The notes under the pieces were generated by a model. The model was not told where the DNA came from, made no database searches, and worked only from the letters and a program-made list of their open reading frames with translations. This document shows, in pieces, positions 1 to 64,000 of a DNA stretch of 64,000 bases. The translations under genes and the position numbers were made by a program. The stretch comes from Candidatus Marinacidobacterales bacterium (GTDB taxonomy: Bacteria > Acidobacteriota > Vicinamibacteria > Marinacidobacterales > SMYC01): positions 1,450,175-1,514,174 of the forward strand of contig CBDFNJ010000001.1 of NCBI GenBank assembly GCA_965250115.1. The letters run 5' to 3'. The stretch's first letter is position 1, and every line of letters begins with the position of its first letter.

Positions 1-13
1 GATAGATAGCTCC

Positions 14-298
14 ATGCAGGTTTTTCTTCTCGCCACGGCCCTGACCATTTTGTTCTCGGTGCTGCTTTGTCTCTATCGGGTTTTGATGGGGCCGGTCATC
101 ATCGATCGCATCATCGCCGTGAATGTCATCGGTACGAAAACGATCGCCATCATCTTGCTGACCGGATATTCCTTCGAGCGGGTCGATTTCTTCATCGACA
201 TCGCTTTCGTCTATGCGCTCATCAACTTCATAGGCGCCCTCGCTCTGTCGAAGTACTTCGAGAGACGAGGAATCGAGCAGCAAGGATTGTCACGATGA
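14..298 (+). CDS. mnhF: Na+/H+ antiporter subunit F (MrpF/MnhF-like), small 3-TM membrane protein
   Basis: The 94-aa hydrophobic ORF resembles MnhF/PhaF by size and motifs (LLxxYRVLxGP...DRI). It is first in a run of Mrp subunits, and its stop overlaps the next start (ATGA). Confidence 0.6.
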   Translation: MQVFLLATALTILFSVLLCLYRVLMGPVIIDRIIAVNVIGTKTIAIILLTGYSFERVDFFIDIAFVYALINFIGALALSKYFERRGIEQQGLSR

Positions 299-594
299 CG
301 TTGCTGGCGGTAATTTTCTTGTCCTCGGGCACTTTTTTTCTGCTGATGGGCGCCATCGGGTTGCTCCGTTTTCCGGATTTCTATACGCGGATGCACGCCG
401 CCGGTAAATGCGACACGCTCGGCAGCCTTCTCGTGTTGACCGGCCTGGCCTTCTACGCCGGGTTGAGCCTCACGAGCGTGAAGATCCTTGTCATTGCTCT
501 TTTCATCTTCCTAACGAGCCCCACGGCAACCCATGCCATCGCGAGGGCGGCCTTCAGGCACAACGTACCGCTCTGGACGAGAGAGGGGGAATAG
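295..594 (+). CDS. mnhG: Na+/H+ antiporter subunit G (MrpG/MnhG)
   Basis: The ~99-aa ORF has the typical MnhG sequence (GLLRFPDFYTRMHAAGK...). It overlaps the MrpF stop and ends with TAG at 592-594. Confidence 0.65.
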   Translation: MTLLAVIFLSSGTFFLLMGAIGLLRFPDFYTRMHAAGKCDTLGSLLVLTGLAFYAGLSLTSVKILVIALFIFLTSPTATHAIARAAFRHNVPLWTREGE

Positions 595-840
595 ATGAGC
601 TGGCAGCTCGACCTCTTATTGCTTCTGTTCACCGTGATTTGCGCCATCGCCGCGGTGACCGTCAAGGATCTCCTCGCTTCCGTCATTCTCCTCGGCGCGT
701 TCAGCCTGTTCATGTGCCTTCTGTGGGTGGAGATGGGCGCTGTGGACGTCGCCTTCACGGAGGCGTCGGTAGGGGCTGGGGTGACGACGGTCCTCTTCGT
801 CATCACAGTCTTCAAGACCGAAAGGATAAGCAAGGATTGA
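595..840 (+). CDS. MnhB N-terminal-like (DUF4040/MbhD-like) small membrane subunit
   Basis: An 81-aa ORF with 3 TM helices, abutting MrpG. It resembles the N-terminal third of MrpB that is split out in Mbh-type clusters. Confidence 0.5.
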   Translation: MSWQLDLLLLLFTVICAIAAVTVKDLLASVILLGAFSLFMCLLWVEMGAVDVAFTEASVGAGVTTVLFVITVFKTERISKD

Positions 841-1115
841 AGTTCATTCATCTCATCGCGACCGGAGTGACGGGGCTTCTATTGGCCTTCGGAACCGTGG
901 AAATGCCCGAGTTTGGCGATCCCGAGTCGCCACCGAGCCGGCACGTGTCTCCGCGCTACATCGAAGACGGTTTCGCCGAAACGGAAGTTCCCAATATGGT
1001 GACGGCGGTTCTCGCGGATTACCGCAGCTACGACACCCTCGGAGAAACCACCGTCATCTTCACGGCGGCGATCGCCTGTCTTCTCATCCTGCGGGGGAAA
1101 AGGAAGGAGGATTGA
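837..1115 (+). CDS. MnhB-like membrane subunit (MbhE-like)
   Basis: A hydrophobic ~92-aa ORF. The probable TTG start at 837 overlaps the previous stop, but the start is uncertain. Confidence 0.45.
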   Translation: MKFIHLIATGVTGLLLAFGTVEMPEFGDPESPPSRHVSPRYIEDGFAETEVPNMVTAVLADYRSYDTLGETTVIFTAAIACLLILRGKRKED

Positions 1116-1118
1116 GCC

Positions 1119-1535
1119 GTGCTCGAGGAGCAGCCGAGTGTTATCGTCAAGACCGTCGCCCGCTTGCTCGTCCCCTTCATCCAACTCTTCGGCCTCTACG
1201 TCATCATGCACGGCCACTCCAGCCCGGGAGGCGGCTTTCAAGGCGGCGTTATTCTGGGGTCGAGCTTCATTCTGCTATCCATCGCCTATGGGATCGACGT
1301 GGTGAAGCGAAGGTTCCCCCTGGCGGCCCTAACGGTCTTCACCAGCCTGGGGGTTTTTCTTTACGTCGGGATCGGGATGATTTGCCTAGCCTACGGGGCA
1401 AACCTCTTCGACTACGCCGTCCTCCCGTTCGCGCAGCCGCGCAGCATCGGAATGCTAGGGATCGAGATCGGAGTCGGGATCACCGTGATGGCGGTCATCG
1501 TTTCGATTTTTCACGATCTCATCACTTTCGAATGA
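1119..1535 (+). CDS. mnhB: Na+/H+ antiporter subunit B core domain (MrpB-like)
   Basis: It carries the motif HGHSSPGGGFQGG that is diagnostic of MrpB/MnhB. It has several TM helices and is 138 aa. Confidence 0.6.
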   Translation: MLEEQPSVIVKTVARLLVPFIQLFGLYVIMHGHSSPGGGFQGGVILGSSFILLSIAYGIDVVKRRFPLAALTVFTSLGVFLYVGIGMICLAYGANLFDYAVLPFAQPRSIGMLGIEIGVGITVMAVIVSIFHDLITFE

Positions 1536-1542
1536 GACTGGG

Positions 1543-1950
1543 ATGACCGAATTCGGATTCCTCATTGCGCACATCAACGGCATTATCTACGTGGTCCTCA
1601 TGATGATCGGCTTTTATGCCATGACGGGCAAAGCGAACCTGGTCAAGAAGCTGGTCGGGATGAACATCTTTCAGTGGTCGATCATCCTCTTCGTCGTCTC
1701 GCTCGGAGCGAAGCGCGACGCCACCATACCGATCGTCCAAGGCGGGCATGGGCACGAAGGCGATCTGCTACTCAATGCCGTGGACTACGCGAACCCGCTG
1801 CCTCACGTCCTCATGTTGACCGCTATCGTGGTGGGAGTCGCCACGACTGGGGTCGCCCTCGCCCTTCTCCTGCGAATCTACAAGAGCTACGGCACTTTGG
1901 AAGAAGACGTGCTGTTGGAAAAAGTGAGAGCCTCGCGCCGGGTTCGATGA
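1543..1950 (+). CDS. mnhC: Na+/H+ antiporter subunit C (MrpC/MnhC, NuoK-like)
   Basis: A 135-aa NuoK-like 3-TM protein in the cluster, with the conserved LVKKLVGMNIFQ motif. Confidence 0.6.
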   Translation: MTEFGFLIAHINGIIYVVLMMIGFYAMTGKANLVKKLVGMNIFQWSIILFVVSLGAKRDATIPIVQGGHGHEGDLLLNAVDYANPLPHVLMLTAIVVGVATTGVALALLLRIYKSYGTLEEDVLLEKVRASRRVR

Positions 1951-3461
1951 ACATCCACCAGTCTCCTCTTCCCGTTCTCATCATTGCCGCTCCGCTTCTC
2001 GCGTCGATCGTCCTTCCCGTGCTCGGATTGTGGAAGCGGCAAACGGCCTACCCGTTGACGCTCCTTGTCCTTCTGTTCTCGTTCGGGACGTCTGTTCTCG
2101 TGGCGGCGGAAGTGACGAGCAACGGTCCGATCCAATATTTCATGGGCGGCTGGGAGCCACCCTGGGGAATCGAGTACCGCATCGATCACCTCGGGGCCAT
2201 CATGTTGTTGCTCTTGACTTTCATCACACTCCTCGTGGCGATCTATTCGAAAGAAAGCATCGCTACCGAAGCGCCGGATAAAGAAGTTCCTTTCTACAGC
2301 GTATTTCTCTTGCTGGTCTGTGGATTGACGGGGATCGTCGCCACGGCGGACATGTTCAACCTGTACGTTTTTCTCGAGATCACTTCCTTGTCCGGCTACG
2401 CGCTCATCTCGATTGGAGACCGGGCCGCAGTGGTCTCGGCGTTCCGATACGTCATTCTTGGGACCGTGGGAGCCTGCTTCTATCTGCTTTCCGTCAGCTA
2501 CCTCTATAGCGTCACCGGCTCGCTCAATATGGCAGACTTGGCGCGCATCCTCCCAGACCTCTATCAGTCCAGAGTGGTCCTGGTCGCCTTCGCCTTCTTT
2601 ATCAGCGGAATATCCATCAAGATGGCGCTGTTCCCCATGCACGCCTGGCTGCCCGGCGCTTACTCGGAGGCCCCTTCGGCCGTGAGCGCGCTGCTCGCCG
2701 CCACCACGACCAAAGTCGCCGCCTACGTCATGGTGCGGGTCATGTTCTTCGTCTTCGAGCCGCGCTTCTCCGTGGATCTGATACCGGTCACGACGCTCTT
2801 GAGCTGGATGGGGGCGGTGGCCATGATTGTCGGCTCCGTCGTGGCCATCGCCCAGTCGGACATCAAGCGGATGCTCGCCTATTCTTCCGTGGCGCAGATC
2901 GGCTACATCGTCCTTGGGATTGGGCTCGCGAACCGAATGGGCCTTACCGGCGGGCTCTTGCACATCATCAACCACGCTTTCATGAAGGGCTGTCTGTTCC
3001 TCGTAGCCGGCGCTATCGCCTATCGAACCGGATTCCGACATATCAGTGACTTCCGGAACCTTTCCACCAAGATGCCCTGGACCGCCGCCACCTTCACTGT
3101 TGCTGCGTTCTCCATGATTGGGATCCCGCCGACCTGCGGTTTCTTCAGCAAGCTCTACCTCATTATGGGCGCCGTCGACGCCGGGGAATGGGTCTTTGTG
3201 GGGCTCATTCTCTTCAGCAGCACTTTGGCCCTCGCCTATTTCGGGAACGTCATCAGGTACATGTACTTCCAGAAGGACGAAGCGGGCAGCGAGAGTGTGG
3301 AGGGAACCGGCTCGGCCGAGCCCGTCAGGAACGAGGCTCCTTTGACCATGCTCGCTCCCATGCTGGCCCTCGCGGCCGGGATCGTGCTTCTCGGACTATT
3401 CAACGGCGGTGTCGTATCCCGGTTCGTGGAGCACGCGATCCCGGCGAGCTTCGGGAAGTGA
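1947..3461 (+). CDS. mnhD: Na+/H+ antiporter subunit D (MrpD/MnhD, NuoN/M family)
   Basis: A 505-aa polytopic protein of the NuoM/N antiporter-like family (motifs WLPxAxxxPxxxSALLxA, AYSSVAQIGYI). The ATG at 1947 overlaps the MrpC stop. Confidence 0.75.
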   Translation: MNIHQSPLPVLIIAAPLLASIVLPVLGLWKRQTAYPLTLLVLLFSFGTSVLVAAEVTSNGPIQYFMGGWEPPWGIEYRIDHLGAIMLLLLTFITLLVAIYSKESIATEAPDKEVPFYSVFLLLVCGLTGIVATADMFNLYVFLEITSLSGYALISIGDRAAVVSAFRYVILGTVGACFYLLSVSYLYSVTGSLNMADLARILPDLYQSRVVLVAFAFFISGISIKMALFPMHAWLPGAYSEAPSAVSALLAATTTKVAAYVMVRVMFFVFEPRFSVDLIPVTTLLSWMGAVAMIVGSVVAIAQSDIKRMLAYSSVAQIGYIVLGIGLANRMGLTGGLLHIINHAFMKGCLFLVAGAIAYRTGFRHISDFRNLSTKMPWTAATFTVAAFSMIGIPPTCGFFSKLYLIMGAVDAGEWVFVGLILFSSTLALAYFGNVIRYMYFQKDEAGSESVEGTGSAEPVRNEAPLTMLAPMLALAAGIVLLGLFNGGVVSRFVEHAIPASFGK

Positions 3462-5509
3462 CGGGCGTGTCCATTCTCGCGGCCTGGATCTGCATCGTCT
3501 CTCCTATGGTGGGTGTGGCGCTCGCTCCAGCGCTCGCTCGGATCCACGTCAGGGTGAGAGACCTGGGCGCGGTCTCGTTTTCCCTCGTCTCTGCGGGCGC
3601 AGCGCTCTCCTTGCTTCCCGCGCTTTGGCATCCCGAAGTCCTTCCTCTTGAAAGCAATTTCAACTGGCTCGAATCTCCCTTTCGAATCGGATTCGGCGTT
3701 CTGATCGATCCCTTGAGCATCGTCCTCGTCAACGTCGTCGCCGTGGTGAGCTCCATCATCATGGTGTATTGCCTCGGCTACATGAGGGGCGACCCTGCCC
3801 AGACCCGCTTTTGGATGTGGATGAACGGCTTCATTGGCAGTATGGCGCTGCTGGTACTTTCCAACAATCTCCTCTTCGTCTTCATCGGTTGGAAACTCGT
3901 GGGGATCTGTAGTTACGGTCTCATCGGTTTCTACTACGAGGACCAGCGCAAATACTGGATCGGCGGCCCGCCCCCCACTGAATATGTGATGCCCTCACAG
4001 GCGAGCCTCAAGGCCCTGGTGGTCACAGGGGCCGGAGACATGCTCATGTTGGGGGGCATCCTCATCATGTACTTCTACGCCGGGACGTTGAACTTCATGG
4101 AGCTCTACGAAACCGCCTCCACCTGGGTCCCCCGGATGGCCGCCGCGCCCGGCATGTTCGCGCTCACGAGCGTCCTCCTTCTCGCGGGTCCAGTGGGCAA
4201 GTCGGCGCAGTTTCCTTTCCACGAGTGGCTTCCGGAAGCCATGGCGGGCCCGGGTCCTGTCTCCGCGCTCATCCACGCGGCCACGATGGTCAAGAGTGGG
4301 GTCTATCTCGTGGCGAGGCTCGTGCCACTCTTCTACTACGCGCGCTGGGTGGTCGGAGCCGAAGAGGCGGGGTGGTTCTTCCATCTGGCCGCCTGGATCG
4401 GCGCCTTCACTGCGTTGCTCGCCGCTACCCAGGGCATGGTGGCACTGGAGCTGAAAAAGATCCTCGCCTATTCGACCGTCAGTCAGATCGGCTACATGAT
4501 GCTGGGGCTGGGGATCGTGGGGCTCGCTCCGGCGCTCCTCGTGTCAGGCGTGACAGCAGGAATATTCCACCTAGTGAGCCACGCTCTGTTCAAGGCCTGC
4601 CTGTTTCTCTGCGCCGGCACGATCATTCACGCCGTGCACTCCATTTACATCCAGGACATGGGTGCCCTGAAGAAGTTTTTACCTCTTACCTTCGTCTTCA
4701 CGCTGCTTGCAGCCTTGTCTCTCATGGGCCTGCCCCCGCTTCCCGGATTCTGGAGCAAGGACGCGATCTTGCTCGCCACGTTTGAAGCCAGCCGTCCCCT
4801 GTTCGTGCTCGCGCTGCTCACCGTTGGGATCACGGCCTTCTATACCGTTCGATTACTGGGGATCGTATTCTACGGGCCGAAGAGCGACAACCTGGTGCAC
4901 GTCGAACAAGAGGGCGGGCACTTGAATGACGGCGCGGTATCGATGCGCTTCGCCGTCGGCCTTCTCGCCGCCATGATCGTGGTTGCCGGGCTCGGTGGTC
5001 CGCTGATCGAGAATGCACTACACGTAAGCTTCGAGGCGAGCGTCCCGGGGGAGTTCGCAGGGTTCGCACTGACCACCGAGACGGGTGAAGGAACCTTTTC
5101 TCACTCGCTGGTTCCGATCCTGTCCTTGTGCCTCATTGCGCTGGGCGCTCTACCCGCTTACTACCTCTACTTCGCGCGCAAGGCCTCTCCCCAAACACTG
5201 ATCGAGAAACACGCCACGATACAGGCGTTCTACACCTTCTTTTGGAGGCGGTGGTTCATCGAAGGATTCTACCGCCGCGTCTTCGTCGAGGGAACGTTGC
5301 GGCTGGCCTCATTCGTAGCCGAGGACGTCGAAGACACCATGGACCGCCTCGTACACCGCGAACTTCCGGTTCTGTTCACGAAAAAAGCCCTGAGCGCCGT
5401 GAACCGCCTGCGCACGGAAACGGAGGAGCTTCTCTACAACGTATCCTACGTCCTCGTTATCCTCGTTTTGTTTCTGATCTTCCTCTTCATCGGGACAAGA
5501 GTCGTCTAA
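3458..5509 (+). CDS. mnhA: Na+/H+ antiporter subunit A (MrpA/MnhA, NuoL family; short form without fused MrpB domain)
   Basis: A ~683-aa NuoL-like protein (WLPEAMAGPxPVSALIHAATMV, AYSTVSQIGYMM). The GTG at 3458 overlaps the mrpD stop. The MrpB domain is encoded separately upstream. Confidence 0.7.
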   Translation: MTGVSILAAWICIVSPMVGVALAPALARIHVRVRDLGAVSFSLVSAGAALSLLPALWHPEVLPLESNFNWLESPFRIGFGVLIDPLSIVLVNVVAVVSSIIMVYCLGYMRGDPAQTRFWMWMNGFIGSMALLVLSNNLLFVFIGWKLVGICSYGLIGFYYEDQRKYWIGGPPPTEYVMPSQASLKALVVTGAGDMLMLGGILIMYFYAGTLNFMELYETASTWVPRMAAAPGMFALTSVLLLAGPVGKSAQFPFHEWLPEAMAGPGPVSALIHAATMVKSGVYLVARLVPLFYYARWVVGAEEAGWFFHLAAWIGAFTALLAATQGMVALELKKILAYSTVSQIGYMMLGLGIVGLAPALLVSGVTAGIFHLVSHALFKACLFLCAGTIIHAVHSIYIQDMGALKKFLPLTFVFTLLAALSLMGLPPLPGFWSKDAILLATFEASRPLFVLALLTVGITAFYTVRLLGIVFYGPKSDNLVHVEQEGGHLNDGAVSMRFAVGLLAAMIVVAGLGGPLIENALHVSFEASVPGEFAGFALTTETGEGTFSHSLVPILSLCLIALGALPAYYLYFARKASPQTLIEKHATIQAFYTFFWRRWFIEGFYRRVFVEGTLRLASFVAEDVEDTMDRLVHRELPVLFTKKALSAVNRLRTETEELLYNVSYVLVILVLFLIFLFIGTRVV

Positions 5510-5511
5510 GC

Positions 5512-7008
5512 ATGCCCGGCGTATTGTTGCAGGTCCTTCTGGCGCCTGTCGTCGCTTCGATGGTGATCTTCTCGATGAAGAAGAAGCTCGGGCGTTTGGC
5601 GGGATGGGTCGCGTCGTTCGCCATGCTCTACACGACCGCGCTGACCTTATGGGCGGCCGCCAAGGTTTACGGTGGAAAGACGCTCCCTGAGGAGTACCTC
5701 CTCATCGCCCCCGACATCCGTCTCGGCCTTCTGGCCGACGGGCTCAGCTTGCCGACTTTGGCCGTCGTCGTTCTTCTGTGTACTGCGCTTTCGTTCTACT
5801 CCATCCGCTACGTCGAGCACAGAATCGAGGTGCTCTATTCCACGGCGAGCGAGACTACCGCGCTTCGTTACTACGCGCGGTTCTTCTACCTTTTCCTCTT
5901 TTTCCCCGCCGGCTTCATCGGGGCGATTCTGAGCACCAATCTCATTTCGCTCTATTTCTTCTTGGAGGTCCTGACCATCACCCTGTTCTTCCTCATGGCC
6001 AATTTCGGCTACGTAGAACGGGTACGGGTAGCCTTCATCAGTCTGACCTGGGGAATCATCGGGGCGTTGTTCTTTTTGGCAGCGTCGATTGCCGTCTACA
6101 GCCAGGTGGGAAGTTTCGAGATCGCAGAGCTCCATCGCATGGCAGGAAACGAGTCGATTACCTGGGTCATCACTTTGTTCCTCATCGGCTTGTTGATGAA
6201 GCTGGCTATCGTGCCGTTTCACGTATGGATGCCGTGGGTGCATGCCGAGCACCCCACTTGCATCGCCGGACTGCTGGCGGTTTACGCGAACTTGGGCCTC
6301 TATATCGCCGTCCGGGTTCTCGTGCTTCCCCTCCGAGCTGATCTGCAGCAATTCGGAACGCCGCTCATGGTGCTCGCCCTCGCCACCATGGTCTACGGTT
6401 CCCTGCTCACGCTGGCGCAAACGGATATCAAGCGCCTGGCCGCCTGCTCGACGATCAGCCAAATTGCTTATTCGGTCCTCGGCCTGGGCGCCCTCACTAC
6501 CGTGAGCGTCGAGGGCGGCATGTTTTTCTTTCTGAGCCACATCATGGGCAAAACCCTCTTCTTTTCGGCGGCGGGGATCGTCGTCTATACGACGGGCATC
6601 CGAGACATGCGGGAAATGGGCGGCCTGGCCAAGAGAATGCCATTGACCGCGGGCCTGTGGTTGATGGGCTCCATGATGCTCTCTGGCTTTCCCCCTTTCA
6701 GCAGCTTCACGGCGGAGTGGATCATGTTCACGGGAATTTTTGAGCGGGGGTTGCTCGCCGGCCCGTTTGGAATCGCGATCGCCGTCGGGGGTGTCGTTGC
6801 TATCTTGTTGACGGTGGCCTATACGTTTGGAGCCGCGCGACGCATCTTCTTCGGCCCTTTGAGCCCCGCCCTCGAAGGCAAGAAACTCGCGGACCCGCGA
6901 TGGACGATGAGCGTCCCGCTGCTCGTCGTCGCAGCCGTTTCCATTCTGCTCGGGATGTACCCACGGTTGGTCATGGACTTGTTCCATAGCGTCATCGGCG
7001 CTCCCTGA
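5512..7008 (+). CDS. second NuoM/N-family antiporter-like subunit (MrpD paralog)
   Basis: A 498-aa polytopic protein with the motifs HVWMPxxHAEHPTCIAG and CSTISQIAY. The ATG at 5512 lies 3 bp after the mrpA stop. Confidence 0.65.
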   Translation: MPGVLLQVLLAPVVASMVIFSMKKKLGRLAGWVASFAMLYTTALTLWAAAKVYGGKTLPEEYLLIAPDIRLGLLADGLSLPTLAVVVLLCTALSFYSIRYVEHRIEVLYSTASETTALRYYARFFYLFLFFPAGFIGAILSTNLISLYFFLEVLTITLFFLMANFGYVERVRVAFISLTWGIIGALFFLAASIAVYSQVGSFEIAELHRMAGNESITWVITLFLIGLLMKLAIVPFHVWMPWVHAEHPTCIAGLLAVYANLGLYIAVRVLVLPLRADLQQFGTPLMVLALATMVYGSLLTLAQTDIKRLAACSTISQIAYSVLGLGALTTVSVEGGMFFFLSHIMGKTLFFSAAGIVVYTTGIRDMREMGGLAKRMPLTAGLWLMGSMMLSGFPPFSSFTAEWIMFTGIFERGLLAGPFGIAIAVGGVVAILLTVAYTFGAARRIFFGPLSPALEGKKLADPRWTMSVPLLVVAAVSILLGMYPRLVMDLFHSVIGAP

Positions 7009-7132
7009 GGCGTCATTCGAGGAACAATATGGGGTCGTGAGCCCGGCCCTAGCCCCGTCGCCGGAGCTCCCAAGGAAACTATGCCACGCGATGCGATCCC
7101 ATGTTGTTAGGATACTCGCCGAGGGGGCCCTC

Positions 7133-7996
7133 ATGAGAAACATGACCGAGCAGAATATTACCGGCCTTGCGACCGAACGCTACGGCACCTGTCCCGACCC
7201 GCGGCTGCGCGAGGTCATCGGCTCTTTGGTGGAGCACCTCCACGCCTTCGTACGCGAGATCGAGCCGACGGAAGCCGAGTGGATGGCCGGGATCGATTAC
7301 CTCACCCGCGTCGGGAAGATGTGTGACGACAAGCGCCAGGAATTCATTATCCTGTCCGACGTACTCGGCGTCTCGATCCTCGTCGACGCGATCAATCATC
7401 GCGTGCCCGACGCGGCGACGCCCTCGACGGTCGTCGGACCGTTCCACATCCCGGACTCCCCGGATTTCGACAGCGGCGCGAACATGGCCGCCGGCGCGCC
7501 GGGCACGCCGCTGGTTCTCACCGGGACCGTGAGCTCGCTCGACGGCACGCCGATCCGAAACGCCGTCGTCGACGCCTGGCAGCCCGACGGTGAAGGCATC
7601 TACGAGGCACAGAAGCCGGGCCAGGACAGTCCGTACTTGCGCGGCGTCTATCGAACGGACAAGGACGGCCGGTACCTCATTCGTACCGTAGCACCGCTCG
7701 GCTACTCGATCCCGATGGACGGCCCGGTCGCCGACCTGGTCACGCGGACGGGCGTCAACCGGTACCGGCCGTCGCACGTGCATTTCGATGTGTCGGCCGA
7801 CGGTTTCAAACCGGTCATCACGCATCTCTTTCGCAACGGCGACGTGCACCTGGACGACGACGTCGTCTTCGCGGTCAAGGATCGACTGGTCGTCGATTTC
7901 GTGGAGCACGAGCCGGGCATCGCGCCAAACGGCGAGCGGATGAGTGTCCCGTACTGCACGGCCAGCTTCGATTTCGTCCTCGCGCCAGCGCTGTAG
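7133..7996 (+). CDS. intradiol ring-cleavage dioxygenase (hydroxyquinol/catechol 1,2-dioxygenase family)
   Basis: It has the catechol-dioxygenase N-domain and intradiol C-domain motifs (VVGPFHIPDSP...YRPSHVHF..., the Fe-ligand Tyr/His region). The start is ATG 7133, with 7142 as an alternative. Confidence 0.7.
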   Translation: MRNMTEQNITGLATERYGTCPDPRLREVIGSLVEHLHAFVREIEPTEAEWMAGIDYLTRVGKMCDDKRQEFIILSDVLGVSILVDAINHRVPDAATPSTVVGPFHIPDSPDFDSGANMAAGAPGTPLVLTGTVSSLDGTPIRNAVVDAWQPDGEGIYEAQKPGQDSPYLRGVYRTDKDGRYLIRTVAPLGYSIPMDGPVADLVTRTGVNRYRPSHVHFDVSADGFKPVITHLFRNGDVHLDDDVVFAVKDRLVVDFVEHEPGIAPNGERMSVPYCTASFDFVLAPAL

Positions 7997-8021
7997 GAGA
8001 ACGATCACGTACCCGACTCAT

Positions 8022-9040
8022 GTGATTCCGACGACGTTGGTGGGCAGTTATCCCCAGCCCGAGTGGCTCTTGGATCGCGAGGCGCTGCGGCGCCGCCGCG
8101 TGCCGCGCGTCCACGCGCGGGAGCTCTGGCGGGTCCCATCCGACCTGCTCGAGCAGGCCCAGGACGACGCGACGGTGCTGGCGATCCGGGATATGGAGCG
8201 GGCCGGCATCGACATCCTGACGGACGGCGAAATCCGGCGCGAGAGCTACTCCAACCGTTTCGCGCTGTCGTTGGAGGGGATCGACGCCGAGCGGCCGGCT
8301 GAGGTTCCGGGACGCAACGGCCCGACGCTCGTCCCGCGCGTCGTCGGCAAGATTCGGCGACGCGGGGCGGTGGAGGCGCGAGACGCGGCGTTTCTGCGGC
8401 GCGCGAGCGATCGAGCCACCAAGACCACCCTCCCGGGTCCGTTTACACTGGCGCAGCAGGCCTACGACGAGTTCTACGGCGACGAAGAGGCCATGGCGAT
8501 GGACTATGCTGCAGCCGTCAACCAGGAACTGCGGGACATCACCGCGGCCGGAATCGATGTCGTCCACTCGACGAACCGTGGATGCAGGCCAGGGCCGACT
8601 GTGCCGCGCGCTACGGTGTGCGCGTGCTGAACCATGCGCTGGAAGGCATCGAGGCGCCGACGGTTGTCCACCTCTGCTTCGGCTACGCCGAGATGGTGCG
8701 CGACAAGCCGGCCGGCTATACCTTCCTCTCCGAGCTGGCCGACTCCACCGCGCAGCAGATCTCCATCGAAGCGGCGCAGCCGAACCTCGACGTCGGCATC
8801 CTCGCGAACCGGTCCAATAAACAGGTCGTGCTCGTCGTCCTCGATCTCTCGACGCCGGCCGTGGAGACCGCGGAGCAAATCGCCCAGCGGATTCGCGAAG
8901 GGCTGCGGTTCGTCTCGGCAGAGCGGCTCGTGGCGGCGCCGGATTGTGGGATGAAGTATCTCTCGCGGGAGGTGGCCTCCGCTAAGCTTTCCGCGCTGGC
9001 CGACGGTGCCGCGATCGCGCGCCGCGAGCTGGCCGGATAG
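8022..9040 (+). pseudogene. cobalamin-independent methionine synthase (MetE C-terminal-like, Meth_synt_2) with -1 frameshift near 8566
   Basis: The N-terminal part (8022-8630) and the C-terminal part (8582-9040) are both clearly MetE-like (IPTTLVGSYPQP..., DEPWMQARAD..., CFGYAEM...). They lie in different frames, and restoring one nucleotide at ~8566 (CAC-TCGACGAA) rejoins ...IDVVH/IDEPWMQ. Confidence 0.6.
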
Positions 9041-9049
9041 GCCGACTTT

Positions 9050-9201
9050 CCACGCTTCCCGTCAGAGAGCGACTTGGTAACGATCTCGAAGCATGCCGAT
9101 GTGGTCTTGTGGAACAGGGGAAACCCAGTGAGGCAGCGAAGCTCCTGCGCCACCGTGAGTTTCCCAGACGCAGCAGGCCCGTGGATGAAGACCACTTGCA
9201 T
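9050..9201 (-). pseudogene. N-terminal fragment of a P-loop NTPase (AAA_33/kinase-like)
   Basis: It begins MQVVFIHGPAASGKLTVAQEL...LFH. Only ~50 codons lie in the intergenic space before the antisense reading would enter the conserved metE 3' end, so it is a likely remnant. Confidence 0.3.
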
Positions 9202-9235
9202 GGGAGCGAGATCCGGGACGAGTCGGGCGACCCCG

Positions 9236-10084
9236 TCAAGGAGCGGCCGACGAGCGCGATGAGACCTCGTCCGGAACGGCGTCGCGACGGGATGCCTCCC
9301 GACCCAGGCTGTCGAGTCGATCCAGGATCAACTGGCGACGATCGAGGACAAGCTGGCGATTCCTCCCCCAAATGTATTTCTTGAGTGCGCTCTTGATCTC
9401 TTTGTCCGTCAGTGCGCGCAGCCGCTCGATGAGATGCGGCGGATAGCGAGTCGGGAAACGATCGCGATTCTCGTCGTAGTCGACGTCCCAGAAACGAGCG
9501 TGGGTGCCGGTGCCTGGGCCGTGCAAGTTATTGAGCAGACCCTTCTCGAAACGGAACGTCTTCGAGTTGTCGATGAGCATCAGTCGGAAGTCCGGGGAAA
9601 CCATCGCGTTGTTCAAGTGGCGATCGATATTCGCGATGAGGTCGTCGAAAAGCCACATGACACTGACCTGGTCGCGCCAGTTCTCGACGTCGGGGAAGGT
9701 CTCGTCGAACTTCTTCATCGTCACCCCCGTCACCCACAGTTGAAGGCAGCCCCTCCGTCCACCGATCCGGCGGCCCACGGTCGGCGGAACCATCCCGAGA
9801 TTCAGGAGCTTGTCGAGCTGATAGGCAGCGACTTCGCTACGCCAGCTATCGTGACTCTTGTCGACCTTCTTGAAGACGGCGTGGCGTACGACGCCATCGA
9901 GCTCCATCGTCACTTTCTCCGGATTGGTCACGCCCGTGCCTATCTTCTCCCGGGAGGTGATGTCGGCCTCCCGCAGGAAGTGCTCGATCGCCTCGGCGTC
10001 GGGCCATAGCCGATCGGCCTCCTGGGCAAACGTGGCGCTCGTGCCGAGGACTACCGCGAGCAGTGCCTGAAATCCGTATCGCAT
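9236..10084 (-). CDS. secreted protein with atypical kinase-like motifs (DRHxxN catalytic-loop-like)
   Basis: A 282-aa ORF with an N-terminal signal peptide (MRYGFQALLAVVLGTSATFAQ). It has the motifs AVFKK, DDLIANIDRHLNNAMVSPD and LIDNS, reminiscent of PI3/4-kinase-like, CotH or Fam20-type atypical kinases. Confidence 0.5.
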   Translation of the reverse strand: MRYGFQALLAVVLGTSATFAQEADRLWPDAEAIEHFLREADITSREKIGTGVTNPEKVTMELDGVVRHAVFKKVDKSHDSWRSEVAAYQLDKLLNLGMVPPTVGRRIGGRRGCLQLWVTGVTMKKFDETFPDVENWRDQVSVMWLFDDLIANIDRHLNNAMVSPDFRLMLIDNSKTFRFEKGLLNNLHGPGTGTHARFWDVDYDENRDRFPTRYPPHLIERLRALTDKEIKSALKKYIWGRNRQLVLDRRQLILDRLDSLGREASRRDAVPDEVSSRSSAAP

Positions 10085-10169
10085 GAGAACCTTCGATGAC
10101 TAATTGATACACCGCTTTGGGCTCGTTTTCAAACTCCTTCCCGGAACGCCCCGGAGCTACAATCTCGTC

Positions 10170-10631
10170 ATGAAGCAAGTAGCCTGCTCCCTGCTCCTGG
10201 TTCTCGGAAGTACGTCTGCCAGCCGGGTCTGGGCCCAGAACCTGGAAACGGATCGCGAAGTCGTCCAAGTGGTCGAGCATTTCGTCGAGCTCACGAGCCA
10301 GCTTCGCCTCTACGCACTGGAGCACTACGTGACGACGGATGCGAACGTGATCGTAGCTCGCTCGACGAAGAGCGGTTTCGTAAATCGCGTCCTCGAGGCT
10401 GACGAGTGGCTCTCCGAGATGGAGCGCGGTCTCACCCCGGTACCGTTCCGGGAGGACTTGTCGAACTTCGACGTCTTTGTTGCGAGCGGCGAGCTTGCCG
10501 TCGTCCGAGCGGATTTCAAGATGGCACGGGGTGACCGAGCTGTCTCGTCGGGGATGAATATCTTTACACTAGTGCGTCTCGAAGGGCAATGGCGAATCGC
10601 ATCGATCGCCTATACCTCGATTCCGGAGTGA
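10170..10631 (+). CDS. secreted NTF2/SnoaL-like fold protein
   Basis: A signal peptide followed by a ~130-aa domain with the typical NTF2-like pattern. ATG 10170. Confidence 0.45.
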   Translation: MKQVACSLLLVLGSTSASRVWAQNLETDREVVQVVEHFVELTSQLRLYALEHYVTTDANVIVARSTKSGFVNRVLEADEWLSEMERGLTPVPFREDLSNFDVFVASGELAVVRADFKMARGDRAVSSGMNIFTLVRLEGQWRIASIAYTSIPE

Positions 10632-10635
10632 GTAC

Positions 10636-11250
10636 TCAAGGGGCTCTGAAGAGGAGGGCGTAGTCGTCGCCGCGCCACTCCAGGTCGCTTACGAGCTCGA
10701 AGCCGTCTCGCTCCATCTCGGAGACGACCACCTCTTTCTCGACCCCGTGGCCGCTGCGAGACTCGGGGATGCCGCTCGGACGAGCCCGGTAGCGCTTCGT
10801 ATCGAAGTCGACAATGAGCAGAAGGCCGTCGTCACTCAGGGCCTGCTTCAGGCTCGCGCGCATGGCGCCCGGTTCCTGAAAGTGATGGTAGACCCGTCGC
10901 AACAAGATGGCGTCGCAGCAAGCTGGGGGTAGGCCCGTTTCGTTCTGAGTCCCCTCGACGACGAGGACGTTGTCCAGACCGGCACGTTCAATGCGATCTC
11001 GAATCTTCTTCAGATCGTCGCGATCGACCTCGGTGGCATAGATACGCCCGGAGCCGCCCACCCGCTCTGCGAGCGCGGCGCTCCAGGTACCGTCGCCCGC
11101 ACCGACGTCGGCCACGACCTCGCCCTGCTCGATCTCGAGTACCTCGATGAGCCGATCGACTTCATTGGCGTCGAAGCCCTGTAGTAGCGCGAGCGCCGTG
11201 AATGCGAGAACGACCAAGACCGAGACGGAGATCGTGACGCGCCTGCTCAT
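10636..11250 (-). CDS. class I SAM-dependent methyltransferase with N-terminal TM/signal anchor
   Basis: Motif I DVGAGDGTWS and the post-I/II motifs are present. 204 aa. Confidence 0.7.
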   Translation of the reverse strand: MSRRVTISVSVLVVLAFTALALLQGFDANEVDRLIEVLEIEQGEVVADVGAGDGTWSAALAERVGGSGRIYATEVDRDDLKKIRDRIERAGLDNVLVVEGTQNETGLPPACCDAILLRRVYHHFQEPGAMRASLKQALSDDGLLLIVDFDTKRYRARPSGIPESRSGHGVEKEVVVSEMERDGFELVSDLEWRGDDYALLFRAP

Positions 11251-11261
11251 CGAAGGTCACA

Positions 11262-12128
11262 TCAGGCTATATTGACCCAGCTCGGCGCCCTCTCCAAATA
11301 GGTGCGGGCCACTAGAGAGACCTTTTCCGGAAACGACAACCCGATTCGGCGGCCGAAAACCCGGTAGCCCGACCTTTCGATGCGATCGAGCACACGATAG
11401 TAGACAGAGCCCATCAGACAGGTGCAGCGGCGGGAGTCGGAGTCGATCACGTCGAGTAGGGGCTCCGCGTCGTGATAGTGCGCCCGGACGCGCTGAACTT
11501 GAAATCTCATGAGCTCACGGAAGCCGGGCGTGACCTGCTCCCGTCGCAAGTCCTCTTCCGAGACGCCGAACCGTGCCATCTCGTCGGCGGGAAGGTAGAT
11601 GCGATCCTTGTCGATGTCGTCCCCGACGTCGCGAAGGATGTTGGTGAGCTGAAATGCCGTCGCCAAATCCCTGCCTCGTGCGACTGCCTCATTGGCTCGA
11701 TAGCCGAAGATCGCGAGCGACATGGTTGAGATCGTCGTAGCGACCAAATCGCTATAGACCATCAGCTCGGCGAAATCGTCGTAGCGATTCTTCACTAGAT
11801 CCATGCGGCAGCCCTCGATGAGGCCTGCGAAGGCGGATTTGGGAATGGGATATCGCTCGGCCGTATCCGCGAGCGCGACGGCGATGGGCCGCGTCGGGTC
11901 GCCACGATAGCAGCGCTCGAGCTCCTCCTCCCAGAGGTCGAGGCTCTCGCGGACGTCGCCACCGGGGTTCTCGTCTACGGCGTCATCGACGAAGCGGCAG
12001 AACGCATAGGCCGCATAGACGGCGTCGCGTTTTGCCCTGGGGAGGAAACGGAACCCCACCGAAAAGTTCGGTCCGGAACGATGTGCGACCCGGCGGCAAA
12101 GTGCGTAGGCCCTATCGAGCTCGGTCAT
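11262..12128 (-). CDS. squalene/phytoene synthase family protein (HpnD/CrtB-like)
   Basis: It has the DD-rich motifs (FCRFVDDAVD, ILRDVGDDIDKDRIYLP) of the trans-isoprenyl diphosphate synthase head-to-head family. The true start is MTELD at 12128. The ORF extension up to 12188 is read-through of the IS inverted repeat. Confidence 0.75.
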   Translation of the reverse strand: MTELDRAYALCRRVAHRSGPNFSVGFRFLPRAKRDAVYAAYAFCRFVDDAVDENPGGDVRESLDLWEEELERCYRGDPTRPIAVALADTAERYPIPKSAFAGLIEGCRMDLVKNRYDDFAELMVYSDLVATTISTMSLAIFGYRANEAVARGRDLATAFQLTNILRDVGDDIDKDRIYLPADEMARFGVSEEDLRREQVTPGFRELMRFQVQRVRAHYHDAEPLLDVIDSDSRRCTCLMGSVYYRVLDRIERSGYRVFGRRIGLSFPEKVSLVARTYLERAPSWVNIA

Positions 12129-12152
12129 AGCGAAGGGATGCTTCTTTTTTCT

Positions 12153-12812
12153 GGGTCTACGCGGATTCGTGTGGGTTGAAGACGGCATTTCTGGGTAATG
12201 GCGGAAGGAATGCCGCCACGATCTTCAGCTTGAGATATTCCTCGTCGCGATAGCCGTAGGCGCGTCGTTGCAGCACACGGATTTTGTTGTTGACCCCTTC
12301 AACTGGGAGGCGCAGACGTTCCATCTCGGCCACCGCCTTGTCCGGCACAGCTTGCCCACATGCGTCGCAAAACGCTAGGTGTAGCGCGAGTTGTTCGCCA
12401 GCCAGTCCAGGTGTTCTACATGCACACCGCCGCACCCAGGACAGTTGACGCGCCAACGCTCGTATTCCAGATAGATCCGCCAGCCTGCCAACGACGGGTC
12501 GCGGACCCGGCACACTTGCTTGTCATAGCGCCCCCGGCACCGTTGCCCACAGTAAGAGCACACAGCTGTTTTTTCGCCTCTTGAGCTGGATGACGCGGGC
12601 GTATCGGTCACCGAATAGACCCTTCAATCCGGCACACCACGAAACCTGGCAGCGCAAACAGCGAGCGGATCGACTGGGAATTTTTCACTCGGTTAGCCTA
12701 TCCTAAAAATGGACCACTTCTCAGCACCTGATGAAGTACTCGATACCTTTTCCACACAATGAGTTACACTGTTTTTCCGTCAGGACTTACCCACACGAAT
12801 CCGCGTAGACCC
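12153..12812. mobile_element. internally deleted ISL3-family insertion sequence (MITE-like, ~660 bp) bounded by 24-bp perfect inverted repeats
   Basis: GGGTCTACGCGGATTCGTGTGGGT at 12153-12176 is perfectly inverted at 12789-12812. Between these repeats lie N- and C-terminal fragments of an ISL3 transposase. Confidence 0.6.
12157..12611 (-). pseudogene. ISL3-family transposase remnants (N-terminal zinc-finger fragment and C-terminal fragment, different frames, middle deleted)
   Basis: The N-terminal fragment is CSYCGQRC...VRDPSLAGWRIYLEYERWRVNCPGCGGVHVEHLDW...RYT. The C-terminal fragment is ...GVNNKIRVLQRRAYGYRDEEYLKLKIVAAF, the hallmark ISL3 C-terminus. Confidence 0.6.
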
Positions 12813-14163
12813 ACAAAAGTTATCGATCCCGCACTCTCGACCTCGGAAAGATAGCGCATGGGCGATACGAGGAGCTCGCTCTGGCGAGTGGGTGAGAGCA
12901 CGGTTGCGTTCTCCGGGAGCGCTCCCAGAGCGCCGCTCGCGAAGTCCCTCGCGCTCTGCAGGTCTCTGCGATCCGGATTGAGCTGAAACGCCAAGGGATC
13001 CAGGGGGAGCTCGACGGGAGCGTCGGAGGAGAGCTTCCGCGCGTCGCTCCATCCTCGCCTGACGCACCGCCATGGGCGCGAAGCGGTAGATGACCAGCGG
13101 CGAGGTCGAGAGCACGATCGCGATCGCGAAGCCTTGCCAGCTCCCGCTCGAAAGGAGCTTCCACCAGCCGAAGCCGACGGCTATCGACAATATGACCCAC
13201 ACCGGCAGATAGGCGGGAACGGGCCTTTCCAGATCCAGAGTGATCACGAGAAAGCCATAGAGGAGAAACATTGGAAACACGAGAAAGAACACGTACTTCT
13301 GGCGGCGATAGAGCTCCCACAGCCCGATCAACCCAATCACTGCGGTCCAGGGCGGAAAGTTCAAGAGAAGCATCGCTCCGAAACGGAGCAGGGACTCCTT
13401 CAACGGCTGATCCCAGACGAGCATCATGTGATCCCAGAAGAAGAGCCAGGTCTTTTGCTCCGCCGGAATTTGAAACCCTGTCCTGGTCCACCCCCATGCG
13501 GCGACGGCAAGCGCCAATGACGCACCGACCACGAATACGGCAAGACCTCGGAAGCGCACGGCCCCGGCGTTGCGAATCAACGGAGGTTGCACGACACGAA
13601 CGAAAATGAGAATGATCGGAATCAGAAAGGCGAGGAGCAAGTTGTTTGCGAGCGCGAGGCCCAGAATCCCCATTCCCAAATAGAGATTGAGCGCGCCGCC
13701 GAGGTTCGCGAAGCGGATCAGGAAATAGAGGACCGCCGCGAGGAGCAATGCGTCGAGCGGCTCGGGGCCCGGTGTGACCGCTCGCATCCAAAACGTGTGC
13801 GAGACACCCAGCGAGGATCCCCACCCGTCGGGAAATGAACTGGGGCGCCATCTGGAGAAGGATTTTCAAGAGCAGATAGACGAACAGGCAAGCGCCCGCG
13901 GCGAAGGCCGCCGAAGCCCAGTTCGCGCGCCGAGCCAGCTCGCCCCAGGGAAGAAACAAAAACGGCTGAGAGAGAAAGACGAACAGCGGTCGATCCCAGG
14001 GTCCTTCACCGAACTCCGTTTGTGCGACGCGTCTCTGGTATTCCGCGCCCTCCATCCAACCAACGTCGGACGGCCCGGTAATAAAGTAGAAACCGAAAGC
14101 ACCGACGAAGACCGCGACCGCGACTCCGATGTTCAGCGCGTCCCTTGCAAAGCGACCTTTCAA
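12780..14163 (-). pseudogene. large polytopic membrane protein (DUF2723/PMT-like glycosyltransferase fold), frameshifted and 3'-truncated by the IS
   Basis: The N-terminal 125 aa (14163 to ~13800) are in one frame and the continuation (13787 to 12780) is in another. The last 11 codons (CGSTRIRVGKS) are encoded by the IS inverted repeat, so the original C-terminus is lost. Confidence 0.45.
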
Positions 14164-14358
14164 TGGAATCCCTCTCGACGGCTACAGCCCAAGGAAGGAA
14201 ACTCTACACAGTGTAACAACGGGATGCCAGCAGTTACTTTCACAGGTACCGCTCGAGGTGGTAGTATCCATGGGTTGCGCGGCCATCGCACCGCAATCCT
14301 GTGCGGCACGACGGAGAACGCTCCGTCGTTCTAGCTGCGCGCTCAATTCGGAGGCCAT

Positions 14359-16149
14359 ATGTCGAATGGGTACGATTTCGCCTTTGCCATCGGCGGGGCC
14401 GCAGGGCAGGGCATCGCGACGCCCGGAAATATTTTGGCGCGAATGTTCGTGCGTCGTGGGCTCCACTTATACGCCTATAACGCGTATCAGTCCATTATCC
14501 GCGGGGGGCACATCCTGCTCACGATCCGGGTGAAGAACGAGCCAGTGGAGAGTCACGGTGACATTCTCCACCTTCTGCTATGCCTGAATCAGGACACCAT
14601 GGATCGCCACGCGCGACACGTCGACAAGGGTGGTCACGTTATCTACAACGGCGACGACGTGAAGCCCAGTGAAGTCGCGGATGGCGTCCACCTATGTGGC
14701 CTTCCCATCAAGGAGTTGACGGAGAACCACCGCAACAAACTCGTACAGAATACGGTCACTCTCGGCGCGATGGTCAGCATCATGGGTGCCGATTTCGAGG
14801 TACTCGAAGAGGCGCTGACGCTCCAGTTCGAGCGCAAGGGCCAAGAGGTCGTGGACGACAACGTGAGGATGGCCCGGGCGGGCTACGACTTCGCCAAGGC
14901 CAATTTCGAAGCGGCTCCCAATCCGCTACCGGAAGGCATCAAGCCTTTGGCGGTCTGGACGGGCAACGAGGCCCTCGCCATGGGTGGAGCGGCGGCGGGC
15001 GTCAAGTTCTATACCGCCTACCCCATGAGCCCCGCCACGGGCGTGCTTCACTGGATGGCAAAGAACGCCCGCGAATGCGGCATCATGGTTCGGCAAATCG
15101 AGGACGAGATCGGCGTAGCCAATGTCGCCATCGGCGCGGCGCATGCCGGCTGTCGCACCATGTGCGCGACTGCGGGCGGCGGCTTTGCCCTCATGACCGA
15201 AGCGGTCGGCGCCGCGGCGATGATGGAAGTACCCGTCGTTTTCATCAACGTACAGCGGGCCGGCCCGTCGACGGGTGTTCCAACGAAAACGGAACAAGGG
15301 GATCTCTGGCAAGTCCTCGGCGCCAGCCAGGGTGATTTCGAGAGGATCATCGTCGCGCCGAAGAACGCACTCGATGCCTTCGACACCGTCGCCGAGCTCT
15401 TCAATCTCGTGGACCTCTACCAATGCCCGGGGCTGTTGCTCTCGGACCTCCTCATCTCCGAAGGCACTTTCAGCATCGACCCCGATAACATCCAGATGCA
15501 TCCGGAAATCAATCGTGGTGCGCTCATCACCAAGGCCAACGGAACGAACGACTACAACCGTTACGCGAATACCGACAGCGGCATCTCTCCGCGCGCGATT
15601 CCTGGCATCCAGGGGCACGTCCACGTCGCACCGACGGATGAGCACGACGAAGACGGCGTGCTCATCAGCGACGAGTATACGAACCCGCACAAGCGGCGCA
15701 TGATGGTCGAGAAGCGTGCACGCAAGCTGAGCACGTTCTTCGACAAAGTGAAGGCGCCAGAGCTAGAAGGTCCGAAGGATGCGGAAGTGACCCTGGTCGG
15801 TTGGGGATCGACCGAAGGCGTCATCCGCGAAGCTCGCGCGCTCCTTGCAGAACAAGGTGTGACTGCGAACCAGCTCGCGGTCAAGTGGATCGTGCCGTTC
15901 CACGCGGACCCTATAGCAGGCATCCTTTCGAAGTGCAAAAAGACGCTCATCGTCGAGAACAACTACTCTGGTCAGTTCTATCGCTATCTACGAAGTGAAA
16001 CCGGGCTCAGCGTGGACGGTCACATCCGCAAGTACGACGGCGAGCCCTTCCAGCCACATCACGTGGCGGAGGGCGTCACGGACCACCTGGGCGACAAGAA
16101 GGGCGTGGAAGACGGCGTCTTCGTGCCCTTTCAGGAAATACTGGTTTAA
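14359..16149 (+). CDS. korA: 2-oxoacid:ferredoxin oxidoreductase subunit alpha (fused gamma-alpha type, KorA)
   Basis: A 596-aa protein with N-terminal gamma-like and alpha-domain motifs. RBS GGAGG 14350-14354. Confidence 0.8.
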   Translation: MSNGYDFAFAIGGAAGQGIATPGNILARMFVRRGLHLYAYNAYQSIIRGGHILLTIRVKNEPVESHGDILHLLLCLNQDTMDRHARHVDKGGHVIYNGDDVKPSEVADGVHLCGLPIKELTENHRNKLVQNTVTLGAMVSIMGADFEVLEEALTLQFERKGQEVVDDNVRMARAGYDFAKANFEAAPNPLPEGIKPLAVWTGNEALAMGGAAAGVKFYTAYPMSPATGVLHWMAKNARECGIMVRQIEDEIGVANVAIGAAHAGCRTMCATAGGGFALMTEAVGAAAMMEVPVVFINVQRAGPSTGVPTKTEQGDLWQVLGASQGDFERIIVAPKNALDAFDTVAELFNLVDLYQCPGLLLSDLLISEGTFSIDPDNIQMHPEINRGALITKANGTNDYNRYANTDSGISPRAIPGIQGHVHVAPTDEHDEDGVLISDEYTNPHKRRMMVEKRARKLSTFFDKVKAPELEGPKDAEVTLVGWGSTEGVIREARALLAEQGVTANQLAVKWIVPFHADPIAGILSKCKKTLIVENNYSGQFYRYLRSETGLSVDGHIRKYDGEPFQPHHVAEGVTDHLGDKKGVEDGVFVPFQEILV

Positions 16150-16163
16150 GGGGAGAGAACGCA

Positions 16164-17054
16164 ATGGCAACGACGACTCTCGCAGAGCTCAAGCCCAAGG
16201 ACTACAAAGGCAAGGTCGACCCCGACTGGTGTCCCGGTTGCGGTGACTTCGGTCTTCTCGCGGGCGTGCAGCGCGCCCTGGCCCAGCTCGGTCGCAAACC
16301 CCACGAAGTTCTCTGCGTGTCGGGGATCGGTTGCTCGTCCAACTTTCCCGGGTATCTCAATGCCTACGGCATGCACACCCTGCACGGGCGTTCTCTCGCG
16401 GTGGCGACGGGGGCGAAGTTCAGCAACCACGAGCTCACCGTGCTGGTGACGGGGGGGGACGGGGACGGCTACGGCATCGGCGGAAACCATTTCGCGCACA
16501 CCGCTCGCCGCAATGTGGATTTGACCTACCTCGTCATGAACAATCAGATCTACGGTTTGACGACGGGTCAGGTGAGTCCCAGCAGCGCCATCGGAATGAA
16601 GACGAAGTCGACGCCTTTCGGAAACCTCGAGCGTCCAGTGAATCCGGTTACGACGGCCATCATGAACGGGGCGACCTTCGTTGCCCGAGGGTTCTCAGGC
16701 CACGGGAAACACCTCGTGTCCATCGTCAAACAGGCCATCGAGCACAAAGGGTTCTCACTCGTCGACGTCTTCAGCCCTTGTGTGACCTTCAATCACGATG
16801 ATACCTATGAGTTCTTCCGCGAGCGCATCCAGCAGCTCGAAGAGGAAGGACACGATCCCACCGACTGGAAGTCGGCCTGCGAAAAAGCGATGCATTGGGA
16901 CGACAAGATCTATACGGGAGTTTACTTCAAGAATGACGACGTCGGGACGCTTCACGAGCTCGAACCGGTGCTCCAGGACGGCGTCCCACTGGCCCATCGC
17001 GAACCGGCCCTGATCAAAGAACAGAGCGGGCGGATTATCAGACGGATGATGTAG
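16164..17054 (+). CDS. korB: 2-oxoacid:ferredoxin oxidoreductase subunit beta (TPP-binding, KorB)
   Basis: It has the CPGCGDFG and TPP-binding GGDGDGYGIGGNH motifs. It lies 15 bp after korA. Confidence 0.8.
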   Translation: MATTTLAELKPKDYKGKVDPDWCPGCGDFGLLAGVQRALAQLGRKPHEVLCVSGIGCSSNFPGYLNAYGMHTLHGRSLAVATGAKFSNHELTVLVTGGDGDGYGIGGNHFAHTARRNVDLTYLVMNNQIYGLTTGQVSPSSAIGMKTKSTPFGNLERPVNPVTTAIMNGATFVARGFSGHGKHLVSIVKQAIEHKGFSLVDVFSPCVTFNHDDTYEFFRERIQQLEEEGHDPTDWKSACEKAMHWDDKIYTGVYFKNDDVGTLHELEPVLQDGVPLAHREPALIKEQSGRIIRRMM

Positions 17055-17198
17055 TCCTCGAAACAGCAGGGGACAGGCTTCGGTTCTCGAGGGCATTGTT
17101 TCCCACATGCGAAGCCTTCGCGCGAGAAGCGAAGCCTGTTCCCGAACACCAGCCCACTAGCGTTTCCGAACTCGTCGGCGCCGCAAGCCCGGGCACAC

Positions 17199-19136
17199 TT
17201 GACCCGGGCTCCGAGACTCGCTAGCATGTTTGTCGCTCCCCCCCGACACAGAGAAAACGGAAGACCGAGAAGACCGAAAGGTTTGTCGGGCGAGATGCGT
17301 TCTGTTTTCGTGTGGACGAAGGAGCCTGGGTGGCTTTCGCGTGACGCCTATCCGGAGGTTCATCAGCGTTTCGAGATCGAGCAGATCCACGAGGACTCGA
17401 CACTTCCGTCGCGTGCCGGGGTTCTTCTGGTGGACCAAGCGCTGGTCATCGAGCGACGCGCGGACATCGAAGCCTTCGCACGCGACCCGGGAAAAGTGAG
17501 GCGACCCGTCATCGCCGTGGCGCCTGCACCGGATTCCAGTGACGAGCTCGAGATCGTTTTCGAGGTCGTCGAGCGGCCGCCCCGGCCAAACGATCTTCTG
17601 CGCAAGCTCAACAACGCGACCTACTATCTGGACAACCAGCTTCGCCTCGAGGAGTCGCAAAGAGCGGCCGAGCAAAAGGCCCAGGAGCTCGTCGATCTGC
17701 AGGTTATCGGCATCGCTCTTTCGGCCGAGCACGACCACGAACGGCTTCTGAATCTAATCCTCAGCAAGGCTCGTGAGATCACGAACGCGGACGCGGGAAG
17801 CCTGTTTCTCGTTGCCAAGTTGGATATGCCGATCGAGCTGCCCGACGGTACCTTGCGGCGCGTCGGAGGACGATGGCTGCGCTTTCGTCTGTCGCAAAAC
17901 GACTCTCTCGAGCTCCGTTTCGAGGAGGACATCCTCGAGATCGGTTCGGATAGCATCGCGGGTTACGTCGCTCAAACCAGCGAAACGCTCAACCTCGAGG
18001 ACGCCTATGCGCCGCCGGCGGACAAGCCTTTCGTGATCAACCGAAGCTTCGATCAAGCCACGGGCTACCGAACCCGCTCGATCCTCGTGGTTCCGATGCA
18101 GAATCACGAGGGGGAGAACATCGGGGTTCTCCAGCTCATCAACAAGAAGAAGGCGCGCGACATGGTCCTCGACAGTGCGGAGAGCTTCGAGCAGAACGTG
18201 CTCAGCTTCGACGAGCACGACGAGCGCCTCGTGCGGTCACTGGCGAGCCAGGCGGCGGTCTCCGTCGAGAACAACAGTCTCTACCTTCAGCGAGAAAACC
18301 TCTTCGCCCGCTTCGTCGACGCGGCCGTCCAGGCCATCGAGAGTCGGGACCCCACGACGCAGGGTCACTCGAGGCGCGTCGCCGCCATGACGACAGAGTT
18401 GGCGCGCGTGACGAATCGAGTCGAGCGTGGACCCTATCGAGACTTCCGATTGAGCAGCGAGCAGGTTCGCGAGCTGAAGTACGCGGCACTGTTGCACGAT
18501 TTCGGCAAGGTCGGGGTCAAAGAGCGGGTTCTCGTCAAGGCAACCAAGCTCTACCATGGCCAGCTTTCCGTCGTGCGTCAGAGATTCAAGACCATTCGAC
18601 GAACGCTCGAAGTGCAGTATTTACGCCAGATGCTCGACCGCCTGCTTCGCAACGACGCCACGCCCGAGCAAATCGAGTAGATGAAAGAAGAGCTCGCCCG
18701 GAGCCTGAGCGTCGTCGATGAGGCTCGGGGTGCCGTCGAGGGGGCCAACAAGCCAACGGTGCGCCACCATTCCGACTTCGCGCGACTCGAGGAGCTCGGA
18801 GCCGAGACTTTCGAGGACGTCGATGGGAGCGAGAAGCCTTATCTCGAGCCCGAAGAGATCGTCTCCTTGACGGTTTCGAGAGGTACCTTGACTGATGGCG
18901 AAAGAAAGATGATCCAATCGCACGTCGACCATACCTATGATTTCCTTTCTACGATTCCGTGGACTCGGGACCTGCAGAACATCCCGGTTCTCGCGCAGAG
19001 CCACCACGAGAAGCTCGATGGAACCGGCTACTCGAATGGTCTCGGCGCCGAAGAGATACCGCCTCAAACGCGCATGATGACGATTTCCGATATCTACGAC
19101 GCGCTCACCGCTAGAGACCGACCCTACAAACCCCTC
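17199..19136 (+). pseudogene. GAF + HD-GYP domain c-di-GMP phosphodiesterase, interrupted by an in-frame TAG (18678-18680) and 3'-truncated by an IS3 insertion
   Basis: It has HD motifs (HSRRVAAMT..., LLHDFGK) and HHEKLDGTGYS (the HD-GYP signature with P to S). ORFs 17199-18680 and 18681-19205 share the same frame across a single TAG. Homology stops at 19136 (..DRPYKPL), where the IS left repeat begins. The start is uncertain (TTG 17199, ATG 17226 or 17293). Confidence 0.65.
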
Positions 19137-20842
19137 TGTGCCAACATCCTTGAGACAATCCGCTCCTTGAAATTAGTGTCGAGGGCGGAGGAGGATCATA
19201 GATGAGTACGTTGATTGAGAGAATGACGTCGGCGAGGTCGGAAGGAGCCCGTAGGGCGACTGGAGATCTCGCCGACCGTGGTGCTGCGGCGGGGGTCTGC
19301 GATCTCGAAGTGAGTGAGAAAGCGAAGCGCCGACGTTTCAGCGCTGAATACAAGCTGCGGATCGTTCGCGAGGCGGACGCCTGCAAGGGTGACGGTGATG
19401 TGGCGGCGCTTCTACGTCGCGAGGGACTGTACTCGTCGCATCTATCGAGTTGGCGTCGGCAACGGGACGAGATCGCCAAGGCGGGATTGACGTCGAGAAA
19501 GCGAGGTCGGAAGGCGAAGGCAGAGGCTCCACGGATCAAGGAGCTCGAGCGCGAGAACGCCCGACTCCAGCGCCGGCTGGCTCGGGTGGAAACGATGCTA
19601 GAGATCCAAAAAAAAGCCTCCGAGCTCCTGGGGATCCCCCTGAACCCGATCGACGACGACGAGAACGATTGATCGTGGCGGCCGAGGAGCTGGCGGGTCG
19701 GATTGGACAAACGGCGGAAGCTTGCGAGGCGCTGGGCGTGTCTCGTTCCACGTTGTATCGTCGACGCCGACCGGTGACGTCCAAGCCGAAGCGCCGTCCT
19801 CGGCCGCAGCGAGCCCTCGACACGACCGAGCGCGAGAGAGTCCTCAGTGCATTGCATTGCGAACGGTTCGTCGACAAGGCGCCGGCCCAGGTGTGGGCCA
19901 CGCTTCTGGACGAGGGAATCTACCACTGTTCGATCCGCACGATGTACCGGATTCTGTCGGAGCACGGAGAGGTGCGTGAGCGCCGGAACCAGCTGCGGCA
20001 TCCGAACTATCAGAAGCCGGAGCTCGTGGCGGAAGCGCCGAACCAGGTTTGGTCGTGGGACATAACGAAGCTGCGCGGCCCGGTCAAGTGGACCTACTTC
20101 TACCTCTACGTGATTCTCGACATCTTCTCCCGGTACGTGACCGGGTGGATGTTGGCTCGGCGAGAAAGCGCCGAGCTCGCCCGTCGTCTCATCAGCGAGA
20201 GCTGCCTCAAGCAGAACATCGAAGCCGACCAGCTCACCATCCACGCAGACCGCGGCAGCTCGATGCGAAGCAAGTCCGTCGCCTTGCTCCTGGCCGACCT
20301 CGGCATAACCAAGACGCACTCGCGGCCGTACGTCTCGAACGATAATCCCTACTCCGAGTCCCAGTTCAAGACGATGAAGTATTGCCCTGAATTCCCAAGC
20401 CGCTTTGGCTGTCTGGAAGACGGCCGCCTGTTCTGCGGCGGTTTCTTCGACTACTACAACAACGCGCACCGGCACTCGGGACTGGGGCTCATGACGCCGG
20501 CCGCCGTTCACTACGGTCGCGCCGACGAGCTCAACGCCGCCCGGCGCCAGGTCCTTCTCGAAGCTCATCGGGCTCACCCCGAGCGCTTCGTGCACGGAAC
20601 ACCTCAACCTCCGGTTTTGCCTCGTCAGGTCTGGATCAACCCGCCGCCCGAGAAAACGACGCCACAGGAGGCCCTAGGAGCCACTTTCTCGGGGCGCCCC
20701 GTACCTGAGCTACCCCCGGATTCAAGCTATCCGGACGCGATCGCGTCGGAACCCAATCGCGACCGCACCGCGCTCACGCCCCGTCCTTCACTGATCGAGG
20801 CTCACTAAATGCAGCCTGCGGGTGTCTCAAAGTTGCTGACAC
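19137..20842 (+). mobile_element. IS3-family insertion sequence (~1.7 kb)
   Basis: Imperfect terminal inverted repeats: TGTGCCAACATCCTTGAGACAATCCGC (19137-) against the reverse complement of 20815-20842 (TGTCAGCAACTTTGAGACACCCGCAGGC). orfA and orfB are joined by an A8G slippery run. No clean target-site duplication is seen. Confidence 0.75.
19202..20808 (+). CDS. IS3-family transposase OrfAB (orfA 19202-19672; orfB reached by programmed -1 frameshift at A_AAA_AAG 19608-19616; DDE/rve integrase core)
   Basis: OrfA has the HTH and leucine zipper (LERENARLQRRLARVETMLEIQKK). OrfB has the rve domain (WSWDITKL...ILDIFSRYVTGW...HADRGSSM...YNNAHRHSGLG). Confidence 0.8.
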
Positions 20843-20977
20843 GTTCCGAACCCGCCGTCAAGACCGAGACCGCTCTCGGCTACCTCGAGGAAGAGGCCAA
20901 GCTCGGCCAGCTCGACCTGGAACTGCTGGATCTTTTTATCGAGGCGAAGGTCTACGAGGAGGGCCTGACGAACTAGC
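20843..20977 (+). pseudogene. displaced 3' end of the same HD-GYP gene
   Basis: Immediately after the IS right end, the reading frame gives RSEPAVKTETALGYLEEEAKLGQLDLELLDLFIEAKVYEEGLTN*. This is the typical HD-GYP C-terminal tail, so the IS inserted precisely inside the gene. Confidence 0.55.
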
Positions 20978-21093
20978 GGAGGGCCTCGGCCGATGAGGTA
21001 GGCCAATATTCCATTCACGCCCTCGATTGGACCACCAGGTGGGATTTCATGGCTCCAATTGACGTCTGCCTCACATCCTGATAGAACATTGGC

Positions 21094-22593
21094 ATGGGCC
21101 AATGGGATCTGGAACTGGATCGCTCCTCCACTGTCGCGCTCTACCGACAGCTTCGTGACCGCATCGTCGAGTTGATCGAGGACGGCGTTGTGTCAGCGGG
21201 CGAGAAGCTTCCAGCGAGTCGTGAGTTAGCGACGGAGCTCGGACTGAACCGAAACACCGTCACGAGTGCCTACGACGAGCTCGTCGAGAGCGGATTCGTT
21301 CGCTCCCACGTAGGTCAAGGCACCTTCGTTCTCGAAAGGCCTCCACCGCCGACCCCGATTTCGTGGAGTTTCTCCAGGGCAGGGCAAGCTTCGGGTGAGC
21401 GGGTTCGAGCGGCGGCGGCGCCTTCGTCCCATCCCGACCCGATCGACTTCGCATCACTCGTTCCCGACGAGGAGCTTTTCCCCGTCGAGCCTTTCCGAGA
21501 AGCCCTCGACGAAGTGCTCGCGCGCGACGGCAAAAAACTGCTGCAATACGGGCCGGCGGCAGGTCATCCGCCACTCCGGGACTATATCGCCAAGCGGCTC
21601 GAATCTCGTGGGGTCCGTGCGTCCGCCGAGAACGTCTTGATCGTCAACGGGTCTCAGCAAGGGCTCGATCTGGTTTGTCGGAGTCTGCTCGATCCGGGGG
21701 ACCGGGTCGCGCTCGAGAGCCCGACCTATACCATCATCCTGCCACTGCTCGCGCAGTACCAGGCTCGCATCGACGAGATCCCCATGACCGAACAAGGCAT
21801 GGACCTGGACGCCCTGTCGCGGCTGTTCGAGGCAACGAGGCCGAGGTTGGTGTTCACGATGCCCACATTCCACAACCCAACCGGCATCACCATGGGCGAA
21901 GCGGCTCGCCGGCGGCTGCTCGATATGAGTGCAAGGGTCGGCGTTCCGATCGTCGAGGACGATTTCGACTCCGAGCTCCGTTTCGCTGGGGAGAGCGTGC
22001 CCCCGTTGAAAGCTCTCGATGAGCACGACGGGGTGCTCCACATTGGCACCTTTTCCAAGGGGCTCTTTCCGGGACTGCGCATCGGCTGGATTGTCGCTCC
22101 AAAGCGAGTGGTGGAGGCGATGGGACGTTCGAAGCTCATTGCCGACTACCACTCGAGCCTTCTGCTCCAAGAAGCGGTGCTGCGTTTCTGCCGGCTCGGA
22201 CTCTACGACGAACATCTCGAGCAGCTCGCGAACATCTACGGCCGCAAGAGTCGGGTGCTCACCGCGGCGCTATCCCGGCACTTTCCCGACAGCATGAGCT
22301 GGACCGAGCCCCAGGGTGGTTACGCTTTCTGGATTACCCTGCCGAAGGGACTCTCCGCGGAAGCTCTGTTGTCCGAGAGCTCGCAAGAAGGTGTCGTCTT
22401 CACCCCGGGATCCCACTTTTTCGCACAGACGGAGGGAAAGCGTTTCTTCCGGCTGTCGATCTCGCGGGTTCCCGAGGAGCGCATCGAAGCTGGAATTCGA
22501 AAGCTTGGCGATATCATCGGCCGCCAGTTGACCAAGTCGACGGGCGAGGAGACTCATCGGGCTCGGGGGCAAGAGCCCGCTTTGCACATCTGA
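21094..22593 (+). CDS. pdxR: MocR/PdxR-family transcriptional regulator (GntR HTH + PLP aminotransferase-like domain)
   Basis: An N-terminal GntR winged helix (LPASRELATELGLNRNTVTSAYDEL) plus a fold-type I domain with the SKGLFPGLRIGW motif. It sits directly upstream of pdxST. Confidence 0.7.
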   Translation: MGQWDLELDRSSTVALYRQLRDRIVELIEDGVVSAGEKLPASRELATELGLNRNTVTSAYDELVESGFVRSHVGQGTFVLERPPPPTPISWSFSRAGQASGERVRAAAAPSSHPDPIDFASLVPDEELFPVEPFREALDEVLARDGKKLLQYGPAAGHPPLRDYIAKRLESRGVRASAENVLIVNGSQQGLDLVCRSLLDPGDRVALESPTYTIILPLLAQYQARIDEIPMTEQGMDLDALSRLFEATRPRLVFTMPTFHNPTGITMGEAARRRLLDMSARVGVPIVEDDFDSELRFAGESVPPLKALDEHDGVLHIGTFSKGLFPGLRIGWIVAPKRVVEAMGRSKLIADYHSSLLLQEAVLRFCRLGLYDEHLEQLANIYGRKSRVLTAALSRHFPDSMSWTEPQGGYAFWITLPKGLSAEALLSESSQEGVVFTPGSHFFAQTEGKRFFRLSISRVPEERIEAGIRKLGDIIGRQLTKSTGEETHRARGQEPALHI

Positions 22594-22629
22594 GGAAAAG
22601 GATCCGCCACATCAAATTGGGAGGCTACT

Positions 22630-23511
22630 ATGACCGAGACTACACTCAAGCTGAAAACCGGGCTCGCCGACATGCTCAAGGGCGGTGCCATCATGGACGT
22701 CACGAACGCCGAGCAGGCGAAAATCGCGGAGGACGCCGGGGCGGTCTCCGTCATGGCTCTCGAGCGTGTTCCAGCGGACATCCGAAGGGACGGCGGCATC
22801 GCGCGGATGTCTTCCGTGGACAAGATTCAGGAGATCATGGATTCGGTGAGTATTCCCGTCATGGCGAAGGTGCGCATCGGGCACTTCGTGGAAGCCCAGC
22901 TCCTTCAAGAGATGGGAGTCGACTTCATCGACGAGAGCGAGGTCTTGACTCCGGCCGACGAGCAGAACCACGTCGACAAACATGCTTTCGGAGTCCCCTT
23001 CGTCTGCGGCTGCCGGGACCTCGGCGAAGCACTCAGGAGAATCGGTGAGGGAGCGGCGCTGATCCGCACCAAGGGAGAAGCCGGATCGGGCAATATCGTC
23101 GAAGCAGTGAGGCATCTTCGGCAGATCAACGGTGACATGCGCCGCCTGACCGTGATGGCCCAGGACGAGCTCATGGCCGAGTCCAAACGCCTCGGCGCAC
23201 CCTACGAGCTCGTTCGTCTCGTCGCCAAGGAGGGGAGGCTCCCCGTACCGAATTTCGCGGCCGGCGGCGTCTCCACGCCGGCAGATGCAGCCCTGTGCAT
23301 GCAGCTCGGAGCGGAGACCGTTTTCGTCGGCTCCGGAGTCTTCAAGTCGCAGGATCCCGCCCTGCGTGCGAAGGCGATTGTCAAAGCCGTCACTCACTAT
23401 CAGGACCCCAAAGTACTCGTGGAGGTTTCTCGTGGCCTCGGCGAGCCGATGCCGGGAATCGATGTCGCCGGCCTAGACGAGAAAGAGATGCTCTCGACCC
23501 GAGGGTGGTAG
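22630..23511 (+). CDS. pdxS: pyridoxal 5'-phosphate synthase lyase subunit PdxS
   Basis: Highly conserved PdxS sequence ([44 protein letters not shown]...). 293 aa. Confidence 0.9.
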
Positions 23512-24146
23512 TGACGAATTCCACTCGGCGCGATGCCCTCGGCGTCCTCGCGCTCCAGGGCGACTACGTCGAGCATCAGCGCATGCTCGAGAGGCTTGGC
23601 TGCCCTTCAAGGTCGGTCCGCAAGGCAAGCGAGTTAGATGAGATCGATGCTCTCATCCTCCCGGGAGGAGAGAGCACCACCATGATCAAATTCATCCTGG
23701 AGGAGGACCTCTTGGAGCCGCTCAAACGACTCTTCGATCGCGGCGCAGCCTTCTACGGAACCTGTGCGGGCGCGATCCTCCTCGCCAAGGATGTCACATC
23801 ACCATCACAGCCGTCGCTAGGTCTCCTCGATATCGCCGTCGAGCGCAACGGATACGGTCGGCAGGTCGACAGCCACGAGAGTAGCGAGCCGTGCTCGGAG
23901 CTCGGCAAGGCTCCACTCCCCATGGTCTTCATCCGCGCTCCAGTCATTACCCGAACGGGACCCTCCGTTCGGGTTCTCGCCGAGCATCGAACGAAGCCCG
24001 TGCTCGTCAGAGAGGAACGCGTTCTCGTTAGCACGTTTCATCCGGAGCTCTCGGAAGACACGAGAGTCCACGAATACTTCCTGGACCGCGTCGCGCGGCG
24101 AGAGGCGGATCCGATTGCTTGGTCGCGACGTCTGCAAAAACTGTAG
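23511..24146 (+). CDS. pdxT: pyridoxal 5'-phosphate synthase glutaminase subunit PdxT
   Basis: It has the GVLALQGD, ILPGGESTT and GTCAGAILLAK (catalytic Cys) motifs. GTG 23511 overlaps the pdxS stop. Confidence 0.85.
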   Translation: MTNSTRRDALGVLALQGDYVEHQRMLERLGCPSRSVRKASELDEIDALILPGGESTTMIKFILEEDLLEPLKRLFDRGAAFYGTCAGAILLAKDVTSPSQPSLGLLDIAVERNGYGRQVDSHESSEPCSELGKAPLPMVFIRAPVITRTGPSVRVLAEHRTKPVLVREERVLVSTFHPELSEDTRVHEYFLDRVARREADPIAWSRRLQKL

Positions 24147-24624
24147 TGCTCGTGTAAACTTTTTGAATCGCGCGGAACCCGCGCGATTCGCGGATCTGTT
24201 GCAGATAATAACGGTTGCTGCCACTCCACTATCTGGCATTAAACTTGCGAAACCGCTAGCGAACACCGTTCCATATTGGGCAATGTCTTCGCAGGTCTGG
24301 CTGGGCAGAAGCTTGGATTCAGGAGGAGTCGATTCTGATCGTGGGAGCCCCTCCTGCGGCGGACGAGGCAGCGGCGACTCTGACGGCCGAGTCCTGGCAC
24401 CTCACGCTGTGAGTCACAACGACTGGGTCGGTTGCACCCCCGCCTCCATCGGCACGGCCGCAATCCAGGCTCGACCTTCCTCCCGATTGACCTCTAAAGC
24501 CTGCCTGCGGGAGAGTTGCCGCGGTTGCTCCGAGAGGTCAGGGACGCCGCGGATGGCGGCCGGGGAGCCTAGGTTCACAGCGCGCGCCCCGCGCCTAGTG
24601 CCACCCCGGCGGCCCCTCACCCGG

Positions 24625-24652
24625 ACGGGCCTTTACCGCCCGTATTTTTTTC
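24625..24652 (+). terminator. candidate Rho-independent terminator (stem ACGGGC/GCCCGT, 7-nt loop, T8 tail)
   Basis: ACGGGCctttaccGCCCGTaTTTTTTTT lies at the end of a ~500-bp region with no credible ORF, 480 bp downstream of pdxT. Confidence 0.5.
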
Positions 24653-24825
24653 CATATCATTGACAAGCTGGAGTTGTAACGATTAGACTTGCGCTCCAGT
24701 AGAGGATCCTGCCCCGTTGGCTCAGGTTTGAAAAACAAGCTTCTCGACAGACTTATTGACGAATGCTGCGCGACCGTTGGCGAGGAGCCCGTTCGAAATA
24801 TCCATACCGCGCAGGAGGTGAGTAC

Positions 24826-25392
24826 GTGAAAAGATCTTGGTTGGCCTCCCTCGGATTGCTGATCTTTAGTGTCACGTTGATTTCAGGGTTGGCCGGATGC
24901 GGAAAGGGACCACCACCGCCGCCGCCGCCACCAGTGGAAGAGCCGCCACCGCCACCGCCACCGCCACCGCCACCGCCGCCGCCACCGCCGCCGCCACCGC
25001 CGCCGCCGACGCCCGCCGAGCTGTTTGGCACGGCCAGCGTCAGCGAGCTGCAGCGGAGTCTCAACGACGTGCACTTCGACTACGACAAGTCCGATTTGCG
25101 CGACGATGCCAGGGCGGCTCTGGCAAAGAACGCAGACTGGCTCAAGCTCAGCTACAACACCGCGGTCATCCAGGTGGAAGGCCATTGTGACGAGCGTGGG
25201 ACCATTCAGTACAACCTGGCCCTCGGAGAACGACGGGCCCGGGCAGCCATGGAGTACCTGCAGTCCCTGGATGTGCCAGCCAACCGGCTCAAGATGGTGA
25301 GCTACGGCAAGGAGCAGCCGCAGTGTACCGAAGGCACCGAGAGCTGCTGGCAGCGCAACCGGCGAGCGCACTTCAAGATCGACGCGAAGTAG
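24826..25392 (+). CDS. pal: peptidoglycan-associated lipoprotein Pal (OmpA-family) with a 33-residue polyproline linker
   Basis: A lipobox LAGC follows the signal peptide, and there is an OmpA-like C-domain (NLALGERRARAAMEYL...RRAHFKI). RBS AGGAGGTG 24813-24820, GTG start. Confidence 0.8.
   Translation: MKRSWLASLGLLIFSVTLISGLAGCGKGPPPPPPPPVEEPPPPPPPPPPPPPPPPPPPPPPTPAELFGTASVSELQRSLNDVHFDYDKSDLRDDARAALAKNADWLKLSYNTAVIQVEGHCDERGTIQYNLALGERRARAAMEYLQSLDVPANRLKMVSYGKEQPQCTEGTESCWQRNRRAHFKIDAK
24907..25010 (+). repeat. CCGCCNCCG simple tandem repeat encoding poly-Pro
   Basis: A visible run of ccgccgccaccg units inside pal. Confidence 0.8.
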
Positions 25393-25413
25393 ACGATCGA
25401 GCGAGAACGACAG

Positions 25414-25446
25414 AAGCCCCGGGTCATCCCGGGGCTTCTTTTTTTG
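25414..25446 (+). terminator. Rho-independent terminator after pal
   Basis: GAAGCCCCGGGtcatCCCGGGGCTTC followed by TTTTTTT: an 11-bp perfect stem and a T7 tail. Confidence 0.7.
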
Positions 25447-25460
25447 TCATCGAGGTCTAA

Positions 25461-25727
25461 CTAAGTACTCTCGAGAAGAAGCCGGCGGCGAAGATCCTTT
25501 GCCGTCGCCCGGTGCTTGAAGGCCTTGCTCCCGTTTACGAATAGGACCGGGATATCGTTCTCGAAACGCGACGAAAGCTCGTCGTCGACGGAGATATCCA
25601 CCACGGTGAGCAGGACGCCGAGCCCCTGAGTCGCCTTCTGAAGCGATTCCTTCATCTCGTCACAGAGGTGACAGCCAGGTCGCGACAGGAGTTGGACCTC
25701 GATTCTGGCCCGCGGCGGCTCGATCAT
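25461..25727 (-). CDS. glutaredoxin-like small thioredoxin-fold protein (CxxC = CHLC)
   Basis: An 88-aa ORF with SRPGCHLCDE and VLFVNG, typical of DUF836/glutaredoxin-2-like proteins. Confidence 0.55.
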   Translation of the reverse strand: MIEPPRARIEVQLLSRPGCHLCDEMKESLQKATQGLGVLLTVVDISVDDELSSRFENDIPVLFVNGSKAFKHRATAKDLRRRLLLEST

Positions 25728-26419
25728 GCGCTCGCGATCTCGTCGACAATGCGGCGGGCCGCGTCTTTCGGATCCACGTCCCTGGTGATGGCTCGGCCGA
25801 CAACGACGTAGCGGGCGCCGCGCCGCGCCGCCTCTCCCGGCGTCGCGACCCGTTTCTGATCGTGTGCGGCCTGAGCCCAGACGGGCCTGACGCCCGGTAC
25901 GAGAATCTGGAGTCGGTCCTCCGTAGCCTCCCGAATCGCTTCGACTTCAAAAGCCGAAGCGACCACGCCGTCGAGACCGCTCTCGTCGGCCATTCGGGCC
26001 AGCCGCACGACCTGGGCGAGACTCCCATCTAGAAAACCCAGCTCCCGCAGATCGTCATCGCCGAGATGCGTCAGAACCGTGACGCCGAAGATCAGTGGAG
26101 TTCTCGCCCTACGGGCGGCGACGGCGGCCGCCATCATCGCCCTCCCGCCCGACGCATGGACATCGAGGATATGGACGCCGTGCGCCGCGGAAGAAGCGAC
26201 GCCGCCGGCCACGGTTGCCGGGATGTCGTGAAACTTCAAGTCGAGAAAAATTCGGCTACCCGCGAGGGCGCCGAGAATCGCTGGTCCCTCCGCCGTGAAG
26301 AGCTCCTTGCCCACTTTAAAGAAGTCGACGACCGGCGCGAGAGCGTCGCGCAAACGGAGGGCCTCGTCACGGGTCGAGACGTCGAGAGCAACGATGAGCT
26401 CGGAAGCCTTGCCTACCAC
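25724..26419 (-). CDS. pyrF: orotidine 5'-phosphate decarboxylase
   Basis: It has the LIVALDV, DFFKVGKELF and LDLKFHDIP motifs. The GTG start overlaps the pyrD stop. The long N-terminal extension of ORF 25724-27511 is the wrong frame and overlaps pyrD. Confidence 0.8.
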   Translation of the reverse strand: MVGKASELIVALDVSTRDEALRLRDALAPVVDFFKVGKELFTAEGPAILGALAGSRIFLDLKFHDIPATVAGGVASSAAHGVHILDVHASGGRAMMAAAVAARRARTPLIFGVTVLTHLGDDDLRELGFLDGSLAQVVRLARMADESGLDGVVASAFEVEAIREATEDRLQILVPGVRPVWAQAAHDQKRVATPGEAARRGARYVVVGRAITRDVDPKDAARRIVDEIASA

Positions 26420-27372
26420 CCGGGTGGAACCGCCGTTACATCCACGATGATGCCGCCGGTGAGCTCGCGGAGGGCATGCACCCGATGGCGGCGGCAGTAG
26501 TCCGAGAGCCCATCGAGGGTGCGCCGCCAGACCCCTGGATCCACGAAGCCCATCGTGCCGATCTGGACGGCGGAGGCGCCGGCGAGCACGAACTCGAGCA
26601 CATCTTCGTACGACGATATGCCGCCGATCCCGATAATCGGGATCGAGAGCGCTTGCGAGGCTTGATAGACGAGGCGCACGGCGATGGGACGAATCGCAGG
26701 TCCGGAGAGTCCTCCGACAACGTTGGCTAGACGAGGTTTTCTGGTCTCGACGTCGATCGCCATGGCGGGCATTGTGTTGATCAGAGAGACTGCGTCCGCA
26801 CCCGCGGATTCGACCTTTCGAGCGACGGCCGCGATGTCGGTCACATTCGGGCTCAGCTTGGGAATGACAGGAAGACGGGTCGCTTTGCGCACCGCCTCGG
26901 TTACGTAGGCGGCCATGTCGGGATCGCAGCCGAATAGGATGCCACCCTCGTGCACGTTGGGGCAGGAGATGTTCATCTCGATCCCGGAAATACCCTCCAC
27001 GGTATCGAGCAAGCGCGCGAGCTCCGCGTATTCTTCGACGCTGCTGCCGCATATGTTGACGAGGATGGACGTTTGAAGCTCGCGCAGTCGCGGGAGTTTC
27101 TCGTCGAGAAACCGCTCTATACCGACCTCTTGCAGACCGATGGCGTTGAGCATGCCGGAGGGCGTTTCCCAGATTCGCGGCGGCCGACAGCCGTCGCGCG
27201 GCTCGAGATAGAGCCCCTTGACCGCAATCGCCCCGATCGCCTCGTAGTCGGCAAGCTCGAGATACTCGGTGCCGTATCCGAAAGTGCCGCTCGCTGCGAT
27301 GAGCGGAGCCTTCAAATGGATCCCGGCGATCTCGACACTCAAGTCGGGATGATCCTGGCTCGCACGGCTCGT
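26413..27372 (-). CDS. pyrD: dihydroorotate dehydrogenase catalytic subunit (class 1B PyrD)
   Basis: It has the LIAASGTFGYG, NISCPN, IIGIGGI and FVLAGASAVQIGT motifs. The start MTSRAS at 27372 overlaps the pyrK stop. Confidence 0.85.
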   Translation of the reverse strand, partial: TSRASQDHPDLSVEIAGIHLKAPLIAASGTFGYGTEYLELADYEAIGAIAVKGLYLEPRDGCRPPRIWETPSGMLNAIGLQEVGIERFLDEKLPRLRELQTSILVNICGSSVEEYAELARLLDTVEGISGIEMNISCPNVHEGGILFGCDPDMAAYVTEAVRKATRLPVIPKLSPNVTDIAAVARKVESAGADAVSLINTMPAMAIDVETRKPRLANVVGGLSGPAIRPIAVRLVYQASQALSIPIIGIGGISSYEDVLEFVLAGASAVQIGTMGFVDPGVWRRTLDGLSDYCRRHRVHALRELTGGIIVDVTAVPPGW

Positions 27373-28178
27373 CATAGAGGGTAAGGATCGTGCTCCCAGC
27401 AAACGGCGTCCGCCTCGAAGACGGGTCCCTCCGAGCAAGATCGCAGGTATTCGGAAACCCCGTCTCCGGTGCGCATATAGACGACGCAACCGAGACAGCA
27501 TCCCATCCCACAGCCCATCCTTCGCTCGAGAGAGACCTGGTGCGGAACCGAGAGCGGTCGAGCGATCTCGGCGACTCTTCGAAGCATCGGCGAAGGGCCG
27601 CAGGAATACAGCATGGGCGGCCGAGCGTCGCCGAGTGCCTCCTGCAAGAGATCGGTCACCAAACCCTTTCGCCCATAGCTACCATCTTCCGTCGCGCATC
27701 GGACATCCATGTCGAGCGCTTTGAAGACCTCCAGAAGATAGAGGTCACATCGACTCCTGCCGCCGAGTAGAACGACCCCACGGCGCCCGTAGCGATGGAG
27801 CGCTCTCGAAAAAGCGACGAAGGGCGCGATACCGACTCCCCCCGCGACGATGACCGGCGTGCGCTCGGGCGGCGGTAGAGTGAAGGCAGAGCCCAGGGGG
27901 CCGAGGCACGAAACATTGGTTCCCAGGGGCAGTCGGGCTAGCGCACGAGTCCCACGTCCCGCCTCCTTGACGAGTAGACTGAACCGACCTTCGCCGTCGG
28001 CGTCACAGAAGGAATACGGCCTTCGCAATAAGACGTCGGACACCTCGGGGAGACGTACCATCGTGAACTGGCCTGGCTCGAAGCTCTCGAAGAGGCTCTC
28101 CGAACGGAAGTGGAGCAAGTGCGCGTCGGAAGAGAGAGCTTGCTTTTCTACCAATTCGGCACTCTCGTCCCTTCTCAC
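27372..28178 (-). CDS. pyrK: dihydroorotate dehydrogenase electron-transfer subunit PyrK (FAD/NAD + 2Fe-2S)
   Basis: It has RPYS (FAD), GGVGIAP, and the C-terminal Cys cluster CGMGCCLGC. Confidence 0.8.
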   Translation of the reverse strand: MRRDESAELVEKQALSSDAHLLHFRSESLFESFEPGQFTMVRLPEVSDVLLRRPYSFCDADGEGRFSLLVKEAGRGTRALARLPLGTNVSCLGPLGSAFTLPPPERTPVIVAGGVGIAPFVAFSRALHRYGRRGVVLLGGRSRCDLYLLEVFKALDMDVRCATEDGSYGRKGLVTDLLQEALGDARPPMLYSCGPSPMLRRVAEIARPLSVPHQVSLERRMGCGMGCCLGCVVYMRTGDGVSEYLRSCSEGPVFEADAVCWEHDPYPL

Positions 28179-28205
28179 GGGATGGAGTATACCGCGATTC
28201 GAAAA

Positions 28206-28856
28206 TTACGCCGTGTAGACGAGGTGGTGGATGCGGCCGATCTTTCCGCGTTGCGAGAGTCGGTAGAATCTCCTCAGCTCGGGCAGCAACCTCGCGAAGC
28301 GACCTCTCGATAGCGCGGCTTGCACAAAGTGGGAACAATATCGCGAGGCGAGCGAGCTGGCCACCTCGTAGCGCTCGCGTCGGCCGCCCTCGATGTCCGC
28401 GCGGACCTCGAAGTCGCCGAAGAGGCGGTCGAGGAGATCCTTGGGGACCCGGCCTCGGTTCCTCGACGCCAGAAGCAGCGTTGCCGTCACGAACTTGTCA
28501 ACTTCCGCCTGTAGCTCCAGCTCCAGTTCCGTTACGACGCGCTCCCTTGACGCACTGAAGAGAAGGTAGGCAAAGTGGCTGACCTCCTCGATGGCCGTGA
28601 CCAGGGTCTCGAAGCTCTCGGACGTCATTTGCACCGAAAGGTCGATCTCCCGCAGCCGGCCGAGCTTCTCATCGTCGATATAGACTCCGAGCTCGAGCTC
28701 CTCGCCCCGCTCGTTTTGACGAACGAGCACTTTGCTGTGCCTCGGGTCGGCGCCGAAGTGGGCACAGAGGTCTCCCGTGATCAAGAAATCGCGGATATCG
28801 ACCTCGAGCTCCAAACTATAGACCTGATCGATATGCCTGAGAATGGACTCGAGCAT
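28206..28856 (-). CDS. hypothetical protein (216 aa), no recognisable domain
   Basis: A clean ORF with good codon-position GC pattern. It is co-directional with and downstream of the PilB/GspE-like ATPase. Confidence 0.4.
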   Translation of the reverse strand: MLESILRHIDQVYSLELEVDIRDFLITGDLCAHFGADPRHSKVLVRQNERGEELELGVYIDDEKLGRLREIDLSVQMTSESFETLVTAIEEVSHFAYLLFSASRERVVTELELELQAEVDKFVTATLLLASRNRGRVPKDLLDRLFGDFEVRADIEGGRRERYEVASSLASRYCSHFVQAALSRGRFARLLPELRRFYRLSQRGKIGRIHHLVYTA

Positions 28857-28859
28857 GGT

Positions 28860-29447
28860 TCAGTGTATTACGCGCGGCGTCGTGCCCAGCTGAATGCCTT
28901 CGCGTCGAAGTAACGCCTCGCTGCGCCTGCTGCCCGTTTGAAGCCACTTCTCGTAGAGACGCAGAATGCCTCCCACCTCGGAGAGCGCGCTCTCCTCGCT
29001 CACCTCGTTGAGCACGTCGACGAACCGTCCGAACTTCGCGGAAAGCTCGTAATAGACTTCCGCCGCCTCACCAGGGCTGAGACGAGCGGCACGTCCGTAG
29101 GCATAGCATCCCATGCGCACATAGTAGTCGAGATCGACGCGCCGTCGAGCGATGCTATCGGAAAAGAAGCCGGAAACGAACAGCGCCAGATCGCCCGTGA
29201 ACTTCAAGAGCGTGAATCGTCGTCGTCCCTCGCTCTGAAGCGCGTCGCCGAGAATCTCGGCAAGAGTCTGATCTTTGTCGAGCTCCGCTCCCCTATAAAG
29301 ATCGTCGAAGCTCACGAAATTATCGAGAAGCTGTACCAGATAAAAGGAAGAAAGCTCACTCGATGCGAAGCCCTGCCGTGCCATCGCGTTTTCCACGAGC
29401 TCCTTGAAGAGCATCACCGGCGTCTCAGAGTGAACCAGCTTGTCCAT
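28860..29447 (-). CDS. hypothetical protein (195 aa), no recognisable domain
   Basis: A clean ORF 3 bp upstream of the previous one, between the ATPase and hyp-216. Confidence 0.4.
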   Translation of the reverse strand: MDKLVHSETPVMLFKELVENAMARQGFASSELSSFYLVQLLDNFVSFDDLYRGAELDKDQTLAEILGDALQSEGRRRFTLLKFTGDLALFVSGFFSDSIARRRVDLDYYVRMGCYAYGRAARLSPGEAAEVYYELSAKFGRFVDVLNEVSEESALSEVGGILRLYEKWLQTGSRRSEALLRREGIQLGTTPRVIH

Positions 29448-29665
29448 CGCATCACCTCCTCCGCATCTACAGACAGAGAGGCTGCAAATTGCGTGCTACG
29501 AGGTGCCGGGAGAGGCAAAAAGACCGTAAACGTATATTGTTCAGCGTTTTAGTGCGAAGTCCCAGGTCGTCTGGAGGCTTGGGAGAGTGACAAAATGTGT
29601 CCGTTTTGGGAGGCGGTGCCTCAAAGTTTGCGATTAGCAGCCTGGCGAGGCGAGTGCTGAGCGGG

Positions 29666-31258
29666 TCACTCGACGAACGTGACCTTGTTGATATCGGAAA
29701 GCGTCGTCACCCCTGCAAGGACTTTCTCGATGGCCTGTTCTCTCAACGGACGCATCCCTTCCTCGCGCGCGACACGCTTCAGTTCGGCCGTGCTCTCGCG
29801 TTCGAGAACCAGCTCGCGCAATCGATCGGTCAGTCCCAGGAGCTCGCAGAGCGCAGTGCGGCCGCGAAAGCCCGACCCGTGACATTCGTAACAGCCGGCG
29901 CCTTCGAAGAAACGTCCATCGAAGGTAGGATCGAGCAGACCGGAGAGCTCGAGCTCGTCGTTGTCGACTTCGACCTGGCGGCGGCAACGCTCGCAGATGC
30001 GACGCACGAGTCGTTGAGCCATGACGCAGTTCAGGGCGGACACGAAGTTGTAGGGCTCGACTCCCATGTGAAGAAAGCGGCCAATCACATCGAAGGCGTT
30101 GTTGGCATGGACCGTCGTGAACACGAGGTGTCCGGTCAGCGCAGCCTGAACCGCGATGGTCGCGGTCTCGGGATCGCGCACCTCACCGACCATGATCGTA
30201 TCCGGATCGTGTCGAAGGATGGATCGCAGCCCCCGGGCGAAGGTCAAGCCCTTCTTCTCGTTCACTGGAACCTGGGTGATGTGTTGAATCCGATATTCCA
30301 CCGGATCCTCGATTGTGACGATCTTCTGCTCGGCGGACGCGATTTCGGAAAGAGCGGCGTAGAGCGTGGTGGTCTTGCCGCTACCCGTCGGTCCAGTCAC
30401 GAGAACCATCCCATAGGGTTCGCGAATGAACTTTCGCAAGCGTTTGAGCTCGAGATTGGGAAAGCCGAGTAGATCGAGTCTGAGCTCGGAGAACTGCTCG
30501 CTAATGGACTCTTTGTCGAGGATTCGAACGACGACATCCTCACCATAGATGCTCGGCATGATCGAGACGCGGAAATCGATGGGTCGGCCCCTTATCCTGA
30601 GCTTGAATCTCCCATCCTGCGGAATCCGCCTTTCCGCCACGTCCAGCTCCGCCATGACCTTGAGCCTCGAAACGATGGTGGAGTGGTGAATGCGATCGAC
30701 GGGTTCCATAGCGGGATAGAGGACGCCGTCGATACGATACTTCAGAAGGACTTTCTCTTCTTTCGTCTCGACGTGGATGTCGCTCGCCCGACGCTCGAGC
30801 CCATTGAGCAGAAGCGAGTGCACGAGCTTGATGATCGGGGAAGCCGTCTCGGCTTCAGCGTCGAGGTCTCGTTCGTCATCCTCGTCGTCGGCTCTTGCCT
30901 GGAGCTTGAGCTCCTCAGAAGCCTTGTCCAGGAGGAAGGAAGAGCTTCGGTTGCGAGCCAGAATCTCCTCGATCGCGGAAGCGCTCGCGACCTCGATGGT
31001 CAGAGGACGCCCGAGGGTCAGCTCGAGCGCGTCGAGCTCGCCATATACGCTCGGGTCGGAGACGGCGACGACCAGCCTCAGACCCTCCGCTCGCAACGGG
31101 ACAAAGCGGTAGCGAAGAAGGAGGTTCATCGGAACCTCCTGCCAGACCTCAACGTCCTCGCGAAACCCTGTCAAATCGACGAAAGGATACCCGTAGCGCT
31201 CCGCGAGCTCCCGGGCTTGCTCCCCGTCCGTAACGCTTTTCTCGTTTTGGGTCGACAC
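29666..31258 (-). CDS. PilB/GspE/MshE-family secretion ATPase (N-terminal T2SSE_N/MshEN-like domain, Walker A GPTGSGKTTT, C-terminal tetracysteine)
   Basis: It has LVTGPTGSGKTTTLYA, Asp/His boxes, CERCRRQ...CYECHGSG, and an N-terminal GYPFVDL. No GspF/PilC, pilin or secretin genes are nearby. Confidence 0.8.
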   Translation of the reverse strand: MSTQNEKSVTDGEQARELAERYGYPFVDLTGFREDVEVWQEVPMNLLLRYRFVPLRAEGLRLVVAVSDPSVYGELDALELTLGRPLTIEVASASAIEEILARNRSSSFLLDKASEELKLQARADDEDDERDLDAEAETASPIIKLVHSLLLNGLERRASDIHVETKEEKVLLKYRIDGVLYPAMEPVDRIHHSTIVSRLKVMAELDVAERRIPQDGRFKLRIRGRPIDFRVSIMPSIYGEDVVVRILDKESISEQFSELRLDLLGFPNLELKRLRKFIREPYGMVLVTGPTGSGKTTTLYAALSEIASAEQKIVTIEDPVEYRIQHITQVPVNEKKGLTFARGLRSILRHDPDTIMVGEVRDPETATIAVQAALTGHLVFTTVHANNAFDVIGRFLHMGVEPYNFVSALNCVMAQRLVRRICERCRRQVEVDNDELELSGLLDPTFDGRFFEGAGCYECHGSGFRGRTALCELLGLTDRLRELVLERESTAELKRVAREEGMRPLREQAIEKVLAGVTTLSDINKVTFVE

Positions 31259-31452
31259 GATCTAAAACTTCCAGAAACCCTATCGAGCCATGCTAGAGGC
31301 GCGCTCCAAACATTGTCAACTTCAACACTGCTTTGACTTTCCGCGAGAACGCGTGCGACAATGGCTGAAACTCGCTTCCTCCGCGGACGCAAAGTCCGAT
31401 TCGGCACATTTGGGTTTTTATCGCTTCGAAACACCTCGGGGCTGAGCGGAGG

Positions 31453-33883
31453 ATGGATTTTCTCAAGAGCTATCTGCCGGCGCCGGTCGTCGATATCTTC
31501 CTGCCCGTTTTCATCGTCGTCGTGATCGTCGTGATCGTCGCTCTCGTCTATCCGCGGCTCGCCGCGAAGATCAAGGAGACCGGTGCCTGGGACCGCGTCG
31601 TCGACAAGGTAGGCGGCGAGAAGCTCCGGCTCATGCAGTTCGAGCGCGAGATAAGCCGCTTGCAGAAGTCGGGGAATCTCGTCGGCGCCGCGCGCCTCTA
31701 CGAGGAAGCCGAATGGTATCCGGAAGCGATCAATCTATACATAGAAGCCGAAGAGTTCATCACCGCAGGGACGCTCTACGAGCAGCTCGAGCAGTGGGAC
31801 CGTGCCTCCGACATGTACCAGAAAGCCGACGACTGGAAGCGTGCCTCGCGCATGCTCGTCAAAGTCGGAAAGCACGGCGAAGCGGCTAAACACTTCGAGC
31901 AGCACGGCCAGAAGATCGACGCCGCGAAACTGTATCTCGACGCGGGACAATACGATCGCGCTGCCGCGCTCTACGAGGACGTCTCCTAATTTCCCCCAGG
32001 CGGCGAAGTGCTACGAAAAGCTCGGCCAGTACATCAAGGCGGCCGAGAACTACGAACAGCACTGGTCTGCCACGACGTCGGTAGGTGGCAGCGGCCTCAT
32101 CTCCTCGCCCTCCGATCGCGAGGCCAAGGTCGCGTTGCACGCCGGCCAGCTCTACGAAAAGGGCGGTGCTCCCGAACGTGCGGCTGAGCTCTACAAGCGC
32201 GCTGGTCTTTCGAACCAGGCGGCGACGCTCGCCGCCAAAGAAGGGCGTTTCAAAGACGCAGCGGAAATGCTCCTCAAAGAGGAGAAGCTCGAGGAAGCAG
32301 CCGGCATGTTCGAACAGGCCGGCGAGGCCAAGCGAGCCGCGCTTCTGCGTGGCGAGGTGGCCTTTCACCGAGGCGACGCGGCCTTCGCGGCCGACAAGTT
32401 TCTCGAAGGCGGCGACAACCTGCGAGCTGCGGAAATCTACGAATCGATCGGGAACCTGAGCGCCGCTGCGCGCTGCTACGAGGAGAGCGAGGCGCCCATC
32501 CAGGCCGCGAATGTCTACCTGAGAGCCAACGACAAGGACCAAGCGGCGGCCATGTTCGAGCGAGGCCGAGATTTCGAGCAAGCGGCTCGACTCTACGAGG
32601 ATATCGGCACCCTCCCCAAGGCCTCCTCTCTCTACGAACAGAGCGGGCGGCTTTACGAAGCGGGCAAGCTGGCCCACCAGCTCGACGACAACGAACGTGC
32701 GATCGAGCTTCTGCAGCAGATCGACGCAAGCCACGAGCACCACGATTCCGCGACACTCATTCTTTCGCGTCTGTTCATCAAGAAGGACATGCCGGCCCTC
32801 GCGGTGGACAAGCTGCGTCGGCTGCTCGGAGAACAGCAAATCAGCTCGCAGACGCTCAAGCTCTTCTATTGCCTCGGACTGGCTCAGGAGAAGCTTGGCA
32901 AGACGAGTGAAGCGATCGATACGTTCCGCAAGATCATGACGGAGCGCTATGGATACGAAGATGTGGAGCAGCGCATCGCCCGTTTGGGTTCACCGGGGGC
33001 GCCAGATCCCGCACCTCAAGCGCCGACCGCGGCGGAGCTTGCGCAGCCGGCCGTGGCTCCTGCTCCTGCAAGTGCTCCGGCATCCGCTCCAGCCGGGGCG
33101 GCGCCCCGAGCGGCCTCGGCGACCGCCGCTTCTCCGATAGAGCTTGCTGAGGAGCTCGGAAAGGGACTGCTCGGCGTCTCCTACAAGGGGGTCGACACGC
33201 GCAGCGGGCGCCCGGTGGTCGTCAAGCTCCTCCGAGACGACCTGCTCGCGGATCGCGACGTGTTCCAGCAGTTCCTGGCAGAGGCGAAGCTCGCGCGCGG
33301 GCTCGAGCATCCGAGCCTGGTTCGTCTTCTCGGTCTCATCGAGATTCAGGGAAAGAAGGCGGCCGTCAGCGAGTACGTAGAGGGATTCAATTTGACGGCC
33401 TTTCTCGCCAAGAACCAGCGCATCTCTCTCAAACAAGCCGTCGATCTTCTGACCAACCTCTCGGCAGCTCTCGGCTACGCGCACGAGCGCCGTTTGCTCC
33501 ACCGGCACCTCAAGCCGGCGAACATCCTCGTCGCGGGAGGAGGCAAGCTCAGGCTTACCGGTTTCGGGCTCGGAGCCCTTCGGCTCCCCAATTTGGGCCG
33601 CGCCGATGGCTATCCGTCCCCCGAGCTCTTAAGCGGGTCGCCCGTCGACCCGAGGTCGGACATCTACTCCTTGGGCGCCGTGATCTTTCACGCGTTGACT
33701 GGATTCCATCCAGATAGCGAGCAACTGTCTCAGAACGGAGCTTCGGCGCGCCTGAAACAAGTCTTGCCAGAGGCACCGGAAGCGCTCGACCAGATTCTCG
33801 CTCGCTGCCTCATGAAGAATCCTGCCGAGCGTTTCGGCTCTACGAACGAGATCGCCGACGCCGTACGGACCGTGCAAATCTGA
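31453..33883 (+). CDS. membrane-anchored repeat protein with C-terminal Ser/Thr pseudokinase domain (apparent +1 frameshift at ~31987)
   Basis: It has an N-terminal TM helix. Its ~27 tandem 13-aa repeats (AAxxYExxGxxxx) span the ORF1/ORF2 junction, with the repeat register preserved if one T at ~31987 is skipped. A Pro/Ala linker follows. The kinase fold has Gly-loop LGKGLLGVSYKG and Lys VVVK, but HRHLKPAN (HRD to HRH) and GFG (DFG to GFG). Confidence 0.6.
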
Positions 33884-33955
33884 ACATCTCCCGAGCAGCT
33901 TGACGCCGCAACCGCTCCGCTCGAAACAGCATGATAGGATCCCGTCCCGGTTGGA

Positions 33956-34627
33956 ATGACGGTCATGTCGAACACGTGCTGGTCCTGCCAGAAGGTCAAA
34001 GGCAAAAGGGCTTGTCCCGCGCGCGGGGACGAGCTCATCTGCTCGCGATGCTGTGGGACGAAGCGCGGCGTCGAGATCCGATGTCCGAGCGGTTGCCCCT
34101 ATCTCCGCGGAGGCCACGACGCGAAGTGGGAATCCGCCGCCCAGCAGAAAGAGGAAACACGTTTCTTGAGTCACTTCCTGGGCCTTCAGGACCGGGAGGC
34201 GGCCTTCCTGTTCTTCGTGCACCATCTGATCCTCCAGGCAGGCGGACGGCTCGGAACCCTGTCGGACGGCGGGCTCTCGGACGTTCTGGAGTCCACGCTC
34301 AAGACCCTCGAGACCCGCTCCAAGGGCGTCGTCTATCAGCATACCTGCAGCGCATCGGAGCTTCAGCCACTAGCGAACTGGCTCGTGCAGGTCTTTTCGG
34401 CACGCGGCGAGCTCGCGAACGCGCCAGAGGTGTCGGACGATGACGCGATTCGGGTTCTCGGAACGATGCGCCTCGCGGTGGTGGCCCACGAGCAGCACGC
34501 CTCAGCCCGGAGGACCTATCTGGAGACGGCGGTCCGTGTCATGGGCCCGAGTCTTTCGGATGCACCTGCCATCGAGCTGCCGGAGACAATGAGCTTGCCG
34601 AGCGGCGATCGGATCGTGTCAAGGTGA
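33956..34627 (+). CDS. Cys-rich zinc-ribbon protein (hypothetical)
   Basis: An N-terminal CWSCQK...CP...CSRCCG...CPSGCPY followed by a ~170-aa unknown domain. Confidence 0.45.
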   Translation: MTVMSNTCWSCQKVKGKRACPARGDELICSRCCGTKRGVEIRCPSGCPYLRGGHDAKWESAAQQKEETRFLSHFLGLQDREAAFLFFVHHLILQAGGRLGTLSDGGLSDVLESTLKTLETRSKGVVYQHTCSASELQPLANWLVQVFSARGELANAPEVSDDDAIRVLGTMRLAVVAHEQHASARRTYLETAVRVMGPSLSDAPAIELPETMSLPSGDRIVSR

Positions 34628-34696
34628 GCGCCATCCCGATCGGGTCCAGCAGCTCGACCTACGGTATAATGAAAGAAGTTCCACCTAAATTTCCCT

Positions 34697-36844
34697 GTGA
34701 GCGAGGCGGCCTTGGTCGAGATTAGTCACCGCGAGAGGGTCGTCCGGGCCAAGATTATCTATTACGGCCCGGCGGCTGGCGGGAAGACGACGAATCTAGT
34801 CGTGCTTCATCGCTGTGCCGATCCCAAACGCAGAGGCGAGATGGTATCGGTGAACTCGACGCAGGATCGGACGATCCTTCTCGACCTCTTGCCGATGAAA
34901 ACCCCAGCGTTTCGTGGTTACGACCTCCGCTTTCAGGTCATTGCGGTGCCGGGCCAGCGGATGTATGCGGCGAGCCGCAAACTGCTGCTCAACGGCGCTG
35001 ACGCAGTCGTTTTCGTAGCAAACTCCGCCGCGGACCGGTGGGAAGAAACCATTCAGAGTCTCCGCGAGATGAACCAGAACCTGCTCACGCATGGCCTGGA
35101 CCCTGCGACCATCCCGGTCACGCTGCAGTACAACAAGCGCGATCTTCCGGAGGTCACGCCCATGGAAGTGATGGAGCGCACGCTGAACGCGCGGCGCACC
35201 GCCAGTTTTTCCGCGGTCGCCATCCGCGAAGAAGGCGTTTTGGAAACTTTCGCGGCGGCACTCAAACAGACCATGGAGGACATCACCACGCGATTCAAGC
35301 TCGGCGCCAATACGCGCAACGCTCGCTCCATCGAAGAGTGGACGGCCGAGTCCATGCGCGCGATGTTCGAGTGGTCTCCCGTCGCCGACAACGACCTGAT
35401 GTCCGCGGCCAGCGGAGCCACGGCGCCGTCCACGAGTCGCGAAGCCAAAAACCCATCGACAGCGTCGCCCCCCGCAACGCCGCAACAACATACGCGGGTT
35501 GCCGTCAAAGTGCCGGTGGCACGATCCATCGAAGGCGGCTCTTCGCCGTCGGCAGCTACTCCCGCGAGCGATCCCCAGGCAGCCGAAGCCCTCGTCGACA
35601 GCTACGCCCAGGCGGCCGCCGATCTCACGACCGCGCTCGAGGACATGCGGGACCGACGCGAACTGTCGGAGCAGCGTGCGAAGGATCTCGTCGCTCCCTT
35701 CGACGCGGCACAATCGCTTCTTCGCGGCTCTCCGTCGGACGACGTTCTGCGAACCTTGTTGATGCGCATCGCGGAGAGCCTGGGCGCAGTGAGTAGCTCG
35801 CTGTCTCTCGTGAAAGAGAACGAGCTTCGGCCCGTGATCTTGCTCGGTCTTCAGCGAGAGCCACCGTTCTCAACGGTCGATGGCTCCGGTCGTCCTCTCG
35901 CGATGGGATTGCTCGAAAGCGCGAAGCCTCTGGTTTTCGCCCTCGGGGATCCAGGACCCCTGGGCGACGTTCTGGAGAAGAGCGGCGGCAAGCTCACGTC
36001 GATCGTGGCGATCCCAATCCGAACGCCCGAGGCGACGGTCGGGCTCGCGTGCTTCTACCTCGCGCCCGAGTCCGCATCGCCGCACCCCGAGGCCATCGAT
36101 CATCTAGACCGACTCGGCAACGGGATCGCACTCGTCATCGAGCTCGCCGCCGGGCGCATCGCTCGCGAGCGGCTCGGGCTGAGTGAACGCATGGCGCTAA
36201 CGGGCCGCGTCTCCGAGCAGGCCATTTTGGAGATCGGACCGCCCCTCGACAGACTCTTCGCGACTCTAGGCCGCGTTCGCGCGCAGCAGAATGTGCCCGA
36301 TAGTTTTCTCAACGAATTGAAGGGCATGGGTATGGAGCTGTCCTGCGCCAAGAGGTACCGGGACGCGGTGCTCGGGCTCATGGTGGGACAGCCGCCCGCT
36401 ATGGAGCTCGTGCCGCTCGCGAACGTATTCCACGGGGTTCGGGTTTGGACGGCGGATAGTCTCGAGCGCCACGCGGTGCGCCTCGAAACAACACAGCCCT
36501 CCCCGGGAGACCGCGTGAGGACGGACGCGTTCCTCCTTCGGTCGGCGCTCGCCGCCCTCGTCGAGCGTTCCGAGAACGACTTTGCCGGCCACTCGGGAGG
36601 CTTGATTCGACTTTCGTCGAGAATCGATAACGGGCGCGCCTACATACAAATCGCCGACAACGTTGCCGCGATCCGAAACTCCCGTAACGGAGCGGAAGAC
36701 TACGTCGCCTGGACGCTGAACCGCAACTCGAGAGGCTGGCCTTTGTCTTTCGTCGCGAACGTCGTCGCTTACTCACATGGTCAGTGGACGAACTCGGCGA
36801 CCGAGCACGGAAACGAGCTCACCATGATCCTCTCCGCGCAATAA
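34697..36844 (+). CDS. MglA-like Ras-superfamily small GTPase fused to a ~520-aa C-terminal region (GAF-like + GHKL/HATPase-like)
   Basis: The first ~195 aa align motif-by-motif with MglA: YYGPAAGGKTTN (P-loop), DRT (switch I), AVPGQ (switch II), ADAVVFVANS, QYNKRDLP (G4). The C-terminal region has GAF-like segments and GHSGGLIRLSS / NGRAYIQIADNV, resembling GHKL ATPase boxes. Confidence 0.7.
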   Translation: MSEAALVEISHRERVVRAKIIYYGPAAGGKTTNLVVLHRCADPKRRGEMVSVNSTQDRTILLDLLPMKTPAFRGYDLRFQVIAVPGQRMYAASRKLLLNGADAVVFVANSAADRWEETIQSLREMNQNLLTHGLDPATIPVTLQYNKRDLPEVTPMEVMERTLNARRTASFSAVAIREEGVLETFAAALKQTMEDITTRFKLGANTRNARSIEEWTAESMRAMFEWSPVADNDLMSAASGATAPSTSREAKNPSTASPPATPQQHTRVAVKVPVARSIEGGSSPSAATPASDPQAAEALVDSYAQAAADLTTALEDMRDRRELSEQRAKDLVAPFDAAQSLLRGSPSDDVLRTLLMRIAESLGAVSSSLSLVKENELRPVILLGLQREPPFSTVDGSGRPLAMGLLESAKPLVFALGDPGPLGDVLEKSGGKLTSIVAIPIRTPEATVGLACFYLAPESASPHPEAIDHLDRLGNGIALVIELAAGRIARERLGLSERMALTGRVSEQAILEIGPPLDRLFATLGRVRAQQNVPDSFLNELKGMGMELSCAKRYRDAVLGLMVGQPPAMELVPLANVFHGVRVWTADSLERHAVRLETTQPSPGDRVRTDAFLLRSALAALVERSENDFAGHSGGLIRLSSRIDNGRAYIQIADNVAAIRNSRNGAEDYVAWTLNRNSRGWPLSFVANVVAYSHGQWTNSATEHGNELTMILSAQ

Positions 36845-36856
36845 CGAGCGGTCTCG

Positions 36857-37864
36857 ATGCGAGCCCAGGTCATGGTCCTAGGGCCGGTCGAGCGTGAACT
36901 CCGGCTTCACCTCATCGACGACTTGCTGCCCAGTGGGTCGAAGCGCGCTGACGAGATCTCGTGGAGCATCAGCGGTTATTCTCTCGAGCTGGCGGAGCGG
37001 CTTTTCAAGCTCGAGCTCTCGTCCGGACTCATAGCCACTCTGGGCGATACGCCAGAGGATCTACAGATGATCGCGGAGATCCGCAAGCGTGGTGTCCAGA
37101 CCCGCGCCATCCAACAGGGCGGAGCGGGCCGCATGACGGTTCGCCTACGAACACCGAGCCAATCCATCCAAATCGAGCCCGTAGCGCCCGTTGTGCCCCC
37201 CAAGATGCCGGACGTCGTCTCGGCGCTCAGGCAGGCACGCCATCTCCACGTGTGTCCCGAAAGCTCGCTCTCAGGTCCGGTCCGGCAGCGAAACCTCCAA
37301 GCGCTCACCTACGCTCGGCAATCCGGTCTCTCGACCTCCTTGAGCCTTCCAGATCGGCTGGACGCGCCCCGGCAAATCGACGCGGTGGAACGTGTATCCC
37401 TCCTCTCGGAGGTGGACGTCCTCTTCGCACGGGGCAATGTCCTACGGTCCCTGGCCGGAGAGCGCCGGCTGGCTCGCGCCGTAGACGTCCTCTTCGATTG
37501 GGGGGTTTCCGTCGTGGCGGCCTCGCTGGACGCGGGGGGTGTTCGTATCTACGGACACACCGAGGCGGAAAGGATCCCGAGCTTCGGCAACGAGGTGGCT
37601 TCGCCCGGAGCCGCGTTCGCGAGCGGTTTTTTGCTCGGATGGCTCCTCGGATCGCCCTTGACTTGCTGCGGATTAATGGGCGCGGCCGCCGCGCTCCGGG
37701 GCGAGCGTCACAGGCTCCCCGACCGTCGTAGGGTTTCCGGGCGCCTGGGACGCGCTCGCAGCGCTCCGAGCCTGCGGAGGCTGGTGCCAGATCTGATGGA
37801 GGCCCAGAGGGTTTTGTCGCGGAGGAAGCGATTGCCCCCGCGGTCTCGAGCCCGAGGTGTCTAG
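36857..37864 (+). CDS. PfkB/ribokinase-fold protein with degenerate active site (possible pseudoenzyme); 3' end uncertain
   Basis: The N-terminal beta-clasp pattern (MVLGPVERELRLHLIDDLLPSGSK...) and C-terminal VASPGAAFASGFLLGWLLG resemble the DTTGAGDAF anion hole, but with GAGD replaced. Confidence 0.4.
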   Translation: MRAQVMVLGPVERELRLHLIDDLLPSGSKRADEISWSISGYSLELAERLFKLELSSGLIATLGDTPEDLQMIAEIRKRGVQTRAIQQGGAGRMTVRLRTPSQSIQIEPVAPVVPPKMPDVVSALRQARHLHVCPESSLSGPVRQRNLQALTYARQSGLSTSLSLPDRLDAPRQIDAVERVSLLSEVDVLFARGNVLRSLAGERRLARAVDVLFDWGVSVVAASLDAGGVRIYGHTEAERIPSFGNEVASPGAAFASGFLLGWLLGSPLTCCGLMGAAAALRGERHRLPDRRRVSGRLGRARSAPSLRRLVPDLMEAQRVLSRRKRLPPRSRARGV

Positions 37865-38169
37865 TAGCCTGACGTTGCTCGGTGCCTGAAGCTTCGGCGT
37901 TTGCCGGATTCGTTGCGGCTGGCATAACATGAGCGAGTTAGAGATGGTCCCGTTGGCATCTTTGGCAGGGTGCTGAATAGCGTGTGCACCCTGTGCGACC
38001 GCCTCGCGCAGCGAGCCTGTCGAGCGGAGCGCTAGCCTGGCGAAGCCAGGCGCGTTGCAAAGAAGCAGCGAGCATGGCCCGAATGGGCCGGCCGTCCCCC
38101 CAAAGCGAAGAGCGAGGGGAGCCAACGAGCCGAAGAGGCTCCGTTGGCACTAGAGAGGATTAAGCGTAC

Positions 38170-40989
38170 ATGGGTGAGTCATTTCTCAGACGGGTCTTGT
38201 CTCCCGTCGTGACGTTCCGGGAGGGAGAAGCGGTTACCTGCGTCCTCATGTTCGTCTACTCCTTCCTCGTGATGACCGCTTACAACAACATCAAACCTTC
38301 CGCGGCCTCGAAGTTCATCGCCGATCTCGGCGCCGACAATGTGCCCTATGTGATGCTCATCGCGGGTCTCACGATGGGCTTCATCCTGAACTACTACAGC
38401 CGGGGCCTCACGAAAGTACCCAAGCTCTGGGTGCTTCCCGGAACGCAATTGCTCTTGATCGCCATGCTGGTCGGCTTCTGGTTTCTCTTCCAGACGGGCG
38501 AGGCCTGGCAGGCCTGGATCTCGGCGGCGTTTTTTTTCTTCGGCCGGCTTCTGCTGGGCATCTTTCTCATCAGCCAGTTTTGGACCTTGGCCAACGATAT
38601 CTACGACCCGCGGCAAGCGAAACGGGTCTTCGGATTCATCGGCGGAGGCGCGACCCTGGGAGGCATGACGGGATCGGGCCTCACGGCGCTTCTCGTCAAG
38701 CGGGTCGGCACCGAAAATCTCATCCTGTTCAGCGCGGCGGTGCTCGCCTTATGTTTCTTCCTCATCCTGGAAATTCAGAAAAGAACGAAGCGGGAGGGAG
38801 ATACTGAAGGCTCCTTCGAAGCCAAAGGCAGCACCGTCGGAGGCGGAGAAGCGCTCGCCATGCTGCGAAGCTCCCGGCACCTCAAGCTCATCGCTCTGAT
38901 CATCGGGTTCGGAGCCCTCGGCGCCGCGACGCTCGAGCAACAGCTCTACATGGCTTCCGAGGGCGTCCTCGAGGGACAGGACAGCATCACGAGCTTCCTG
39001 GCCGGCATCACGTTCTACATTTCCCTCATCGGCTTCGTGATTCAGGTTTACTTCACTTCCCGCATCTACAGTCTGCTCGGTATCGGGTTCGCACTTGCCG
39101 TACTCCCGGTGACCCTCGGCGCTACGGCGGTGATGATTCTCACTTACCGCGTGCTCTGGGCGTCCAGCGCGGCTCGAGTAGCGGACAGCGCGCTTCGCTA
39201 CAGCCTCGACAAGACCACGCGCGAAACGCTCTTCCTGCCTTTGCCGACGGAGCTGAAGCTGAAAGCAAAAGGCTTCGTCGACGTCGTCGCGGATCGCTTC
39301 ATTGGCAAGGGCATCGGCTCGGCCATCCTGCTGGTGGCCCTCAAGGTCTTCGACGTCTCCTGGTACCACTTGAGCTTGCTCAGCCTCGTATATTGTGTGC
39401 TGTGGCTCGCTCTGACGCGTCTCGCGAAGAAGGAGTACATGGCCGGGTTCCGGCGCAGCATCGAGACCCTCTCGCTCGAACCGGAGAGGCTCTCACCGGC
39501 GGCGGGCGACGCGGCCACTGTCGAGACGCTCGTCGAGGAGTTGGGGAGCTCGGACGAACGACGGGTTCTGCGCTCGATCGAGCTCCTCGAAGCCCTGGAG
39601 AAGCGAAATCTGATAACGCCTCTGCTTCTGCACCACGCTTCGGCCTCGGTGCGTGCGCGAGCGCTGAGAGCCATCCAGGCAGGCCGGCCCGAGATCGTCT
39701 CTCGGTGGCTCCCGGCCGTGGAGCTCGCGCTAAAGGACGAGGACGGCGACGTTCGCGCCGCGGCAGTGGAGGTCATCGCATCGGCTCGTGCCAGTGGCGT
39801 CCTGGACCTGATGCGAGGCTACCTGCACGACCGCGACCACCGCATCGTGGCAACCGCCGCGATTGCGCTAGCGGAGAGCGACGATGAAGCCGATCGAGTC
39901 GCCGCCTACGACACGCTTGAGCGACTGGCCTCGGATACACGAGGCGCTGCTGCAGCGGCACGCCGTGAAGCGGCGCGCTCCATCGTCCGCACGTCCGACC
40001 CGCGCTTCCGCCACCTCCTCATGCCTCTGATGCAGGACGCGGACCTGAGTGTGGCACGCGAGGCCATTCGAAGCGCTCGTCAGTTGGGCGATGACGATGC
40101 CCTCTTCGTGCCCGCGCTCGTTTCCCTGCTGAGACACCGCAGGCTCAAGAACACTGCCCGGGAAGCCCTCGTCAGCTACGGCGAGACCATCATTCCGACG
40201 CTTACCTACTTCCTCGCGGACGACAACGAGGAACCCTGGGTACGTCGACACATTCCCGAAGTGCTCGCCTTGATTCCAGATCGAGCCTCGGTCGAAGCGC
40301 TTCTCGTCTGCCTGGAGAGCGGCGATGGGTTGCTTCGCTACAAGGCGGTTCAGGCGCTCGAACGAATTCGGCGCATGGACCCGGACCGCGAAATCGACCC
40401 GGAACCGGTCCAGCGACAGCTCTTGAAGGAGGTCGCACGCTACTACCGCTACCTCGGCGCGGGCTATGACCTTTTTGACAAAGGCGGGCTCGCGCGCGAC
40501 TCGCTCGCCGGCCAGGCTTTGCGTGAGAAACTCGAGCGCGGGATGGACCGCATCTGCAGGCTCCTTGGTCTCATCCACTCGTTCCAGGACATCCGTGCGT
40601 CCCGATGGGCAATCGAAAGAGGGGACCCTCGCTCCCGAGCAAGCGCTGTCGAGTTTCTCGACAACACGCTTTCGGGGCAGTTCCGCAAGCTTTTTCTTCC
40701 CCTGGTGGACGACGTACCGCAAGGGGAACGGATTCGGAAGGGTAACGTGTTCCTCAAGACGCGTGTTCGCAGCATCGAGGATACGCTTGCGCGGCTCATC
40801 TACGACGACGACGTCGTTGTGGCCGCCACCGCGATCGACGTGATACGAGAGCAAAAGCTATGGTCGCTCGCGCCGGACCTCGAACAGGTGCTTCAGTTTC
40901 GCGATGCGAAGGACTTCGCGGTCTTCGAGTCCGCCTCCTTCGCGCTCGCGGCCTATCGATTGAGAATGGACGAGCCCCGTGCGATTTGA
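38170..40989 (+). CDS. ATP/ADP-translocase-like (NTT/TLC family) 12-TM transporter fused to C-terminal HEAT/PBS-lyase-type repeats
   Basis: The first ~430 aa are polytopic with NTT-like motifs (FWTLANDIYDPRQAKRVFGFIGGGATLGG). The C-terminal ~500 aa are alpha-helical repeats with recurring E/DxxVRxxAxxAL signatures. Confidence 0.65.
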   Translation: MGESFLRRVLSPVVTFREGEAVTCVLMFVYSFLVMTAYNNIKPSAASKFIADLGADNVPYVMLIAGLTMGFILNYYSRGLTKVPKLWVLPGTQLLLIAMLVGFWFLFQTGEAWQAWISAAFFFFGRLLLGIFLISQFWTLANDIYDPRQAKRVFGFIGGGATLGGMTGSGLTALLVKRVGTENLILFSAAVLALCFFLILEIQKRTKREGDTEGSFEAKGSTVGGGEALAMLRSSRHLKLIALIIGFGALGAATLEQQLYMASEGVLEGQDSITSFLAGITFYISLIGFVIQVYFTSRIYSLLGIGFALAVLPVTLGATAVMILTYRVLWASSAARVADSALRYSLDKTTRETLFLPLPTELKLKAKGFVDVVADRFIGKGIGSAILLVALKVFDVSWYHLSLLSLVYCVLWLALTRLAKKEYMAGFRRSIETLSLEPERLSPAAGDAATVETLVEELGSSDERRVLRSIELLEALEKRNLITPLLLHHASASVRARALRAIQAGRPEIVSRWLPAVELALKDEDGDVRAAAVEVIASARASGVLDLMRGYLHDRDHRIVATAAIALAESDDEADRVAAYDTLERLASDTRGAAAAARREAARSIVRTSDPRFRHLLMPLMQDADLSVAREAIRSARQLGDDDALFVPALVSLLRHRRLKNTAREALVSYGETIIPTLTYFLADDNEEPWVRRHIPEVLALIPDRASVEALLVCLESGDGLLRYKAVQALERIRRMDPDREIDPEPVQRQLLKEVARYYRYLGAGYDLFDKGGLARDSLAGQALREKLERGMDRICRLLGLIHSFQDIRASRWAIERGDPRSRASAVEFLDNTLSGQFRKLFLPLVDDVPQGERIRKGNVFLKTRVRSIEDTLARLIYDDDVVVAATAIDVIREQKLWSLAPDLEQVLQFRDAKDFAVFESASFALAAYRLRMDEPRAI

Positions 40990-41878
40990 ACTGCTTGCTC
41001 CCGTTCCTGCGGTCGCTCTCGCGCAAAAGCTGAGACGCATACCTCTATTCCGATTCGCGTCGGTCGACGAGCTCTTTCGCATCGCCACCATCGCTCGCCA
41101 GGTGCGATACCCCGCTCGAGCCATCGTGCAGGAACGCGGAGCACCGGCGGAGCACCTCCAGGTCCTGCTGGAAGGAAGCTTCGAGCTTGAAGAGCAAGAG
41201 GGCAATAGTCTCCTCGAACCGCCAGCGCTCGTGGGCTTTCAGGAGGTTCTGGAAGGCACGACGATTCGGGCAAGTGCACGGGCCAAGGTCGATTCGATCG
41301 CGCTCGTCATGGCGGCCGAGGAGTTTCGTACGCTGCTCTCGGCGAATATCGAGATCGCGCAGGGATTGTTCCGCTTGCTTCTCGAATCGAGCCGCAATGG
41401 GGCGCGACCAAGTGTCGTCGACGTATCGCGCCTCGAAGACTCGAGCGGCGGAGCTACCCTCAAGACCGTGGACAAGGTCCTCTATCTGCAAGCCATCCCG
41501 ATCTTTGCCCGCGCGGATAGTGACGAGCTCTTCGAGCTAGCCGCGATCACCAAAGATCACGAGCTTCAGCCCAACGCCATCTTGTTCTCCGAGGGCGATC
41601 CTGCTTCGATTCTCGCGCTCCTTTCTGGGGAGATCGAGCTCATGCCAGCTTCAGGAGGCGAATCCTTCCAAGTGGCCGCGGGACAGTGCATCGGCGTCAA
41701 CGAGACCCTCGCGGGAGCCTCGTGGCCGTTCAGGGGACGTGTCACCGAGGCGGGTAGGGCCCTCGATATTCATCGCGAGCTGTTTTTCGAGCTCCTGTCG
41801 GACCGGCTCGACCTGCTGCAAACCATCTTCGGTGCCGTCTTCCAGGGGAAGAAGGCGGAAGAGACCAGCGAAACATGA
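40979..41878 (+). CDS. tandem cyclic-nucleotide-binding (cNMP) domain protein
   Basis: Two CAP-like effector domains (IPLFRFASVDEL...; IPIFARADSDEL...) with a GTG start overlapping the upstream stop. No DNA-binding HTH is evident. Confidence 0.6.
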   Translation: MRFELLAPVPAVALAQKLRRIPLFRFASVDELFRIATIARQVRYPARAIVQERGAPAEHLQVLLEGSFELEEQEGNSLLEPPALVGFQEVLEGTTIRASARAKVDSIALVMAAEEFRTLLSANIEIAQGLFRLLLESSRNGARPSVVDVSRLEDSSGGATLKTVDKVLYLQAIPIFARADSDELFELAAITKDHELQPNAILFSEGDPASILALLSGEIELMPASGGESFQVAAGQCIGVNETLAGASWPFRGRVTEAGRALDIHRELFFELLSDRLDLLQTIFGAVFQGKKAEETSET

Positions 41879-43584
41879 AAAGCCGTATCACGCTGCGACT
41901 TCACCATGCGATCATGCTGTTGCTCGCACTACTGATCTTCGCGACGGCAGACGCGGCTTTCGCAGACGATCCCCAGTGCGAGTGGACCGGGGTCGAGCGG
42001 ATCGTCGCCATCGGAGACATTCATGGCGCTTACGACAACTTCGTCGCGGTATTGAAGAACGCGAAGCTGCTCGACAACAAGCTGAGATGGACCGGTGGGA
42101 AGACCCACCTGGTACAAAACGGCGACATCGTCGATCGCGGCCCTCACTCGCGCAAAGCAATGGAATTGTTGATGAAGCTCCAGGACAAAGCCGAGGAGGA
42201 CGGCGGTCGAGTCCACGTTCTCATCGGCAATCACGAGGCGATGAACGTCGTCGGCATTGTAAATCTCGTTTCAGCCAAAGAGTTCGAGTCCTATACCAAC
42301 GCCGACTCGGCCCAACGACGAGAGTCCACCTTCGATCGCTACTACGAGAACCTTCGTAAGGAGGCCAAGGCAAGAGGCGAAGGGGTTCCCATAAGGAGGA
42401 TTGCCGAGAAGGATTTCAAAAAAAAGTACCCGCTTGGCTACGTCGAGCACCGCCACGCCTTCGGAGAAAGAGGCAAGTATGGAAAGTGGATCCGTCGGCT
42501 GAATGCCGCCGTCAAGATCAACGGGATCGTCTTCTCTCACGGAGACTTCGGTGAGAAATTCTCCGAGATTGGCATCGAAGCCTTGAACCAGCGCGTCCGG
42601 CAGGAGCTCTCTGGTGAAATCCCGCTCGAGGGTGGCTATACCTTCGATGCGGAAGCGCCGCTGCAGTACCGCGGCCTCGCGGAGGTGAACTTGAATCGCG
42701 TCGCTCAAGAGGCAGAGCTCGCGCGAGTGGATCGAATCCTCGCCAAATTGGGTGCGACCCGGATGGTCGTCGGCCACACGTCGACGTCGGGTGTGATCGA
42801 GTCACGTTTCGGGGGAAAACACATCAGTATCGATACGGGTATGCTCGAGCTCTACCGCGGCGGGCATCGCGCCGCCCTCTCGATCGAAGGGGACAGGCTC
42901 GAAGCGATCCACGATCGTGGAGCCGTCGAAATCCCTGAGTGGATGGACGATTCCAACTTCGTGGCCTATGTGAGGGCCGTTTCCGCAGTCGATCCAGAGA
43001 ACGCGGACGCGCAGCTGATCCTCGTCGATTCCTTGCGAGACGATGGAAGCAACGCCGAGGCGGCCACGATTCTCGAAAGCTTGTTGCAAAGGCGGAATTT
43101 GGTACCGTTCCGCTACCGCGAATTTCTCGGCGCTCACTACGAGGCGCGAGGCGAGCTCAAGCGGGCACGTTCCGAGTACCTCGCCTATATCGACGGGCTC
43201 ATCGCACTCGTCAATGCGAACCCCGACAACCTCAACCTCGCCAACCTCCTGGCGCGCTTCTGTATCGAGAAGACGCTGAAGCTGGACCTCGCTGCGGAAG
43301 TCGTCGGGCGCGTCATTGCCGGGTCTCCGGAAAACGAAGGGTTCCAGCTGACTCAGGCCAAGCTTCACCTGGCTCGAAGCGAGTACCAAGAGGCGCGTTT
43401 AGTCCTCGAAAGGATCGCGAAAGGAGAAGGGCTGGACTATGACGTTTACGTCATGACCGGTCGCGCCTACGCGGGGCGGAACGACATCGAAAAGGCACGA
43501 GAGGCGTTCGAATCGGCGCTCCGAATCGAACCGGAGCGGGATGAAGCCAAGACGGAGTTGGAGAAGTTGGGCGGATTACCGTAG
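41875..43584 (+). CDS. secreted calcineurin-like metallophosphoesterase with C-terminal TPR region
   Basis: A signal peptide, then MPE motifs GDIHG, GDIVDRG, GNHE and GHT, then a C-terminal helical TPR-like ~200 aa. Confidence 0.7.
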   Translation: MKSRITLRLHHAIMLLLALLIFATADAAFADDPQCEWTGVERIVAIGDIHGAYDNFVAVLKNAKLLDNKLRWTGGKTHLVQNGDIVDRGPHSRKAMELLMKLQDKAEEDGGRVHVLIGNHEAMNVVGIVNLVSAKEFESYTNADSAQRRESTFDRYYENLRKEAKARGEGVPIRRIAEKDFKKKYPLGYVEHRHAFGERGKYGKWIRRLNAAVKINGIVFSHGDFGEKFSEIGIEALNQRVRQELSGEIPLEGGYTFDAEAPLQYRGLAEVNLNRVAQEAELARVDRILAKLGATRMVVGHTSTSGVIESRFGGKHISIDTGMLELYRGGHRAALSIEGDRLEAIHDRGAVEIPEWMDDSNFVAYVRAVSAVDPENADAQLILVDSLRDDGSNAEAATILESLLQRRNLVPFRYREFLGAHYEARGELKRARSEYLAYIDGLIALVNANPDNLNLANLLARFCIEKTLKLDLAAEVVGRVIAGSPENEGFQLTQAKLHLARSEYQEARLVLERIAKGEGLDYDVYVMTGRAYAGRNDIEKAREAFESALRIEPERDEAKTELEKLGGLP

Positions 43585-43616
43585 CCGGCACCCGCCCACT
43601 TCGATCGCCTCTAAGC

Positions 43617-44703
43617 TGCCTTGGTGCACAACTCCGATAGAGGCCGATAGCTCGCTTGGCCCCGACTCCCATCATCCGATCATCTCGCTATCAGGCATCC
43701 CGAGGGCCGTCATCGTGTTGAGAATCTTGCACCCGATCCTTGCCTCGACTCTCTGTGCCGCCAACCCTCTCGCTCGCATCGCTGAGCCCACGATAGCCTT
43801 GTAGCGATGGAACGTTGTCTCGACTTTGCTCCGTTTGCTGTAGCCCGATTCTGTGTGCCACTTTCGTTTGCCGAGCCGAGCTTGTGCTGCAATGTTGCGA
43901 TTGCGCTGTCGGCTGCTCGCCGGCCCCGATGCGAGCTGGGCGCCCTTGCGCGGCGGTATCAGCACCCTCGGCGAGCGATGAGCGCTGTGATTCTCGATCG
44001 CCTCATAGACGCCGCTGGCGTCGTATGCGGTGTCAGCTCTGGCCGATGAGATGGGACTGTCGATCTGTCCGACAAGCGATGCAACCCGCGATGAATCGCG
44101 GGCTCTTTTGCTCGTCAGCTCGCCGGCGACGACTTCGCCAGTCTGCTCGTCGACACACAGATGGAGCTTGCGATAGTCCCTGCTCTTTGGTGCTCTGCGC
44201 AGCTGGCCGGCGTGGACAGCGAGACCGCTGCTGTCGATCAAGATGTGCAACGGCGTCTTCTGCTTGTCTTGGTAGAAGGGGACCTTACCCAGCTTCGCCT
44301 TGCGCCTCGAAATCGTGGTGTGATCGGGCACATCATTGTCTAGCTTCATCAGAGCGAACAACGATCGCAGCAATCCCTCGCTCTGCCTAGATGACAGATG
44401 AAACACCCTGCCCAGGGTGACAGCCGTCTCGATGGCGTGGTTCGAGTACTTGCGTTGACGGCCCGGTTTCCTCCTCCTCGGCCGGGGCGCGTCCCAGTTC
44501 ACAAGCTTGCCGGCGGTGAGCGAGATCCAGACGGTCAGGCTCCCACGGTTGCGTAGACCCGCCTCATATTCACGCCAACTCCTCACGCGATAGGCCTTCT
44601 TCACATACTTCCGCTGAGTGCGTTTGAAAATGCTCATGGGGAACCTCGAATCCGTGAGTACAGGACAATTGTGGACCGAGATCGCGAGTTGTGCACCAAG
44701 GCA
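43617..44703 (-). mobile_element. IS5-family insertion sequence (~1.09 kb)
   Basis: An 18-bp perfect inverted repeat: TGCCTTGGTGCACAACTC at 43617-43634 and its complement at 44686-44703. It contains a DDE_Tnp_1 transposase. Confidence 0.65.
43672..44637 (-). CDS. IS5-family DDE transposase
   Basis: It begins MSIFKRTQRKYVKKAYRVRSWREYEAGLRNRGSLTVW. The DDE region has LHILIDSSGL... and the C-terminal HTESGYSKRSKVETTFHRYK is typical. Confidence 0.75.
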   Translation of the reverse strand: MSIFKRTQRKYVKKAYRVRSWREYEAGLRNRGSLTVWISLTAGKLVNWDAPRPRRRKPGRQRKYSNHAIETAVTLGRVFHLSSRQSEGLLRSLFALMKLDNDVPDHTTISRRKAKLGKVPFYQDKQKTPLHILIDSSGLAVHAGQLRRAPKSRDYRKLHLCVDEQTGEVVAGELTSKRARDSSRVASLVGQIDSPISSARADTAYDASGVYEAIENHSAHRSPRVLIPPRKGAQLASGPASSRQRNRNIAAQARLGKRKWHTESGYSKRSKVETTFHRYKAIVGSAMRARGLAAQRVEARIGCKILNTMTALGMPDSEMIG

Positions 44704-45218
44704 GTTCTCCAGCAGCAGGTGGCCGAGCTCGACCGCGGCCAACGCTCGGTGACACGGACCGCGCCCCCGACTAATGACCCGACCCACCAGATATTGGCCG
44801 CTTGAACGAGCTGGGCTCGAGACGGTGTTCGCAGAATTACGGGAGCGCGTCGCCAGCGCCCACCGAGGAGGAGCTTGGCCTCTACGAAGGTCTCCCTCTT
44901 TGTTGCTGCCCCAATCGTCTCCAAACCGTCTCCAAAACTGGGGAGGACTCCAGAGGACTCGGGGAGATAGCCCGCCGAAAAAAAAGCCTCAACGGAGTTT
45001 CGATTGCCGCTACTCTGTCAACGCCCCCGTCTTCGCGAGGGCTCTTTAAAGGAGCATGTCCTGCGTTCGACGCGGAGGCTATTTGGACTGATGTCGGCGA
45101 TGCTGGGCCGAGCGTTCTCGTTTAATGGAGTCTCATTAAGTAATGTTGCGGCGTTCCCCGGGTGTTCCCCCAGCGGCAAAACAGACTTCGGCGAGTACCA
45201 GTAAGTGCCTGATTCGAT

Positions 45219-45294
45219 TGGTGAGCCGCGAAGGAATCGAACCTTCAACCTACGGATTAAGAGTCCGTTGCTCTGCCAGTTGAGCTAGCGGCCC
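45219..45294 (-). tRNA. tRNA-Lys (anticodon CTT), CCA encoded
   Basis: The reverse complement GGGCCGCTAGCTCAACTGGCAGAGCAACGGACTCTTAATCCGTAGGTTGAAGGTTCGATTCCTTCGCGGCTCACCA folds as a cloverleaf. The anticodon loop is CTCTTAA. Confidence 0.8.
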
Positions 45295-45313
45295 ACTTTC
45301 AAGGTTTCGTGGC

Positions 45314-45390
45314 TGGTACGCCTGAGAGGATTCGAACCTCCGACCTTCTGCTCCGGAGGCAGACGCTCTATCCAGCTGAGCTACAGGCGC
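45314..45390 (-). tRNA. tRNA-Arg (anticodon CCG), CCA encoded
   Basis: The reverse complement GCGCCTGTAGCTCAGCTGGATAGAGCGTCTGCCTCCGGAGCAGAAGGTCGGAGGTTCGAATCCTCTCAGGCGTACCA has the anticodon loop CTCCGGA. Confidence 0.8.
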
Positions 45391-45455
45391 ATCGCCCGGA
45401 AACGTCGCTCCGGAAGAACGGTAAGAATAGCGGAAGTGGGCTCGTCCCCGCAAGC

Positions 45456-47405
45456 CTAACGTGACACTTGGTGGAGCTCGGGGACGGCCTCCGCCGCTTC
45501 GACACGGGCGATCTCCTCGAGGCTCCCTTCCACCATCCCGTCGAAGAGCCATTCCGACGCGCCGCCGAGGACGCTTTGCGCCAGACGGTAGCCCTCGCGG
45601 TCGACGTTTCTGCCGATCGCGCGGAAGGCTTCGTCGATGCGAAGCCGGGACGTCGCGCAGAAGTGCTCGACGAGCGCCAGGACCTCTTTGCGGTCGACGC
45701 GTTCGTCGATGAGAGCCTGGGCACGAGACGCCGACGCGCACTGGGCGTAGAGCTCGGTTCCGATGTCGACGAAGCGCGCGAGGAGCATTTGCTCGCGCTC
45801 GAGCTTTGACCGGTGCTTCAACATCTGGTGGAACAACTTGCGTGCGAGCTTCTTGCTCGTCTTGCGCACGTAGGCGATGTGCTTCCCGAGCGCTGGATCC
45901 ATCTTCGCCGTGGAGGAGAGAGAGGGAAGCCACTGCTTCGGGTACCAGCGAGCGTAGAAAAGCGCCGCGCGCGCGGCGGCCTTCAATCGTCGCCCGAATG
46001 GGAGCCGCGAGGTCATGACCTCCCCGGCCACGCTCAAGTGCGGGTCCATCGCCTCGCGGGCGATGAAGAGACGCATGATCTCCGTCGATCCCTCGAAAAT
46101 ACGATTGATCCGGGCGTCCCGGAGCGCTCGCTCGATCACGTAGGGCGTCTCGCCGCGAGCTTTCAACGAGGCCGCGGTCTCGTATCCACGGCCACCTAGA
46201 ATCTGCATCGCTTCGTCCGCGATGTGCCACGCGGCTTCGCTGGCGAACATCTTCGTCATGGCCGCCTCGACGCGGATGTCGGTCTTCTTTCGATCGACGA
46301 GAGCGGAGGTGAGGTAGGTCATCGACTCGATCGCGAAGATGGTCGAAGCCATCCTCGCGATTTTGTCGGCGATGGCCGCGTGCTTTCCAATCGGGGCGCC
46401 CCACTGCTCCCTCTCGTTGGCCCAGCGCTTCGCCATTTCGAACGCACGTTTCGAAAGGCCGACGCACATGGCGGGAAGGGTGATCCGCCCCGTGTTGAGC
46501 GTCGTGAGGGCGACTCGAAGCCCCTTGCCTTCCTCGGCGATGATGTTCTCCCGGGGAACTTTGACGTCCGTGAAACGAATGACCGCATTGAAAAGGGCGC
46601 GCAGCCCCATGAAGCGGCATCGGTGGGTAACCTCGACTCCTGGCGTTTTGGTTTCCACGACGAAAGCACTCACCTGACTTCGCTCGCGGCCATTGACGAT
46701 CTTCGACGGGGTCTTCGCCATCACGACGATCAGGCCAGCCACGGTGCCGTTCGTACACCAGAGCTTTTCTCCATTAATAATGAAGTGCTTCCCGTCTTTG
46801 GTCAGCTCGGCTCGAGTCTCGATGCGGGCGGGGTCCGAGCCAACGCCTTTTTCGGTGAGCGCGAAAGCGGAAATCTCGCCTCCGGCGACGCGGGGGAGAA
46901 ACGCACTCTTCTGATCCTCGCTTCCGAAAAGGAGGAGCGGTTGCGGCACGCCGATGGACTGGTGCGCGGACAGCAGCGCGGAGAGGTTCCCGCAATAGCT
47001 TCCGAGCAGGACCGCGGCGCGGGTATAGACCTGCTGGGTCAGGCCGAGGCCTCCGTATTCCCGCGGGATTTTGATGCCGAAAGCGCCGAGAGCGGCGAGC
47101 CCCTGAATGACGTCGTTGGGGATCTCACCGTCCTGATCGATCTGGTTCGGGTCGACGTGCTCACGCAGGAAGGCCTCCATCTGAGCCAGAAACTCACGTC
47201 CGCGGGCGCCTCTGTCCGACGGTCTCTCCGGATAGGGATGGATGAGATCGATCGGCACCTCGCCCATGAAGGGTGCGCCGGCGAACGTCGGGTACTCCCA
47301 GAGACCTTCACGAGAGGCCTCGGTGAGCTCGAGCGCGGCGCGCTTTCCATCGGACATGCCGGTGGTGTCGATAACGGGCTCGTTGTCTCGGTCATGGTTA
47401 CTCAT
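45456..47405 (-). CDS. long-type acyl-CoA dehydrogenase (~650 aa with C-terminal extension)
   Basis: It has the ACAD N/M/C domains (ALTEKGVGSD, the GGRGYETA region, and catalytic-base region IFEGSTEIM). The start MSNHDRDN at 47405 overlaps the tetR stop. Confidence 0.8.
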   Translation of the reverse strand: MSNHDRDNEPVIDTTGMSDGKRAALELTEASREGLWEYPTFAGAPFMGEVPIDLIHPYPERPSDRGARGREFLAQMEAFLREHVDPNQIDQDGEIPNDVIQGLAALGAFGIKIPREYGGLGLTQQVYTRAAVLLGSYCGNLSALLSAHQSIGVPQPLLLFGSEDQKSAFLPRVAGGEISAFALTEKGVGSDPARIETRAELTKDGKHFIINGEKLWCTNGTVAGLIVVMAKTPSKIVNGRERSQVSAFVVETKTPGVEVTHRCRFMGLRALFNAVIRFTDVKVPRENIIAEEGKGLRVALTTLNTGRITLPAMCVGLSKRAFEMAKRWANEREQWGAPIGKHAAIADKIARMASTIFAIESMTYLTSALVDRKKTDIRVEAAMTKMFASEAAWHIADEAMQILGGRGYETAASLKARGETPYVIERALRDARINRIFEGSTEIMRLFIAREAMDPHLSVAGEVMTSRLPFGRRLKAAARAALFYARWYPKQWLPSLSSTAKMDPALGKHIAYVRKTSKKLARKLFHQMLKHRSKLEREQMLLARFVDIGTELYAQCASASRAQALIDERVDRKEVLALVEHFCATSRLRIDEAFRAIGRNVDREGYRLAQSVLGGASEWLFDGMVEGSLEEIARVEAAEAVPELHQVSR

Positions 47406-48040
47406 GACATCTCTCCTGTAACGTGGCGGGCAATCATGGCGACTAGCTCGGCGCGGCACACGTCGAGGTCGACGGCGTTCTCGTCGAAGACCCACTGCAG
47501 CATGACGCCGTCTATGGCCGCCTGGATCAAAGAGGCCGTCGTCTGGACGGGAAGGGGCCGGAGCTCGCCGCGCTCGCGCCCCTCCTCCAGAATGCGAGCG
47601 AGGTAGTGGCGCGAGGGCTCGTAGGCTTCGGCGTTGAGAGGGGTGTGGTCCATGCTGTCGGAACGTCGGCCCCATAGATCGACGAGCGCGACGTAGTTGT
47701 TCCGGTGCGCCTCCATGAAGTCGAAGTTCGACTCGATATAGGCACGGAGCTTTTCGAGCGCCGCCGTATGGCCACCCACGCGCTCCTTGATGAACTCTGC
47801 GGGGCGGCGGCGGAGGCTCCTCAGAATTTCTTCGATCAGCTCTTCCTTGCCGGCGAAGTGATACGAGATCACGCCCTTGCTGATGCCAGCTCCGCGAGCG
47901 ATCTCGGCGAGAGAGGTCTGTGACAAACCCTGCGTGGCGATGGTCTCGATAGCGGTGTCGATGATCTGTCGCCGGCGGGCTTCCTCTATGAATGTTGGCT
48001 TCTTTTGACCAACTGTCTCAGCATTTGACCGCATAGTCAT
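47402..48040 (-). CDS. TetR-family transcriptional regulator
   Basis: An N-terminal HTH (GLSQTSLAEIARGAGISKGVISYHF) plus a C-terminal ligand domain. Confidence 0.8.
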   Translation of the reverse strand: MTMRSNAETVGQKKPTFIEEARRRQIIDTAIETIATQGLSQTSLAEIARGAGISKGVISYHFAGKEELIEEILRSLRRRPAEFIKERVGGHTAALEKLRAYIESNFDFMEAHRNNYVALVDLWGRRSDSMDHTPLNAEAYEPSRHYLARILEEGRERGELRPLPVQTTASLIQAAIDGVMLQWVFDENAVDLDVCRAELVAMIARHVTGEMS

Positions 48041-48113
48041 ATTTTAGCCCACTAAGATAAAAATGTCAACAATACAGGTATTTATCGGTAAAATAACGCT
48101 ATTTGACGAATAT

Positions 48114-48896
48114 TTATCGTCTACCTACGAATTTATCCATAGCAACATTGATTCCCATGAAACCCGCGATGGCGTCGAACCAGGACGCGGGTAGCAGTCG
48201 AAGGAGCGGAATCGTATAGACCATCGGCGGAAGGTAGAGGCGGGCTCGGTTTCGCTCGATAGCCCGAAGGGTCTTCTCGGCCACGTTCGCCTCGTCGAGG
48301 ATGGGAAGCAGGAACGAGAAACGGGTCCTGACGCCCTCGAACATGCCCGTATCGGTGAAATAGGGGCAGACGAGCGTCGTGCGCACTCCAGTTGCCGCTT
48401 TCTCGAGCTCGACTCGCAACGACTCGTCGAGCCCCACCGCCGCGAATTTGCTCGCCGAATAGTCCGTGAGCTTCGAGACGCCGATGAGTCCGGCGGCGGA
48501 AGCGATCGTGACGAGGTGGCCGCGGCCTCTCTCGATCATGCTGGGAAGAAAGGCTTTAATCGTCCAAAAGAGGGCGAGGGTATTGACCGCGAGACTCCTC
48601 TCGATCTTCTCGTCGGGAATGTCCAGAAACCGCTCGCCGCTGACCACACCGGCGTTATTGATGAGGATGTCGACGGGACCGACTTCCTCGGCCACGCGAT
48701 AGACCGCCTCGCGATCCGATACGTCGCATACGAAGCTCTCACCTCCGATCTCACGCCGAAGCGTCTCGAGTCCGTCCCGGTTGAGGTCCCACAGAATCGG
48801 ATGCCCGCCCCGCTCGGCGACACCACGAGCCATCCTTCGCCCGAGACCACTGGCGGCGCCCGTGATAAGGACACGACTTTTCTCGATCTCGGTCAT
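48114..48896 (-). CDS. short-chain dehydrogenase/reductase (SDR)
   Basis: TGAASGLG (Rossmann), NNAG, and catalytic YSASK. Confidence 0.8.
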   Translation of the reverse strand: MTEIEKSRVLITGAASGLGRRMARGVAERGGHPILWDLNRDGLETLRREIGGESFVCDVSDREAVYRVAEEVGPVDILINNAGVVSGERFLDIPDEKIERSLAVNTLALFWTIKAFLPSMIERGRGHLVTIASAAGLIGVSKLTDYSASKFAAVGLDESLRVELEKAATGVRTTLVCPYFTDTGMFEGVRTRFSFLLPILDEANVAEKTLRAIERNRARLYLPPMVYTIPLLRLLPASWFDAIAGFMGINVAMDKFVGRR

Positions 48897-48993
48897 CGCG
48901 GGATTCTACCGTCGGTGTAGGGTGCAGATGCATTATTCAGCACCCTGCTCGATTTTTTTGAAACATTTTCCCCTCCCGCTGGTAAGAGGGGGC

Positions 48994-49605
48994 ATGAGAG
49001 GCTTGGTCGTCATGGAATCAGACGGAGGGCACGCGGAGATGCCCGCTTCGCGGCAGGATGCCGGCCCTCTTCTCGTGGCACACCGCCAAGGCAACGACAC
49101 CGCCTTCGCGAAGCTCGTCGAGCACTACCGCCGGCCCGTTTTCGGCTACCTCGTCCATACCGGCGTTCCCGAATCGGATCGAGACGATCTCTTCCAGGAC
49201 GTTTTCGTGAAGATCCACCGCCAGTCGCACCGATACGACCCCGCGCTGCCTCTCCATCCGTGGCTGTTCACGGTCCTCGCCAATACCGTAAGGAGCTATT
49301 TTCGGAAACAGAAGCTGCGCCGAGTTTTCTTCACGCCGCTCTCGAGCACGGAGCACAAAGACCCGGATCCCGACAGCGAGGCGAAAGCCACCGCAAACGA
49401 GATGGTTGTCTGGCTCGAGAGAACGATTCCAGAACTGCCCGCGAAGGAACGTTAGGTCTTGCTACTCGCGAGGCTCGAGGGCATGAGCCTGAAAGACATC
49501 GCTTCCGTGCTCGCAATCCCGATCGGTACGGTGAAGACCCGACTACGGCGAGCGCGGCTCCAGCTCGTAGAACGCTATGAACGCCAGAGAGTGAGTGCAT
49601 CATGA
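48994..49605 (+). pseudogene. ECF (group IV) sigma-70 factor with in-frame TAG at 49453-49455 between region 2 and region 4
   Basis: Region 2 is present (DLFQDVFVKIHR...), and after the TAG, in the same frame, region 4 follows (LLARLEGMSLKDIASVLAIPIGTVKTRLRRARLQL). Confidence 0.6.
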
Positions 49606-50291
49606 TGGATTTGTGCAAGTCATTGCGTGAAGAGCTAGCTCTCGAAGAAGAGCGCATGCTCACGAACGTGCAACAGGAACATCTCGAGAAGTGCACGGAC
49701 TGCCAGCGCTTTCTCGCTTCGCTTCACGCGATCGATCGCGGACTCGAAAGCTTGCCCGAGCACGACGCATCCGACTTCCAGGTTCGATCCGTTCTACGGC
49801 GCCTCCGCGCACCGAGGATTTCCCGGTTTCGCATTTTCGTCCCCGCCGCCGCGGCGGCGTTCCTCGCCGTCTTCGTTTTCCTCTGGATGCCACTTTACCG
49901 CGGCCAGAAGAGCTTCGATCGAGAGGCCGAGGTCGCGGATCGGCGGATCTCTCGTTTTCAGGGCGAGCTGGTCTCGACCGAGGAAAGTAGGCAAGAAGAA
50001 CCGGGGACAAACTTAGCGACTTGGACACCTTCAGTTATGTCTCGCGTCGACCGTCTTCGGCCTCTCCGCCGCCACCGGCCCAGGGTTTTGCGGATGGTTC
50101 CGGCCGCACGAACGGTGGTATCGCTGGAGTCGTCGGAGGCGACGTCGGAGGCGAACGAGGTCAGTCGCTCGACAACAAGGACGATGTGGTGGCTCGGGGC
50201 AAGAAAGGCGAGGGGAGGTTCGTGGAGAACGAGGGTGAAGAGAAGAACTTGCCCGCTGCGGCTGGACTTGCTGATGAAGCGCCCGAGATAG
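49602..50291 (+). CDS. anti-sigma factor N-terminal part (zinc-finger HLEKCTDCQ, single TM); C-terminal ~90 aa of this ORF probably out of frame
   Basis: ATG 49602 overlaps the sigma stop. ZAS-like HxxxCxxC is present, then a TM helix (FRIFVPAAAAAFLAVFVFLWMPLY). After ~49990 the translation turns Arg-rich, while the -1 frame becomes Pro/Gly-rich like a TonB linker. Confidence 0.5.
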   Translation: MMDLCKSLREELALEEERMLTNVQQEHLEKCTDCQRFLASLHAIDRGLESLPEHDASDFQVRSVLRRLRAPRISRFRIFVPAAAAAFLAVFVFLWMPLYRGQKSFDREAEVADRRISRFQGELVSTEESRQEEPGTNLATWTPSVMSRVDRLRPLRRHRPRVLRMVPAARTVVSLESSEATSEANEVSRSTTRTMWWLGARKARGGSWRTRVKRRTCPLRLDLLMKRPR

Positions 50292-51040
50292 CTGCAGCGG
50301 AGCGCAGCCTGTCGTCGAGCCGCCATTACATGCGCGCACGGTCCAGACCTAGCAAGCGCGTCGATCAATTGGCCGCCTATCCGGAGAAAGCGAAAGCGTC
50401 CCGGGTGGAAGGCACCGTCGTTCTCGAGCTCACGGTGGACGAAGAGGGCAATGTCACCGCGGTCAAAGTACTTCGCTCCGTGCCCGGTCTCGACGAAGCG
50501 GCCGTCGAAGCGGCGAAAGGATGGAAGTACGAGCCAAGCGACTCCGATAGCTCTCGAACGTTCCGCGAGCCCGTCACCTTCGAGCTGGAGAAGACGCCTG
50601 AGCCGAAGGATGAACGCTCGCTAGAGAACCTCAGTTTTCAAGAGGCCCGCGGCTACTGGCGAAACACCTACGTTCCAGGCGATCCCATGATTCGCTTGCT
50701 CGAGGCGCTCGAGAGGACGCGCGAGCTCGGCGATCGATTCCGGCTCGTCGTGGCTGGTCGAGGTGCGGCGGAGCTACTCGGGCCGGAAGCATTCCGACGC
50801 GGCCCTCTCAGTGTCGCGCTCGACGATCTCCTCGCGAAGGAGGAGAACTCGGGTCTTCCTCTTCAGCAGGCCGTCGCTCTTGCCATGGAACGCGTGCACG
50901 CCGGCGACGACCCGACGATGCCCCTCGGGACCAGCCTCTTGCTGCTGGTGACGTCGCGGTCGCTCTCGGACGACGTCGAGCCCGTCGCCGCGCTAGCCCA
51001 TCGGAGCGCGGCGAGGACGAGGACGGAATCCAGATCGTGA
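50021..51040 (+). CDS. periplasmic TonB C-terminal domain + VWA-like domain segment (probably the continuation of the anti-sigma gene via frameshift)
   Basis: It has SPPPPA and a Gly-rich linker, then TonB_C (AAYPEKAKASRVEGTVVLELTVDEEGNVTAVKVLRSVPGLDEAAVEAAKGWKYEP), then a VWA-like pattern (GDRFRLVVAG...LLLLVTSRSLSDD). There is no own TM or signal. Confidence 0.5.
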   Translation: MDTFSYVSRRPSSASPPPPAQGFADGSGRTNGGIAGVVGGDVGGERGQSLDNKDDVVARGKKGEGRFVENEGEEKNLPAAAGLADEAPEIAAAERSLSSSRHYMRARSRPSKRVDQLAAYPEKAKASRVEGTVVLELTVDEEGNVTAVKVLRSVPGLDEAAVEAAKGWKYEPSDSDSSRTFREPVTFELEKTPEPKDERSLENLSFQEARGYWRNTYVPGDPMIRLLEALERTRELGDRFRLVVAGRGAAELLGPEAFRRGPLSVALDDLLAKEENSGLPLQQAVALAMERVHAGDDPTMPLGTSLLLLVTSRSLSDDVEPVAALAHRSAARTRTESRS

Positions 51041-51507
51041 TTCCGAGCTTCTACGCAGGCGATGCCCATACGTTCTTGCTCGATGTGGTCGTTCCCGGAC
51101 CCGGAGCCGTTGCCGAGGTCACCGCGCGATACAAGGATCTCGGCGAACTCGAGAACACCGTCGGTCGGGCGAGCCTCTCTCTTGCGGACTCCCGCAAGGC
51201 TCCTGGTCCGCTCGAGACGAGCGTCGTGGAAGATTACTTTTCGTTCAAGGTCTCGAGGGCGCTGGCCAAAGCTGCCGGCGCGCTTGAAAACGGGCAGTGG
51301 GCGGCGGCGCTGAGCGAGCTCCGCTCGGTGCGTGACGCCTTGCAGGCGGCGCGGTCCGAAATGCCCCGGCTCTCGAGCGACATCGCCATGCTCGACGAGT
51401 ACCTTTCCTACCTGTCTTCACCCAACCCGCGTCTCCACGCGTACCTCTTGGACTCTTTGCGCTTTGCTTCCGCTCTCAAGCGTCTCCCTCCGCCGGCGCT
51501 TTCCTGA
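51037..51507 (+). CDS. C-terminal continuation of the VWA-like protein (reached by a further -1 shift near 50990-51010)
   Basis: The upstream in-frame translation ...ERGEDEDGIQIVIPSFYAGDAHTFLLDVV continues the VWA fold (GIxIxxIGxG-like). There is no independent RBS or start. Confidence 0.3.
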   Translation: MIPSFYAGDAHTFLLDVVVPGPGAVAEVTARYKDLGELENTVGRASLSLADSRKAPGPLETSVVEDYFSFKVSRALAKAAGALENGQWAAALSELRSVRDALQAARSEMPRLSSDIAMLDEYLSYLSSPNPRLHAYLLDSLRFASALKRLPPPALS

Positions 51508-51527
51508 GCAACTTCGAGGAAACGACG

Positions 51528-54185
51528 ATGAAACAGAAACTTCTCAGCTTCGCTCTAGCGTTCTTGGCTTCGGCCGCGATCGCCCAGGACGACAAGCCCC
51601 GCCAGGTTCAAATCCCGCTCGAGCTCTACAATCAGCTCATCGAGCAGACTCGGACGCCGATCGAAACGACCCGACCCGCGCCCGTGAACTACGCGCTCGG
51701 CAATGCCCAGGTGACGGTCCGAGTCAGCTCGACGGATCCGCGGCCGAGCGCCGACGTCCACGTCACACTCTCGATTCAGATCTTCGAGGATCAGTGGTCT
51801 CTGGTTCCAATCCTCCCCGCTGGAACGCCGGTGACCGAGGCCTCGATACAGGGAACCCCCGTTCAACTCGTGACGACGCCCGCGGGACTCGCCTGGGCCA
51901 ACAACCAGAAGGGCGCCTATCAGATGACGCTCTCGTATCGCGTGGACGCAGCTTCGGCGGAAGGGGGCTATGTTCTCAGCCTTCCGCTGCCGCAGGCCGC
52001 TTCGATCAACCTCACGGCGAGCCTGCCGGGGCGGGGTCTCGACGTTGCCGTGATACCTGCCGCCGGCCTGCGCACCTCGTCTTCGGGGAATCAGACCCAG
52101 GTTCAGGCGACGATCCCAACGACGAGCGGGGTCCAACTCTCCTGGCGCACTCCGAGAAAGGGTGAGCCTGCCTTCAGTCGTGCGCACTACCGCGGCGAGC
52201 TCTCAGGAGAGGCCATTCGGTGGAGAGGCGAGCTCGTCGTCGAGCTCTTCGAGGACGAGACCGCAACCCTTCAGCTATTGCCCCGAGAGGTCACCCTCAC
52301 GAATCTGGAAGTCGATGGTAAACAAGCCACGATCTTCGTGGAAGGCAAGCGTTTCGCGACCTTGGTTCGGGGCCAGGGAATCCACCGCATTGCCGTTTCC
52401 TTCGAAACGCCCGTCGTTCGAAGCGACGGCCCTCCGCACGTCGCGCTTCAAATTCCAAAAGTACCCGTTTCCCGCATCGACTTGAAGCTTCCGGGAAGAA
52501 AAGAAGTTTCCGCAAGTCCCGCCTCGAGCGTTACGAGTCGAAGACGCGGCGGCGCGACGGAAACGACGGTGAACGTCCCTCTCACGCAGAGGGTGACGTT
52601 GTCGTGGTCGGAAGCGATTCCCGAAGTCGCCCGCGAGGAGCTTCGCGCCAACGCTTCCATCTTTCACGTGATCCACGCTGAAGAGGGCGTTCTCGTCGTG
52701 CGGGCCCGAGTCCAGTACGAAGTGCGGCGCGGTGGGACTCATCGCTTCACGCTCGAGCTCCCTCCCGAAGTTCAGGTCAACGACGTGAGCTCGGAGTCGG
52801 GCGCCATCGCAGACTGGCGCGTGACCGCCGAGGGAAGCCGCCGCATCCTTCAGATCTTTCTCAACCGTGAGCTCCAGGGCGAACTCGTCTTCGACGTCGA
52901 CTACGACCGTTCGCTCTCCGCCACCGAGGCCCAGGAGTTGCCGCTCTTCCGCGCCCCCGACGTCGGTAGGCAGCGCGGAATGATTGCGCTCTTGTCGAGC
53001 CGCGAGCTGACGCTCAACCCTTCGGACGACGCGGGGGCGACCCGGGTCGGCGAGAACCAGCTTCCTGGCTTCGTTCGCGACGGCATCGAAATGACTATCG
53101 CGCACACCTTCAAATATACCGACACACCTCCCTCGATGAGCGTAACCGCTTCCGTTCCCGAGCGCGTCGCGGGACGTTTCGACGCCCAAGTCGATACGCT
53201 CTTGTCCCTGGGCGAGGTGACCTTGACGGGAAGCGTTACTGCCGAGCTCCACGTGAAGTCCGGCGGTGTCGACACGCTGGAGCTCGTCCTTCCCGCAGGT
53301 GCGAGCCTTCTGAACCTGAACGCGCCCTCGCTCCGAACCCACCGAGTCAGTGACGACGAAAGCCCGGTGGTCACACTGGAATTCACCCAGGAGATGGAGG
53401 GCGACTTTCGCATCGAGCTGACCTACGAGCGGATCCTCGAAGAGGGTGAGTCCGTGGTCGCCGCCTCGACGCCCAGAGTTCTCGGAGCGGACGTGGAGCA
53501 GGGCCGGATTGCCGTCGAAGCATCGAGCGCGGCCGAAGTGGAACCGGCCCAGACCGCCGAGCTATCTCCGATCGATGTCTCCGAGCTGCCGCGCCAGCTC
53601 GTCCTCCGCACGACGAATCCGATTCTCCTCGCGTTCAAGTACGTGCGGGCCGAGCCCGCGCCTCGGCTCGCGCTTCAAGTGAGACGTCACCCCACGATGG
53701 ACGTTCAGGAGGCGGCGATCGATGTCGCCGAGTACCGCACGCTCTTCACGAGGGATGGGCTCTCGGTGACGTCGGCAAGCTTCACCGTTCGAAACGCCCG
53801 GAAGCAGTTTCTTCGAGTGCGCCTCCCGGAAAACTCCGAGCTCTGGTCCGTTTTCGTCGCGGGACGCGCGGAAAAACCCGCTCTCGTCGAGGAAGATGGC
53901 GCGCGCTTTCTTCTCACTCAGATCGTGAACCGAACCGAAGGATTCCCCGTCGAGGTCGTCTATGCCACGCGCGGAGGTACTATCGGGGGCCTCGGCACGG
54001 TTCGAGCCCGGCTTCCGCGCCCCGATATCCTCGTCACGAGCTCGCACTGGGATCTCTTTCTGCCCGAAGGCCTGGACTACCAACGGCCATCGAGCAACAT
54101 GGACGTCGTCGAATCAGGGCGCGCCGTATCGGAACAGGAGATGCGAAACGAGCTCTCCGCTATTTCCGAAACGCGAGCGGCCTAG
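51528..54185 (+). CDS. large secreted protein of unknown function (885 aa, signal peptide, beta-rich)
   Basis: The signal peptide is MKQKLLSFALAFLASAAIAQ. It is a long, non-repetitive, Thr/Val/Ser-rich beta-type sequence with no recognisable catalytic motifs. Confidence 0.5.
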   Translation: MKQKLLSFALAFLASAAIAQDDKPRQVQIPLELYNQLIEQTRTPIETTRPAPVNYALGNAQVTVRVSSTDPRPSADVHVTLSIQIFEDQWSLVPILPAGTPVTEASIQGTPVQLVTTPAGLAWANNQKGAYQMTLSYRVDAASAEGGYVLSLPLPQAASINLTASLPGRGLDVAVIPAAGLRTSSSGNQTQVQATIPTTSGVQLSWRTPRKGEPAFSRAHYRGELSGEAIRWRGELVVELFEDETATLQLLPREVTLTNLEVDGKQATIFVEGKRFATLVRGQGIHRIAVSFETPVVRSDGPPHVALQIPKVPVSRIDLKLPGRKEVSASPASSVTSRRRGGATETTVNVPLTQRVTLSWSEAIPEVAREELRANASIFHVIHAEEGVLVVRARVQYEVRRGGTHRFTLELPPEVQVNDVSSESGAIADWRVTAEGSRRILQIFLNRELQGELVFDVDYDRSLSATEAQELPLFRAPDVGRQRGMIALLSSRELTLNPSDDAGATRVGENQLPGFVRDGIEMTIAHTFKYTDTPPSMSVTASVPERVAGRFDAQVDTLLSLGEVTLTGSVTAELHVKSGGVDTLELVLPAGASLLNLNAPSLRTHRVSDDESPVVTLEFTQEMEGDFRIELTYERILEEGESVVAASTPRVLGADVEQGRIAVEASSAAEVEPAQTAELSPIDVSELPRQLVLRTTNPILLAFKYVRAEPAPRLALQVRRHPTMDVQEAAIDVAEYRTLFTRDGLSVTSASFTVRNARKQFLRVRLPENSELWSVFVAGRAEKPALVEEDGARFLLTQIVNRTEGFPVEVVYATRGGTIGGLGTVRARLPRPDILVTSSHWDLFLPEGLDYQRPSSNMDVVESGRAVSEQEMRNELSAISETRAA

Positions 54186-54205
54186 CCGAGCCGCTTCTGA
54201 TCCAC

Positions 54206-54583
54206 GTGCCAACGACGGGAATACGCTACCGCTTCGAGAAGCTCTACGCGAATCAAGCGGACGTCGAGGCTTACGTTGCGATCCCCTACGCGTCCTCTTC
54301 CGGAGTTTTCATGGGGCAGCTCGTCTGCATTCTGGGTGCGGGCCTCTTGTGGATGGCGGGATGGCTTTCGTGGACGCGGGATGAGAGATTCTCCAAACGC
54401 GCTCGAATTCTGCTCCCGCTGGCGAGGGCGGTGATCGTAGTGGTCGCGACGGGGGTCTATCACGTGAGCTTCGTGCCGTCGCTCTTACTGTCTATCGCCG
54501 GCGCCGCCTTCCTCGGCCGATCGCAGTTCAGACGGCTCGCCGGATCGCTTCGTCCGGAAAGACCGGTGGAACAAAACAGCTAG
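54206..54583 (+). CDS. small integral membrane protein (3 TM)
   Basis: A 125-aa hydrophobic ORF immediately downstream of the 885-aa gene. Confidence 0.4.
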   Translation: MPTTGIRYRFEKLYANQADVEAYVAIPYASSSGVFMGQLVCILGAGLLWMAGWLSWTRDERFSKRARILLPLARAVIVVVATGVYHVSFVPSLLLSIAGAAFLGRSQFRRLAGSLRPERPVEQNS

Positions 54584-55896
54584 CCCTCGGCGAGCCAAGC
54601 CGTGATACGGTCCATGGCGGTGAGGACGCGGCCGCAGTTCTCACGGAGAAATCCTTCGTCGAAGATTTTTCCCTCCGAGACTGCGGCCAGCGCCTTGGCG
54701 CCGTCGAAATCGACGTAGGCCATCCGAAGGCATAAATCGTTATCCGGAAGCCCGAAGCTCGTTCGCGGCAAGGTCGCAACGCCGGTCTCCTCCAGCAGGC
54801 GCTCGCAGAGTGCCACGCTCGTCCGGATGCCTTTTCGCTGAAGCTTCCTTCGATGCGGCTTGAAGTCGGGAAAGAGGTAGAAGGCTCCTTCAGGATTGAC
54901 AACCTCGACGCCGGCCGACTTCAGGGACTGAACGCAGTGTCGGCCGAGAGCCTTGAGTACCCTGCGACATTTCGTGAGATAGAGCTCTATCTCTTCCCCG
55001 CCGTCGAAGGCACGGACGGCGGCGTATTGGATCGGCGCGCTCGTCGCCGTGAAGGTTTCGCTCGCGACGACCGCCATCGAGTCCAGGAGCCAACTCAAGC
55101 TATCGGGAAAGGTGAAGGTGCCGAGCCTCCAGCCACCTGCCCCGCACCACTTGCTCAAACCGGAGCTGATAATCGTTCCCTCGGGGTAGAACTCGGCGAT
55201 CGAAGCGTGGTTACCTCGATGGTGGATCTCGCCGTAGATCTCGTCCGAGAGCATGACGACACGATACCGGCGCGTGACCTCGGCGAGGGCTCGAAGCTTG
55301 TTGGTGTCGTAGGTGTGACCGGTTGGGTTATTGGGGTAGTTCAAAATGACGAGCCGAGGCCGCTCCGGGTCGTCGCGACAAAGCGCCTCGAACTCTTCGG
55401 GCTGGACTGCCCAGTTGTTCTTCTTCTTGGTCTCGAGCCAACGGACCTGTCTTCCGATGATGGCAGCCTGAGGGGCGTAGGAGACCCAGGAGGGGCTGGG
55501 GATGGCGAGATCACCATAGTAGACGAGCTGAGTGAGGAACATCAGCTCTTTGGAGCCCTGTCCCACGAGGACGTTTTCCGCGCTGCGCTCGATCCCTTGA
55601 CGTCGCCGGTGATAGCTCGCCACGGCTTCGCGCAAGGCGTAGAGGCCCTTCACGGGCAGATAGTCTTTCTGATACGCATTGTCTTGGAGCGCCCTCACGA
55701 CGACATCGGGAACCGGGAAGGGCGACTGCCCCAGTCCCAGCTTGATGATGTCCTTGCCGGCCTTCAGGAGCTCTGCACTCCGCTCGTTGATGGTGAGCGT
55801 CGCGGAGGCTCCGAGGCCCCGAACGTTCAGGTTGAGATTGACCGAGGGAACGTGTGCCGCGGCGTGCATGTCGCGATTCATCGCGGGAGAGCTCAT
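54580..55896 (-). CDS. PLP-dependent aminotransferase class I/II (aromatic/aspartate aminotransferase-like)
   Basis: It has NYPNNPTG and the SGLSKWCGAGGWRLG (PLP-Lys) region. The start is uncertain (55896, 55878 or 55866). Confidence 0.8.
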   Translation of the reverse strand: MSSPAMNRDMHAAAHVPSVNLNLNVRGLGASATLTINERSAELLKAGKDIIKLGLGQSPFPVPDVVVRALQDNAYQKDYLPVKGLYALREAVASYHRRRQGIERSAENVLVGQGSKELMFLTQLVYYGDLAIPSPSWVSYAPQAAIIGRQVRWLETKKKNNWAVQPEEFEALCRDDPERPRLVILNYPNNPTGHTYDTNKLRALAEVTRRYRVVMLSDEIYGEIHHRGNHASIAEFYPEGTIISSGLSKWCGAGGWRLGTFTFPDSLSWLLDSMAVVASETFTATSAPIQYAAVRAFDGGEEIELYLTKCRRVLKALGRHCVQSLKSAGVEVVNPEGAFYLFPDFKPHRRKLQRKGIRTSVALCERLLEETGVATLPRTSFGLPDNDLCLRMAYVDFDGAKALAAVSEGKIFDEGFLRENCGRVLTAMDRITAWLAEG

Positions 55897-56011
55897 CAGG
55901 CTACCTCGATGCGGTTTGAGGGGTAACTCGTGGATTTCAAAGTGGCTTAACAACATTGTAGGCAGGGATCGCCTGACTCACAAGCCTGTTACGCCTTAGA
56001 ATAGACCCACC

Positions 56012-56731
56012 GTGAAGACCATCGAAGCATTCGACCTCGCCCCTGGGCGTACGCTCGCTCGCAAGTACGAAATCGTCTCCAAGCTGGGTGGTGGCTGGGA
56101 GGGCGAGGTTTATCGAATTCGAGAGAAAAACACGGGTATCGAGCGTGCCGCGAAACTCTTCTATCCCGAGCGGAACGTTCGGAACAAGGCGGCGATGGCC
56201 TACGCCCGCAAGCTCCACTCGCTTCGAGACTGCCCCCTCGTCATCCACTACCACACGGAGGAGACGGTCCTGATAAAGCGCACTCCGATCACCGTGCTCG
56301 TCTCCGAGTACGTGGAGGGCGAGATCCTGACGGATTTTCTCGAGCGGCAGCGGGGCGGTCGGCTCCACCCTTTTCAGGCGCTTCATTTGCTCTACGCTCT
56401 CGCCAAGGGGATCTCGGATATCCACCGCCGCCGCGAGTACCACGGAGACCTTCACTCCGACAACATCATCGTGGAGCACTACGGGCTCGAGTTCGACCTC
56501 AAGATTCTCGATCTCATTCAATGGGCGGCACCCAAACGCGAAGGGTTGCACGACGATATTTGCGACGTCATTCGCATCTTCTACGACGCCCTCGGTGGCG
56601 TCCGCTTTTACGCCACGCAATCGAAGCGAATCAAAGGAATCATTCGCGGCAACAAGCGATCCCTGATCCTGAAGCGTTTCCCGACCGCCACGCACTTGAG
56701 GCTGCATTTGGAGTCTCTCGGATGGGACTGA
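56012..56731 (+). CDS. RIO/Bud32/Kdo-kinase-like small atypical protein kinase
   Basis: The Gly-loop LGGGWEGEVY, Lys AAKLF, catalytic YHGDLHSDNIIV, and metal-binding ILDLIQW match the RIO-type HGDLSEYN / IDxxQ pattern. GTG start. Confidence 0.55.
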   Translation: MKTIEAFDLAPGRTLARKYEIVSKLGGGWEGEVYRIREKNTGIERAAKLFYPERNVRNKAAMAYARKLHSLRDCPLVIHYHTEETVLIKRTPITVLVSEYVEGEILTDFLERQRGGRLHPFQALHLLYALAKGISDIHRRREYHGDLHSDNIIVEHYGLEFDLKILDLIQWAAPKREGLHDDICDVIRIFYDALGGVRFYATQSKRIKGIIRGNKRSLILKRFPTATHLRLHLESLGWD

Positions 56732-57558
56732 GCCATCGACTGCACCCCGACGAAGCTCGGCTCTTTTTCGAGCAGGATCGGCTCGAGGGCGAGTTCTTCA
56801 TCGTCGCCGGAGGCGAGGTTTCCGTCTACTCGAGCCGGAGCCCCGCCAAGGACACCGCGAACGAGGATGCAGCCGCCGTCATCGGCACCGGGAAGGAAGG
56901 CGCGATTCTGGTGGTGGCGGATGGTCTCGGGGGAATGCCGGCCGGCCAGCAAGCTTCTTCGGTCGCGGTCGAATGTATCGCCCAGGCAGTGCACCTTGCC
57001 ATGGTGGAAGGACACGACGCACGGTCGGGCATCTTGAATGGATTCGAAGCGGCGAACGAGGGGGTGCTCGCGCTCGGTGTCGGAGCGGGAACGACTTTGG
57101 CCGTCGTCGAGGTGAACGATCGGACCGCCCGTGCTTACCACGTTGGCGATTCCCTCGTCCTCGTGACGGGCCAGCGCGGAAAACTCAAGTTGCAGACCAT
57201 CTCACACTCGCCCGTGGGCTACGGCGTCGAGTCGGGACTTTTGGACGAGAAAGACGCGATGTACCACGAGGAGCGACACGTCATCAGCAACATGATTGGC
57301 AGCGCCGACATGCGTATCGACGTCGGTCTCCCCATCGAGCTCGCGCGGCGAGATACTTTGCTACTCGCTAGCGACGGGCTCTCCGATAACCTTCATACCG
57401 ACGAGATCGTCTCCTTGATGCGAAAGGGTCCACTCCGGAAGGTGACGCGGCAGCTCGCCTCCTCGACCCTGGCTCGAATGACGGACGCCGGCGACGATGA
57501 GCCCTCGAAACCCGACGATCTTACGTTTCTCCTTTTCCTGCTTCGATCGAAGGGATAG
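56722..57558 (+). CDS. PP2C-family Ser/Thr protein phosphatase
   Basis: It has the DGLGG, GTT, and LLASDGL motifs. The ATG overlaps the kinase stop. Confidence 0.75.
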   Translation: MGLSHRLHPDEARLFFEQDRLEGEFFIVAGGEVSVYSSRSPAKDTANEDAAAVIGTGKEGAILVVADGLGGMPAGQQASSVAVECIAQAVHLAMVEGHDARSGILNGFEAANEGVLALGVGAGTTLAVVEVNDRTARAYHVGDSLVLVTGQRGKLKLQTISHSPVGYGVESGLLDEKDAMYHEERHVISNMIGSADMRIDVGLPIELARRDTLLLASDGLSDNLHTDEIVSLMRKGPLRKVTRQLASSTLARMTDAGDDEPSKPDDLTFLLFLLRSKG

Positions 57559-57564
57559 AGCTTC

Positions 57565-58464
57565 TTACTCCCCGCTGATTTTCGTTGCCGCCATTTCCTC
57601 GATGAAGTTCACGATTCCGGAATGGTCCTGGTCACCTTTACCGTTGTTCACGAGCGCGCCTATCATCTGCTGCACGAGCGACGTCACGGGAAGCGGCACA
57701 CCGAGCTCTTTCCCGGTGAGGAGCGCGTTGTTCAGATCCTTCTGGTGCAGCCGAATGCGGAACCCCGGCGCGAAATTGCCCTCGATCATCATCGGAGCCT
57801 TGGCGTTCAGCACGTTGCTTCCCGCGAGCCCACCTCGAATCGCCTCGAAGACGACGCTCGGATCGAGTCCAGCCTTTCGGGCGAGCACCAGGGCTTCGCC
57901 AACCGCCTCGATGTTCGCGGCCACGATGATCTGATTCGCGAGCTTCGTCGTATTCCCCGCGCCATAGCCACCGCAGAGCACGTGGCTTTTTCCGACAACG
58001 CGAAAAATGGGCTCCGCACGCGCGAAAACGTCCGCCTTGCCCCCGACCATGATGGCGAGCTGCCCCGCGATCGCTCCGGGCTCACCGCCGCTCACGGGCG
58101 CATCGAGAAAGTCGACTCCCTTTTCTTCGCAAGCCTGCGCGATCTTCTGGGACATAGCAGGTGCGATCGAGCTCATGTCGATGACAACGGCTCCCCGTCC
58201 AGCGCCCTCGAGCACGCCTTGCTCGCCCAGGATGACCTCCTCGGAGTCGAGCGAGTCGGGAAGCATCGTGACGATGGCATCGACCCCTTCGGAGCAGCCT
58301 CGGGCGGAGTCCGCTGCCGTAGCTCCATCGGAGACGAGCTCGTCGACGGGTGGCCTGAAGCGATCGCGGACCGTCACCGCGAAACCCGCCTTGAGGAGGT
58401 TCTTCGCCATCGGCTTGCCCATGATCCCGAGCCCCACAAATCCGACGTTCTTGATTGCAACCAC
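57565..58464 (-). CDS. NAD(P)-dependent 3-hydroxyisobutyrate/2-hydroxy-3-oxopropionate reductase family dehydrogenase
   Basis: A GFVGLGIMGKPMAKNL Rossmann motif, then the catalytic region typical of GarR/MmsB. Confidence 0.8.
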   Translation of the reverse strand: MVAIKNVGFVGLGIMGKPMAKNLLKAGFAVTVRDRFRPPVDELVSDGATAADSARGCSEGVDAIVTMLPDSLDSEEVILGEQGVLEGAGRGAVVIDMSSIAPAMSQKIAQACEEKGVDFLDAPVSGGEPGAIAGQLAIMVGGKADVFARAEPIFRVVGKSHVLCGGYGAGNTTKLANQIIVAANIEAVGEALVLARKAGLDPSVVFEAIRGGLAGSNVLNAKAPMMIEGNFAPGFRIRLHQKDLNNALLTGKELGVPLPVTSLVQQMIGALVNNGKGDQDHSGIVNFIEEMAATKISGE

Positions 58465-58656
58465 GCTTCACTCTCCTTTCGGTTGACGAAAACCCCGTTG
58501 ATTATAGTTCCGCCGCCCAAGAACGCCACCTCGCCACACGCGGACGTTGCGCTCGACGTGGCCGGCCGTGCCGCCAAGTGCAATCGTCAGGAGTTTCTAG
58601 CGTTGTGTTGGCGTCGGCAATTTCGTATGCTCCATCAACCCAACAGGAGAGGAACT

Positions 58657-60595
58657 GTGAGGAAAAACGTATTCGGAATCGCGACCAGTCTTGCCATTGT
58701 GGCCCTGGCGAACGCTGTCGTGGCGGCGCAGGACGTCCGCCCTCGGAAAGAAGATCAGCGCGAGGCGCAGAAGATCTACTCACCTTATGTCGTGCGGACC
58801 GCGACTGACGCGAACTTCGCCGAGGGTGTCTACTGGGGCGATACACACCTTTTATTCCACCGATTCCGGCATGCTCGGCAACACCCTCGGCCCCGAGGAG
58901 GCCTACCGCTTCGCTAGGGGCGAGGAAGTCCTGTCGGCCGCGGGACTCCGAGCCCGTCTGATCCGCCCCCTAGACTTCCTCGTAGTGTCAGACCATGCCG
59001 AGAACCTGGGCCTCGCTCCGATGATCGCAGAGTCCAACTCCGAGCTGCTCAAGAACGAGTGGGGCCGGATGATCCACGACATGGTGAAGGCCGGCGACGG
59101 GCGCGGTGCGTTCCAGAAGTGGCTCGTGGATGCGGTTATCCCAGGTGAAGACCCGATCGACAATCCGAGGATGACACGCACGGTTTGGGAGCGCGAGATC
59201 GCCTTCGCGGAGCAGTACAACGAGCCCGGACGATTCACTGCTCTGATCGGGTTCGAATGGACATCGATTGCCACGACACAAACTCCGGGCAATCTGCACC
59301 GTGTCGTCATCTTCAAAGACGGCGGCGACAAGGCGGGGCAGGTCCTTCCCTTCAGCGCGGCGGACTCGGCCGATCCGGAAGATCTGTGGGACTACCTGGA
59401 CGCCTACGAGGAGAACACCGGCGGAAGCGTTCTCGCCATCGCCCACAACGGCAATGTCTCCAACGGGCAGATGTTCCCACTCGAGCGGCTGAATGGCCAA
59501 CCGATCGACCGTGCCTACGCCGAGACCCGCATGCGTTGGGAACCGCGGTACGAGGTCACCCAGATGAAAGGCGACGGCGAGGCGCATCCCTTCCTGTCTC
59601 CCAACGACGAGTTCGCCGATTACGGCACATGGGACAAGGGCGACATCGCTGGTCTCAAGCCCAAAGAGGACTGGATGCTTCAGTATGAATACGCGCGCAC
59701 CGCCTTGCAGGTGGGTCTCCAACAGGAGCAGCTCCTCGGCTTCAACCCGTACAAATTCGGCATGATCGGGAGCACCGACGCGCACACCTCGCTGGCCACC
59801 ACCCGGGACGAGAACACCTGGAGCAAGACCCCGACCATGGAGCCGTCTCCCGATCGCTGGGAGCACGTCGTGATCGCGTCCAGCTCCGGCGACGAGTCGC
59901 TGACGACCTATTCGTACGAGACGCTCGCTTCAGGGCTCGCAGGGGTCTGGGCCCGCGAGAACACGCGTGAAGCGCTCTTCGAAGCGATGCAGAAGAAGGA
60001 AACCTACGCTACTACCGGTACGCGCATCACGGTGCGTTTCTTCGGCGGTTGGAACTATGGGGACGACGACGTCTACCGGCCGGACGCGGTCGCCATCGGC
60101 TACAGCAAAGGCGTGCCGATGGGCGGTGACCTGCCCAAGCGTACAAGAGAGACAGACGGCCCCACCTTTCTGGTAGGCGCGTTGAAGGACCCGTGGTCCG
60201 GCAATCTCGACCGCATTCAGATCATCAAGGGCTGGATGGATGAAAAGGGGGAACGCCACGAGAAGGTCTATGACGTGGCTGTTTTCGATGGACGCAGCAT
60301 CGGTCCTGACGGCCGCTGCAAAACGCCGGTTGGCAACACGGTTGATGAGGCTAATGCGACGTACTTGAACAGTATCGGAGATGCTGAGTTGCGTGCGGTT
60401 TGGACGGATCCGGATTTCGATCCGAATCGCCGCGCCGTGTATTACGCTCGTGTGCTCGAGATCCCGACGCCGACTTGGCAGGCCTATGACGCCAAGTTTT
60501 TCGGGATAACGATGCCCGAAGCTGTGCTGCTGAGCCATCAGGAACGCGCCTATACCTCGCCAATTTGGTTTACGCCGCAGCAATCTAGCCAATAA
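58657..60595 (+). CDS. DUF3604-family secreted protein, with apparent 1-nt insertion in a T4 run near 58850
   Basis: The signal peptide (RKNVFGIATSLAIVALANAVVAAQ) and YWGDTHL are in frame 1, and the rest (TDSGMLGN... to ...QERAYTSPIWFTPQQ) is in frame 2. RBS AGGAGAGG 58646-58653. Confidence 0.6.
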
Positions 60596-60614
60596 AGAAG
60601 GAGATTCCCGCAAT

Positions 60615-62060
60615 ATGAGCAAACTAGCCCAACCATTCCCCGCGCTCCTGATTGCTGCAATTCTGGCGTGTCTGATGGGGTCGGCAACGGCCCAGGAAAA
60701 GCCCAACATCGTCCTGGTCTTCATGGACAACTTCGGTTGGGGGGAGCCCGGTTTCAATGGTGGTGGAATCGTCCGGGGCGCGGCCACGCCGCGGCTCGAC
60801 GAGTTGGCTTCCGAGGGTCTTCGTCTCACGAACTTCAACGTCGAAGCGCAATGCACGCCCTCTCGCTCAGCAATGTTGACCGGCCGCTATGCGATCCGCA
60901 GTGGTAATGGGACTGCCCCCCTTGGCGGCGGTGTGTATGGCCTCGTTCAGTGGGAAGTCACCATGGCCGAGATGCTTTCGGATGCCGGCTACAGCACCGG
61001 GATGTTCGGGAAGTGGCACCTGGGCCGCACGGACGGCAGGTTCCCGACCGACCAGGACTTCGAAGAATGGTACGGAATCCAGAACTCCACGGACGAATCG
61101 GCCTATTCCCAACTACAAGGCTTCTCGGAAAGCGGAGTGGAAGAAACGTTCGTCTTGGAGGCACGGAAAGGTGAACAGCCGAGGAAGGTGCGGCCGTGGA
61201 ACTTGGAGTACCGGCCGCTCATCGATGGCGATCTGACGGAGAAGGCGATCGAATTCATGCAGCGTCAGTCGAAGAGCGAAAAGCCGTTCTTCCTTTATCT
61301 TCCCTACACGGCGACACACTACCCGACGCGCCCGCATCCGGATTTTGTAGGCGCCACGGGTAACGGGACCTGGGCGGACCTCCTGCATCAGATCGACACC
61401 TACAACGGGAGGCTGCTGGATGCGATTGATGAGCTCGGTATCCGCGACAACACCATCTTTATCTTTACTGCCGATAACGGACCCGAGGCGGTGCCCCACG
61501 GAAACGACACTCTCGCAGTCGATACTCCCAGTCCAGGAACTGCCGGTCCCTGGCGCGGCACCCTGTTCACCGGATTCGAAGGCAGCCTGAGGGTTCCCTT
61601 CGTCATCCGGTGGCCGGGCAAGATCCCGACTAGCGCCAGCAACGAAATCGTCCACGAAATGGATCTATTCCCCACCCTCGCTCGAATCGCGGGTGGTAAG
61701 GTGCCCGAGGACCGCGCCATCGACGGGGTAGACCAGAGCGAGTTCTTCTTCGGCAAACAGAAGAAGTCCAACCGTGAGGGCGTTATTGTTTACATGGGGG
61801 ATGAGATTTATGGAGTCAAGTGGCGCAACTGGAAAGTGAACTTCAAGGAGCTGGACACGGTCTTCAGCGAGACGCGGGAGTACGGAATGCCGCGGGTTCA
61901 TAACCTTCTTACCGATCCGCAGGAAAGCATAAACGTTCTCTTCCCCCATACCTGGGTCCCGAAGGCGGCTTTGGGGCAATTGGGAGCGCATGTGGCCTCG
62001 CTGAAGGCACATCCCCCAATCAAGCCCGGAACGCTAGATCCCTACCTGCCGCCCAAGTGA
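60615..62060 (+). CDS. arylsulfatase-family enzyme (formylglycine motif CTPSR), secreted
   Basis: It has the signal peptide, the sulfatase signature CTPSRSAMLTGR, and GKWHLG. Confidence 0.85.
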   Translation: MSKLAQPFPALLIAAILACLMGSATAQEKPNIVLVFMDNFGWGEPGFNGGGIVRGAATPRLDELASEGLRLTNFNVEAQCTPSRSAMLTGRYAIRSGNGTAPLGGGVYGLVQWEVTMAEMLSDAGYSTGMFGKWHLGRTDGRFPTDQDFEEWYGIQNSTDESAYSQLQGFSESGVEETFVLEARKGEQPRKVRPWNLEYRPLIDGDLTEKAIEFMQRQSKSEKPFFLYLPYTATHYPTRPHPDFVGATGNGTWADLLHQIDTYNGRLLDAIDELGIRDNTIFIFTADNGPEAVPHGNDTLAVDTPSPGTAGPWRGTLFTGFEGSLRVPFVIRWPGKIPTSASNEIVHEMDLFPTLARIAGGKVPEDRAIDGVDQSEFFFGKQKKSNREGVIVYMGDEIYGVKWRNWKVNFKELDTVFSETREYGMPRVHNLLTDPQESINVLFPHTWVPKAALGQLGAHVASLKAHPPIKPGTLDPYLPPK

Positions 62061-62068
62061 TGACGGCT

Positions 62069-62121
62069 CAGGAACGCCTCTATACCTCGCCGCCATCGGC
62101 TTGCCCATGATCCCGAGCCCG
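62069..62121 (+). repeat. 53-bp composite repeat: 24 bp resembling the DUF3604 3' end (60538-60561, 2 mismatches) directly joined to 29 bp identical to the garR-like 5' coding region (58405-58433)
   Basis: TCAGGAACGCCTCTATACCTCGCC | GCCATCGGCTTGCCCATGATCCCGAGCCC; both halves were found by eye as direct repeats of upstream sequences. Confidence 0.6.
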
Positions 62122-62128
62122 ACTCCGC

Positions 62129-62611
62129 CTAAGGACGCCACATCGTCTCGATGACGAGCGGCAAGTCGATCGGCTCGTAGCCCCACTTCGGCTTGCCTTT
62201 CCATCCTTCGAGCTCGAGCTCAGCAAGGGGTTTGTCGGGCGGTTTCGCGGGAGAGGGAACTTCGGGTATCACCCAACCGCGTGGGTTTTTGAAGCGGAAC
62301 TTGCCTGTTGCGAGTAGCTCGACTCGATAATCGCCATCGTGAACCAAATGGTGGTGGTAACTACAGAGATTACATAGGTTCGAGAGCTTGGTCACACCTC
62401 CCGCGGCCCAGAACTCGAGGTGGTGCCCCTGCACGAATGTGGACTCGCAGCCGGGCCACACACACGTGGGGTCGCGAGCGTCGAGAGCGCGGCGGATCGC
62501 GGGCGGAATCGTCCGCGTTTTGCGTCCGACGTCCAAGACGTTGCCCTTCTCGTCCTGTTGCATCTCGACGATCGAGGCGTCGCATGCAATCCGTCTCGAC
62601 GTTTCCGCGGA
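62129..62611 (-). pseudogene. HNH endonuclease (DUF222-HNH family) C-terminal part; 5' portion separated by group II intron insertion
   Basis: It has RRIACDASIV...LDVGRKTRTIPPAIRRALDARDPTCVWPGCE...HH...H. Recognisable homology stops exactly at ~62611, and the ORF upstream of that is antisense to intron domain I. Confidence 0.55.
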
Positions 62612-62613
62612 AA

Positions 62614-64000
62614 TTGCGCCAGGCAAAGCTTGGAGAAAGGGGAAGCCATGTAACAGGGCATGTCGGAAACTTTCTAGTGGAACCCAGCAGGTGAGAGTCC
62701 TGCGCCGGGAAAGGCTAGCCACCGCCCGGAACCGAGTGTTGCGTAGCTGGTCGCGAGGCCAGCGACGAAGCGTACACAGGGAGGGTGCAGGCCGCGCGAT
62801 TGAGCCTCGAAAGGAAACAAGGGTTGCGGAGCCGACGTCGTTTTCTGAGCGGAAGGCAGCATCACCCGCGCCGTACTGGCAAGGAGCGAGTGGTCCGCCG
62901 GGGTCGAAGAGCGTGGCATGTACGCAAGGGTTCCCCAGGAACCTGGGAGGTCTCGTACTCTCCATCCGAAGAATGCGGGTTGTGGGCACCGCAGAACAAA
63001 TAGCCCAGGCCCAGCGAGCGTGGCGCCCATGCCCGTTGGGAGCGAACTAAAGAGGCGTCGGGTGGAACCGCCAAAGCGAAGGCAACGAAGCGAGTGGGGG
63101 AGGCGAGAAGTCGGAGCCTGTGCATAGTACCGGAGAAGTGGGGGAACTCACTCCAGAGGACCCCATGGAGGGAAGGCGGCAGGCCAATCTACGGAACTTC
63201 AGGAGGGACAGATGGCGCGGAGTTTGAGCCGCGAGGTCATCTCAACGAAACGAGAGAAGATAGCGAAACTGGCGAGGGAAAAACCGAAACTGGTGCTTAC
63301 CACACTGGCCCACAACATCGACGTGGGCTGGTTACGTGAGGCCTACCGTCGCACCCGCAAAGACGGGGCCGTGGGAGTGGATGGTGTAACGTCGGCGCAA
63401 TACGAAACCAACCTGGAAGAGAACCTGACGAGCTTGCTCGAGAGGTTCAAAACGGGAAAGTATCGAGCGCCGGCGGTACGCCGCGTCCACATTCCCAAAG
63501 AAGGTGCAGGCAATAAGACCCGGCCCATTGGCATACCGACACTGGAGGATAAGGTACTTCAGCGAGCGGTGGTCATGGTCCTGGAATCCGTATACGAGGA
63601 GGACTTCTTGGACTGCTCGTATGGGTTCCGTCCAGGTCGCAGCCAGCACCAGGCAATCGATGCGTTGTGGCGGGGGCTGATGGACAACGGAGGGGGCTGG
63701 GTCATCGACCTAGATATCCAGAGCTTCTTCGACAGTGTCGACCGAGCCCAGCTGAGGAGCTTTCTGGACCAGCGGGTGCGCGACGGTGTGATACGCCGCG
63801 CGATCGGGAAGTGGTTGAAAGCCGGAGTAATGGAAGAAGATGTGGTCTGGTATCCGGAACAAGGAACTCCCCAAGGCGGAGTGGTCAGCCCCCTGCTCTC
63901 TAACATCTTCCTACACGATGTTCTGGACATCTGGTTTCATCAGATGGTCCAACCGCGCATGAAGGGACGCTCGTTTATGGTGCGTTACGCCGATGATGCG
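62614..64000 (+). mobile_element. group II intron (5' part: domains I-III and start of the intron-encoded protein); runs off window
   Basis: The 5' end TTGCGCCAGGCAAAG resembles the GUGCGCCCAGAUAGGGUG consensus. There is ~600 nt of structured GC-rich RNA, then an RT/maturase ORF. The 5' boundary is +/-3 nt. Confidence 0.6.
63212..64000 (+). CDS. group II intron reverse transcriptase/maturase (partial, continues beyond window)
   Basis: The RT domains 0-5 motifs are [30 protein letters not shown] and YADD at the very end. RBS AGGAGGG 63201-63207. Confidence 0.8.

Follow-up and report, generated by a model that had tools for sequence, protein, structure and literature searches.

Background

To our knowledge, nearly all bacterial Ras-like switches described so far are single-domain proteins whose regulators are separate, MglA with MglB and RomR/RomX being an example. 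Gly21 of MglA, the equivalent of Ras G12, is associated with MglB-stimulated hydrolysis. Roco proteins carry a Roc-COR GTPase fused to kinase or LRR domains. The main survey of bacterial Ras-like GTPases took in only proteins of at most 240 aa (PMC4316618). Actinobacterial conservons unite a histidine-kinase-type sensor, a GAF protein and an MglA-family GTPase (PMC4316618, PMC13343842), and how such sensors signal to the MglA-like GTPases is an open question there (PMC13343842). In Caulobacter, the pseudo-histidine kinase DivL has no phospho-acceptor His and is repurposed as an interaction/sensor module (PMC4211667); in Escherichia coli, RdcA/RdcB-DgcE is a dedicated partner system that couples a small-GTPase-type switch to a signalling enzyme (PMC6510439).

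We studied a gene in a 64,000-nt stretch of acidobacterial DNA (hereafter the window) that encodes an MglA-type G domain, a linker, a GAF domain and a degenerate sensor-kinase core in one polypeptide. This fusion is a variant on already known kinds of protein, and it apparently belongs to an undescribed acidobacterial group without adjacent mglB; a literature search that covered a minority of the subscription journals found no description of an MglA-GAF-pseudo-kinase architecture. The mechanism that we infer for it is given below.

Organization of the fusion gene

The gene and the segments of its product, all on the positive strand, were as follows:

34697-36844, +, whole ORF: 715 codons plus stop, a single open frame from GTG 34697
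34718-35296, +, MglA-type G domain, residues 8-200 (PDB MglA match with E = 5e-42, Foldseek, invariant columns)
35309-35380, +, family-specific helix after the G domain, residues ~205-228 (invariant columns; modelled helix 212-224)
35381-35566, +, disordered linker rich in Ala, Ser, Pro and Thr, residues 229-290 (pLDDT, composition)
35573-35722, +, long modelled helix, residues 293-342, leading into the GAF domain
35735-36076, +, GAF domain, residues ~347-460 (Pfam in relatives, modelled alpha/beta topology, Foldseek)
36086-36385, +, DHp-like helical hairpin, residues 464-563 (modelled helices 464-529 and 536-563)
36404-36835, +, CA (GHKL/Bergerat)-like domain, residues 570-713 (hhalign; HATPase_c in relatives)
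36842-36844, +, stop codon

The preliminary description of this locus had the frame running on for about 520 residues past the G domain, and one uninterrupted 715-codon frame was indeed found. It also placed the start at GTG 34697; the frame is open there, but the true start is likely TTG 34712, giving 710 aa: GAGG precedes this codon in the upstream sequence, the homologs begin at MVEI(S/N)H, and P0001, a database protein 100% identical to the fusion, is 710 aa long. A promoter and terminator scan yielded near-chance counts and no usable signal adjoining the gene. By eye, a TATAAT can be seen some 30 nt before the ORF begins.

The fusion is genuine, conserved and obligate, and the earlier placing of the GTPase and the C-terminal region in one protein holds. 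Full-length homologs (99% coverage, 37-73% identity) lie on many independent contigs, so a frameshift does not explain the fusion; over 100 clusters of full-length homologs came from independent assemblies of JGI, ENA, NCBI and Logan. The C-terminal module had 92 representatives among 1.84 billion proteins, and in nearly all the full-length ones (at least 600 aa) residues 1-195 formed the same G domain; the exceptions were P0145, P0202, P0204 and P0208, which are weak and probably unrelated matches, and the N-terminally cut P0129. A missed stop or frameshift joining two separate genes could be suspected from two orthologs, L007, annotated as pieces of 172 and 518 aa, and L006, with a frame break near residue 65. 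Both breaks, however, are isolated and belong to metagenome-assembled genomes, where indel errors are possible, and purifying selection acts on the junction. With the full-length fusion so conserved and its C-terminal module essentially never found alone, we regard an artefact as ruled out for practical purposes.

The G domain

Residues 9-195 matched the MglA proteins of Myxococcus xanthus and Thermus thermophilus (PDB 5ymx, 6h17 and 3t12) with E values of 5e-42 to 3e-39 and about 40% identity over 188 residues, and Foldseek aligned the modelled domain to eleven MglA chains with target-normalised TM scores of 0.82-0.87, as expected of an MglA fold. The G domain retains a complete nucleotide-binding and catalytic set of residues. 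The P-loop GPAAGGKTT (24-32), DRT (57-59), AVPGQ (83-87) and QYNKRDLP (144-151, identical to the MglA G4 motif) are all in place, and the GxxxxGK[ST] (G24-T32) and NKxD (N146-K-R-D149) patterns are family-invariant. In a 21-sequence alignment K30, T31, R58, T59, G86, Q87, N146, K147 and D149 did not vary. R58, T59 and Q87 align to R53, T54 and Q82 of MglA, i.e., the intrinsic Arg finger, the switch I Thr and the catalytic Gln, and R58 and Q87 were kept in all 14 fusion loci.

The statement that residues 1-195 match MglA in every G motif stands for the motifs quoted but needs correcting at two hallmark positions, Gly21 and Thr78, both replaced by Ala (Ala26 and Ala83 of the fusion). Among the matches listed, position 21 was Ala in 13 fusion loci and Pro in the fourteenth, and position 78 was Ala in 14/14; the other 72 MglA loci listed had G21 in 64 cases and T78 in 70. 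Judged from these alignments, Ala at both sites is lineage-specific. Like Thr78 of MglA, Ala83 departs from the universal Asp of DxxG. In M. xanthus MglA, hydrolysis is lowered by G21V, and the T78A protein is stable but functions poorly (PMC3000849), and Bdellovibrio MglA, whose mglB is lost, has residue 21 changed to S21 (PMC3983030).

No part of the fusion is under stronger constraint than the G domain (dN/dS 0.05-0.10). The 37 Vicinamibacteria-type G domains were monophyletic in 50/50 neighbour-joining bootstraps; a single origin of all the fused acidobacterial G domains was supported in only 29/50.

Linker, GAF domain and kinase core

The C-terminal region is folded in the structural model rather than a low-complexity extension, with disorder confined to residues ~229-290. 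Here pLDDT fell below 50 at 229-266 and 277-289; the linker is the least conserved segment, with a short V-x-V motif conserved around V272. The helix before it has invariant W215 and F224 in the 21-sequence alignment, and the long helix after it, probably a coiled-coil or signalling helix, has invariant S302, Y303, A306, A307 and L310. The GAF fold noticed earlier was borne out by the model and by the relatives: on the fusion itself Pfam GAF stayed below its cutoff (E 0.008; 17.1 bits vs 22.4), while GAF matched 11/21 relatives (best E 6e-7), GAF_2 matched 8/21 and GAF_3 6/21, with E values down to about 2e-7. Foldseek of the region matched phytochromes and GAF kinases.

The AF2 model then shows a DHp hairpin and, after it, a CA alpha/beta domain, the layout of a kinase core. 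Foldseek matched it to WalK, YF1, HK853, KinB and DivL; hhalign gave probabilities of 97.8% against HK853 and 95.8% against EnvZ; and HATPase_c Pfam matches appeared in 7/21 relatives. The assignment of the final 110 aa to GHKL ATP-binding boxes was right about the fold and wrong about the strings quoted, since GHSGGLIRLS and NGRAYIQIADN form structural strands within the CA domain and do not amount to intact boxes.

By its motifs, this core appears to derive from a sensor histidine kinase whose catalytic residues have been lost. DHp helix 1 had no conserved phospho-acceptor His in 38 diverse members, HisKA Pfam matched none of the 31 members scanned, and the expected position is occupied by Leu511 in an H-box remnant, L511-E-I-G-P-P-L517. 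In the N box, Arg624 replaces the Mg-binding Asn and aligns to N380 of HK853 and N347 of EnvZ; the G1 box reads D654-N-V-A-A and not DxGxG, its glycines being gone family-wide; the G2 box is R-G-W-P-L-S and not GxGLGL; and the lid carries a conserved DY(V/L)AW motif. In a distant clade the region from G1 to the lid is deleted outright. Some paralogs retain the N-box Asn and some distant members a G2-like GLGLGL, so residual nucleotide binding may persist in parts of the family. The CA-like domain has a dN/dS of 0.11-0.16, and the values for the fusion vs L007 were 0.10-0.33 in all domains; degenerate motifs under such purifying selection point to a maintained pseudo-kinase.

A separate observation concerns H469, which is nearly invariant. 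It sits where the helix that emerges from the GAF domain begins, 42 residues ahead of the canonical His site.

Distribution of the fusion and absence of mglB

Loci were classed as single-domain or fused by ORF length, and mglB was scored within about 8-10 kb of each locus. Among the matches listed, mglB was adjacent in 40/47 single-domain MglA loci vs 0/23 sensor- or kinase-fused loci, and no Roadblock gene was found in any inspected neighbourhood of the sensor- or kinase-fused loci. The view that Ras-like GTPases with large fused effector domains are rare needs qualifying: C-terminal extensions of more than 100 aa occurred in 24/71 classifiable non-Vicinamibacteria MglA loci among the matches listed, nine of them sensor or kinase fusions, a proportion biased upward because the genome scan was ranked by similarity to the fusion.

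The closest G-domain relatives of the fusion clade, among the matches listed, were other acidobacterial fusions: L039 of Holophaga foetida DSM 6591, L061, L063, L074 and L080 of Holophagaceae, L014 and L015, L017, and P0195. The H. foetida homolog lies at about 2716922-2719282 of NZ_KI912268.1. Like the window protein, these relatives start with an MglA-type G domain, continue through a linker and a helix into a sensor and/or kinase core, and have no adjacent mglB. In the Holophagae fusions PAS takes the place of GAF, a receiver domain is added, and the H-box His is mostly retained. L014 matches HisKA and lacks a sensor domain, and to the eye L015 is built alike. Thr78 is retained throughout this set, and Gly21 in its Holophagae members, whereas the window fusion has Ala at both positions.

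Gene neighbourhood

The genes surrounding the fusion in the window were:

28206-29447, -, two conserved genes of unknown products, downstream of the PilB-like ATPase
29666-31258, -, PilB/GspE-family ATPase with MshEN (T2SSE, 1e-129), divergently oriented and in the conserved cluster
31802-33883, +, TPR repeats plus Ser/Thr protein kinase, two genes upstream of the fusion (Pfam Pkinase 3e-34, and TPR)
33956-34627, +, upstream gene, 223 aa: Cys-rich zinc-ribbon-like N-terminus and helical bundle; conserved
36857-37864, +, PfkB-family kinase (Pfam)
38170-40989, +, MFS/TLC-like transporter fused to HEAT repeats (Pfam)
40979-41878, +, cNMP-binding protein (Pfam)
41875-43584, +, Metallophos phosphatase with TPR (Pfam)

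Only 12 nt separate the stop codon of the fusion from the PfkB gene, and the last three downstream genes overlap. Within the ortholog group of the fusion this cluster is conserved down to 50% identity: the TPR-kinase is syntenic in L004, L006 and L007 at 58-92% identity, and L005 has an adjacent match to its kinase domain (30% identity over residues 446-689); the downstream genes (36857-43584) are conserved in L004, L006 and L007, with PfkB missing in L006. The 223-aa Cys-rich protein is an orphan family that co-occurs with this group, and the TPR-kinase is a candidate partner or effector of the fusion. Across the whole family no shared neighbours were found, the common cluster being limited to the window's ortholog group, so the partners proposed below would not be general to the family. 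The window held no genes for MglB, RomR, Frz or pilus machinery; Response_reg domains were absent from the neighbourhood of the fusion there and from those of L001, L003, L004, L005, L086 and L087, and conservon-type core genes from the neighbourhood scans.

Proposed mechanism and alternatives

We incline somewhat to the view that the fusion is a soluble, cytoplasmic, sensor-coupled G-protein switch that signals through protein-protein interaction and not through phosphotransfer. A flexible linker of about 60 residues would tether the MglA-family G domain to a module derived from a sensor kinase, and we infer that this C-terminal module dimerises like the DHp domains of kinases and phosphorylates nothing. 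The GAF-gated scaffold may act in cis to set which nucleotide its own G domain carries, in place of the MglB GAP and the RomR/RomX GEF; alternatively, the GAF/pseudo-kinase scaffold may govern which partners reach the GTP-bound G domain. In the window's ortholog group such partners could include the TPR-Ser/Thr kinase, the Cys-rich 223-aa protein, the PilB-like ATPase, the cNMP-binding protein and the phosphatase. The full-length model has a pTM of 0.41. That the GAF/pseudo-kinase dimer is itself a built-in, ligand-controlled GAP or GEF for the tethered MglA domain is a more speculative proposal, which we hold to be doubtful. If true, the protein would be a one-polypeptide bacterial 'receptor plus G protein' in which MglB and RomR/RomX are replaced, and the acidobacterial series of MglA-PAS-kinase-receiver (Holophaga), MglA-HisKA and MglA-GAF-kinase would record the stepwise conversion of a two-component kinase into a G-protein regulator.

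The preliminary description had suggested a self-contained GTPase-regulated ATPase or kinase-like switch, which the missing His in 38 members and the degenerate N, G1 and G2 boxes do not support. In the form of an active GHKL ATPase or kinase switched by the fused GTPase, with H469 as acceptor or with Ser/Thr as in RsbW/SpoIIAB-type kinases, we consider this idea quite improbable. The CA fold is kept, its adenine-contacting Asp D654 is nearly invariant, the N-box Asn survives in paralogs, all four boxes (N, G1, F and G2) are fully canonical in the distant member P0195, and three relatives gave weak matches to HATPase_c_2, the RsbW-like family. In the window protein, however, the Mg-binding Asn is Arg and both G1 glycines and G2 are absent, besides the G1-to-lid deletion of the distant clade; there is no His at or near the canonical position in the 38 members and no response regulator nearby in the inspected contexts. 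The nearly invariant H469 is an unlikely substitute acceptor, being about 42 residues upstream of the canonical site, some 60 Å of helix.

A G domain that has ceased to cycle and serves as a permanently GTP-bound or nucleotide-independent docking or localisation domain, with all regulation via the GAF/pseudo-kinase part, would fit the Ala pair (A21, A78) fixed in the clade, the lack of a nearby mglB, and the precedents of G21V and of the Bdellovibrio S21 protein without MglB (PMC3000849, PMC3983030). Yet, if hydrolysis were irrelevant, its catalytic residues would be expected to drift; instead R58 and Q87 are invariant in 21 sequences and retained in 14 fusion loci, within the most constrained domain of the protein, and we regard this alternative as unlikely. 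Similarly improbable, in our estimate, is that the window's ortholog group is a polarity or pilus-type regulator comparable to MglA-SgmX-PilB, acting with the TPR-kinase and the PilB-like ATPase. In four genomes both of these genes keep synteny with the fusion, at identities as low as 50%, and in Bdellovibrio a TPR protein is a documented partner that binds MglA, which affects type IV pili (PMC3983030). Against this, no pilin, PilC, PilM-Q or other machinery genes were seen in the window, the ATPase scored below the cutoffs of both the PilB and GspE models, the SgmX match to the TPR region was insignificant (E 0.0099, 14 bits vs a cutoff of 1800), and the paralogous and distant clades have no such neighbours.

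On the preferred reading, a switch working through protein contacts, the pairing of kinase-type module and G domain can outlast kinase chemistry. The analysis also brings out a G-domain clade that does without an adjacent MglB and has altered two hallmark residues, and the related fusion of H. foetida DSM 6591 offers a starting point in a cultured organism.

Comparison with known systems

The P-loop, the Arg finger and switch I Thr, xVPGQ with the catalytic Gln, and G4 are common to the window protein and to MglA (Group 1). MglA is a single domain of ~195 aa, usually with adjacent mglB, vs 715 aa here, and the fusion G domains form a separate, well-supported clade with Ala for Gly21 and Thr78 and no adjacent mglB. 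DivL (PDB 4q20) is a structural match of the modelled window protein with the same His-less DHp-CA fold; it has PAS domains, no GTPase and the partners DivK and CckA, whereas the window protein has no evident response-regulator partner. For Roco proteins, where the coupling is covalent, and RdcA/RdcB-DgcE we take the likeness to be in logic only; the G-domain and effector families are presumably unrelated.

The conservons (AGPS) comprise the CvnA kinase, the Roadblock protein CvnB, CvnC and the CvnD GTPase, with or without the GAF protein CvnF. The window protein has no CvnB or CvnC homolog nearby, unlike the four-gene cvnA-D operon. CvnD GTPases, of Group 2, have no intrinsic Arg finger (PMC4316618); the window G domain is Group-1-like, with the Arg finger, and its best matches of solved structure are Group 1 MglA. 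CvnA homologs are described as having transmembrane helices and HAMP, and CvnA8 is an active ATPase and autokinase, while the window protein is soluble with a degenerate kinase core. Sensor, GAF and GTPase, separate in conservons, are covalently joined in the window protein, and as a 'Rosetta stone' this fusion speaks for direct cooperation between kinase-type modules and MglA-type G domains.

Reading frame and domain organization

The fusion gene (34697-36844, positive strand) was a single open frame of 715 codons from GTG. Searching 5.8 billion proteins yielded over 100 clusters with 99% coverage of the protein and 37-73% identity, and as these came from JGI, ENA, NCBI and Logan assemblies the uninterrupted frame is no assembly artefact, which settles the doubt over a missed stop or frameshift raised in the preliminary description. 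Since the homologs begin with MVEI(S/N)H and an identical database protein has 710 aa, the true start is probably TTG 34712, preceded by GAGG. Two fetched orthologs were interrupted: L007:10001-12141 is split into two annotated pieces of 172 aa and 518 aa, and L006:10013-10575 has a frame break near residue 65, through either MAG-assembly indel errors or recent pseudogenisation. An AlphaFold2 model (mean pLDDT 75, pTM 0.41), for which 21 family sequences were aligned, gave the following layout.

Domain layout of the fusion protein in the AlphaFold2 model
Residues 8-200: G domain
Residues 212-224: conserved helix
Residues 229-290: disordered Ala/Ser/Pro/Thr-rich linker
Residues 293-342: long helix
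Residues ~347-460: GAF domain, alpha/beta
Residues 464-529 and 536-563: helical hairpin, DHp-like
Residues 570-713: CA-like alpha/beta domain

Residues 9-195 matched the M. xanthus and T. thermophilus MglA structures (E = 5e-42 to 3e-39), and Foldseek against the PDB related the N-terminus of the model to MglA (target TM 0.82-0.87) and the rest to WalK, bacteriophytochromes, the YF1 LOV-kinase, DivL, HK853 and KinB. Pfam found only a sub-threshold GAF in the window protein alone; in 21 relatives it found GAF in 11, GAF_2 in 8 and HATPase_c in 7, and the C-terminal family profile aligned with HK853 at 97.8% and with EnvZ at 95.8% probability. The GAF fold and the GHKL-like C-terminus proposed earlier were thus both recovered. 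No hydrophobic segment was present in the protein (maximum 19-residue Kyte-Doolittle score 1.32), so it is predicted to be cytoplasmic.

The G domain

K30, T31, R58, T59, G86, Q87, N146, K147 and D149 were invariant in the family alignment, and the nucleotide-binding and catalytic apparatus, including the intrinsic Arg finger and the catalytic Gln, is intact. The preliminary description had the protein matching MglA in all G-motifs; every motif it quoted was found, but two hallmarks were altered in all 14 fusion loci (three of them overlapping copies, see below). Gly21 (the Ras G12 equivalent; M. xanthus numbering) was Ala in 13/14 and Pro in 1/14, and Thr78 was Ala in 14/14; the other MglA loci fetched (n = 72) had Gly21 in 64 and Thr78 in 70. 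M. xanthus MglA T78A is stable and functions poorly, and G21V reduces hydrolysis (PMC3000849). Bdellovibrio MglA has Ser21 and has lost mglB (PMC3983030), a pattern matched by the Bdellovibrio locus in our set (L076). We infer that the G domain descends from Group 1 MglA and works like it, although three marks of that group are missing, namely Thr78, Gly21 and an organisation as a single domain with mglB.

The degenerate kinase core

Aligning 38 diverse full-length members revealed no conserved His anywhere in DHp helix 1, and no family member scanned gave a HisKA Pfam match. At the expected H-box position, extrapolated from HK853 and EnvZ alignments, residues ~509-517 are A-I-L-E-I-G-P-P-L, apparently a vestige of HE[LI][RK][TN]PL with Leu replacing His. 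The CA-like domain reads D654-N-V-A-A at the G1 box and R-G-W-P-L-S at the G2 box, and Arg624 occupies the aligned position of the Mg-binding Asn (HK853 N380, EnvZ N347); that the HK853 and EnvZ reference sequences are usable is suggested by the high-probability HK853 profile alignment. The G1 glycines were absent in every member except the database protein P0195, and the G1-to-lid region was deleted in the most distant clade. Loss of the ATP-binding motifs appears mosaic across the family, because the N-box Asn persists in some paralogs, as does GLGLGL at G2 in certain distant members. The canonical N, G1, F and G2 boxes of P0195 (98.4% against HK853) point to an ancestor that bound ATP. Values of dN/dS against the 95%-identical L007 ortholog (G domain 0.10, linker 0.29, GAF 0.20, DHp 0.33, CA 0.16) and against a 67% ortholog (0.05-0.25) show that the degenerate kinase-type domains are not decaying. 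Judged by its residues, this is a kinase-shaped module devoid of those for autophosphorylation and canonical ATP binding.

Distribution and relation to other MglA fusions

In an exhaustive HMMER search of 1.84 billion proteins, residues 290-715 alone retrieved 92 representatives (50%-identity clusters). Of those with 600 aa or more, nearly all had a G domain in residues 1-195 (E = 1e-53 to 1e-113), apart from four weak, probably unrelated matches and one N-terminally cut sequence; shorter C-terminal matches without it look like fragments, judging by length alone. Fusion of the G domain to the C-terminal module is obligate and under selection. Among the matches listed from 185,579 species genomes scanned, the GAF type was confined to MAGs of Acidobacteriota that bear the label Vicinamibacteria or 'Ca. 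Marinacidobacterales', and chromosome OZ253507.1 had at least two paralogs. Several fetched loci first taken as single-domain MglA were other fusion types.

Other fusion types
MglA-PAS-DHp-HATPase_c-receiver: L039 (Holophaga foetida DSM 6591, 787 aa) and Holophagaceae MAGs L061 and L063, by Pfam; L074 and L080, by length and motif alignment; L049, partial
MglA-HisKA-CA-like, ~520 aa: L014, by Pfam; L015, by eye and motif alignment
MglA-GAF: L017

The H. foetida fusion lies at L039:10001-12361 (NZ_KI912268.1), and the Holophagae fusions have about 790 aa and no adjacent mglB; L014:385-1941 and L015:6614-8194, from Vicinamibacteria/Acidobacteria MAGs, are without a sensor domain.

The Vicinamibacteria-type G domains (n = 37), to which the window protein belongs, formed a clade in 50/50 NJ bootstraps. 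In the G-domain tree the other fusion types were its successive sister groups, L014/L015 being nearest, and one moderately supported 47-tip clade (29/50) gathered every sensor/kinase-fused G domain and nothing else. The H-box His was kept in L061, L063, L074, L080 and L014, and was Asn in H. foetida and Arg in L015. Ala21 was common to the window clade, L014/L015 and P0195; Ala78 was found in the window clade alone. The most parsimonious account is a single ancestral MglA-kinase fusion in Acidobacteriota, whose sensor and output subsequently diversified; its kinase chemistry was then repeatedly relaxed and, in the GAF branch, lost.

We searched the fetched flanks (about 8-10 kb) for mglB by tblastn with M. 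xanthus MglB, validated by a 90.6%-identical match in a Myxococcaceae locus, classing loci by ORF length past the G domain; one more locus, whose ORF runs off the contig, fell outside the classes.

Loci with adjacent mglB
True single-domain MglA: 40/47
Sensor/kinase-fused MglA: 0/23 (flanks about 8-10 kb; among the 14 Vicinamibacteria-type loci L001, L002 and L008 are overlapping copies of one region, so the independent count is somewhat lower)
Other long-tailed MglA: 6/15

The tailed proteins with adjacent mglB (L085:10001-11326, L048, L064, L075, L078 and L081; hosts include a Zixiibacteriota, two Planctomycetota and an Ignavibacterium MAG) had tails of 118-295 aa at the C-terminus; that of L085, the only one read, was acidic and of low complexity. 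The main survey of prokaryotic Ras-like GTPases was restricted to proteins no longer than 240 aa (PMC4316618), and extended MglA proteins seem commoner than such a survey would reveal.

Genomic neighbourhood

The window, L004, L006 and L007 formed an ortholog group (50-95% identity) with a common gene cluster.

Conserved cluster around the fusion
28206-29447, negative strand: two conserved genes without Pfam match, after the ATPase gene
29666-31258, negative strand: PilB/GspE-family ATPase with MshEN domain, under both PilB and GspE NCBIfam cutoffs
31802-33883, positive strand: TPR-Ser/Thr kinase
33956-34627, positive strand: Cys-rich 223-aa protein
Downstream of the fusion, positive strand: PfkB kinase, usually but not always present
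38170-40989, positive strand: MFS/TLC-HEAT transporter, 939 aa, overlapping the start of the next gene
40979-41878, positive strand: cNMP-binding protein
41875-43584, positive strand: Metallophos-TPR phosphatase, overlapping the preceding gene

The TPR-Ser/Thr kinase probably starts near 31990, not at GTG 31802; its L004, L006 and L007 orthologs align only from residue ~64. The 223-aa protein has eight invariant Cys (C8, C11, C20, C29, C32, C33, C43, C47) followed by a helical bundle, and no informative structural match to it was found; its family has only 28 members among 5.8 billion proteins, and wherever their context can be seen they lie near the fusion, five of them on contigs equal in length to fusion-bearing ones. 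The 939-aa protein is built of an MFS/TLC (ATP/ADP-translocase-like) membrane domain and HEAT repeats. Apart from the ATPase, the window has no pilus or secretion genes, and its remaining genes are metabolic. A separate 493-aa protein (17199-18680, positive strand) has a strong GAF (E 9e-15) and no second recognised domain. A DDE transposase (43672-44787, negative strand) directly past the cluster, with no equivalent at any other locus inspected, among them the syntenic L004, L006 and L007, and an rve-type integrase farther upstream (19450-20808, positive strand) are probably insertion sequences specific to the window genome. At ~37%-identity paralogs and in distant clades there were no shared neighbours, response regulator or Roadblock gene, and the surrounding genes were unrelated.

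Possible function and comparison with known systems

The fusion thus joins an MglA-type G domain, catalytically equipped and without a linked MglB, to a kinase-shaped module that contains a GAF domain. We lean towards a dimeric, GAF-sensing scaffold or regulator of the tethered G domain: the C-terminal part would dimerise via the DHp-like hairpin and the long helix, as in kinases, the GAF domain would sense some signal, and the module would either set the nucleotide state of the G domain in cis or gate partner access, with output through protein-protein interaction. Plausible partners in the window ortholog group would be three products of the cluster, the TPR-kinase, the Cys-rich protein and the PilB-like ATPase; that this group acts specifically in polarity or on pili, which is compatible with the scaffold reading, seems doubtful.

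The GTPase-regulated ATPase or kinase-like switch suggested in the preliminary description does not agree with the lack of a conserved His, Arg624 and the altered G1 and G2 boxes, and an active non-canonical kinase or ATPase at the C-terminus is quite improbable. That the G domain, with its changed Gly21 and Thr78, is a non-cycling, GTP-locked docking domain is unlikely, as its Arg finger and Gln are invariant.

H. foetida, a cultured relative, is a possible starting point for testing the scaffold mechanism. Full-text literature searches found no published description of an MglA-GAF-pseudo-kinase architecture. The C-terminus of the fusion has a kinase fold and has lost every catalytic feature, resembling in the missing His the pseudo-kinase DivL (PMC4211667). 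In the actinobacterial conservon/AGPS an MglA-like GTPase acts in concert with a kinase and a GAF accessory protein, through a kinase-GTPase link still unknown (PMC13343842); the fusion protein, itself no conservon member, has there its closest system-level analogue.

Follow-up and report, generated by a model that had tools for sequence, protein, structure and literature searches.

A predicted exported Shelph-type phosphatase is encoded next to an NTT-HEAT carrier and its cNBD-fold partner in a Vicinamibacteria operon

The window, i.e., the whole stretch of 64,000 nucleotides that was analysed, derives from a soil or sediment bacterium of the Vicinamibacteria (Acidobacteriota) and harbours a locus that is well supported as a plus-strand operon of three genes, here referred to as A, B and C. 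All three reading frames that a previous sequence-only reading had placed here were found on the plus strand at the same positions, and the following features were assigned:

9236–10084, minus strand: homologue of the predicted exported PI3/PI4-kinase-like protein K, unlinked to the operon (phmmer E 3.5e-30 to the gene of locus L003)
37901–37930, plus strand: promoter-like motif TTGCCG-N18-TAACAT upstream of gene A (DNA alignment of related loci)
38170–40989, plus strand: gene A, 939 aa, 12-TM NTT/TLC-like core and HEAT solenoid of about 500 aa
38170–39489, plus strand: NTT/TLC-like 12-TM core, A residues 1–440 (Pfam, profile against PDB, AlphaFold2, Foldseek)
39490–40989, plus strand: HEAT-repeat solenoid, predicted cytosolic, A residues 441–939 (Pfam, PDB matches, AlphaFold2)
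40979–41878, plus strand: gene B, 299 aa, GTG start, two cNBD-fold domains
41231–41284 and 41681–41716, plus strand: non-canonical phosphate-binding cassettes of B (sequence comparison with cNBDs)
41875–43584, plus strand: gene C, 569 aa, signal peptide, PPP phosphatase and TPR domain
41875–41964, plus strand: predicted Sec-type signal peptide, C residues 1–30, predicted cleavage after AFA (sequence read directly)
41983–42909, plus strand: Shelph-type PPP-family phosphatase domain, C residues 37–345 (motifs and PDB match)
42982–43584, plus strand: TPR domain, C residues 370–569 (Pfam TPR_16, TPR_19, TPR_14)

Direct reading of the sequence revealed that the GTG of B lies 11 nt ahead of the TGA of A, and that at the B/C junction the ATG of C overlaps the TGA of B within an ATGA. 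This 4-nt overlap suggests translational coupling of B and C, and both start/stop overlaps together with the conserved promoter-like motif upstream of A support the co-expression of the three genes. The motif is kept in loci L001, L009, L011 and L013 and is more degenerate in L005 and L010, whereby in L005, as in the window, the 5' leader between the motif and the ATG of A is longer by about 200 nt. The motif was not reported by a generic consensus promoter scan, and its role as promoter is putative. The three were considered real genes rather than chance ORFs of GC-rich DNA; the databases hold more than 1,300 homologues of A and more than 1,500 of C.

The N-terminal part of A was assigned by Pfam to TLC (43.2 bits, cut-off 21) and to MFS_1 (38.2 bits), and its AlphaFold2 model (pLDDT 80) possesses 12 transmembrane helices within residues 21–433. 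When a profile of the core was compared with the PDB sequences, solved NTTs were the sole significant matches (9j3n, E 1.6e-16; 9j3j, E 1.4e-14), and Foldseek likewise ranked 9j3n (target-normalised TM-score 0.73) and 9j3m (0.68) highest. Motifs in common with the solved NTTs are SQFWTLANDI (38572–38601), RYSLDKTTRETLFLPLP (39196–39246) and KLKAKGFVDVVADRFIGKG (39256–39312). By profile and predicted fold the core of A is thus a genuine, if distant, NTT relative as the sequence-only reading had proposed; a generic MFS protein unrelated to NTTs is ruled out by the sequence and fold matches to 9j3n and 9j3j. The class-I ATP/ADP translocators of plastids and Chlamydiae (AtNTT1, CpNTT1; 9j3j/9j3m/9j3n; TC 2.A.12; PF03219) possess a homologous 12-TM MFS-type core with the common motifs FW..AN(E/D)I, (K/R)Y.L...T(K/R)E...PL and K.K(G/A)K..(I/V)DV...RF, but identity to A is only about 15%, alignment is confident for TM4–TM12 only, and A differs by its additional 500-aa HEAT arm and its free-living host. 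Since A reaches no more than 43 bits with the NCBIfam NTP/NDP exchanger model (cut-off 387), its substrate could differ. The position that by our own mapping presumably corresponds to E245 of AtNTT1, a transmembrane charge reported to be essential, is not conserved: Arg occupies it in the window's clade, and Leu in that of the fused proteins. The presumed equivalents of AtNTT1 E385 and K527, again by our mapping, locate to strongly conserved transport-motif regions of A, and this conservation of regions common to active NTTs argues for A being a working carrier.

The C-terminal part of A matches HEAT_2 (77.2 bits in three stretches) and Cnd1 in Pfam, and alphaRep and other HEAT proteins among PDB sequences. 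The sequence-only reading had described a 12-TM core fused to about 500 aa of cytosolic HEAT-like repeats and had proposed to predict the structure of this arm; Pfam and AlphaFold2 agree with the description, the model forming an all-helical solenoid at residues 448–933 (pLDDT mostly 80–92). According to Foldseek the fold bears a generic likeness to PP2A PR65 and other solenoids, and many invariant residues extend as far as its extreme C-terminus. Considering the even number of TM helices, the K/R-rich central loop and the natural cNBD fusions, the arm would reside in the cytosol. The fusion of NTT and HEAT repeats is not a new oddity, as Major et al. (2017; PMC5381601) described a clade, monophyletic and widespread in free-living bacteria including Acidobacteria, whose NTT-HEAT proteins (HEAT: PF13646, PF02985) are either fused to a cNBD or followed after a few nucleotides by a cNBD gene; NTT-HEAT proteins occur in cyanobacteria, chlamydiae and oomycetes as well. 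A is well supported as an inner-membrane member of this clade; the 2017 report (PMC5381601) names no phosphatase or kinase neighbour, whereas here a Shelph phosphatase is co-operonic and the kinase-fold protein K occurs in relatives.

For B, Pfam identified two stretches of cNMP_binding (70.1 bits), and PDB matches comprise the cNBDs of MloK1 and PKG, which belong with B to the CAP/CRP fold family (PF00027; MloK1, PKA/PKG). In CAP/CRP-family cNBDs a Glu contacts the ribose and an Arg the cyclic phosphate; both cassettes of B carry non-conserved, non-canonical residues at these positions, rendering cAMP or cGMP sensing by B doubtful, whereas cAMP binding was proposed for the NTT-HEAT-associated cNBDs (PMC5381601). 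The B family possesses motifs of its own (GFEE..LEG.P and G..ETL), and Pfam revealed no enzymatic or DNA-binding domain. Hence, of the previous description as two cyclic-nucleotide-binding domains devoid of an output domain, encoded with a stop/start overlap, the folds, the overlap and the missing output stood, while the cyclic-nucleotide label applies to the fold only. B adjoins or is fused to A in 56 of the 57 A-seeded loci, and in homologues of about 1,235 aa (about 53% identity) it forms the C-terminus of A. B is therefore well supported as a dedicated partner of A; it is a separate polypeptide here, whereas in sister lineages it continues the HEAT arm as one fused protein.

The N-terminus of C (MKSRITLRLHH-AIMLLLALLIFA-TADAAFA/DD) looks Sec-type, and nearly all of about 100 C homologues inspected possess a positive-then-hydrophobic segment ahead of the catalytic domain, which suggests that C would be exported. 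Its catalytic domain carries the full set of PPP and bacterial-PPP signature motifs as defined in PMC535813, namely GDIHG (42013–42027), GDIVDRG (42121–42141), GNHE (42226–42237), VVGHT (42766–42780) and IDTG (42829–42840). Pfam reported Metallophos (50.7 bits) and several TPR families. The best PDB match, and hence the closest solved homologue, is the Shewanella phosphatase I/cold-active protein-tyrosine phosphatase (1v73/2z72, E 2e-26), as compared to E 1e-3 only for ApaH, and C resembles the Ap4A hydrolases ApaH and PrpE only weakly (33.8 and 33.9 bits). Shelphs (Shewanella PPI/CAPTPase 1v73, 2z72; plant SLP1/2) show the same GDxHG, GDxxDRG, GNHE, GHT and (I/L/V)D(S/T)G motifs, but C differs from them by its N-terminal export signal, a C-terminal TPR domain of 200 aa and the genomic tie to a membrane carrier. 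The TPR domain occurs in C of the window's clade, is missing from C-type phosphatases of sister Vicinamibacterales lineages and suggests protein partners. The former assignment as periplasmic calcineurin-like phosphoesterase-TPR was thus refined: phosphoesterase, TPR and signal-like N-terminus were retained, and C is now well supported by its motifs and matches as a predicted Sec-exported Shelph-type PPP phosphatase with TPR domain.

The neighbourhood of these genes was examined from both sides. Of the 57 A-seeded loci, 15 carry C at a distance of up to 3 kb from A (the other 42 do not) and 11 carry K in that range; among 16 C-seeded loci, 7 have A/B no farther than 3 kb from C, and A/B was found no more than 1.4 kb from C in 15 of the 31 C-seeded loci that are flanked by 1 kb or more on each side, these counts not representing independent events as the loci are phylogenetically related. 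The 42 loci with A and C show 17 gene-order patterns across Vicinamibacteria, of which the three commonest (A>B>Ct>, AB>K>C<, A<AB>K>C<) make up 24 loci and the others occur once or twice each, some of them on contigs ending inside a gene. Reciprocal linkage and the 17 patterns argue against simple inherited synteny of A and C. Within the window's clade, 13 of the 16 loci with 62% identity or more retain the trio, so that the three-gene neighbourhood, whose conservation the sequence-only reading had proposed to check, is conserved there, to which the other arrangements of A and C add; L002 and L016 keep A-B without C. In this clade the region is syntenic over T2SS-type ATPase, STK, GTPase, A, B and C, the conserved upstream neighbours being a TPR Ser/Thr kinase and an MglA-like GTPase with a GAF-like region, which are not syntenic in Vicinamibacterales loci. 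A PfkB-family kinase-like gene is found just upstream in the window, as it is in 8 of the 16 close loci. Its translation, read by eye, appears to be without the catalytic motif GAGD.

In sister lineages K adjoins A/B and C, in L003 being placed between AB and C, while within the window's clade it adjoins C in L014 and L015 only and is not part of the window's operon, its homologue residing 28 kb away. A signal-peptide-like N-terminus is found throughout the K family, including the window's homologue, in which Lys71 is invariant and the motifs read DRHLNN and LIDNS, the Lys, DRHxxN and D-x-S motifs of K being intact. Pfam PI3_PI4_kinase remains below its cut-off (19.8 against 27.1 bits), and all top Foldseek matches of the AlphaFold2 model (pTM 0.79) are kinases, with PI4K-II (4wtv) and H. 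pylori CtkA ranking first. K is hence predicted to be an exported PI4K-like kinase-fold protein.

Several explanations were considered for this gene set. Were A to scavenge nucleotides from outside, as the sequence-only reading had suggested, or dinucleoside polyphosphates after their processing by C, with B and the HEAT arm tuning uptake to need, this would be in line with the closest solved relatives of A being ATP/ADP translocators, with the weak ApaH/PrpE likeness of C, since products of these enzymes (ADP, ATP, AMP) would be NTT substrates, and with the PfkB-like gene upstream. Every NTT characterised so far carries nucleotides into the compartment that bears it, which likewise speaks for scavenging. 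PPP enzymes of the Shelph branch, however, are known as protein or phosphotyrosine phosphatases and not as nucleotidases, so that scavenging fits C poorly; C is far nearer to the Shelph enzyme than to ApaH, a nucleotide monoesterase would destroy the substrates of the carrier, the TPR domain points to protein partners, the PfkB-like ORF appears to be without the catalytic motif, and the recurrent neighbour K would be left without a role. Scavenging is therefore regarded as unlikely. Quite improbable is a signalling device or transceptor, in which the NTT-like domain would mainly sense a ligand, or move a signalling nucleotide, HEAT arm and cNBDs would form a scaffold for relay to signalling proteins of the cytosol and C would modulate an external signal: the upstream signalling genes, the nature of HEAT solenoids as protein-interaction scaffolds and the missing output of B agree with it, but the strong conservation of the transport motifs of A, including the presumed E385/K527 equivalents, and the restriction of the upstream synteny to the window's clade do not.

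That A and B form the functional unit, while C is linked to them by synteny only and has an unrelated task in the periplasm, would explain the A-seeded loci in which C is not nearby and the two close loci that keep A-B alone, and as the whole region is syntenic in the window's clade, conservation of the trio there could reflect inheritance. Opposed to this, A/B and C adjoin in many orders and orientations among lineages whose A proteins share only about 50% identity, the C-seeded search recovered A/B close by in 15 of the 31 well-flanked loci, and the ATGA overlap suggests translational coupling; this explanation was consequently judged distinctly unlikely.

Tentatively favoured, as a possible yet unproven explanation, is that carrier A, gated by partner B, is an adenine-nucleotide exchanger serving a periplasmic phosphate turnover in which the predicted exported phosphatase C takes part. 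Here, B would bind the HEAT arm at its conserved end and gate A upon sensing a small ligand of the cytosol, which is probably neither cAMP nor cGMP. By analogy to its solved relatives A may exchange adenine nucleotides, whereby cytosolic ATP would move to the periplasm and ADP and phosphate would return; ADP and Pi as co-substrate pair are suggested by the title of the structure 9j3m ('ADP/Pi bound AtNTT1') and by established NTT biochemistry. Periplasmic ATP would then drive phosphate-ester turnover via the exported PI4K-like kinase, with C holding protein targets by its TPR domain, and kinase and phosphatase together would convert ATP into ADP and Pi, the exact counter-substrates of class-I NTTs. 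The functional logic resembles that of SLC35B1/AXER, the ER/Golgi ATP/ADP exchanger acting with Fam20C-type kinases, where an exchanger feeds kinases in a compartment making no ATP, although the proteins belong to unrelated families and the bacterial counterpart is hypothetical. The periplasm is conventionally regarded as being without ATP, which counts against the exchanger, as do the low NCBIfam score of A, the non-conserved E245 position, the location of K outside this operon, the 42 A-seeded loci without C in the 3-kb range, the phylogenetic relatedness of the loci and the occurrence of NTT-HEAT proteins in cyanobacteria, chlamydiae and oomycetes. A recurrent link of NTT-HEAT/cNBD to an exported phosphatase, or to an exported kinase in relatives, was not found in the literature searched; new here are the non-canonical cNBD cassettes, the Shelph identity of C, the recurrent neighbourhood of A/B and C and the frequent presence of K. 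The recurrent link of A/B to an exported phosphatase, and to the kinase in relatives, may point to phosphate chemistry that takes place beyond the cytoplasm.

The three consecutive genes at 38170-43584 were confirmed as open reading frames and, with Pfam, in their domains, so that the sequence-only reading of the trio as an NTT-type transporter fused to HEAT repeats, a cyclic-nucleotide-binding protein and a phosphoesterase with TPRs turned out to be right in its outline. The genes are referred to as A, B and C.

38170-40989, forward strand: gene A, open reading frame of 939 aa (NTT-like core and HEAT arm)
40979-41878, forward strand: gene B, open reading frame of 299 aa with a GTG start (two cNBD-fold domains)
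41875-43584, forward strand: gene C, open reading frame of 569 aa (predicted exported phosphatase with TPRs)

As read from the sequence, A and B overlap, with the GTG of B lying 11 nt ahead of the TGA of A, and B and C share an ATGA in which the ATG of C sits on the TGA of B.

The membrane part of A matches the Pfam TLC family (PF03219) with 43.2 bits at a gathering cut-off of 21, whereby the best stretch covers profile positions 406-491 only, and MFS_1 is matched as well (38.2 bits). When a profile of A residues 1-440 was compared with the PDB, the matches were NTTs only, namely 9j3n (E 1.6e-16) and 9j3j (E 1.4e-14), which are Chlamydia pneumoniae and Arabidopsis ATP/ADP translocators and align to A over roughly TM4-TM12. 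Motifs common to A and the solved NTTs are FW..AN(E/D)I, (K/R)Y.L...T(K/R)E...PL and K.K(G/A)K..(I/V)DV...RF. An AlphaFold2 model of A, built on a 14-sequence alignment (pLDDT 80, pTM 0.50), possesses 12 TM helices and, after these, a solenoid built from about 25 helices, and Foldseek ranked 9j3n (target-normalised TM-score 0.73, E 4e-8) and 9j3m (0.68) at the top. Generic MFS proteins gave similar TM-scores but E-values about 1,000-fold weaker than that of 9j3n (NorA 0.70, E 7.1e-5; SLC19A1 0.64-0.65, E 3.3e-5 to 9e-5); the core is hence NTT-like, as had been proposed, and not that of a generic MFS carrier. A scored 43.2 bits against the NTP/NDP exchange transporter model TIGR00769, under its cut-off of 387.2, and is therefore not an equivalog of the characterised exchangers; with about 15% identity to the solved NTTs it is, on sequence grounds, assigned to a distant branch of the NTT/TLC superfamily (TC 2.A.12). 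Four transmembrane charges of AtNTT1 (K155, E245, E385 and K527) are reportedly needed there, as mutagenesis attributed to Trentmann et al. 2000 is said to have revealed. By HMMER alignment, with an offset of 84 that we assume, E385 presumably corresponds to the nearly invariant E256 of A and K527 to its invariant K380, whereas E245 would fall on R126, or on Leu within the A family, and is not conserved; K155 is taken to fall where the alignment to A is unreliable. The retention of E385 and K527 along with the loss of E245 is regarded as a lead rather than as a test.

The HEAT arm postulated earlier was likewise recovered, with 77.2 bits to Pfam HEAT_2 and as the predicted solenoid, which shows a generic fold likeness to PP2A PR65, alphaRep, adaptins and similar proteins. 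A simple hydropathy/charge count is in keeping with a K/R-rich central loop and both termini of A lying in the cytoplasm, and from the even number of TM helices and the fusion to cNBDs we infer a cytosolic HEAT arm. Among the A homologues listed, all of at least 51% identity, the NTT-HEAT architecture was found in 120 of 120. Fusions of this kind were described by Major et al. 2017 (PMC5381601) as one monophyletic, widespread clade with Acidobacteria in the table, for which a cNBD gene 'at a distance of several nucleotides', NTT-HEAT-cNBD triple fusions and repeated fusion and fission were reported, while its members had not been functionally characterised. Like these proteins, A carries a C-terminal HEAT fusion (PF13646/PF02985), and likewise a cNBD gene follows directly downstream in the window (11-nt overlap) and is fused in homologues of about 1,235 aa and about 53% identity, which carry PF00027; from this architecture we infer that A belongs to the NTT-HEAT(-cNBD) clade. 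A phosphatase neighbour of NTT-HEAT is not mentioned in PMC5381601, and no later functional study of NTT-HEAT proteins was found in the searchable literature.

With regard to B, the fold named by the sequence-only reading was upheld, with 70.1 bits to Pfam cNMP_binding (PF00027; cut-off 27.5) in two stretches, but the residues that would justify the label 'cyclic-nucleotide-binding' are missing from both cassettes. The canonical cassette against which B was compared comprises Gly-Glu, contacting the ribose 2'-OH, and Arg-Ser/Thr-Ala, contacting the cyclic phosphate. In alignments to MloK1 and PKG, domain 1 has Phe in place of the Glu, and where the Arg would stand the window protein has Ile and the family varies; domain 2 has non-conserved hydrophobic residues at both positions. 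The same outcome was obtained for both domains when the B family profile was aligned to the PKG cNBDs, and among 75 family members the cassettes read GFEE.LEG.P...T.A and G..ETL, with a conserved Arg in neither. Canonical cAMP or cGMP sensing by B was rejected on these residues, which makes both the idea of cAMP sensing from the 2017 paper and the label of the sequence-only reading doubtful. B probably responds to some other small ligand or to none at all.

Gene C matches Pfam Metallophos (50.7 bits) and TPR families, and its closest solved relatives are 1v73, 2zbm and 2z72, i.e., Shewanella phosphatase I, a cold-active protein-tyrosine phosphatase (E 2e-26 to 6e-26). It carries GDIHG (residues 47-51), GDIVDRG (83-89), GNHE (118-121), VVGHT (298-302) and IDTG (319-322), the latter two being invariant in the alignment of C homologues. 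These match the PPP signature motifs, including the bacterial-type (I/L/V)D(S/T)G and the Gly-His of a metal ligand, with definitions taken from PMC535813, and C is assigned by its motifs and its closest solved relatives to the Shewanella-like (Shelph) branch of the PPP family. Its N-terminus is Sec-signal-like, as in nearly all of about 100 homologues inspected, so that C looks like an exported protein. Only in the window's clade does C have the TPR domain, which suggests that C acts on protein substrates. A PP2A-like complex of the HEAT arm with C was rejected, since the arm is placed in the cytosol and C outside of it; the PR65 match of the arm is generic (target-normalised TM-score 0.39).

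The three-gene neighbourhood was followed in both directions: a genome-collection scan seeded on A yielded 80 loci, the ORFs of which were searched by phmmer with the window proteins, and a metagenome scan seeded on the catalytic domain of C yielded another 80. The closest genome in the former was a 'Candidatus Marinacidobacterales' MAG, and the related loci were all Acidobacteriota-type, mostly from Vicinamibacteria, a few of them being filed under Acidimicrobiia, Cyanobacteriota and Bifidobacteriaceae. Within the clade of at least 62% identity, 13 of 16 loci keep the order A-B-C on a single strand; a TPR Ser/Thr kinase and a protein of 715 aa are found upstream as well, frequently along with a PfkB-like ORF. 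This conserved block could reflect simple inheritance. The Vicinamibacterales, a clade of about 50% identity, have A fused to B; here, a TPR-less C homologue is nearby in a minority of loci, and a second NTT-HEAT paralogue usually lies divergent upstream, an arrangement which suggests that the two carriers may work as a pair. This paralogue, e.g., at 5104-7854 (reverse strand) of the related locus L003 and in most of the loci L020-L084, lacks a cNBD and is divergent from the NTT-HEAT-cNBD gene; the window holds one NTT-HEAT copy only.

Among the 57 A-seeded loci whose flanks reach at least 3 kb on either side, B adjoins or is fused to A in 56, and C lies within 3 kb of A in 15. Conversely, A/B was found within 1.4 kb of C in 15 of 31 C-seeded loci flanked by at least 1 kb on either side, in 6 of 12 with at least 5 kb of flank, and, at a distance of up to 3 kb, in 7 of 16. 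The 42 linked loci fall into 17 gene-order patterns, of which A>B>Ct>, AB>K>C< and A<AB>K>C< account for 24 (Ct, presumably C with TPRs; AB, fused A-B; K, a kinase-fold protein described below; arrowheads, strand); other patterns, e.g., B<A<C>K< and A<C<A>, occur in one or two loci each, some on contigs ending inside a gene. That A/B and C stay close through so many rearrangements speaks for a functional link; however, the loci are related and the counts are uncorrected for phylogeny. The three-gene neighbourhood holds in 13 of the 16 closest loci, and the A/B-C linkage in other orders too. With the NTT-like core and the conserved trio, neither of the two findings that would have overturned the sequence-only reading was made. 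A candidate B-C 'Rosetta-stone' fusion (P0175; 890 aa, PF00027 and PF00149; 12783-15467 of the related locus L006) is annotated in public data as a single protein but was discarded: its junction is out of frame, the C-terminus of B being replaced by an Arg/Pro-rich out-of-frame stretch before the signal peptide of C. It most likely arose through a frameshift or through faulty assembly of a MAG from long reads; as a likely artefact it was excluded as fusion evidence.

The second recurrent partner is K, a protein of about 285 aa located between or beside AB and C in many loci (e.g., L003 11907-12791), which in the window is encoded apart from the operon.

9236-10084, reverse strand: K homologue, about 28 kb from the operon, with a signal-like N-terminus and a kinase-fold model

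The 238 database homologues are all 'hypothetical' with no Pfam domain on record, and the family is apparently unannotated and restricted to Acidobacteriota. Its members reach 20-25 bits against Pfam PI3_PI4_kinase, under the cut-off of 27.1. They begin with a segment resembling a signal peptide and share an invariant Lys (Lys71, within AIFKK) as well as the motifs DRHLNN (residues 153-158) and LIDNS. The AlphaFold2 model of K (pTM 0.79) returned kinases throughout the best 50 Foldseek matches, led by PI4K type II (E 3e-4), the secreted H. pylori CtkA (query-normalised TM-score 0.46-0.51) and Legionella MavQ. Of the 57 A-seeded loci, 11 have K no farther than 3 kb from A, and six of these 11 lack C; in the window's own clade K follows C in two loci only (L014 and L015).

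The surroundings of the operon were inspected as well, and the gap between the upstream PfkB-like ORF and A was found to be 305 nt long.

37901-37930, forward strand: motif TTGCCG-N18-TAACAT within the 305-nt gap, recurring 5' of A in several related loci
43672-44787, reverse strand: IS5-family transposase directly 3' of C (NCBIfam, 237 bits)
45222-45390, reverse strand: two tRNA genes beyond the transposase

Owing to its recurrence, the motif looks like a putative promoter of the operon; a generic sigma-70 and terminator scan gave nothing useful for A-B-C. The conservation of the 305-nt leader is limited to the 96%-identical locus L005, which alone shares the extra 5' leader of about 200 nt between motif and A start (37931-38169, forward strand); this leader contains a short hairpin, GCCTGGC-GAA-GCCAGGC, at 38035-38051. 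A riboswitch or leader RNA 5' of A was rejected, as an Rfam search of 31000-45500 at E <= 1 returned only the two tRNAs. At the spot matching the transposase, an ORF comparison found no ORF of that size or position in L005, which suggests that the IS5-family insertion is recent. Upstream, the TPR Ser/Thr kinase (31802-33883) and the 715-aa protein (34697-36844, forward strand) are kept 5' of A across the window's clade; the first ~195 residues of the latter form a small GTPase of the MglA type (PDB 5ymx/6h17, E 3e-43), after which come a low-complexity linker, a stretch with weak likeness to GAF (17 bits in Pfam, short of the cut-off) and a C-terminal part without recognised family. A PilB/T2SS-type ATPase (29666-31258, reverse strand) lies farther 5' of A and is also present in the related locus L001. 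The ORF at 36857-37864 (forward strand) is PfkB-family kinase-like (Pfam E 1e-10) with an Arg-rich C-terminal tail. The catalytic motif of the PfkB family is GAGD, at the position of which this ORF, by eye, reads SPGAAF; in L001 the source annotation calls a minus-strand gene at its position. The ORF may encode a pseudo-enzyme or be a gene in decay. Farther away, a 595-aa ORF (25724-27511, reverse strand) matches OMP decarboxylase at residues 371-588 only, with no Pfam match for its N-terminal 370 residues, and may be over-extended or a fusion. None of A, B, C, K, the GTPase and the PfkB-like ORF drew a meaningful PADLOC match that would point to a defence system.

Considering these data, a gated adenine-nucleotide exchanger serving periplasmic phosphate turnover is tentatively put forward as a possible function. 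Here, carrier A would move adenine nucleotides like its solved relatives, of which the AtNTT1 entry 9j3m is titled 'ADP/Pi bound', exchanging cytosolic ATP for periplasmic ADP and Pi; B would bind to the highly conserved C-terminal part of the HEAT arm and gate the carrier, and a kinase/phosphatase cycle outside the membrane would regenerate the ADP and Pi pair. This exchange is favoured because both recurrent partners are predicted exported phosphotransfer enzymes. Counting against it, K is located outside this operon and most A loci are without C nearby; moreover, the linkage is known from Acidobacteriota-type loci and the clade extends to other organisms. The wider proposal, in which Vicinamibacteria would run an ATP-dependent phosphorylation/dephosphorylation cycle outside the cytoplasm, with A and B exporting ATP and re-importing ADP and Pi and with K writing and C erasing phosphate marks on targets in the envelope or periplasm, must be called a long shot.

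Scavenging of nucleotides or of Ap(n)A, in which the NTT-like core and an exported phosphoesterase would both find a place, is considered unlikely, C matching ApaH with E 1e-3 as against 2e-26 to 6e-26 for the Shewanella enzymes and K being kinase-like. A signalling scaffold or transceptor would accommodate the HEAT arm and the paired cNBD-fold domains, with the presumably retained E385 and K527 positions on the other side; this is judged quite improbable. Inheritance of the block in the closest clade would suit C being a mere neighbour of A-B, to which the persistence of the A/B-C proximity through rearranged gene orders is opposed, leaving this explanation a slim chance. The gated exchanger stays the favoured reading, with part of the probability given to none of these.

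That free-living bacteria combine NTT, HEAT and cNBD was already published in 2017. New here are the non-canonical nature of the cNBDs and the assignment of the phosphoesterase as a predicted exported Shelph PPP phosphatase, as well as the recurrent genomic coupling of NTT-HEAT(-cNBD) with exported phosphatase and kinase-fold proteins in Vicinamibacteria. NTT-HEAT proteins are widespread, occurring in cyanobacteria, Chlamydia trachomatis, oomycetes and many soil bacteria, and as far as the searchable literature shows they were described in 2017 and no function has been assigned to them in the years that followed. The reproducible genomic link to a predicted exported phosphatase and a predicted exported kinase-fold protein provides a concrete, testable hypothesis for one branch of this clade at least. 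Even on a conservative reading, cNBDs without cNMP-contact residues redirect the search for the regulator. To our knowledge, the textbook Gram-negative periplasm is without ATP-driven chemistry, a view which would be overturned if a carrier did supply ATP to this compartment. An extracytoplasmic phosphorylation cycle, if true, would give the NTT-HEAT clade a function, and its NTT-fed periplasmic form would be a bacterial equivalent of the way in which nucleotides are supplied to the secretory pathway of eukaryotes.

Follow-up and report, generated by a model that had tools for sequence, protein, structure and literature searches.

A probable recently inactivated copy of a conserved ECF sigma factor operon, with an anti-sigma factor fused to TonB_C and a VWA-like module, in a Candidatus Marinacidobacterales genome

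In a Candidatus Marinacidobacterales genome, an ECF sigma factor gene interrupted by an amber codon is followed by an anti-sigma gene whose apparent TonB_C and VWA-like domains are spread over several frames. Does this locus encode an unusual signalling protein, or is it an operon in decay? We examined it within a window of 64,000 nucleotides (the whole stretch of DNA analyzed, from contig CBDFNJ010000001.1 of assembly GCA_965250115.1). Positions 48959-54583 very likely represent a conserved three-gene ECF sigma operon, probably autoregulated, that was inactivated recently in this genome. The features supporting this reading are collected in Table 1.

Table 1. Features of the operon, in coordinates of the 64,000-nucleotide window.
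Feature	Position	Strand	Basis
ECF-type promoter-like motif TGAAAC-N17-GTA upstream of sigma, apparently intact	48959..48984	+	Motif scan
ECF sigma factor pseudogene, regions 2 and 4	48994..49605	+	Pfam on stop-patched sequence
Amber codon (TAG for ancestral GAG, Glu) separating sigma regions 2 and 4	49453..49455	+	Codon comparison with relatives
Anti-sigma/TonB_C/VWA-module pseudogene, ancestral product 842 aa	49602..51507	+	Alignment to intact L009 ORF
CHCC zinc-ligand set of the anti-sigma domain: C5, H27, C31, C34 (H27-x3-C31-x2-C34)	49614..49703	+	Family alignment
Single transmembrane segment IFVPAAAAAFLAVFVFLWMPLY, no His, residues ~78-99	49833..49898	+	Direct reading of translation
G4 run where relatives have G5: 1-nt deletion, frame shift	50003..50006	+	Comparison with relatives
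TonB_C domain, sequence intact	50375..50587	+	Pfam 1.4e-16
Junction left by in-frame loss of 294 nt, bounded by 10-nt direct repeats CTCGAGGCGC	50699..50708	+	Comparison with relatives
Junction of 328-nt frameshifting deletion, CGCG microhomology	51007..51010	+	Comparison with relatives
Partner pseudogene, ~1020 aa: signal peptide, beta-sandwich repeats over ~850 aa, three TM helices at the C-terminus	51528..54583	+	L002 orthologue alignment
885-aa signal-peptide ORF, N-terminal part of the split partner gene	51528..54185	+	L002 alignment
7-nt deletion site (ACACGCG), frameshift in the partner gene	54160..54161	+	Comparison with relatives
"125-aa 3-TM ORF", the partner's C-terminal membrane anchor, now out of frame	54206..54583	+	L002 alignment and model

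The fusion of anti-sigma, TonB_C and VWA-like regions, which the original prediction had pieced together across frame changes, is genuine. In strain L009 (99.6-99.7% DNA identity), the gene is one intact ORF of 842 aa that aligns over the entire pseudogene except at three lesions, and the relatives checked do not encode separate anti-sigma and TonB-like genes at this position. Furthermore, 50 aligned homologues of ~750-1014 aa carry the anti-sigma domain (ASD), the transmembrane (TM) segment, TonB_C and the VWA module in one protein. In the window, the gene runs in frame 0 from 49602 to ~50006, in frame 2 up to 51010 and in frame 1 from 51011 to its stop at 51507; accordingly, a tblastn search with the intact homologue P0004 recovered four collinear pieces in three frames.

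The first gene of the operon was correctly recognized as a sigma factor whose regions 2 and 4 share one frame, the TAG being the sole interruption. After patching this codon, Pfam detected Sigma70_r2 (1.7e-12) and Sigma70_r4_2 (5.8e-18), and the intact L001 orthologue matched the TIGR02937 sigma70-ECF model with 90.1 bits (cut-off 42.9). Regions 2 and 4 alone are present and both domain models are matched, as in ECF (group IV) sigma-70 factors; what the window copy lacks is an unbroken frame over the two regions. The interrupting codon is GAG in L001, L002 and L003, and TAG in L009 as well. A scan of JGI metagenomes for this TAG/GAG site gave no match and hence no further strains. Stop-codon reassignment was ruled out, as TAG serves as the ordinary stop of 10 of the 29 long ORFs in the window. 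With the -10 element directly adjoining 48994, translation probably begins at an ATG further downstream (49012 or 49039). The promoter-like motif itself has a single match in the 64-kb window, where 0.16 would be expected by chance, and 57 of 67 loci carry the pattern TGAAAC(C)-N16/17-GTA(T/C) ahead of their sigma gene. The best spaced motif pair was found in 20 of 62 loci, compared with a maximum of 5 in shuffles.

The start codon of the second gene overlaps the sigma stop as ATGA (49602-49605), and across the family an ASD is encoded downstream of sigma in 53 of 60 species loci, as in coupled sigma/anti-sigma pairs. The prediction of a ZAS-like anti-sigma factor with an HxxxCxxC motif and one TM segment held: the four CHCC ligands are invariant in 21 family N-termini, and the structure model of P0004 places N-terminal helices at residues 3-14, 22-30, 32-49 and 58-69 (pLDDT 86-95 over residues 1-50) and, for the TM segment, a helix at residues 84-98. 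Pfam found nothing above threshold in the N-terminal anti-sigma ORF of the window, and in the homologues examined the closest profiles remained short of significance (zf-HC2, E 0.13 in P0025; DUF3379, 23-28 bits against a cut-off of 33.2). The family resembles the class I ZAS proteins RsiW, RslA and DdvA in its N-terminal helical Cys…His-x3-Cys-x2-Cys domain, its one TM segment and its sigma-coupled gene, although its sequence similarity to these solved anti-sigma domains is non-significant (profile matches against the PDB: DdvA, E 0.12; RsiW, 0.18; RslA, 0.81) and its zf-HC2 match is below threshold. DdvA of Myxococcus xanthus, whose anti-sigma domain is a CHCC zinc three-helix bundle (PMC11506125), also shares with the family a large extracytoplasmic sensor domain on the anti-sigma factor. 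This part is TPR-CHAT in DdvA and a small domain in RsiW and RslA, whereas in the present family it consists of TonB_C, VWA, a beta-sandwich and a helical bundle.

Past the frame change, from ~50006, a Pro/Gly-rich stretch leads into TonB_C, as had been predicted. The domain is canonical, with the YP…EG…WKYEP signature and matches of 1.4e-16 to 1.6e-19, and the L009 orthologue scores 64.2 bits against TIGR01352 (cut-off 27.1). It is internal to the protein, with ~500 further residues after it. The predicted VWA-like fold was confirmed for the family and not for the window copy, most of whose VWA core is deleted. A Foldseek search with the P0004 model matched ArnB (8s05, E 4e-17) and a VWA protein (4fx5, E 8.5e-16), as well as ITIH1 and Sec23/24; its Rossmann-like VWA fold is also covered by positions 1-165 of 174 of the Pfam VWA profile (E 3e-4). 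The score of that match, 21.5 bits against a cut-off of 23.8, is below gathering, and a DxSxS MIDAS motif was not found: at this position, the family consensus reads VVLDLxxxx, without the two Ser. Of the four profiles, those for sigma and TonB_C are matched, and those for zf-HC2 and VWA stay below gathering; motif, context and predicted fold are the basis for calling the anti-sigma domain and the VWA. In the intact homologue, the predicted fold of residues ~345-742 resembles proteins that combine a VWA with a beta-sandwich: archaeal ArnB (8s05, 5a8j), Catenulispora VWA 4fx5, ITIH1, and the trunk and beta-barrel of Sec23/24 (E 4e-17 to 1e-10; target-normalized TM up to 0.57). In contrast to these proteins, to which it is 10-14% identical, the family module would be periplasmic, tethered through the membrane to an anti-sigma domain, and degenerate at the MIDAS.

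What had been described as an 885-aa secreted protein followed by a separate 3-TM protein proved to be one gene, split by the 7-nt deletion. An exact-match query with the 885-aa product gave no entry. When the 1020-aa orthologue from L002 is aligned to the window, its residues 1-885 fall in one frame and its residues 878-1020 in a second, and a structure model of the partner (P0121, pLDDT 83) predicts helices at residues 927-953, 961-980 and 986-1011. No domain was found above threshold in Pfam and no name in NCBIfam; the lone Pfam match, A2M_BRD (E 0.004), is regarded as generic beta-sandwich similarity. The family carries no annotation in its sources, comprises 1,920 representative clusters at E ≤ 1e-30, and shows 45-65% identity among the full-length homologues aligned.

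To define the module, we surveyed 80 species-level loci, which span Acidobacteriota, Myxococcota, Bradymonadia, Bdellovibrionales, and Alpha- and Gammaproteobacteria. The sigma gene was found upstream in 54 of 60 loci, and the partner gene downstream in 74 of 75. TonB_C was present in only 13 of the 80; elsewhere, it is absent or replaced by a domain such as CarboxypepD_reg. Judging by this distribution, TonB_C is an optional spacer, and the conserved core is the VWA module together with the ~1000-aa partner. In the scan of species-representative genomes, no locus represented the species of the window itself; the closest hits with a name were MAGs of Acidobacteriota or "Ca. Marinacidobacterales" at ~65% identity. 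The pairing of an ECF sigma factor with an anti-sigma factor bearing an extracytoplasmic VWA domain is reminiscent of the ECF289 type, in which DUF3520 is fused to VWA (PMC7826278). However, DUF3520 gave no match at E ≤ 1 in four homologues (P0004, P0010, P0025, P0058), and the present family differs in that its VWA lacks the DxSxS MIDAS and is followed by a beta-sandwich and helical bundle (ArnB/Sec23-24-like), that it has an obligatory ~1000-aa partner gene, and that TonB_C is inserted in a subset. Our literature searches for an anti-sigma factor combined with TonB_C found no description of the fused architecture.

The suspicion that the locus is decaying was also justified, and decay accompanies the fusion rather than replacing it as an explanation. 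Mapping the lesions at the nucleotide level against four related assemblies (L001, L002, L003 and L009) indicated that the operon in the window cannot function, all three of its genes being inactivated: sigma is truncated before region 4, the anti-sigma factor is frameshifted after the TM segment with its VWA core gone, and the partner has lost its membrane anchor. The 1-nt loss ends the anti-sigma ORF at 50291, leaving 229 aa with the ASD and TM only, a product that could still be made if the operon were transcribed. The 294-nt deletion, absent in all four relatives, takes out 98 codons, among them those for the first beta-strand and the MIDAS-position segment of the VWA fold. The 328-nt deletion, absent in L001, L002 and L009, eliminates what is left of the VWA domain together with the beginning of the beta-sandwich. 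In the partner gene, the 7-nt deletion lies outside any homopolymer and creates a premature stop at 54183-54185; it is common to the window, L009 and cluster P0122 (882 of 885 residues identical, same C-terminus).

The relatives carry damage of their own. In L001, codon 615 of the anti-sigma gene has changed from GAG to TAG, a mobile element has brought an insertion of 681 bp, and the partner gene has lost 92 nt; in L002, sigma lacks 139 nt and the anti-sigma gene a single nucleotide; and in L003 the anti-sigma gene is truncated near codon 610 and the remainder of the operon is lost. Overall, all five genomes of the clade are affected, at least four lineages by different, independent lesions (99.4-95% DNA identity). 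Since the sigma TAG and the partner deletion are shared with the sister strain L009, they are the older lesions; the three in the anti-sigma gene are specific to the window and, by this distribution, younger. The dN/dS ratios of the partner (0.10), sigma (0.18) and anti-sigma genes (0.28-0.38), set beside 0.11-0.24 in flanking genes, indicate that the operon was under purifying selection until recently.

Was the module lost passively, or was its inactivation advantageous in the lineage's current habitat? Selected loss, a variant of the main explanation and compatible with it, is possible but rather unlikely. If the module were costly, or its exposed partner exploited by phage or predators, parallel knock-outs would have been favored; the affected genomes throughout the clade, with independent lesions in at least four lineages, and the constraint on the partner until very recently fit this idea. 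Yet relaxed selection in a genome rich in insertion sequences, where IS3, DDE_Tnp_1 and MITE-like copies differ by strain, predicts the same pattern, and lesions downstream would be neutral once sigma or its promoter activity had gone.

A second alternative concerns the intact family, for which the original prediction had raised an inverted form of cell-surface signalling, with the TonB_C of the anti-sigma factor binding the TonB box of a ligand-loaded outer-membrane transporter as the signal. We consider this improbable. In its favor, the TonB_C is canonical, the long, predicted disordered linker could span the periplasm, and a TolA/TonB-C-like domain occurs in VreA of the PUMA3 system of P. 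aeruginosa (PMC2729926). Like the FecI/FecR/FecA and VreA/VreI/VreR systems, the latter described in the same work, the family combines an ECF sigma with a membrane anti-sigma factor, and TonB-type C-terminal domains take part in all three pathways: in TonB itself (Fec), in VreA, and fused to the anti-sigma factor here. But a domain present in so few of the surveyed species cannot be the core sensor; unlike its counterparts, it is fused to the anti-sigma factor itself and is dispensable across the family, and the invariably linked gene encodes the beta-sandwich partner. The conserved module includes no gene for a TonB-dependent transporter and neither a FecR-type domain nor a transducer with a signalling domain: in the loci examined, gene calls placed neither a TonB-dependent transporter nor a FecR-type domain nor ExbBD beside the module, and gene calls and Pfam scans of nine loci and of the window operon contained no FecR, STN or TonB_dep_Rec, leaving both the nine loci and the window operon without the FecR-type regulator and the adjacent transducer with an N-terminal signalling domain of a FecIRA-type system.

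TonB energy transducers offer a further comparison. The family shares their N-terminal membrane anchor, Pro-rich periplasmic linker and canonical TonB_C; in contrast, its N-terminus is an anti-sigma domain, its TonB_C is internal rather than C-terminal, and no exbBD adjoins. In E. coli TonB, the TM residue H20 is needed for ExbBD coupling. As the TM segment of the anti-sigma factor contains no His, coupling to ExbBD is unlikely.

The lesions might alternatively be artefacts, the organism's genes being intact and the stop, frameshifts and deletions arising from read errors or mis-assembly, which is very improbable. The first anti-sigma lesion is indeed a 1-nt loss in a G5 homopolymer and could plausibly be a sequencing error, the sole lesion for which this holds. 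The related assemblies also resemble long-read metagenomes, and 15 of the 80 species-level loci are fragmented as well, many of them from long-read MAGs, so that part of the apparent decay in the module family may be sequencing error. Against an artefact in the window, a G→T substitution, a non-homopolymer 7-nt deletion, and 294- and 328-nt deletions with 10- and 4-nt microhomology are atypical of read errors. Both the TAG and the 7-nt deletion reappear in the independent L009 assembly, the latter in P0122 too. Moreover, the ~10 kb around the operon contain zero indels relative to two same-species assemblies, ten further large ORFs of the window are covered by Pfam over their full length, and a scan of the window for repeats of at least 150 nt that might explain mis-assembly found none.

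Programmed recoding or split genes, with TAG read-through and -1 frameshifts giving full-length proteins or the pieces acting as subunits, is scarcely credible: the two single-base frame changes do go in the -1 direction, the halves of sigma share a frame and the 229-aa ORF keeps a complete ASD and TM, but relatives have a sense GAG and an unbroken frame at the sites concerned, TAG is in ordinary use as a stop, direct reading reveals no X-XXY-YYZ slippery heptamer at CCGGGGAC, and the two large deletions remove conserved fold elements, including invariant alignment columns, which recoding could not restore. Programmed -1 frameshifting was specifically ruled out, given the missing heptamer and the in-frame relatives.

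Returning to the inactivated three-gene operon, we propose how its ancestor may have worked. A sigma-dependent promoter, TGAAAC-N17-GTA, would drive the ECF sigma gene and the translationally coupled gene for a single-pass anti-sigma factor, whose cytoplasmic CHCC zinc domain would hold sigma. The periplasmic part of the anti-sigma factor is predicted to comprise a ~150-aa disordered Pro/Gly linker, TonB_C, the MIDAS-less VWA, a beta-sandwich and a helical bundle, and the third gene to encode an inner-membrane protein of ~1020 aa, a string of periplasmic beta-sandwiches with three C-terminal TM helices. Together, the VWA module and this partner may form a periplasmic sensing unit. An envelope signal would alter the complex and inactivate the anti-sigma factor, most likely through regulated proteolysis by analogy with other single-pass anti-sigma factors, and the released sigma would transcribe its own operon and other targets. 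In the acidobacterial subfamily, TonB_C would be an accessory docking domain rather than an energy transducer, one that may anchor the sensor to a TonB-box-like strand or the outer layers of the envelope. In the window lineage, loss of sigma would have silenced the operon first, after which the other genes drifted; this order fits the older age of the sigma TAG and partner frameshift and the younger age of the anti-sigma lesions.

The window copy is a dead operon, of little import in itself: an ordinary case of decay of an uncharacterized, conserved ECF module. Our broader interpretation is tentative, and we hold it as plausible rather than probable. The intact operon would be an undescribed multi-phylum ECF module in which the MIDAS-less VWA anti-sigma factor and its ~1000-aa partner form an integrin-like periplasmic pair, with a swappable spacer (TonB_C in Acidobacteriota; CarboxypepD_reg, PDZ or none elsewhere) setting the tether; one acidobacterial species complex would be losing the module in parallel, where it may be a liability. 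In bacteria of sediment and soil, the intact module is a defined candidate for a pathway of envelope sensing yet to be studied. The five genomes, from near-identical to 95% identical and differing in their lesions, provide a dated, nucleotide-resolved series of operon decay, in which the regulator appears to have been struck first and the sensor afterwards. Such a series can calibrate pseudogene calling in MAGs, and warns against annotating fragments as separate genes.

We investigated the locus at 48994-54583, where ORF calling on the + strand of the window returned seven ORFs in three frames. The original prediction placed regions 2 and 4 of an ECF sigma factor in one frame with a TAG as the sole break, and both translation and Pfam searches of the stop-patched sequence agreed: the 203-aa product matched Sigma70_r2 (1.7e-12) and Sigma70_r4_2 (5.8e-18), and an intact orthologue scored 90.1 bits against TIGR02937 sigma70-ECF (cut-off 42.9). 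Reassignment of TAG was rejected, since this codon terminates 10 of the 29 other long ORFs in the window. The predicted sigma start at 48994 is probably too far upstream (region 48982-49041), because the -10 element of a promoter-like motif ends only a few bases 5' of this ATG. ATG 49012 or 49039 is a more likely start, and the sigma gene call in L009, a closely related assembly, begins at the equivalent of 49039.

The downstream gene encodes an N-terminal MMDLC5…H27LEKC31TDC34 sequence and one transmembrane (TM) segment. In a second frame, the sequence goes on through a region rich in Pro and Gly to a canonical TonB_C domain (Pfam 1.4e-16, nt 50375-50587), and a third frame runs to a stop at 51507. 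Translation and Pfam thus showed the initial description of an anti-sigma domain, a TM segment, a Pro-rich part and TonB_C over three frames to be accurate. Searching with the frame-joined protein recovered a protein family whose members are about 750-1014 aa long. Most come from MAGs of Vicinamibacteria and other Acidobacteriota, and they are annotated at source only as "TonB family protein". These homologues carry, in a single chain, the same Cys/His motif, TM segment, linker, TonB_C and a C-terminal module of ~500 aa. L009 matches the window at 99.6-99.7% identity across 14 kb, and its anti-sigma factor is one unbroken 842-aa ORF. Separate anti-sigma and TonB-like genes were not found in the relatives, and the proposed fusion of an anti-sigma domain, TonB_C and VWA is genuine.

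To describe the intact protein, we used the structure model of the homologue P0004 (pLDDT 77, pTM 0.63). From N to C terminus, it comprises a helical domain, a TM helix, a disordered region (95-250), TonB_C (257-332), an alpha/beta domain (345-640), a beta-sandwich (690-742) and a four-helix bundle (750-841). Foldseek searches of residues 345-742 against PDB matched ArnB (E 4e-17, target TM 0.57), the Catenulispora VWA protein 4fx5 (8.5e-16), ITIH1 and Sec23/24. The Pfam VWA profile was covered in full, slightly under threshold (21.5 vs 23.8 bits), and the consensus of the family alignment lacks DxSxS. Together, these results mark the region as a divergent VWA domain without a MIDAS motif; the VWA-like fold of the original prediction was recovered in the structure model, not as an above-threshold sequence match. 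At the N terminus, C5, H27, C31 and C34 are invariant in the family profile, which matched the corresponding domains of the anti-sigma factors DdvA, RsiW and RslA only weakly. The CHCC centre described for the DdvA domain has the same ligand pattern (PMC11506125).

We also compared the window by alignment with four related assemblies: L009, L001 (99.4% identical), L002 and L003 (both about 95%). The lesions revealed by this comparison affect the sigma, anti-sigma and partner genes, bearing out the suggestion that the locus is decaying, and the two larger anti-sigma deletions take out the greater part of the VWA domain. The supposed 885-aa secreted protein and separate 3-TM protein are a single gene, since the partner in L002 is one 1020-aa protein whose residues 1-885 align to the former and 878-1020, in another frame, to the latter. 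On sequence comparison, the window operon appears to be an ordinary, recently pseudogenised copy.

Gene pieces and lesions of the operon in the window
Feature	Position	Strand	Description	Occurrence
Sigma pieces	48781/48994-49455 and 49459-49605	+	single frame, split by TAG 49453-49455 plus one codon	
Sigma lesion	49453	+	GAG→TAG	window and L009
Anti-sigma gene start	49602	+	overlaps sigma stop as ATGA	
Anti-sigma lesion	50003-50006	+	G5→G4, frameshift	window only
Anti-sigma lesion	50699-50708 (junction)	+	294-nt in-frame deletion, 10-nt repeats CTCGAGGCGC	window only
Anti-sigma lesion	51010/51011	+	328-nt frameshifting deletion, CGCG microhomology	window only
Partner lesion	54160/54161	+	7-nt deletion (ACACGCG)	also in L009, protein cluster P0122

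A sequencing or assembly artefact is very unlikely, given the types of lesion, their recurrence and the clean flanks. Except for the homopolymer change, the lesions do not resemble read errors, and two recur in the independent assembly L009. The partner lesion is also found in protein cluster P0122, which is identical to the window ORF at 882/885 positions and has the same C-terminus. Against L001 and L009, no indel occurs in the genes around the operon (acyl-CoA dehydrogenase, TetR, SDR, aminotransferase, kinase, PP2C and NAD-binding dehydrogenase), and no internal repeats of at least 150 nt, able to cause assembly collapse, were found within the window. Ten other window ORFs of 493-939 aa have full-length Pfam coverage; decay is not genome-wide.

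The operon has decayed in parallel in the relatives. L009 combines the two lesions it shares with the window with its intact anti-sigma gene. L001 has an intact sigma gene, an anti-sigma gene with GAG→TAG at codon 615 and a 681-bp mobile-element insertion, and a 92-nt deletion in the partner. L002 shows a 139-nt deletion in sigma, a 1-nt deletion near the anti-sigma C-terminus and an intact partner, and L003 retains an intact sigma gene, with anti-sigma homology stopping near codon 610 and the partner and the rest of the operon lost. Pairwise dN/dS values (partner 0.10, sigma 0.18, anti-sigma 0.28-0.38; flanking genes 0.11-0.24) point to purifying selection during most of the divergence and to recent lesions. 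Within the window's lineage, the sigma and partner lesions, being common to L009, are older than those of the anti-sigma gene. Loss of the operon may have been either neutral or favoured.

Both nonsense mutations in the species' operon (window 49453 and L001 ~9843-9845) are the same GAG→TAG change, a G→T transversion. The window also contains, at 12147-12818, a non-autonomous mobile element of ~672 bp, which has terminal inverted repeats of 30 nt (TTTTCTGGGTCTACGCGGATTCGTGTGGGT) and retains a weak trace of an ISL3 transposase. Its copy in the L001 anti-sigma gene (L001 10260-10940) is 96% identical, so the element was mobile recently in the species. An IS3-family element (19132-20848; HTH_Tnp_1 and rve) and a DDE_Tnp_1 IS (43616-44704) have copies at other positions in L001 and L009, indicating an IS-rich genome with strain-variable IS content.

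Beyond these close relatives, a scan of species-representative genomes detected 80 loci in Acidobacteriota (Vicinamibacteria, 'Ca. Marinacidobacterales' and Thermoanaerobaculia), Myxococcota, Bradymonadia, Bdellovibrionales, and Alpha- and Gammaproteobacteria. Using HMMs made from our own family alignments, we found sigma upstream in 54 and the anti-sigma domain with its TM segment in 53 of the 60 loci with enough sequence, and the partner directly downstream in 74/75. TonB_C was present in only 13 of the 80. Among nine non-acidobacterial or divergent members examined with Pfam, the region between TM and VWA varied: in one delta-proteobacterial MAG (L066 3220-6795) it held TonB_C and matched PDZ weakly, in another MAG (L035 6001-8940) it held CarboxypepD_reg, and in the other seven it had no detectable domain. 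The spacer is modular; in L014 (7033-7587), it carries two tandem TonB_C domains. A conserved ECF-type promoter motif, TGAAAC(C)-N16/17-GTA(T/C), precedes sigma in 57/67 loci, and the best spaced motif pair occurred in 20/62 loci compared to at most 5 in shuffles. In the window, the motif is found once (48959-48984; 0.16 expected by chance). These findings support autoregulation.

In 15 of the 80 loci (including L014, L016, L018, L026 and L045), sigma, anti-sigma or partner is in 2-9 pieces, with the L018 partner in nine; many are long-read MAGs, and the fragmentation may reflect either errors of sequencing or additional natural decay of the module. Just downstream of the module, a gene pair for a Ser/Thr kinase and a PP2C phosphatase lies in the window (56012-57558), L001, L002 and the more distant L006 (12703-14246). 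It is not beside the module in L004 or L007, and may be mere local synteny.

The observed domain order, predicted folds, sigma/anti-sigma translational coupling, strict partner linkage, promoter motif and optional TonB_C can be read in the light of what is established for other anti-sigma factors of the single-pass type. On this reading, the CHCC domain would sequester sigma until the VWA module and the beta-sandwich partner sense an envelope cue; the anti-sigma factor would then be removed, probably by regulated proteolysis, and the freed sigma would activate its own promoter and further targets. The most likely role of TonB_C is docking or tethering. The protein is not a TonB, and the module is not FecIRA-type cell-surface signalling, because the TM segment has no His, TonB_C is internal, and neither exbBD nor a transporter gene is linked in the loci examined; the proposed "inverted cell-surface signalling" is accordingly not supported. 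The nearest precedent is VreA of P. aeruginosa, whose TonB-C-like domain acts in ECF signalling on a separate protein (PMC2729926), whereas here it is fused to the anti-sigma factor. ECF289, with an anti-sigma factor fused to DUF3520 and VWA (PMC7826278), is alike in kind, but DUF3520 was absent by Pfam from the members of our family scanned. We regard the family as an uncharacterised, conserved variation on ECF sigma/anti-sigma signalling, valuable mainly for the module itself and for its well-resolved parallel decay series.

The partner model (pLDDT 83) consists of a signal peptide, ~850 aa of consecutive beta-sandwich domains and three C-terminal TM helices. Segments of the partner (profile positions ~390-875) recur 5-7 times in giant proteins of 1,400-2,600 aa (P0349, P0354, P0355, P0360-P0386), which shows that the beta-sandwich unit serves elsewhere as a repeat module. 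Elsewhere in the window, a 939-aa ORF (38170-40986) combines an MFS/TLC-like membrane domain (ATP/ADP transporter family) with C-terminal HEAT repeats.
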